Shown here: positions 1-36,543 of the stretch, piece by piece
Layout of the letters: each line of letters begins with the position of its first letter
How positions within the stretch are numbered: position 1 is the stretch's first letter
DNA from: Sphaeroforma arctica JP610
Taxonomy: Eukaryota
DNA length: 36,543 bases
Direction: 5' to 3'
Assembly (NCBI RefSeq): GCF_001186125.1
Contig: NW_014040312.1
Span: 41,135-77,677 of the forward strand
Notes under the pieces: model-generated
What the model was told of the DNA's origin: nothing
The model's database searches: none
Seen by the model: the letters and a program-made list of their open reading frames with translations, nothing else
Position numbers and translations under genes: made by a program

Positions 1-59
1 ATATCAGCTCATGAATGCCGCGAACATTGAACGATGGTCGAAATCCATACAATACATAC

Positions 60-1812
60 CCCGATACTATTGCCCATTGATTCTGCACAAATCTCCGCAA
101 AATCTCTTAGCAAACAGCCATAGTACAGTCCATAGAAGAGCATGGTAGTTACGACCTCCATGGCGTACTGGCGTGCCTTGACATCTCTATTCATCGCCGC
201 ACCCCCACCAAACAATATGAGCATGAACAGTATATACCCAGCCAAGCCCACGCCATAGCAGAGCTTATACATCATAAGAAAGTAGTTGTACACCAACTTC
301 GGTGTACGCGAGTGCAATGGCTTGCGTGTCGCCTTGAAGGAGATCCAACCAGTGAGGATACTGAATATGGTCCACACCGTCAGCATCTGGTTCAGACTGT
401 TCCTGATACTGAACCACACGGGCACTACCCACATGGCGAAGAGAGTATACCTGAAGTTGACAACAAAAGGGAGTGTTACTCTATGAAGTATATACATATA
501 CAAGATAAATCTACCGGAGGGCCCGATAGATGAATTGAAATTATGTCGTGAAGATATAAGAAGTGGTGAAGCGTGTTTACCTGAAGTATAAGTATACGGT
601 TATTTAACGTATGGCACAAATATATGATTTGGACGAGAGTAGGGTACGGTGGTCCGGGGGTTCCAAATGTTACTTTCATCGCGTATGTGCGCTTCCGACT
701 GTTGATACTGCCACTCCAGATTACAGGTAACATATAGATATTGCATTAGATCAAAACGAACTAAATGAATAAACTAGAATATTATTTTTCACTAAACCGA
801 CTAACACCCGCTTATATACTTATCTACGCCTCACTGTTACATCCTACATATAATCTGAACACTCGTATGTTTTTGCCTATACGAAGATTCTGAACAAACA
901 CTCCTCATATACCTCTTGTATGATTTCTCGTTGTGTTTCTTCCACAGCATCAGTAAAAACTGTGCACCGATTGTCACCAGCATGATTATAAAGAACATCT
1001 CTGCGTGCATGGAGTCGTGGCCTTCGTGTTCTTTACGGAACGCCAGTACTTCCTGTTTGACTTTGAGGCGACGTATCTGCGTACGAGCGATAACGAATAA
1101 GGAAGTTGATTTAAATGACAATTGTTAGAGGCACGCAATGGGTGGTGTATGTATATTGGCACGTGCACAAAAATTCGAGAATGGATGCCTGTCACATCCG
1201 TATCAATTATATTATTTATGCGAAATCAGGATCCGGGTACGGAGAAGCTAGAAACACCGTATTTCCTAGATTCGAGTGCGCATTTCAATATACACAATAG
1301 ATTTTCAATGTACATAACCATCTATCTTTATGACCATCTACTGCACACATAGATATTTATGTACTAAGCAGTCATGGCAAGTTTATATTCCTTTACGATA
1401 ACATTTCTAACAGGTGTATATTCCTTCACAAGCAGTGTTTCTGAAAAGTACCTATCAAAGTAGATAAGTATTTTGAGTCGCGTACACGCGTACAAAAGGA
1501 CCTAGAGCACACTTGAGGAGTGGTTTTACATCCATATGCATATTAACACGGAATATTCGTGTCATAGCTTTCATATACATTGACATATATACATTCGGCC
1601 TTCACATGTGTGCGTATAGACAAAATACCCGAAAAGATACAGGTATGTGTTTGAGCACATAAATATAGTCATAATGCATATATATATATATATATATATT
1701 GTCACATATACACATATAGGATTATATATCTATACAAATATATACAATCACATACATAGATATTTATATAGATATAAATATAAATTTAGATCTATATATA
1801 TATATATTTATG

Positions 1813-1859
<47 letters not shown>

Positions 1860-2184
1860 TAATTATTTGNNNNNNNNNNNNNNNNNNNNACGTGCGTGTG
1901 TGTTTGTGTGTGTGTGTGTACGCGTTATTTGGTTGTTTTTACATACATATGTTCATAATTTTTATGTTCTTATGCAGTGATTTTATGATGCTCATCTATA
2001 CATAGAGCTGCGATTTCACACCGACACTTACTTGTTCCTCGTTGTAGTTTGTAATATTGTAGGTAATGTTGCCGACGGTCATCATATTAGGATCGAGTGT
2101 CTCGTTCAGAGCGGCCACAGTGGCATTAATACTATCACGAACCATCTCGTCGATTGCTGCGACAGTCGCATTGACGTCCGCCAT
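60..2184 (-). CDS. RNF121: RING finger membrane E3 ubiquitin ligase, RNF121/RNF175 family; 5' partial, exons 2184-2032, 1076-913, 450-60, continuing beyond the left edge
   Basis: Spliced translation MADVNAT...NEEQ|IRRLKVKQE...KEHEGHDSMHAEMFFIIML...WKKHNEKSYKR|YTLFAMWVVPVWFS...KATRKPL...TPKLVYNYFLMMYKLCY...LFYGLYYGCLLRDFAEICAESMGNSIG matches the remembered RNF121 N-terminal/TM region (H.GH..MHAEM, ATRKPL, LFYG.YYG.L.RDFAE). GT-AG sites keep the frame. A second in-frame acceptor exists at 480. The RING exon is not in the window. Confidence 0.88.
1676..1920. repeat. (TA)n/(TG)n microsatellite with assembly gap (N run ~1870-1889), in RNF121 intron 1
   Basis: Dinucleotide runs and Ns are directly visible. 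Confidence 0.9.
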
Positions 2185-2620
2185 GATCGTTATATTTGGT
2201 ATTTTTATATGTATGTATGTCAGAGACTACAAAAAGGCACCAGCGAGTTGAAGCTTTGAACTCATGTGTGCTATTGAATGCGCGCCCTCGTCAAACAGGA
2301 AGTGCGCAATTGAACTTAATTATACGTTCGGACTAACTATGATATACAAGCCAAATATACTCTGTCTTTAAAATAAGCACATACGTGTTTATTTCCGAAT
2401 AAATTCTTTAAATACACGCGTTATGTATGCGAACAACTACGAGTATCGCACGAGCAACTCTTCACTTTGAAAGTTCGAATGTTTGTGATCATGTCATTGA
2501 TCGTTCCGCCCGCCAGAAATTCCACTGACATTGACACCTCTGAAGTCTGATCTCATTGGGGCCTTATTTAAATCAAGTTTCTACGGCAAAAAAACAACCC
2601 AAGTTTATTTGCATCTATTG

Positions 2621-2682
2621 TTGCCGAATTTGCGTACCTTGGGTTTCCGGTTTGCCGAATTTGCGTACCTTGGGTTTCCGGT
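2621..2682. repeat. Perfect 31-bp tandem duplication in the divergent RNF121/OXSM intergenic region
   Basis: TTGCCGAATTTGCGTACCTTGGGTTTCCGGT at 2621-2651 and again at 2652-2682. Confidence 0.9.
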
Positions 2683-3279
2683 TTTCACATTGTGTGCATT
2701 TACCACAGTTACTAAATAGCTACTGGCCTACCGACTACAGTCTACCGACTACCCTACCGAACCGAGTACCGAGAAACAGACTACATACCGTACTATTTTT
2801 AAGTAAATACCGCCTGACACTTGACGACAAGTTGACAGTACCGACGCTATGATGCCAAATTTGGCTGACATTTGTTTTGGCGGTTGTATACCATACATAG
2901 TTGTGTGTGTAAATATATATTTATGTATTTTTGATCTATTTCGATGACCTATATAATATAGGCTATAGCAGAGTAGCGTAAACATACTGGTAATTCATTT
3001 ATACATATATACATATGGTGCTTTACAAAGGTTTGCTGAGTATTCAATTCAAGCATATGACAAGGCTCACCTCTTGTTGTGTGTAAACCCAACATATGTA
3101 TATCATTGTACGTGTTCGGAAACAGGTATATTACAACACAGCATAGCTATAGCGATCGTATATGAATCTATTTGTACCGAACCATAGCCAAGTATCTCAC
3201 AAACACAACATACCTGTAAAACCAACGTATATCAAGCTGCATATACTGAAACGTAGTTGTATATCACATAAATACGACC

Positions 3280-6200
3280 ATGCTTCGTTGCAGCTCCAAG
3301 ATCAACACGGCCCGGGTAGGTCCTAGACAACTCAATATAACAAGCAGTTTATCAATGGCTCTCAGATCGAGTTACAGGATCATACACGCACATCTCTGTA
3401 CACAAACACATACGAATACATACTATACATACTCTAACAATAATAGGCAGGAGCCTTCACATTCATACAACAGTGCTATAACGAGTTTGTCGAAGTCACA
3501 GAGTTGTCGTGGTGTATTCAGATTCAGTCAACGGACACACACAACAGCCTGTACTAACAATGGCGGTACAACATCAGACCCACCCCCACCCCTACCGCAT
3601 CGTCGCGTGGTGGTGACTGGCCTGGGGTTGATCACGCCATTGGCCGTGGGTGTACAGGTGATTTCTCGTGTTCACTTTTCTGTAAAGGTTTGGCGACTTT
3701 CATGTGGTCTTGTCACTTTCGTGTATGGCCCACACGGGTGATTTGTGGTTCACATCTAAGTGCTATATGATTGTTTTGTGACCCTGTGGTGGTGCAAGTC
3801 TATTTCTTTCGTGTCAGTGATATCTACGCGTGTCTGCCGGTATAGTTTGACGGTCTGATTGCTTAGTGGCTCTCATCTCTGTGAATATCACGTTTGTGAT
3901 TACTGTGTGGTGATTAGCAAAGAGTGCTGAACACACACTACAGCAAATGCTAGTAGAGGTGGTGTCATGTCCCATACATTTCTTCCCTTATCGTATTGTC
4001 GTATAGTGATGACTGGCCTGGGTTTGATCATACCGTTGACTATGGGTGTAGAGGTGACACTTGCGAAATGTGTCTGTTTTGTGATCCTTATTTTGGTTTC
4101 AAGTTTCACAGTTGAGTGAAGTTAATGTGTGATTTGTGTGTCACGTCCGTGTTTGTTGTTTGGTGGCTCTCGTGTAGTTAAGTTTAAACACTTTCGTGTT
4201 GTAGACGTGCTTCCATGTTCTGCGCGATTGTGTTGTGACCCTGGTATATTGTGGCCTAGGGCTATCACTTCTTGTAGATGACGTGTGGTACTACTGGGCT
4301 AGCCTGGTTTCGTGCAGCAAATCTCATCAATAGTTTGCTTCTGCTCCCATACCTACCAGGCCACATGGGAGCGGTTGTTGGCTGGTCAATCTGGCGTGCA
4401 CGTGCTTGAGGACGATGACAGCAATACGTTTTCTACGCTTCCCACGAATATAGGTAAAATAGGGTGACTTGCACAGAGACAACGTATTACAAAGATCTTA
4501 CCTACTTGTCGGCCTGCGATTGCGTATCTCAGTGTCTATGGCTGTATGTATATGTATTTATAGGCGAGCATAAACTAGGTGTGGCTTCTTGGCCTATGTT
4601 GTAGCACTGTATACGTATCGACGCTGTTCGAACCCCCTTGGCACATGGTATAGCTGGTCTTGTACTTGTGGTACGGTATCGCCTCGCCACGAACATGTGC
4701 AACTAGTTCTATAGGGAGGCCCGTGATCTGTAGATGTCAGTATTACGTTTGCCAAGTAAATTCATTGTGATAGCACATGACTACCAGGCAAGTGAACGTA
4801 TAGGTTATATCTGCGAGCCAGAATTTGATTTAGTTTATAGAAAGGGTTCAAACGTATAGTAGATGTCTCCGAGACATTTAAGTCTCATCAAATCGATCGT
4901 TGTAAGAGTTGCCTAGTGTGTCAGTTCTATATGCCGGACCGAATGGTCAAGCCAATACTGAACACCACAGTACGCGTTGCGTGGTTTTTGTACACACACT
5001 GGATCGCGCATGCCTATTAATCCAGCGTCGGAGAACTATTCGCAATACCAATTTCGATTACGTATGTATACACATCCAGCAATATAGTACAATAGTACAC
5101 AGTCTAGTGCAACCATACACAATCGACATGCGCTTTGACCTCGTGCAAGAGCTTCCGTTCCTCAAGTCGCTACCAGTTCCGCTCACACGACCACCTGAAG
5201 ACTACGACATAACAGTTGTTTGCACCAGTCACTTTAGTGGCAGGTGCATACATATCCAGTAGCCCAGTACATGCGTAAACCATTTAGTACAATCACGCAA
5301 AATCTATTAATTTCATATACTAGCATAGTACAATAGTACACAATCTAGTACATTGATACACACAGCCCCCGCGTGCTTTAACCTCGCATAGTAGAGGTGC
5401 GATAATTTCCCACGGAGAAGAGCCGCACCAGTTTCGCCAAAAACAATCCCCCCAAAAAAACCCCGATTCACACTCTTCGCATTGCGTACAGTCTGGTCCT
5501 GTCATCCATGATCCGCGCGTGCTATGACTTTGCAGGTGCTATCGTCCCCCACGGAGAAGAGGCCCACCAATTCCGCCCCAACGATCACCTGAAGACCGGG
5601 GAGTCGCGTAGGATACCCCCATTTGCGGTATATGCACTAGCTGCCGCAGACGAAGCCCTAAAGGATGCCAAGTGGACACCCGAGACAGAGACTGAGCAAG
5701 TACGGACGGGCGTGGATATAGGTATGTGATAAGTAGTTTTTCTGCCGTTGTGTAGTTACTGTGAACGTTTGAGATGTCTTAGAAAAGGGGGTTGGGCCTG
5801 AATTGAATCGGAGTGTTGCGGTTGTTTGGGATTGGCCTAGGAATGTATCGGGTGGTTGACGCGTTGCGTTCGTGTTGTATAGTCAGTGTACTTGAGGGAC
5901 GCCAAAGCGCGTGCGGGGTGAATGGTGTAAGGTGTACGCCATGTTCAGGTGCGCTATCGAAAGTTATATTGAATGTAGATAATAAAGATATATTGAATGT
6001 AGATAGCGAAAGTTATATCGAATGTAGATAACGAAACTATATTGAATGTAGATAACGAGAGTTGTGTTGAATTTAGATAACGAAAGTTATATTGAATGTA
6101 GATAACGAAAGTTTTGTTAGCAATTTTGTTTAACTGTCTATATAGCAGTGACTCTTATATACGGAATTAAATCGATGTTTATGTACATATGTGACAGTGC

Positions 6201-7782
6201 GAGTGGTTCAAAAGTTATTTGCGGATGAAAGAATACCAATCAGAGCGTGGCAACAGACTGTCTATGAAGATACTATGATGCAACTCTAGCATGTATACGA
6301 ACTATGCTGATTGTCTTGCCCAGGCGTTTGGTGTACATACGATGTTACTGCTTACCGAACCACTTACCGCAGCGATGGACACCTAGTCAACGGTAGGGGC
6401 GCGGATGCCCTCTCAGTAGTGTATCAACGGACCGAGATACCAGACACACCTCACATACATACCCACCACCAACACACACAACCGCTACTTGCAGGCGTGG
6501 GCATAGTGGGCCTGTCTGAAATAGCCGAAACCACCAACAGCCTGCGCAACGAGGGTTTCAGGCGTGTCAGCCCCTTCTTTGTACCCAGAATACTGGTCAA
6601 CATAGCCGCGGGGCATGTGTCCATGCGCTATGGTCTCAAAGGACCCAACCACGCAGCCTCTACCGCGTGTGCCACGGGGGCGCACAGTATAGGCGATGCC
6701 TTCTTCGTAAGTGGTATCGGAACTTTTTGTTCTTGAATTTTGCAAAGAAGGCATGTATGCCATTGACTCGACTACGTCGCATGGATCGTGAAGGAAGTAG
6801 TGGGGCAGGGAGTAGTCCGCTGGGGGTGTATTCGTTTGGTGATTGCTGTATGGATTAGCGTGTTTGCGATGCTGAGAGTAGCTGTTGTGATGCCAGGAGA
6901 GCTCTGGTGTACATAGTTCCCGGACACACATCCTTTCACTATGACGTGAGATGATCTGACCACGCAGCGTTTACGGGGTGTGCGAATAGGTGTGCACAGT
7001 ATCGGTGATAAATTCCTTGTAAGACGTATAAAAGTTTACGCATCTTGTCAGTGGCGTAAACGTTTTTTCAGGGTGTCCATTCGCAAGGTAAGGTATTTTA
7101 CGTAAATTCTGTGTGTATTAGTTTGATAGCAATGCGTCAGTTGGTACCTGTGAGGAATCTATTGCAGCTTGCTGTCGGACACGTAGTGCCATGGCTAGAG
7201 AAGACCTCGTCTCGCAGCTTCTGTGGCGTGTGTGACGGTTGTGTATAGTATCGGCGATATCATCTTTGAAAGTAACTTTCCTATCGCATCAGTCACTGCT
7301 ATCTTTTCCGCTGGGCCTGCACGCTACACTCCGCTCAGTCGCACCTCTTCCAACAGCTCATACTTATGCTTCGGCGATTCTATGGCATAGTACTTTCTGG
7401 TGTTTCTGTAGCCTCAAATCCAACCACATTTATGTATCTGAGTGCCTGTTCGAGCTCAGGAATACCTCCTTATAGTGGGTACATGTTGGATGGCTACCGA
7501 TTTACTTGCACACGTGACTATTATCTATCACTGCTGAGTCAATCGAGAGTAGGTTTGCGGATTTCATACATAGCTATCGGATTTGCAGGCTAATCGTTAC
7601 TATTATTTGATGATCAGTTGATACGACCCAAACTATCCACACATATGTATNTAATTATATATTATATATTATAATATTAATATATATATATATATATATT
7701 ATATATAATATATTATATATATATATATATAATNTATACATTAAGNNNNNNNNNNNNNNNNNNNNNACTACACTACTACACT

Positions 7783-7852
<70 letters not shown>

Positions 7853-10800
7853 CACCTAAGGGCCTATCGTTACCTATATGTATAGACACTTGTCATACCC
7901 ATATTCATATACATATACCCATATTCATATACGTATATCCATCCTCCACACTACCCGCCCCTCAGCACATCAAGAACGGAAATGCAGATGTGATGGTTGC
8001 AGGAGGTGTGGAGTCGTGTGTATCAGCCGTGAGTGTTGCAGGTTTCGCACGGATCAAGGCACTCTCTACGAAGTACAACGACCAACCAGAACAAGCCAGC
8101 CGGCCCTTCAGTGCGGGCAGGGATGGGTTCGTCATCGGCGAAGGGGCAGGTGTGGCATGTCGTATGAAAATATATGTGTGTATATGCGTAGAAATATACT
8201 GCGTCGTCGCATATTGATAGTTTATGTGTACACACTTAGTAATCAATGGCATTATATCACAAAAAATAGATGTATACAGGCTACAAATATAACGAACAGC
8301 CAGAACAAGCCACCCGGTTCTTTAGTGCGGGCAGGAATGGGTCTATCCTAGGAGAAGGCAACAATGTGACATGTCATATGAATATATATATATATATATA
8401 TATAGATAGATATGTTTTTGTATGTATATGTATATGTATATGGATATGGATATGGATATGGATATGGATATGTATATGTAGAAATGTTTACTTGCGTAAA
8501 AAATACACAGCGGCTTCATATAATAATAAATATATGCGTACACATACTTAAAGAAATACATATGAATGCGTGCATACTTCGAACTGCAACAAGCAACCAG
8601 AACAGGCCGGTCGGCCCTTCACCGTGGGCAGTAGTGATGTTGTTAATCGGCAAATGTGCAGGTGTGGCATGCTATACAGTTATATGTATAGATATGTACT
8701 AAACTATTTGTGCGTACATTAAGTTATGTGTGCACATGACAATATGTTTTTGTACATATGAAACGATTCACAGGGACACTTCAATGGAAACAAATGACTG
8801 TATGCAAATATTGCTAAGCGCGACAGCACGAATAGGGTCTCTGCCCGTATAACAACAAATGTGTGCATTTACTTGCCTTGTTTATCTTGGTGCTTGCCCT
8901 CCAAATACACATCGATTGCCGAGAGTTTATGTGTGTACAAATTTGCTTTGGGAATGGGTATAGACATGTCTAGGGCGATACGTTGTGCACTGGTTCATAT
9001 AAAAGGATCAAGTGGCAATCGTTACATGTTGATTTTTCCGCAATAGCACAAGTTACTCCGGCTAGTACGTAGTAGGTGGAGGGTGGATGGATGTCAACCT
9101 AGACGACCTATATTTGACAGTTGGGAGTGTTGGTATCTCCATAGACTCAATCCGAGGCATGCAAATTCGCGGTGATTTATTTGAGGGTCCAAGGTTTATT
9201 AATTTTACGAATGCTCATCCACGTATTTATGCACAGGCTCGATAAAGAAACAAATTCACTTTGGCATCTGGCAAATTCTTATTCATTTATTTTGTACGCG
9301 TTTGGTTGGAACGATACTCATTCTCTCTATTCGTACCCTATCGTGATCCAGATACCCAGGTACACTCTCATTTAGAACGGTATTCGAATTCTCTATGGTC
9401 ATCTTACAATCTCTCACCCACATGCTACATGTGCACGTCCACAATTCTGTGCACTCCATGGGCATCCTACAAAACTAAAACTCAATCCACACACTTGCGC
9501 GTTTACGCTCAGGTATAATGGTACTCGAAGAGCGAGAACACGCCATCCAAAGGGGTGCCAAGATATACGCAGAGATGCGAGGGTACGGATCCAGTGGAGA
9601 TGCCCATCACTTGACAGCACCCTCACCTGAAGCCACCGGTGCGAAGACGTCTATGGAACTGGCCATACGCATGAGTGGGCTAAGGAAGGATCAGTTTGAC
9701 TATATCAACGCACATGCGACGTCGACACCTATGGGTATGTGGAGGGGGTTCATACGCGTGAACGAGTGCGTAAATGGCTGTCTTGTGATGCATGTGTATC
9801 GACATATATGGATTAGCGGAGAGGGCTTATACGAGTGAATTAGGGCGTAATAGCTGCCTGGTGATGCATATGTGTCAACATCTATGTATCAACGAAAGAG
9901 ACTCCCACGTGTCTACGAGTGTGTAAATGGCTGTGGTGTGGTGCATGTCTATCGACACCTATGGGTGTGTGAGAGGACAGAGAGCTCATACGCGTGTGTG
10001 TGTGCGTAAGAGCTGTAGTGTGGCGGATTGGAACGGTCACCTGTGGGTTGTGCATAAACATGATCAATGGCCTACGTCTGGCAGTTCGATCCGTTAGCAA
10101 AAGACAGCCACTTGAAGTCTATATGGGAAAGATTCGTATGTCGCTCTATTTTGTTCGAGGTCAGTTTCTTATAAATACCGTCCTCTCTGACATGTGTAGC
10201 AAGAGATCAATAAGGAGTACACTCGGGTATAAAACCTTAGATACGGCTAGCGTGGTGTTATAGGTTCAATATCAACTCGATTTGACGCCTGTGAACACGT
10301 AATCTTCATTTCTTCCTCTCTTCAATTCGTTTCTGGGCGGTATTCCAAAGATCCATGGTAGATTGAGGGTCTTTCGGTAATCCACAATAAATGTTAAATG
10401 AGATATTTGCTTCTGTGTGTCCGTATCTACCCAGGTGATACCCTCGAGGCGATGGCTATCAGTTCTGTTTTTGGGGACCATGCTCCGAACATATCTGTAT
10501 CGTCCACAAAGGTATGTTTGTTAGAATAAGTAGTAATGTTGTAGTATATTCTAGTAAACAGTCAGTATATCTGTTGTTCTTCGTGCGAAACAACTAGATC
10601 ATACAATTCGATCTAGGAGTATGTGCACAGTTATGGTCTTTCTTCGCGATGTATCCATCTTTGTGAACACTTGAGTACATCTTTGCTCGCCTCGCGACAG
10701 CTAAGTGGGTAGCCACGCACAGGAGTCCACTCATACGCGAATATATATACACGCACCCACACACACACATATATATATATACATATATATATACCTGTCG

Positions 10801-11635
10801 CTATGCACAAGCGCATGAATGTACCCATTACAGTGGCGAAAACAGTGGCACTTGAGATCTGAATCGTTGTTCACTTCTGAGAGTGTCCTAGTGTACCGAT
10901 GCGTAGCATTGCTTCTGTACTTACCACCTAGGTAGATATAATTAGTTGGTCGGAGTAGACATCAAACACTTTGCTTGCTATTAAATTGGTAGCTGTAGCC
11001 TGTGCGTGTGTGTGCTTACGTCATGAAAGCGTAAACAAATGAGTTTTACTTTGGCGCGCTACTCTCGTCTACACACACCGACCTGCGCGGATGTCCTTCC
11101 CTGTAGCGCATTCGTTTGGTTACGATGGATCTATCACAATTTGTAGATCAAATAGTGTCCCATACTGATATCGTATCATTGTTCTCTATACAAATCTTCC
11201 GAACCCGACAGGGCGCAACAGGTCATCTGCTGGGAGCCGCGGGTGCGGTCGAGAGTATATTCGCCGTTCTAAGCATAGAAAATGTAATCTTGCACGCGCT
11301 TCTATATCTTTTGTGTTGTCGTAGATGTAATTGGCATGTTGATGTACTATTCTTGCTTTCTCATATGCTTGGCAATGGTGACTACAATGATGAAAAATGT
11401 CGATGTTTCACGCACGATCAGTGTAACGCTGGCCTAGATCGTCTGAGAATGCGCTATATAGACGCAACTCGAAAATATGTGCTGGTGGTATTTATTTTAC
11501 TATAAAAATATGCATCGTAATATATAGTATATATATATTTCATCGTTTGAGTTGAGTGCGGCTCTGTCGTGCACCATACATACCCAATTCAATGTCTAGT
11601 GCAAGAGCGTTCTTCGCCCCTGTCATTATTACAAG

Positions 11636-11697
<62 letters not shown>

Positions 11698-12543
11698 GCA
11701 TATATATATATATCTATATCTATATATCTATATATCTATATATGTATATATATATATATATATATTTGTGTGTGTATGTACATATACATGTATATATATT
11801 TATAATATATATATATATATATAGCACGTGACTGCCGAAGTACGGCCTGGCTATAGTTCGGCTATACATTTGTAGAGCTTCCTTTCGATCATTGTCTGAG
11901 TCTGTAGTCTGCGCGAATAAATGGATATCGTTATGGCTTCGCGTCACTTGTGTATTTTCCAATTACCTATATCCAGTAGCATACTAAATACATGCACTAC
12001 AATGGTATGTGTATGTTCGTGTCTGGTAATCTGTTTTTTCACATGCAACAGTGCCTCGTGTCTGTGTTTGCATATACTATACAATTTTTCGATAACATGT
12101 AATATACAATTGTACAACATGTACTATACAGTCTTTCGATATAATACAGGGAGTGAACTACGCTGTACATGGCCTATACTTGCTTCTCATCCAGTGGTTT
12201 TCGAAACAACAATTAAAATTGGTTCTTGCATTCGAACAGGAATGCTATTGTTCCAAGAACGGGAAGTGAAAACGTACCCACACAAAGACGACACGTGATT
12301 GTACTGACTTTCAATCTAACTCTAGGGCATTTCTCCCATCTACAGGGCAAAATACCCCAAACCCTAAATCTGGAGACAGTGGACCCCGAGATTGCCAAGT
12401 ACAACCTCGACCTGGTTGCAGGTCAGCCGAAAGAGAGAGCAGTGCGTGCCGTACTGTCCAATTCGTTCGGATTCGGTGGCACGAATGCCTCATTGTGTTT
12501 CGCAGAGCACTTGAACGACGCAGCAAGTGACGAGAAAATATAG
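3280..12543 (+). CDS. OXSM: Mitochondrial 3-oxoacyl-[acyl-carrier-protein] synthase (KAS II/FabF-type); exons 3280-3657, 4360-4453, 5536-5721, 6495-6706, 7966-8149, 9513-9734, 10435-10511, 11212-11283, 12346-12543
   Basis: Exons join in frame at GT-AG sites. Motifs: [17 protein letters not shown], catalytic Cys in [18 protein letters not shown]...[55 protein letters not shown]. The long R/S-rich N-terminus resembles a mitochondrial presequence. The start codon is the least certain part. Confidence 0.93.
5959..6116. repeat. ~25-bp minisatellite, ~6 copies, in OXSM intron 3
   Basis: Unit CGAAAGTTATATTGAATGTAGATAA repeated with few substitutions. Confidence 0.9.
7651..7851. repeat. (TA)n microsatellite with assembly gap, OXSM intron 4
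   Basis: TA runs and an N run are visible. Confidence 0.9.
11636..11822. repeat. (TA)n microsatellite, OXSM intron 8
   Basis: Long TA run; it explains the YIYI ORFs. Confidence 0.9.
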
Positions 12544-14169
12544 TTAAAAACGGCTAAAACTCATTGCATGTATCGATTGGTAGCAGGCTTGTTAACACAA
12601 ACGCATTCAGCACAATAAACTTATCAAGCGATACAAATCAGACTAAATCAATTATTACAAACCAGCCGTTCCAAACTTATGCTCTTTGATGGAGTCAAAA
12701 AGTCATTCCTCCGGTAAGCTTGCTTATTTATCTTTTTACTTGTCTTTCATATGACCCACACACATACAACCCACTCTCAGAAGCACACAATAATTAGCTT
12801 ATGCCTATTCTTCTGATTGAAATAGCTTTTCACAGCACTAGCGATAAATACCTCGTAATTGCGTCATTCTAAAACTTTACTACTCACTTTGGTACAAACT
12901 TTGTACATTGTTCCCTATTCGGTGAAATTATACTGTGCTGTACTTTATGTGCAATCGCGACGAGTGCTACAATCGTTCTAGAAACTTTCCATCGTAGCTA
13001 GTTGTATCTGAACTCGAGTTACATAACTAACCTAGACAGAAACACTCGAACAAGGCTACAAAAAAAACGACATTGATTATACAACCATGCCCATTATCCA
13101 CTTCTCTTGCAATAATAAGCACAGCATGGATACAGTTCCGATCATGTCTAACCCAATATACATACACCAAACGATACCACAAACCGTGTACAGATTCAGT
13201 TTACAATTTATTCAATTCAGCGCTTAATCTCCGCGTCGAGTCTAGTATCGCTGCGAAAATTCTTCTAGCCTATCCGATGGACTGTGCTGATATCCGAGCC
13301 TAATCTATTAATATTTGCTTCCCAATCCAAAACCACCTGTAGGAACCACCGTGCGTGCCCTTGTGCGACTGCACTAGCGCGCATATGTATGCATGTGTAC
13401 AAACGGTGCTCCCCTCTCAGTTTCTAATCCTGGCAACCTCAGTATGCCCATCCCCGTTGCGAGTGTCCATTTCGATTGTCATGACATGCCAATGAGAACT
13501 GTAATGGATCCTCCCAAACTGAGAAACTGCGCCCAAAAGACCAAATTCAATATTACGACTTCTCTCCTTCGCTCTGCATAGATTGTCGGTGTCATGGTCC
13601 ACAAGACACTCTCTACGTTTGCAAAGGCGATCGTCAAGATACGTAACACGGATTTCGTTGATCACAGTCGTGATGCTTATTGTAGTTGCGGCTCATCGGT
13701 TCGGAGTTTCATAGTTGTGATCTGATTTAATATATAGCACAAACCTCTCCAAATACGCGACCGTTTCGTCTTACAGTATGAAACAGAGGTGTGTGTAAAA
13801 TGAGGTCCATACCACCATACAAACATGCACCATGCCAATCCAGAGATAGACTGACGTGCACGTTGGTTCACAGACCCTGTGTACATAATATAAAGAACGG
13901 AACATGATGTTCCGGGATGCCGTGGATCCCAACGAAGGCCGGGGGTGTGTATTTAGAAGATATAATACTTCAGCGTGACAAAAGCACACCACCATACAAC
14001 CCACACCACAGGCAGTAGAAGTATAGCGTCTGTAGGTTCTAGACCTAACCAGCCACCGATTAAAGGCTTCATAAAACCCCCATACAACCACCTGCCTCGC
14101 TTCTAGGCCAATATCTCCCAACCACCTAATTTCTAATTTACACGGCAACACTCAGCCAAGACCGGCCTC

Positions 14170-20354
<6,185 letters not shown>

Positions 20355-21789
20355 AGTATTTTTGAAGTATGTGTAAGTGTGTTTCAGCTGGCACGTCAGC
20401 TTACAGAATACACGCCCAGAGAAAATTGAAACCTGGCCGGAAATTTTGCTCAGTGATCACAGATTTCACAGTCCATCGGCATCCATTGTAAATACGCAAA
20501 AATATATAATTGGGTAGAATATAAATAATTGGGCAGTCTCAAATTTAAAAATTCGGGAAAGGATATGTAGAAGATCTATTTTTTAAGAACAAAATTATGT
20601 CGTAAACTATGTAATATGTGATTTGTCGGAACTATATTGACCTTCTGGATATACGTGACCTAAATTTCAACCTACTTTTTTGTCCATTTTTAAAGTTTCA
20701 TACAGTTCAGACGAGCAAATTTAGGACGATGGGTGCGAATCTCGAAAATGAAAACACTATTTACTGTTGGCAAATCTGATAATTTTTTTAATAAAATTCA
20801 ACACTCACTGTAAAAAGCTCTATGATTATACACCCTTTTTTTTTTCAATATAAACTGGGGCTGTAGTTTATTTGAAACCCTTTTTGGAAATTACAATATT
20901 GGAAAAAAATTAGCAGTTGCCATGAAGTTCATCATGAAGACTCTTGTGCTGGACTACTGAGTTGCTGTCTTGAACTCGTGTGACCTAGTGACAGCCATTG
21001 GCGAAACCTCGTGGCAAACTTTTATTTTGCAATTACGCAGGGTACGTTTTGAACGTTCAAAGCAATCCCCAGGGGTTCCATTCTTGAAATACCTACAGTC
21101 TGTCCTCATATATGTAATTTGGGAAATCCGTTGACATTGAGTAATTTTGATTATTTGAGACAAAGAAATTAGAATATCTACTCTAAAAATGTATTTATTT
21201 ATTTGCGCGCGTGTGTTTAAAACTCACTCTTTCTCTCTCGAGAGAGTGTGTGTGACTGTGTGTAAAACTATAAATACTTTTTTTTTAAATAGAATAACTG
21301 TCGGCCTACGTGAGGCGAGATATCAAACCCCTCCCCCCCCTGAAGAAAATCGATAAAATAAAAACAAACACAAAACGAAAATGAAACTCACGGGGCGGGG
21401 GTCCCCCGCGACTTCGAGTCCATGTGAGAGTTGAGAGTCTCTGAAAGAGTGAGAAATGGTTTTAATATATACACCCAACCAAATCGATTTATTTTGGCTT
21501 GTTTTCTATTCATACATTCCCACCTCCCACATTTTTAAAAAACAATCGGGAGCCAAGTCTCTAACAAACCTGAGTTGTTCATTATTGAATATGCTACATT
21601 TTTTATTTCGATGTATTTTATTTTCAAGCCGATGTACTTTATTTACTATATTTTTTTAAATAGAAAACAATTACGTCATTTTTTTTACATCCAATCGAAA
21701 ATTATTTTTTCTCGCCCACAATGGGGATCGAAGGGTTCTCCCGCGCCCTCACGACAGGGCAGATGGATTCACGTCTCGGAGGTGACGGA

Positions 21790-22343
21790 CGAGAGAGAGA
21801 CAAAACTACATCGACTCGAAGATGCAGGGGTTATTCGACGCTGCCAGGAATTGGAGGCTTACCTGATTTACCTGGCATCCGTTATCCCCAAATCGAATAA
21901 AATCAGAGTACGCTTGATTCTGAGTCCAACAAAAGTCAATCAACACGCGGAGACACCATGTTTTTGAGTAGAAGGGTTAGAGAAACTATCGGAGGTAGCC
22001 CGACCGGGCTGGGTAACTGTGTCTGCAGAAATAAAAGAAGGATTTTATGAAAAGGGTGTGGTAGAGTCAAATAACTGGCAGTTCCGATACAACAAGGGGC
22101 GGCTGTGGTGTTTTTTGGTGCTGCCAAAAAGAGCGACATTCGACCAATACTGGTTCGACCGACTGATGAATACGTTGCGAAATTTGACAGGAACAAGTCA
22201 GTGATATAAATTATACTCTACGTGAACGATATACTGTTTGTAGGACTACGCAAGCATATAATGAAATACAAGCGATTCATAGACCGCCTATTGCATAGCT
22301 CTCTAAGTCTGCAACTGACCCCTGACAAAGAATATTGGATGTA
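21790..22343 (+). pseudogene. Degenerate reverse transcriptase fragment, DIRS/Ngaro-like
   Basis: Reading through the stop at 21965 gives RLEDAGVIRR...IPKSNKIRVRLIL...VNQH...PCF*VEGLEKLSEVARPGWVTVSAEIKEGFY...LWCFLVLP...WFDRLM. After a frameshift it gives ILYVNDILFVG (YxDD-like, 22219-22230)...LSLQLTPDK. The F.(M/V)EGL..L pattern is typical of DIRS-group RT. Confidence 0.6.
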
Positions 22344-22544
22344 GTAAATTAGAGTGTAAACTAAACCACCCAGCCTAGTACCAGGTTGAGGTTGGTTGGT
22401 TCAATTATTTATCTAATTTACTGCAAAATTGGAAAACGTAGCCGGTATCTCGATCTCAGTCCATACGATCCGCTCCTGAATAAACTTCTCTGAACCTTCT
22501 ACGCTAGAATCACCACATTCCTTGCTGGGCAATAGTGCTATGCA

Positions 22545-22727
22545 AACACAGACTTTATGTTCACATTTAAAAAAAAATCGTTTATCGTGGTAACAAAAAA
22601 TGCATAATTTATTGATTTTGTTGGCTTAGCTTGTAAAGAACGTTGTAACGTAATGAACAAAGTAGTCCTGTAAATTGAAAATGTGGCTTAAACCGAGAAA
22701 CGCTCAGTAAGGAGTGTCACGTCTAAA
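22545..22727 (+). repeat. Diverged repeat, inverted partner of 31697-31874
   Basis: Aligns by eye with the reverse complement of 31697-31874, e.g. AAAATGTGGCTTAAACCGAGAAACGCTCAGTAAGGAGTGT vs AAAATGTGGTCAAAACCAAGTAACACTTAGTAAAGAGTGT. Roughly 70% identity, estimated. Confidence 0.65.
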
Positions 22728-24035
22728 GTTCACGAGAGTTCTAGGTAAGAAGCACTATCTGTAGTTGTAATGTAGAGTTTGTTGCTTGTGATATACTTTG
22801 TAATTAATTTTCAGATATTGTGAATCATCTGTTCAACCGGACAGAAAACAAACGTCGAAAAAGTTGTACTCAGCGGACCGCAACAGTGGCACCGTTAATG
22901 ATTTGCCCTATGGCAGATTCCAATGACTGATGCGTCACCATCATCAACGTCATCTGTCCCGTATGTTTATTCATTTCCTTTGAAATATTGAATCGACACT
23001 GACAAGGGAAGTAATTGAAATTCTTCTTATCGTGTGATATCGTGTGCTGGAACGAATATTCGTTCACAGGAAAAAGGCAAGACGCACTACTAGATGTATT
23101 GTGAAACTTATACCGCAAAGGTAACAAGCGATTGATTTGCAAGAATATCAAAGGGAATCATATGTATATAAATTTATTAGGCATTATGAAGAAAAAAATG
23201 AGGAAAGTTTTTCTCTTGATGCCCTCACCTGATTTTGCCGGTATGTCATCGAATTGGCAAAGAACATTTTCAACATGTATTTCTCACAGATTAAGCTGAT
23301 GCAAAGCTGACTCCATAGGTTATTTGATAATTTGCCCTGTCACCGCCCTGTCAAAAATAGCATTACGTTTATCACAGACGCTGATAACAATCCGACAAAT
23401 ATACATACAGAAACCTCGCCACTGAGTTATGTTGACACAGAAATCAGTGACAGTACTTTTTTCAGGCTGTATGTTAATGTAAGGGCCGTATTTATTTGAG
23501 TAACGTGAAGACTAAATTCACATTCACGGCCATAAAGCTTGTACTTGTTGACGAAAACATGTACGTTACTGGGAGACAGGCTCTTCTTCTACCAGTGCAG
23601 ACAATGAATAGACAACCAGTCAAATGAGCACAACAGCCAGTAACATCGCCGACAGTGACTTTGCTTAAAGGTGTGTTTATATATTTGAGAATGATTGTCA
23701 TTTTTTGTAAGATAAAACTTGGAAAAGTCTTCATTGATTTTCAATTACCCAATGCACTGCCAGGGGAATTAGAACATCGAACATATCAGGGCAAAATCCA
23801 TGCTTTTTGAGGGGGGAAACGGGCTGGAAACCGAAATGTAGTCCTAGTAGCCAAACAAACTAAGAAGCTTTACAATGTCTAAAGTGATAATGACTAGTAA
23901 AAATACGTTGTATGGATCTACGTTGTTGAGAAAGATACTACTACCTTTTGAATTAGGTATTGGGAACGGTGAACATGTAGAAAGGAAGCAAAAGAAGATC
24001 ATCAACGTAGATACCAATGTCACAATATGTACTGT

Positions 24036-24813
24036 TGTAATAAGCCGGGCCTCCACATTAGACTCTATGTTATAAACGTACTCTTAAGCAATACGTAAAT
24101 TATAAACGTAATCTCAATAGTACGAGGAACTTAAGTTTCCTAAATGTACTCTTAATAGTACGAGGAACTTGATTTTCCTAAATGTACCCTTAATAGTACG
24201 AGGAACTTAAGTTTCCTAAAATAGCACGAAGAACCTAAGTTTCCTAAAATGGTTTTTAATGATATTATTAATTAATACCTTTTCCATTTTACATATCAGA
24301 TATTTGGACGAGGCCATTAAAAGGCCTCAGTAAAACACCAAACATAAAGAGTTGGTCTAGTTCTATTAATAGAACTTTATTTACTTTCCAACTTTATTTA
24401 TATCTGAATACTTCGGTAGCGAGATGGCTCAACCAAATATAGGTTTCTAGGGACTATTAACGTTACCTAGTTGATCCTCCGATCAGCCAACCAGATGTGC
24501 CAGTCTGATGAAGGCTAAGTCGGTAATTCTTGATAAGTGGCGAGTTATTGGTTAAGGCAATAACTAAGGACATCAAGAGTTTTTTTGTTTTTTTTCTAAA
24601 GATAGGATTTTATGAGTCTCTCAGATTCGCCCCAATTGAAACATACCATAGTTTCTAATAGAGCGACAACGAAACACTAAATAAAATCCATTCGGCGGAA
24701 ACAGTACTGAGAGGATTATATATAGGCAATGTCTCAGCCTCACAATCCCTCAGAGTATTGCTGTTTTCACGAGGCATGCCTAACTTTACTAAAAGTCTCA
24801 TTTTGTTTCTTTA
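24036..24813 (+). repeat. Left long inverted terminal repeat (~780 bp)
   Basis: Reverse complement of 30588-31245 along its length, e.g. CAGCCAACCAGATGTGCCAGTCTGATGAAGGCTAAGTCGGTAATTCTTGATAAGTG vs CACTTATCAAGAATTACCGACTTAGCCTTCATCAGACTGGCACATCTGGTTGGCTG. Contains an extra ~38-bp tandem array at 24116-24249. Confidence 0.92.
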
Positions 24814-25027
24814 CTTTGATATTTACACGATACTTAGAATTTACTTACGCGTTTATTTATTATAAGGCATTAGTATCGCTATAATAGACCGAATATTACA
24901 CATTTTAAAGTTAGCAAAGGTATTAATTACTTAGACTACTTAAGCGTAAAGGTAGATTAACTACCACAAATTTTTTCTTGTCCAAGCTAGTCCTTAAGAG
25001 ACAAGCTAGTAGTCATAAGTTAAGATT

Positions 25028-26781
25028 ATGACCAAGAAAGACAATACTCCTTCTAAAAAGCGTAGAGCTGAAAAGAAGAAGATGGAGAGAGAAGCCGTTA
25101 GCGCTGCCGCTGCTGATGCGTTCAACCGCACTGTAGCCGAAGTACTTGCCTCTGACAATAATGTTCAAAAGGACAATGCTTCAGATAAGGATGTAGCCAC
25201 TCCGATTAAGGAGACTACTTCCACTGATAGAGCCCGACGGCCAACTATTGCCTCAACTTCAAAGCTTGCATTTACGAAGCCAAGAAGTGAGACAAGGGAC
25301 ACGTCTCAAGACGCCCCAACCCCTTCTTCTGACGAAACTCAGAAAGGAAAGTCCCCAATTATAGGGGACAAGGACAAATCTCAGAAGGAACCTATTATGG
25401 AACCAGAAGAGAAGGCAAGCTCATGTGGTAAACCCGAATCTACGTCCGAGACTACTAAGCCAACGCGCATAAGTAAGTTGATTACTGAAAACATTGATCT
25501 TAAGAATCAGTTAGCTACCATTATGAAAGACTTGACTGTCGAACATGTAGATCAATTATATAGATCAGGAAAACATACACAGCACTTACGCGAGCATGTT
25601 TCCCCGGGCATTACTCAAGCCCTACAGAGGTGGACAGACCGTCGACAGGCAATTACGCCCGAAGAACGTAAAGACTCAAGCGCTACACCTGAGGCATATG
25701 ATCCAGATGTGCTCAGCGTAACTATACCTTACGAGGCACTACCGCCAGAAGTTCAGGCTAATTACTCGCCTGTGCTGACACCCGGCCGTGAGTCACCCGT
25801 CCTTGAGGTTATTATAGACCCAGAGGCAGGTAGAAATACTCCGCCACTTTTACCCAATTGAGATGACAATCGTCGGAATGTTATCCAGACGCATGAATCA
25901 CCCAAGATTTTAATACCAACCACTATCCGAGGAACAGGGCACCGAAAGGCCTCGACCATGGACTTTACAAGGGGTAATAAACACCCCCCGTAAACGTGTT
26001 AACGAAGTCGAATTTAATCGCTTCGATCGCACAGCACTACATCAACCCGCAGAGGATTTTCACTCTGACGAGGTGACCGAACTTTTAAAATGGAAATCGC
26101 CCACGATGCGCATCATGCTGATGATGTAGCATATTTTGCGAATATGATAGCGATTAAGCGAAAGCGCATTGATCAGCTACTTCAGGCCCAGCGTGGACAA
26201 GATCACAGGGACAACCAGAAGTCAAGGGACAGATCAGTCGACTTAAGTCGAACTGGGATGCCAACAGTAAGCAGGTCGAGTTTATAAATAACCATGACCT
26301 CGACACGCTAACCCGTACGCTTAATGCGTTTACGATCATGCTGGAGACGAATGATATCGCTCCTCAGCAATGGATTTCTGCCTTAATGCAGACGTTTGAC
26401 CCTACAGGTACAAATTTTTTGATCCCGCAGCGACACCAGCATGAGCTAGACACTTGTCGTGACTGGCCAGCTGTTTGTTGGTTGGTTACATCCTTGTTAA
26501 GTAAGGACATACGTAGCCCAGGACTGAGTTCAATTTTAACTGAACCAGCTGAGAACACGCCCATTCAGAGTTATATTCTGAAGCTAGATGCTGACCTGAA
26601 ACGTCCAGATATTGGAATGGCAGACATGCATCCACCTGTACACACTTTCTTATTAAGTGTGACAAGTGTGAGAAGACCAATGGCTATTACACTAAGTCTT
26701 GTGACAAAAATCCCAACATTAAGTTGGAGTGAAGGTACTACCAGCTACAATCGTTACACAGACAGTACAACGACTCTTTAG
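25028..26781 (+). pseudogene. ORF1/gag-like region, interrupted (277-aa charged low-complexity ORF followed by frameshifted capsid-like fragments)
   Basis: Lies upstream of the protease. The fragment LNAFTIMLETNDIAPQQWISALMQ...DWPAVCWLV...IQSYILKL has a Gag-capsid-like pattern. No zinc knuckle seen. Confidence 0.55.
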
Positions 26782-26792
26782 ATGAGCGTGTA

Positions 26793-27090
26793 ATAATCCC
26801 TGTATACTGCAATGGAAATAAAATCCTTGCGTTGATTGATCCTGGTTCAAAAATTTCATGTATTAATGAAAGATATCGAAAGGAGAACACAAACAACTCA
26901 CCTTATTTTAGCTTATGATAAAACTGCTAAGTGTGATACCATGGCCACAGATGTTAAAATCTCCCTGGCCGATGATAGGAATATCATTACCCAAGCTGTG
27001 ATAGTTAAGATGTCACAGAAGTACGACATTATAGTCGGAATGAGCGATTTACTCACTCTAGGTATTACCGTAACTGGTCTACCAAATAAC
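26793..27090 (+). pseudogene. Retropepsin-type aspartic protease domain, frameshifted
   Basis: IPVYCNGNKILALIDPGSKISCI (D at 26838; DPG variant of D[T/S]G), then in another frame YDIIVGMSDLLTLG (ILG.D-like motif). Confidence 0.8.
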
Positions 27091-27299
27091 ATAGATCCAT
27101 TAAAGGATCAGTCAGACGATAGATGTCTGAACCCATATAAGCCTCCATCAGACACAGTCAAGGCATTAATACCTACCTTTGCGAACAAAATCATGGATCT
27201 GATTTTAGTTAATAAGAAGATAAAGATCACAGATTGGGCAAAATTCCGTTTTAACGACGGGTATGTCAGCCTTGACTTAACCAAGGTGGACTTTACATA

Positions 27300-28555
27300 G
27301 TTAAAGTGTCCCTCAAGGAACTATATATCCTGGAGACACGAGGCTGTGGTAAAAGAACAAGTTGAGAAATAGCTAGCAGATGGAGTGATAGAAATTATCT
27401 ATCAACAGACGCCAGTTAACTTGGCATCTGACGGTTCGTTTAAGAAAGTCAGAGTATGTTTAGATATGAGTCCAATAAATAATTTTTTGCCAACTCATAG
27501 CTTTCACTTACCTCGTATTAATGAGCTACTGCGAAGGATGGAATTTGCTACAGTATTTACAACTATAGACCTTATACAAGGATACCATCAAATGCAGGTA
27601 TATGAACCACATCGTAAATACTTTAGTTTTACGTGGAAAGGTAAACAATACAGGTTCAGAGGTGCACCTTTCGGGTTGCACTCTTTACCAGCATTCTTCC
27701 AATAAGTAATGGAAGAAATGTTTGCAGACATGCCTAACGTGCAAGTCTATATAGATGACATAGTCATCTTTTCAAAAACTAAGGGCAAACACGCCGCATT
27801 AGTCAGACGAGTCCTTAGACGAGTCCTTCAGAGACTCAACGAGCAAAACTTCAACATTAACGAGAAGAAATGCCACTTCGCAATGAGCGAAACACAGCTC
27901 TTAGGCTACCATATATCTGGGGAAGGTATTAAAATCGACCCCGGTAAGGTAGAACACCTGTTAGATTGGCGAACACCAACTACAGGAAGAGATGTTAACA
28001 GCATGTGTGGGTTTGTAAACTTCGTTTCAGATGGAGTACCACACTTGGCTGACTACCTTAAACCTTTTGGACACTTAAGATGTCATAAAGGCAAACTAGG
28101 AGACTTGTGGACTAAATAGTGTGATGACGCATTTAAAGCGCTCAAACACGCAGTCCAGCAAGCCCCTGTTGTACAAGGACCAGTCAATGGCGTGCCGTTT
28201 GAAATAGCAACGGACGCCTCCGACTTAGCCTTAGGAGGAGTATTACATCAGGTTATAGATGACAAACCTAGATATATACAATTCTTTAGTCGAGCAATGA
28301 ATGCTTCACCGTTGATTTATCCAACTGTTAAACAAGAGCAATTAGCCATAGTGGCAGCTCTAACACACTTCCGAGATTACTTATACGGAACAGCATTTAC
28401 ACTGATGTGTGATCAGAAATCTCTTCAATATATGAAAGAGATGAAACCCGACTCACAATTACTGAGTCGCTGGCATGACACAATATCAAAGTTTCATTTT
28501 GATATAAAACATCTGCCAGGAATAGATAACCATTTACCGGATATGCTATCACGCT
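27300..28555 (+). pseudogene. Ty3/Gypsy reverse transcriptase, connection and RNase H; one frame with in-frame stops
   Basis: RVCLDMSPIN, LPRINELL, FTTIDLIQGYHQ, APFGL, YIDD (27748-27759), KCHF...LLGY, TDASDLALGGVL, EQLAIV, CDQKSL, HLPGIDNHLPDMLSR. Stops at 27370, 27703 and 28117. A 12-bp duplication gives RRVLRRVL. Confidence 0.95.
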
Positions 28556-28593
28556 TCGTACCGGACTTTAATAAATCCGTATGTGAGTTACTA

Positions 28594-29000
28594 GCCACTG
28601 ACTGGAAATGTAGTCCCAGGTGGTTTGAGCTGGCTCAAAAGATATTTGGGCCGCACACCATAAATATGTTTGCTGCACATCATAATGCACAACTATCGAA
28701 TTACAGGACTTTAAATCATCCTTGGGAGACGCCTTTCAAATAGACCTTTCCAAACATAATGCGTGGGCTAATCCACCATGGCAGTTAATTGCCCAGCTAT
28801 TAAATTATGTTCATATACATAAAACTACCATCCCGTTGTGTTGCCCATTACGGAGTAAAGATCCATGGCTCAATAAATTAATATGCATGATACAATGCGA
28901 GCCAATATATTTAGATAGGGAAATAGATATTTTCCTATATCAGGGTACCCGAGCCGTCAAGAAGACGCCCTGGAGACATACTATAATATGTCATATAGGT
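28594..29000 (+). pseudogene. DIRS-type Dam-like DNA N6-adenine methyltransferase domain, frameshifted near 28722
   Basis: TDWKCSPRWFELAQKIFGPHTINMFAAHHNAQL...|GDAFQIDLSKHNAWANPPWQLIAQLL...LCCPLRSKDPWL matches the remembered DIRS MT pattern W.L....F......GP..ID.FA...N.....DAF...W.....NPP..LI...L......P.W...W. NPPW is at 28770-28781. Confidence 0.85.
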
Positions 29001-29459
29001 CCCATTGGAACAACCAAATGGAACCCTTCTGAGACCTTCTTTAATAAGGTCAAAGAATCAGCGATTCCACTCTCTACCCAATTGAACGTTAAGCAGTTCA
29101 AAGGCAACACAGCACTTGAAGTCTGTGCACAAGAAATACAATCTACTAATGACACTACTGTTAAGAAGCGTCAGTCTCTAGCTAGGACTCTGTTTAATTA
29201 CATAAAGTCTAAGCCCGAGGTCTTTCAAACCCTATTTCTAAAGGGATTAATGAAAGACAATCCTGAAGCGTATACACATTTAATGCGACTATTTAATAAG
29301 TCAGACGTATCTAACGTACATGAGCGCACTTTTGACACTCATGCGAAAGCAGGACAGGAGTCTGGAAACACTACAGATTTAGAGACCACGCAAGTGGATT
29401 CTCAACACCCTACCTTTATTCTGGAGGAGCAGAATGATGAAAACGTTCTTGCTTGGCTG

Positions 29460-30634
29460 ACGCAAAACCATAAGCTGAAGCACCAGAACGTAGTAGACGC
29501 ACTTAAAGATGCTAAGCGAAATGGGATCGCGCACCCTAAGCTGGCAACTTTAGTTGACAGAGTATATCAGTCATGTACAGACTGTGATCTCAATCAGATC
29601 AAGCGCTATGGGTTCGCACCGCTTAAGAGTGTGACTGAAGATGTTCCATGGCGCAGGGTCATCATTGATCTGGTTGACCTGCCCACGTCCGAGCACACAG
29701 GCGACCGTTACGTATGCCACTTCTTTGATGTGGCGTCATGGTTTAACTTGCTCTATCCATTAAAGGATAAGAATTCGCAGATCGTGGCAGAATTATGTTG
29801 CCAAGTCTTTGCTGACCACGGGTGGCCGGGTATATTGTGCACTGATAACGGTAGTGAGTTCTGCGATGACGTAATGGAATCGCTAGTACTCGTATCAAGC
29901 ATATGCCATAAGAGTGGTGTGCCATATAAGCCGCAAACGCAAGGCGCGAATGAAACGCGCCATAGAAGACTTAAGTTCTTCTTGCGTACTGCATTAACGG
30001 ATGATGCAGATGATTGGCCGTACCACCTTAAGTGGGTACAAACACAAATGAACGAGTGTGCTGATCCGGTTACGGGAACTACACCCGCTCACTATTTTCG
30101 TGGCAGATATATTGAGTTATAAATCCCCTTTAACAAGGACGAACCTGATCACCATGAGTTATCATGGTTAGAGAAGGTACAACGTTTTATAACGTTGTAT
30201 ATCCTTGCTTGCGAGAAATACGCAATATAGCCTTATTAAAAAGGCAAAAGCGTTGGAACACTACCAAGAAGATAGCAGAGTATCAGGTTGGTGACAGAGT
30301 TAATATCCGTCAACGTAATTCCGATGCTACTGTATTAACATGTAAATGTATAGGTCCATATATAATCTCTGTAGCAGACACTAAAAGTGGAACGTACGAG
30401 GTAAATAACCCCGATGGTTTTAGTGCGCTTAATATAGGCACAAGTCGTATTCTGACTACAGAGATTATACTCGCAAGAAGACATGACTCTAATGCCCCTC
30501 TTGATCGTTCTGAATTTAAAGACATTATATGGAGAACGGATAAGGGAGGTTATACTTCCTATCGTACACGCTTTATAGACGGTACAATAAATAAACAAAA
30601 TGAGTCTTTTAGTAAAGCTAGGTATGCCTCGTGA
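29460..30634 (+). pseudogene. Retroviral-type DDE integrase with HHCC zinc finger and GPY C-terminal domain; stop at 30120 and frameshift near 30186
   Basis: HKLKH...CTDC; PWRRVIID (D at 29667); TDNGSEF (D at 29844); PYKPQTQGANE (E at 29952; D-x35-E); YQVGDRV...CIGPYII. Confidence 0.93.
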
Positions 30635-31245
30635 AAACAGCAATACTCTGAGGGATTGAGAGGCTGAGACATTGCCTATATATAATCCTCTCAGTACTGC
30701 TTCCGCCGAATGGATTTTATTTAGTGTTTCGTTGTCGCTCTATTGGAAACTATGGTATGTTTCGTTGGGGCGAATCCGAGAGACTCATAAAACTTTAGAA
30801 GAAGAAAAAAGAAGAAGAAATACTCTTGATGTCCAGAGTTATTGCATTAACCAATATCTTGGCACTTATCAAGAATTACCGACTTAGCCTTCATCAGACT
30901 GGCACATCTGGTTGGCTGAACGGAGGATAAACTAAGCAACGCTAATAGTCCTTAGAAACCTAGGTTCGGTTGAGCCATCTCGCTACCGAAGTTTTCAGTA
31001 TAAATAGATTTGGAAGGTAAATATAGTTATATTAATAGAACTAGACCAAATCTTATATTTGGTATTTTACTGAGGCCTTTTAATGGCCTTGTCCAAATAT
31101 CTGATATGTAAAATGGAAAAGGTATATAATTAATAAAACGGTTAAAAACCATTTAAGAGTTTACGTACTTTTAAGAGTACGTTTTACGTACTATTAAGAG
31201 TATGGCTATAATACAAGATTTTAATGTGGAGGCCCGGCTTTTACA
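30588..31245 (-). repeat. Right long inverted terminal repeat (~660 bp)
   Basis: Reverse complement of 24036-24813, about 85-90% identity by eye. Ends ...GGCTTTTACA. Confidence 0.92.
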
Positions 31246-31486
31246 TATGTTCCTGCAAAAGAGCATCACAGACCACGTGAGTTGCGGCCCAGGCAATGAG
31301 ATAAGCTTGAATGAAGTAGAATATCCCCACCTCAAGAAAATTATTCTTAAAAAATGATTATAGCCGAAGACTCTTCAATTCAAATTAAACAAATATTGCA
31401 CGGTAAAGTTGGTAAATGTACATTAAAAAAATGGAATCGTTGTCGCCAAATGTTGTTGTGGACAAAGTACCCTAGGCGGATATTTA

Positions 31487-31522
31487 GGACCGGACCAGAG
31501 GACCGGACCAGAGGACCGGACC
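31487..31522. repeat. 13-bp tandem repeat, ~2.8 copies
   Basis: GGACCGGACCAGA x2 followed by GGACCGGACC. Confidence 0.85.
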
Positions 31523-31696
31523 GATTAGTGGAATAGAGAATTAAACGAGATAAAAGTGATGACTCATACGAAACCATAGAGACGGGTATTTTTACATATC
31601 CCGATGGTAGAGAAAGTATCGTTCCACATAGGATCGTGATTAATAAATGTAGCAGGCGCGCCATTCCCAATGGCACTTCTGACTGAGTTCACTTAT

Positions 31697-31874
31697 TTCA
31701 GACTTAACACTCTTTACTAAGTGTTACTTGGTTTTGACCACATTTTTAAGTGACCGAACTACTGTATTTATTACATTTGTTCCTCACGGGTTAAGCTAAC
31801 TAAAATTAATTAGTCATGGATTTTTTTTGTGACACGATGAGTGAAGTCACTACGTGAACAAGAAAACCTGTGTT
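31697..31874 (-). repeat. Diverged repeat, inverted partner of 22545-22727
   Basis: See 22545-22727. Confidence 0.65.
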
Positions 31875-32879
31875 CGATTGTTGAAACGATTGCTTGGAAT
31901 TCATCTGCAGTCGCCATTGCATATTGATGAGGTGGCGACATAATTATCTTCTGATTTATTACCGGATGAAATACGAAAGCAGTGGTCTACACTACGCTAG
32001 GCCATTTATTATCTGAGACTCAACAATCGATTTCCGCGTTGGATAAGACCATTCAGCATATGAAAGGGGTTATCAAGCGGAGTGACAACTTAAGGCTGTT
32101 GGTACACGTGCAAAATGCTTAGGAGGTTATTTTGCTACTTTGGCTACTAAGTTAAAATTCCGGCAATTTTTCGTATATGAGTGACTCGTCTTAAGGCAAT
32201 GATACAGTCTGGACGGATACGACCATACGATTGAGAGGGACTCACGACAAATTTTGTCAGGTGCCGACCGGATTATACAAGTTCTGAACTTACCAGCTAT
32301 ACGCATGGGACAACTTCATACTTTTGCATCTAGGGCTGAGCCAGTCATCCCTGTGCAGGAGCTCGTGGATGTGATTAATTTAGTTAAAATGTATGCTGGT
32401 GGCTAAAGGACAACACTACAAGCTATTATTGGGTAGAACTGATTCGGAGCTGACTTGAAATTTTAAGGCGACGTATGTCGACCATATAAGATTCAAGTTT
32501 AAACGAATATAAAAACTTATCGAAGGTAGAAGTGATTGTTTGGACACATATTCAACCTGTCGACGGTCGAAGTGATTGCTTGGGCACCAACCGATATTGC
32601 AAGGAGATTTTATTACTAAGTTTGGGGGCAAGCTTTGATGTAAATTTTCCAAAGACGTCAATAACCGTCGTCATCACAGCTCAGGGATATTCAACGCATA
32701 CGGTGGATACTAACAGAAAGTCTTCAGAACAAACAAAAATTTGGGAAATATCACAAATTTTTCATATTTATGTGACATGACGCGACGGCACCTCGACTGG
32801 CGGCGGGGTAGAGACTGGCAGTGACGTATAGGGTTGCTTATGACGACATTACCTATGTGTAGGTCGACTTCAGTCATTA

Positions 32880-32946
32880 CACTTTGGAATGATGTCCGTC
32901 AGTTACAGGTCTTCCCCACTTTGGAATGATGTAAGTCAGCTACAGG
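32880..32946. repeat. 30-bp direct duplication with 37-bp period
   Basis: CACTTTGGAATGATGTCCGTCAGTTACAGG and CACTTTGGAATGATGTAAGTCAGCTACAGG. Confidence 0.85.
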
Positions 32947-34990
32947 CCGTCCAATCATTCGAAAGAGGAGTAAGGATACTCTCAGTCCTGCTTGCACAAT
33001 GTGCTAGCATATACGGCGTGCAATCATCTGAGTGACAGTGGTTAATTATGCTGCAGGCGGCACGGCTGGTGGCATGGTTCACTATATTTGATTCGATATC
33101 TATCGAAGATGCGGCACATACGTTTATGACTGCTTGGCTAATTGCTTGACTGGTGTCATAGACAATTGCTGATGATTTGTTCGCGAGCACAGCCTTGACA
33201 ATACTAACAATGCGGCTAGTCATTTATGCTGTGGACGGAGCTGCTGTTTATCTTTCGCGGGGATGCACGATATAAGGCACGCAAACATAGTACGAATGTT
33301 TCCAAGAATATGTTCTTGTAGGGTGCAGAATTGTTTACAGAAAATGTCAAACACTCGCAAAAGGGTGATTTGTGAGTACCGGTGCATGACTGGGTAGAGA
33401 GGCCACGGTCGATCAACTGTGGTATACTATGACCAGGAGACAAGTGGGTAGGACAAGGTGTACGTACCGCACTGGGTGACATTGTTGCAAGTATATGTGC
33501 GGAAACAAGTTACTTAGAGTAGACACAATCGACAAGGTCTGTCACACATGACGGGGAAAGATTATTTGGCAGATAATAAGTCTGCTATGGACCCGAGTGT
33601 TCACTAACAAGTATGTCTTACCCCGAGCGAATTTTACGCACACAGAGCTCTTTACATGGTGCTGACGTCAATACAAGCGTACAGCGAGAGGTGACACACA
33701 CGATAAAATATCCAGGAGCTACCGCTGGTGTTCCTATGCAGAGAAAACACTATGGGGTTGTGTGTATTGCAATGCATAACTTGGTGCGGGAGACATCATT
33801 CAGTTACAATCGACAACTTTGCTGTACGCTGACGAGTATAACGCAACAATTATGAGGCAGTGTGAAGATGACCAGGACGTTTTTATAAGGTGATACACTT
33901 AAAGTTGGACGCCAACGTGATGTGGCTTGTCGATGGGTCGACAATCGACTGCTGAGCGGTGGCGTTCCCGTGGGAGGACTTGCTATGGCTCGATGAAGAA
34001 TCGCTGTTCTGCTATGGTATTTTGGTGCTGCCACAAACTGCTGTGGATCGTTTCTTTGCTAATGGGATTTGGTGCTGCCGCGGGAGAAACTGCCGTGGCC
34101 GGAAGAAGGATTGATACTGGAATACTACGCTGGGGAGTTACCGCTAGAGGATTTGTCGAGACTGGGAGCGGATTACAACGACGAGATGGTGTTGCGCATC
34201 GCCGAGGATAGGCGGGGCGACAATCAAACATGGAAATGAATGCTTCTGTTGGTGACACAAGCGAGCTACCAGTTGATTACGTCTTCAGGAATACACGGGG
34301 TACAGTCGATTACAAGGCAAGATAATTTAAGGTAAGAGCTGCCTTGATCTGTGGTATGGATGACCAAGGCGGCGACATTGCGCAAGCGTGTGTTTATGTT
34401 CACATACAAGCGTATTATGTATTGGTGCAGGTAAATATAATTGACAGCACAGAAGCTGCAGGTGTGAATTACAGGTATGTGCGTGTCTAGAACAGACAAT
34501 TAGATAGACTGTATAGTATCGAGTATATAGGATATTTACATATACACACACTCTCGGTAGATTCTCAAATCAACAGAATTACACATATTTTATTATTATA
34601 TTAATAAACAGAAGGCTTATATTTTGATTAAGTTACTATAGCAGAGACACAACATACATAACACATACACACTAGCTGACACACCGCGTGTAGACATATA
34701 CAGAACATCAATCATGCAAAGGCATGGCTCATCGTAGCAAAACACTACGCGGTAATGCAAATAATATTAACATACACACAAGTTTAAGGCGCTGTGCGTC
34801 ACACATAGCATATTGCTACAAACAAATTGAAATCGATCAAACATTTCAAGGCCGACTCTATTGCCCAGCGCGGGAGGTTTAGAGAAAGCCGCCCATGAGT
34901 GGTGATCCCAGTGTGGAAGGTTCAGAGAACGCTACCCAGGAGTGGATCGTGCGGTCTAGCTACACGAGTGCTGGTTGTGTGTGGCAAGTA

Positions 34991-35304
34991 TATCTATATG
35001 CTTAGAGTATAGGCAAGCACCCTGTTGACTCTAACTCAGTGGCTAGCAACCCTGAGGACACGGCGCATTGAACTTTGCGTAGGCATTTTGAAGTCGGTGA
35101 GCAACCGCAGCCTCACTAACGTGTTGCATGGTATCATCACAGTCGACAGAATAGAACGTATGTTTATTTAGATGCTGAGAGTACAGGCGAGCACCCTGTT
35201 GACTTTTACTCAGAGGTGAGCAACCCTGAGGACACGCCGCATTGAACTTTGCGCGAAAACTTGAGAGTCGTTAGGAATCCGCAGTCTCAAGCGTGTTGCA
35301 TAGT
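34991..35304. repeat. Two diverged ~140-bp direct repeats, ~174-bp period
   Basis: AGCACCCTGTTGACT...GCAACCCTGAGGACACG.CGCATTGAACTTTGCG shared by 34991-35132 and 35165-35304. Confidence 0.88.
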
Positions 35305-35329
35305 CGCGTGAGTGGTGTTGAGTTGGATA

Positions 35330-35503
35330 ACATTATCACGTAAAAGTCGGAACGTGCTACATTGTTACGTAGGAGGCGGAACATGTACAACATCATTACG
35401 CAAGAGTCGGAACATGCAGGCATTATTACTTAACAGGTCGGAACGTGTAGCACTATTACGTAGGTGGCGGACCATGTATAATTACGTAGAAGTCGGAACG
35501 TGT
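35330..35503. repeat. ~30-bp minisatellite, ~6 diverged copies
   Basis: Consensus near CATTATTACGTAGGAGTCGGAACATGTA. Confidence 0.85.
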
Positions 35504-36543
35504 AAGGCGCTGTGACGGAGTCACCGAATGCGCGCCCAGCTCGAGTATGCTCATGAGGACAACATAACACACTCACACATTCAATACTATATCAAGAGTT
35601 TACAACTTTATTTTAAACACGAGAAGATAATAGTCCAATACATATGGACGGGTTGGTTAGGTACGGCATGTAGAGGCCACCTATACCCATCAATTACTAA
35701 TGATACAGGCATTTATATGCTTCGTCAAACCTGTGATAATAGAAGAAAGAGGACAGTACACTGTTATTTGAGCCATTATATAACATACTGGTAACCGCCC
35801 GCACCATAGACGGACGAGAAGCGAACAATTTTTGTTAAGGTTCATAAACGTTTTGCTTTTAGTCTAATGCGTGATACGCTTTTAATACAATGCGTTTACG
35901 TATACATTTACAGAAAAACGGGGCCTAGAAATGGGCCCGATTTTTGGATTTTTTTAACCGTTTTGAAAAAGGTTTACGTTTTAAAATAAAAGTTGCACGT
36001 TTTCCCATAAACGTTAGCATTTACATAACATGCAATAACCAACATATAACACATACAAACACGGATATCTCAGCAACTAAGCATGCTACAGCGCTCTCAT
36101 TTACACATAAGAGAGAACGCTGTTAGCAACACATTAACACCAAATATATATAGGTATCATACATATATGATAACAAATAATAATACATTCACGCCATCTC
36201 ATGTATAACAAACAGCACACCTATATAATAGTTGAGAAATCTCAATGCAATGGCACATAGACTATTCATAGAAAGACAATAAGTTACATAGATACTCATA
36301 AATATTATAGTATATAATAAAATGATAGTGGATGCCAATAACAGGACGTACAACATACGCTATAGTATAAGAGATTGCACGCACAATAGATTGAAGTCCA
36401 GGTGATGGTACTATGATATACACCATACATATATACACCTACAATAACCAACAATAATAATCAAGACTTACAAGGATATAGGCAATAACATATTCCGAAT
36501 ACATATCGGTATAACATGTACTTACATGTATATATACATAAAG

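What the first reader, a model, noticed from the sequence alone, without database searches (positions are those of the whole stretch)
28594..29000. N6-adenine DNA methyltransferase domain embedded in a Gypsy polyprotein between RNase H and integrase
Seen: directly after the RNase H end motif (DMLSR) the frame continues into W...F...FGPHTINMFA...NAQL. After a 1-nt shift it gives DAF...WANPPW, then runs in one ORF into the integrase. Established: [DN]PP[YFW] is the amino-MTase catalytic motif IV, and this motif layout is that of the DIRS1 MT domain. NPPW is intact here; the SAM-binding D.FA reads NMFA, possibly through decay. Inference: the MTase would be fused or adjacent to integrase in the particle and could 6mA-mark cDNA or the insertion site. 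That might mimic host active-chromatin 6mA or protect against host defence. This holds whichever way the terminal repeats are explained.
Basis: partly seen in the sequence, partly recalled or inferred. Interest (0 to 1): 0.85.

Follow-up and report, generated by a model that had tools for sequence, protein, structure and literature searches.

The report
Gypsy retrotransposon carrying adenine methyltransferase
A broken copy of a very abundant jumping gene in the single-celled animal relative Sphaeroforma arctica carries an adenine-methyltransferase domain between two of its normal enzymes, which in intact copies likely marks the element's own replicating nucleic acid; this kind of element was already described in this species in a 2026 preprint.

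Summary
At 28594-29003 a DIRS-type Dam-like (PF05869) N6-adenine methyltransferase domain lies between the Ty3/Gypsy RNase H and the DDE integrase, split by a 1-nt frameshift. Two intact relatives carry RH-MT-IN in one frame. The domain is covered as deeply as RH and IN in four sequencing runs, so it belongs to the family. A flanking gene is 100% identical to a Sphaeroforma arctica protein. Three points go beyond that preprint's main text. (1) The closest solved fold is the RNA cap methyltransferase PCIF1, ahead of T4 Dam, which points to RNA, hybrid or single-stranded substrates. (2) The integrase of this clade ends in a divergent chromodomain-like domain, although the preprint says the lineage lacks one. 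(3) The MT sits tightly after RNase H, as in DIRS, and far from integrase. This copy is dead, and its inverted terminal repeat looks like a copy-level rearrangement. Verdict: real, already described; catalysis untested.

The parts
24036..24900 (+). 5' LTR, 865 nt, ends TGTAATA...TATTACA, with 38-nt tandem repeats near its start
   Evidence: read depth jumps here and 41 contigs have unlike flanks before 24036 (tables 2 and 7)
25028..26781 (+). broken gag-like region (assigned by position only; no convincing Pfam match)
26748..27080 (+). broken aspartyl protease (LIDPGS 26832-26849); end approximate
   Evidence: tblastn to P0001, whose N-terminus matches Asp_protease_2
27373..28119 (+). Ty3/Gypsy reverse transcriptase with in-frame stops (YIDD 27748-27759)
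   Evidence: Pfam RVT_1; Gypsy side of the RT tree; stops listed
28198..28554 (+). Ty3-type RNase H ending in DMLSR
   Evidence: Pfam RT_RNaseH E 2e-27
28594..29003 (+). Dam-like (PF05869), PCIF1-fold N6-adenine methyltransferase domain; motif I decayed to NMFA, frameshift near 28722, NPPW intact at 28770-28781
29004..29468 (+). poorly conserved linker between MT and integrase
   Evidence: 7-30% identity to P0002 across relatives; length 30-256 aa
29469..30122 (+). integrase zinc finger (HHCC) and DDE core
   Evidence: Pfam rve; motifs located; tblastn
30278..30589 (+). integrase C-terminal SH3-like domain and the first part of a divergent chromodomain-like domain, cut off at 30589
30588..31245 (-). 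inverted, 3'-truncated LTR of a diverged variant; replaces the normal 3' end of this copy
   Evidence: 90.4% over 573 columns to the 5' LTR, no target-site duplication; sister contigs continue the integrase beyond 30589 (table 7)

Best explanation
This is a decayed copy of a high-copy Ty3/Gypsy LTR retrotransposon family whose Pol encodes protease, RT, RNase H, a DIRS-type adenine methyltransferase domain and integrase in one frame, and in intact copies the domain likely uses SAM to N6-methylate adenines in the element's own RNA:DNA hybrid or single-stranded replication intermediates inside the particle. Shown here: the architecture, its family-wide presence, the Gypsy RT, the DIRS-type MT, and MT conservation as strong as RT. 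Predicted: a minimal class I methyltransferase fold closest to PCIF1. Inferred: (1) an ancestor took the MT from a DIRS element by recombination at or just after the RNase H end motif that both share; (2) the MT travels with RT-RNase H or is cut free, and is not part of integrase; (3) it prefers unpaired or hybrid substrate, which would explain the published negative test on E. coli chromosomal DNA; (4) the marked cDNA would be integrated, perhaps guided by the chromodomain-like tail, and would seed host AMT1 maintenance of ApT 6mA, the mark of transcribed chromatin, so new insertions stay expressed. Identity about 0.95; mechanism as a whole about 0.5.
For: Intact RH-MT-IN relatives P0001 and P0002, 52% and 46% identical to the window's MT-IN frame. 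17 of 154 proteins held have MT followed by integrase in one ORF. The window MT lies in a 15-row all-LTR clade (SH-aLRT 98), mirrored by a 10-row RT clade (97); the 46 DIRS-type RTs are split off at 100. MT identity to P0002 is 32-68%, RT 38-64%, integrase 25-54%, linker 7-30% (12 relatives, those with the domain aligned). NPP[WF] in 13 of the 14 clade relatives, CPPW in one. Model of the P0002 domain: pLDDT 90.9; Foldseek best hits PCIF1, E 2e-5; VIA Z 10.2 PCIF1, 8.5 DIMT1, 8.2 T4 Dam. [quoted passage not shown] Preprint: DAM-LTRs of S. arctica have more 6mA and expression than other LTRs, and the host has TSS-linked 6mA.
Against: No activity has been shown for any eukaryotic DAM-TE enzyme, and the E. 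coli nanopore assay was negative. Iyer et al. judged DIRS1 MT copies likely inactive. One close intact relative has CPPW. The 6mA enrichment could result from transcription and host AMT1 alone. A shared fold shows no function, and VIA rows 2-5 (Z 8.2-8.5) mix RNA and DNA enzymes. The fold was predicted for a relative (66% and 71% identical to the two halves), not for the broken window copy. Trees are quick searches on short domains. The hosts of P0001-P0154 are unnamed.
Confidence: 0.5

Rival explanations
1. The domain is an RNA methyltransferase: like PCIF1 it N6-methylates the element's own transcript (cap-adjacent or internal A), protecting or sorting it, and the genomic 6mA seen on DAM-LTRs is a by-product of transcription.
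For: PCIF1 is the best structural match by two methods, and rRNA adenine methyltransferases rank next. 15 of 69 aligned members touch the Pfam PCIF1_WW model at E<=0.1, best 1.1e-4. Iyer et al. place DIRS1 MTs in the PCIF1 clade. DIRS-borne DAMs show no link to host AMT1. The dsDNA test was negative.
Against: 62 of 69 members match phage Dam PF05869 more strongly. The roughly 140-residue domain has no room for the helical domain that gives PCIF1 its cap specificity (passage in 10.64898/2026.10.22.757692). DAM-LTRs are enriched in AMT1 hosts, 9 of 13.
Confidence: 0.2
2. The domain is a non-catalytic or barely active module kept for nucleic-acid or SAM binding, or as a structural extension of RT-RNase H.
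For: Negative heterologous assay; Iyer et al.'s reading; CPPW in P0001 and FPPF, HPP and other variants among relatives; earlier scan notes on a Rozella family that kept the domain without the motif (unchecked here).
Against: NPP[WFY] is kept in 121 of 151 MT-bearing proteins and the motif-I Asp in 122 of 151. P79-P80, D42, F44 and A45 are nearly invariant in the alignment.
Confidence: 0.2
3. The MT acts with integrase on double-stranded DNA at the insertion site or on finished cDNA, as a classical Dam would.
For: Same ORF as integrase; matches to T4 Dam (Z 8.2) and E. coli Dam (Z 7.7); 6mA enrichment on insertions.
Against: A long, variable linker separates MT from integrase; no sizeable target-recognition domain in a 140-residue fold; no gain of 6mA in dam-minus E. 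coli.
Confidence: 0.1

Closest known systems
Ichthyosporean DAM-LTR lineage (Fernandez-Moreno et al., bioRxiv 10.64898/2026.05.21.726589; whole main text read, supplements not seen)
   Same: Same host species, Ty3/Gypsy organisation, DIRS-derived Dam domain with NPP motif, same proposed 6mA/AMT1 model.
   Different: The preprint says this lineage lacks chromodomains; a divergent chromodomain-like tail is detectable here by profile and fold. Its main text does not mention PCIF1, RNase H or inverted repeats (0 occurrences). No sequence-level comparison with its family set was possible.
DIRS1-type tyrosine-recombinase retrotransposons with RT-RH-MT
   Same: Homologous MT, in the same place directly after the RNase H end motif.
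   Different: Gypsy RT and RNase H, a protease and a DDE integrase; no tyrosine recombinase. By contrast 32 of 82 loci fetched with the MT pattern carry a recombinase and none an integrase.
PCIF1/CAPAM cap-specific adenosine N6-methyltransferase
   Same: Best structural match: 144 residues aligned, Z 10.2, rmsd 3.6; NPP-aromatic motif class.
   Different: 13-14% identity; no WW or helical cap-binding domain; embedded in a polyprotein; substrate unknown.
Phage Dam family PF05869 / PHROG 111 and T4 Dam
   Same: Best sequence-profile family; core fold shared with T4 Dam (Z 8.2, rmsd 2.6 over 103 residues).
   Different: Eukaryotic, retrotransposon-borne, shorter; no dsDNA activity found in E. coli for the eukaryotic members tested.

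Membership tests
Ty3/Gypsy LTR retrotransposon | Order protease-RT-RNase H-integrase | tested here: met
Ty3/Gypsy LTR retrotransposon | RT groups with Gypsy, not DIRS | tested here: met
   46 DIRS-type RTs separated at SH-aLRT 100; only 3 MT-free Gypsy rows served as references
Ty3/Gypsy LTR retrotransposon | Two direct LTRs with TG...CA ends and a target-site duplication | tested here: inconclusive
   One full TG...CA LTR; this copy has no direct 3' LTR and no duplication. Sister contigs show a G-rich PPT-like stretch before the LTR start and a continuing integrase, which suggests direct LTRs in the family, but no full-length sister was seen.
Ichthyosporean DAM-LTR lineage | Host is an ichthyosporean named for the lineage | tested here: met
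   Flanking exon 100% identical over 130 aa to SARC_04407 of Sphaeroforma arctica
Ichthyosporean DAM-LTR lineage | PF05869 Dam domain in a Gypsy Pol | tested here: met
Ichthyosporean DAM-LTR lineage | No chromodomain (as stated in the preprint, from HMMER at E 1e-5) | tested here: inconclusive
   No Pfam Chromo hit on P0001 or P0002, which fits the preprint's screen; a clade profile does find chromodomains (HP1 E 2.9e-7). The difference is likely one of sensitivity.
Ichthyosporean DAM-LTR lineage | Falls in the published DAM-tree clade | not testable with these tools
N6-adenine (amino) methyltransferase | Motif IV [DNS]PP[YFW] | tested here: met
   NPPW at 28770; 13 of 14 clade relatives NPP[WF]
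N6-adenine (amino) methyltransferase | Class I Rossmann-like fold with SAM-binding motif I | tested here: met
   Predicted for the intact relative P0002; motif I decayed in the window copy
N6-adenine (amino) methyltransferase | Catalytic activity, and DNA as substrate | not testable with these tools
   Published E. coli assay negative
DIRS1 order | Tyrosine recombinase and no DDE integrase or protease | tested here: not met
   DDE integrase and protease present; no recombinase match in the element's frames

The most novel reading that the evidence does not exclude
The retrotransposon 'Dam' is not a DNA Dam at all. It is a stripped-down PCIF1-type enzyme that methylates the element's own RNA or RNA:DNA hybrid, and the ichthyosporean elements pair it with a cryptic chromodomain on the integrase, so one element both writes adenine methylation on its replication intermediate and reads host chromatin when it inserts. 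This would explain the failed E. coli assay and answer what the DIRS methyltransferase has been doing.
Probability: 0.25. Interest if true: 0.7.

Novelty: already known. Interest (0 to 1): 0.3.

Why it matters
The architecture itself is no longer new, and this copy is dead. What stays open is the function of the DIRS/DAM-LTR methyltransferase. This family is a good test case: a culturable host with 6mA maps, very many copies, and intact relatives with an NPPW motif. The PCIF1-like fold gives a concrete reason to assay RNA, hybrid and single-stranded substrates in place of chromosomal DNA. If the mechanism holds, a transposon would pre-mark its copies with the host's active-gene signal. The cryptic chromodomain would be a small correction to the published description of the lineage.

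Tried and rejected
Programmed -1 frameshift: a TTTAAAT heptamer lies in phase at 28710-28716 (sequence). Rejected because both intact relatives read through in one frame, the alignment break falls after the heptamer, and sister contigs carry one more base at 28721/28722 (43 contigs in X1). Those contigs hold only about 30% of the summed depth there, so a shared frameshift in some copies is not excluded. Secondary insertion of the MT: rejected (flat depth, bridging contigs, congruent trees). DIRS-like element with true inverted repeats or a Gypsy-DIRS intermediate: disfavoured. The arms differ by about 10% and in repeat content, there is no target-site duplication, the right arm lacks about 87 nt of the LTR end and cuts the integrase, and 3 contigs of X14 continue the integrase there; a local rearrangement or a mis-assembly cannot be told apart, because no read-level view of that junction was obtained. 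No whole genome was held, so copies could not be counted and dN/dS was not computed. Sequence searches of PDB with the MT found no methyltransferase. Foldseek on the C-terminal model gave nothing at E<=0.001; the best row was Ty3 integrase, E 6.6e-3. Metagenome and viral scans gave no full-length DAM-LTR: 82 loci, 32 with recombinase, 0 with integrase, 1 Gypsy-type cut at the contig end. No RNA holder was listed; expression was not tested. The profile comparisons are circular (the window pieces are in A2) and were not used. The careful MT tree did not finish. The script stopped before its last table; motif counts come. No tRNA genes in the window. Look-ups of earlier findings by sequence and place were empty.

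Full report
Observation. A profile built only from 51 DIRS-type MT domains scores the window domain, read with X at the break, at 106 bits against at most 10.2 in 500 shuffles, and finds nothing else in the window's six frames. Those 51 rows were retrieved with a close relative as query, so the test shows homology and is not an unbiased discovery rate.

Intact relatives. Searching longer proteins with the window's MT-integrase frame gave 5 hits among 3125 candidates; two, P0001 (1400 aa) and P0002 (1376 aa), cover 96-97% of it at 52% and 46% identity. Both have RT, RNase H, Pfam Dam and integrase in one frame, and P0001 also the protease. The two halves of the window MT are 57% and 72% identical to P0001 and 66% and 71% to P0002. 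Both have Asp where the window has the Asn of NMFA and read through the frameshift. The window copy has further stops in pol (27298, 27370, 27703, 28117, 30120) and frameshifts near 26860 and 30186, so it is dead.

The MT belongs to the family. Contigs of four runs were laid on 23700-31600. Summed depth in X1 is 793,000-820,000 over the MT, 833,000 over RNase H, 1.1-1.8 million over integrase and 1,568 on the left flank; in the other three runs MT depth is likewise at least that of the neighbouring domains. The tool warns this is no copy number, but the element is clearly a large repeat family. A 710-nt contig spans 28519-28888, from the RNase H end past NPPW, in all four runs. One extra base at 28721 or 28722 is seen in 43 contigs of X1 and in all four runs, though at only about 30% of the depth there.

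Wider relatives. A phmmer search of 1.84 billion representatives with the P0002 domain gave 1754 hits at E<=0.001; the best 150 were kept. Of the 154 proteins then held, 17 have MT followed by integrase, 3 have Gypsy RNase H plus MT, 51 have RT plus MT without integrase (DIRS-type), 2 have endonuclease-MT-RT, 78 are other MT-bearing pieces and 3 lack MT. NPP[WFY] is present in 121 of 151 and the motif-I Asp in 122 of 151 (22 unassigned). The MT tree (73 rows; the 78 unclassified pieces, the 3 MT-free proteins and the partial P0026 left out; quick search) puts the window in a 15-row all-LTR clade at SH-aLRT 98. The RT tree (65 rows) separates 46 DIRS-type RTs at 100 and recovers the same LTR-MT clade with 10 rows at 97. 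Across 12 relatives the MT is as conserved as RT and more than integrase. The MT has thus been inherited with this Gypsy lineage for a long time. In DIRS-type proteins the motif-I Asp lies mostly 26-28 residues after the RNase H end motif; in P0001 and P0002 it is 36, in other LTR-type proteins 37-115. This fits capture of the DIRS MT at the shared RNase H end (inference). The linker to integrase is 30-256 residues and poorly conserved, which argues against a functional MT-integrase fusion.

Fold. AlphaFold2 on the P0002 domain with a 69-row alignment gave pLDDT 90.9, pTM 0.85. All three Foldseek hits at E<=0.001 are PCIF1/CAPAM. The wide VIA search ranks PCIF1 first (Z 10.2, 144 aligned, rmsd 3.6), then DIMT1 8.5, ErmE 8.4, KsgA 8.3 and T4 Dam 8.2. 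By sequence profile, 62 of 69 members match phage Dam PF05869 and 15 of 69 match PCIF1_WW at E<=0.1. Iyer et al. (PMC4738411, passages read) already placed DIRS1 MTs in the PCIF1 clade and thought them likely inactive. [quoted passage not shown]

Host and prior art. An exon at window 60-449 (minus strand) is 100% identical over 130 aa to SARC_04407 of Sphaeroforma arctica. The first literature search returned bioRxiv 10.64898/2026.05.21.726589; I read its whole main text, not its supplements or figures, which may show domain maps bearing on the chromodomain point. It defines DAM-LTRs, names an ichthyosporean lineage in Pirum, Abeoforma and S. arctica, reports more 6mA and expression on them than on other LTRs, reports no 6mA gain on expression in dam-minus E. 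coli, and proposes methylation of RNA-DNA intermediates followed by AMT1 maintenance. The finding is therefore already described. Searches for other accounts listed no paper joining DAM-LTRs with PCIF1; the preprint's main text has 0 occurrences of PCIF1. The library lacks most subscription journals.

Cryptic chromodomain. An 11-row alignment of the integrase C-terminus from this clade finds chromodomains in PDB by profile: HP1 at E 2.9e-7, and most of the 60 rows listed are chromodomain proteins. Pfam Chromo matches 7 of 11 members at E<=1, best 1.5e-4, and not P0002. The model of the P0002 tail (pLDDT 81.6) aligns by its second half with Oxpecker and SUV39H1 chromodomains (Z 6.7 and 6.5, rmsd 2.9 and 2.3) and by its first half with SH3-like integrase C-terminal domains; these Z values are middling, and Foldseek gave nothing at E<=0.001. 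The window copy and its two nearest relatives have lost the tryptophans seen in the others, so methyl-lysine reading is doubtful for them. The preprint says the lineage lacks chromodomains; a threshold effect is the likely reason.

Terminal repeats. The LTR is 24036-24900, with TGTAATA...TATTACA ends. The right arm, 30588-31245, is an inverted LTR about 90% identical, without the last roughly 87 nt, with no target-site duplication, and it cuts the chromodomain-like region. Three contigs of X14 continue the integrase beyond 30589, and 43 and 37 contigs (X1, X12) show a G-rich, polypurine-tract-like stretch before the LTR start. The family probably has ordinary direct LTRs and this copy is rearranged or mis-joined; this was not settled.

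Mechanism and verdict. Shown: architecture, family-wide presence, conservation. Predicted: fold. Inferred: the MT rides with RT-RNase H and methylates hybrid or single-stranded intermediates, seeding host ApT 6mA on new insertions (about 0.5). Rivals: RNA methylation (0.2), non-catalytic module (0.2), dsDNA Dam working with integrase (0.1). The AMT1/6mA background comes from the preprint and from passages of PMC12695648; the cap-binding helical domain from passages of 10.64898/2026.10.22.757692. Family labels such as polypurine tract, HHCC finger and motif I/IV numbering are from my own knowledge. Novelty: already known. Interest 0.3, for the PCIF1-fold lead and the cryptic chromodomain.

Noticed in passing
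window 30588-31245: Inverted, truncated LTR of a diverged variant joined directly into the integrase tail; no target-site duplication. Copy-level rearrangement or mis-assembly.
   Followed up: partly
window 30512-30589; P0001, P0002, P0008-P0015, P0023, P0086 C-termini: Divergent chromodomain-like domain after an SH3-like domain at the integrase C-terminus, below ordinary Pfam thresholds.
   Followed up: yes
window 24901-24925: After the 5' LTR the copy reads CATTTTAAAG, with no TGG primer-binding start, whereas 21 contigs of X5 show a TGG-containing continuation there. Priming of this family is unexplained.
   Followed up: no
window 24103-24248: Three to four 38-nt tandem repeats in the left LTR, absent from the inverted arm; contigs that skip 67 or 105 nt there show length variants.
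   Followed up: no
P0040, P0061: Polyproteins with an endonuclease/exonuclease/phosphatase domain, then Dam, then RT, RNase H and an integrase zinc finger; they may be the chimeric Euglena-type elements of the preprint.
   Followed up: no
P0001 residues 693-697: An otherwise intact Pol has CPPW in place of NPPW; P0123 and P0143 likewise.
   Followed up: no
L001:1010-4810: Metagenome contig with a gag-pol Gypsy element and an MT after RNase H, cut at the contig end inside NPPW.
   Followed up: partly
window 31246-31600: The right flank is itself repetitive (depth 40,900 in X1) with a short tandem repeat near 31488-31522; nearby open frames have no useful Pfam match.
   Followed up: partly
window 1-18000: Intron-rich host genes: RNF121-like (SARC_04407), a beta-ketoacyl synthase and a DEAD-box helicase.
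   Followed up: partly
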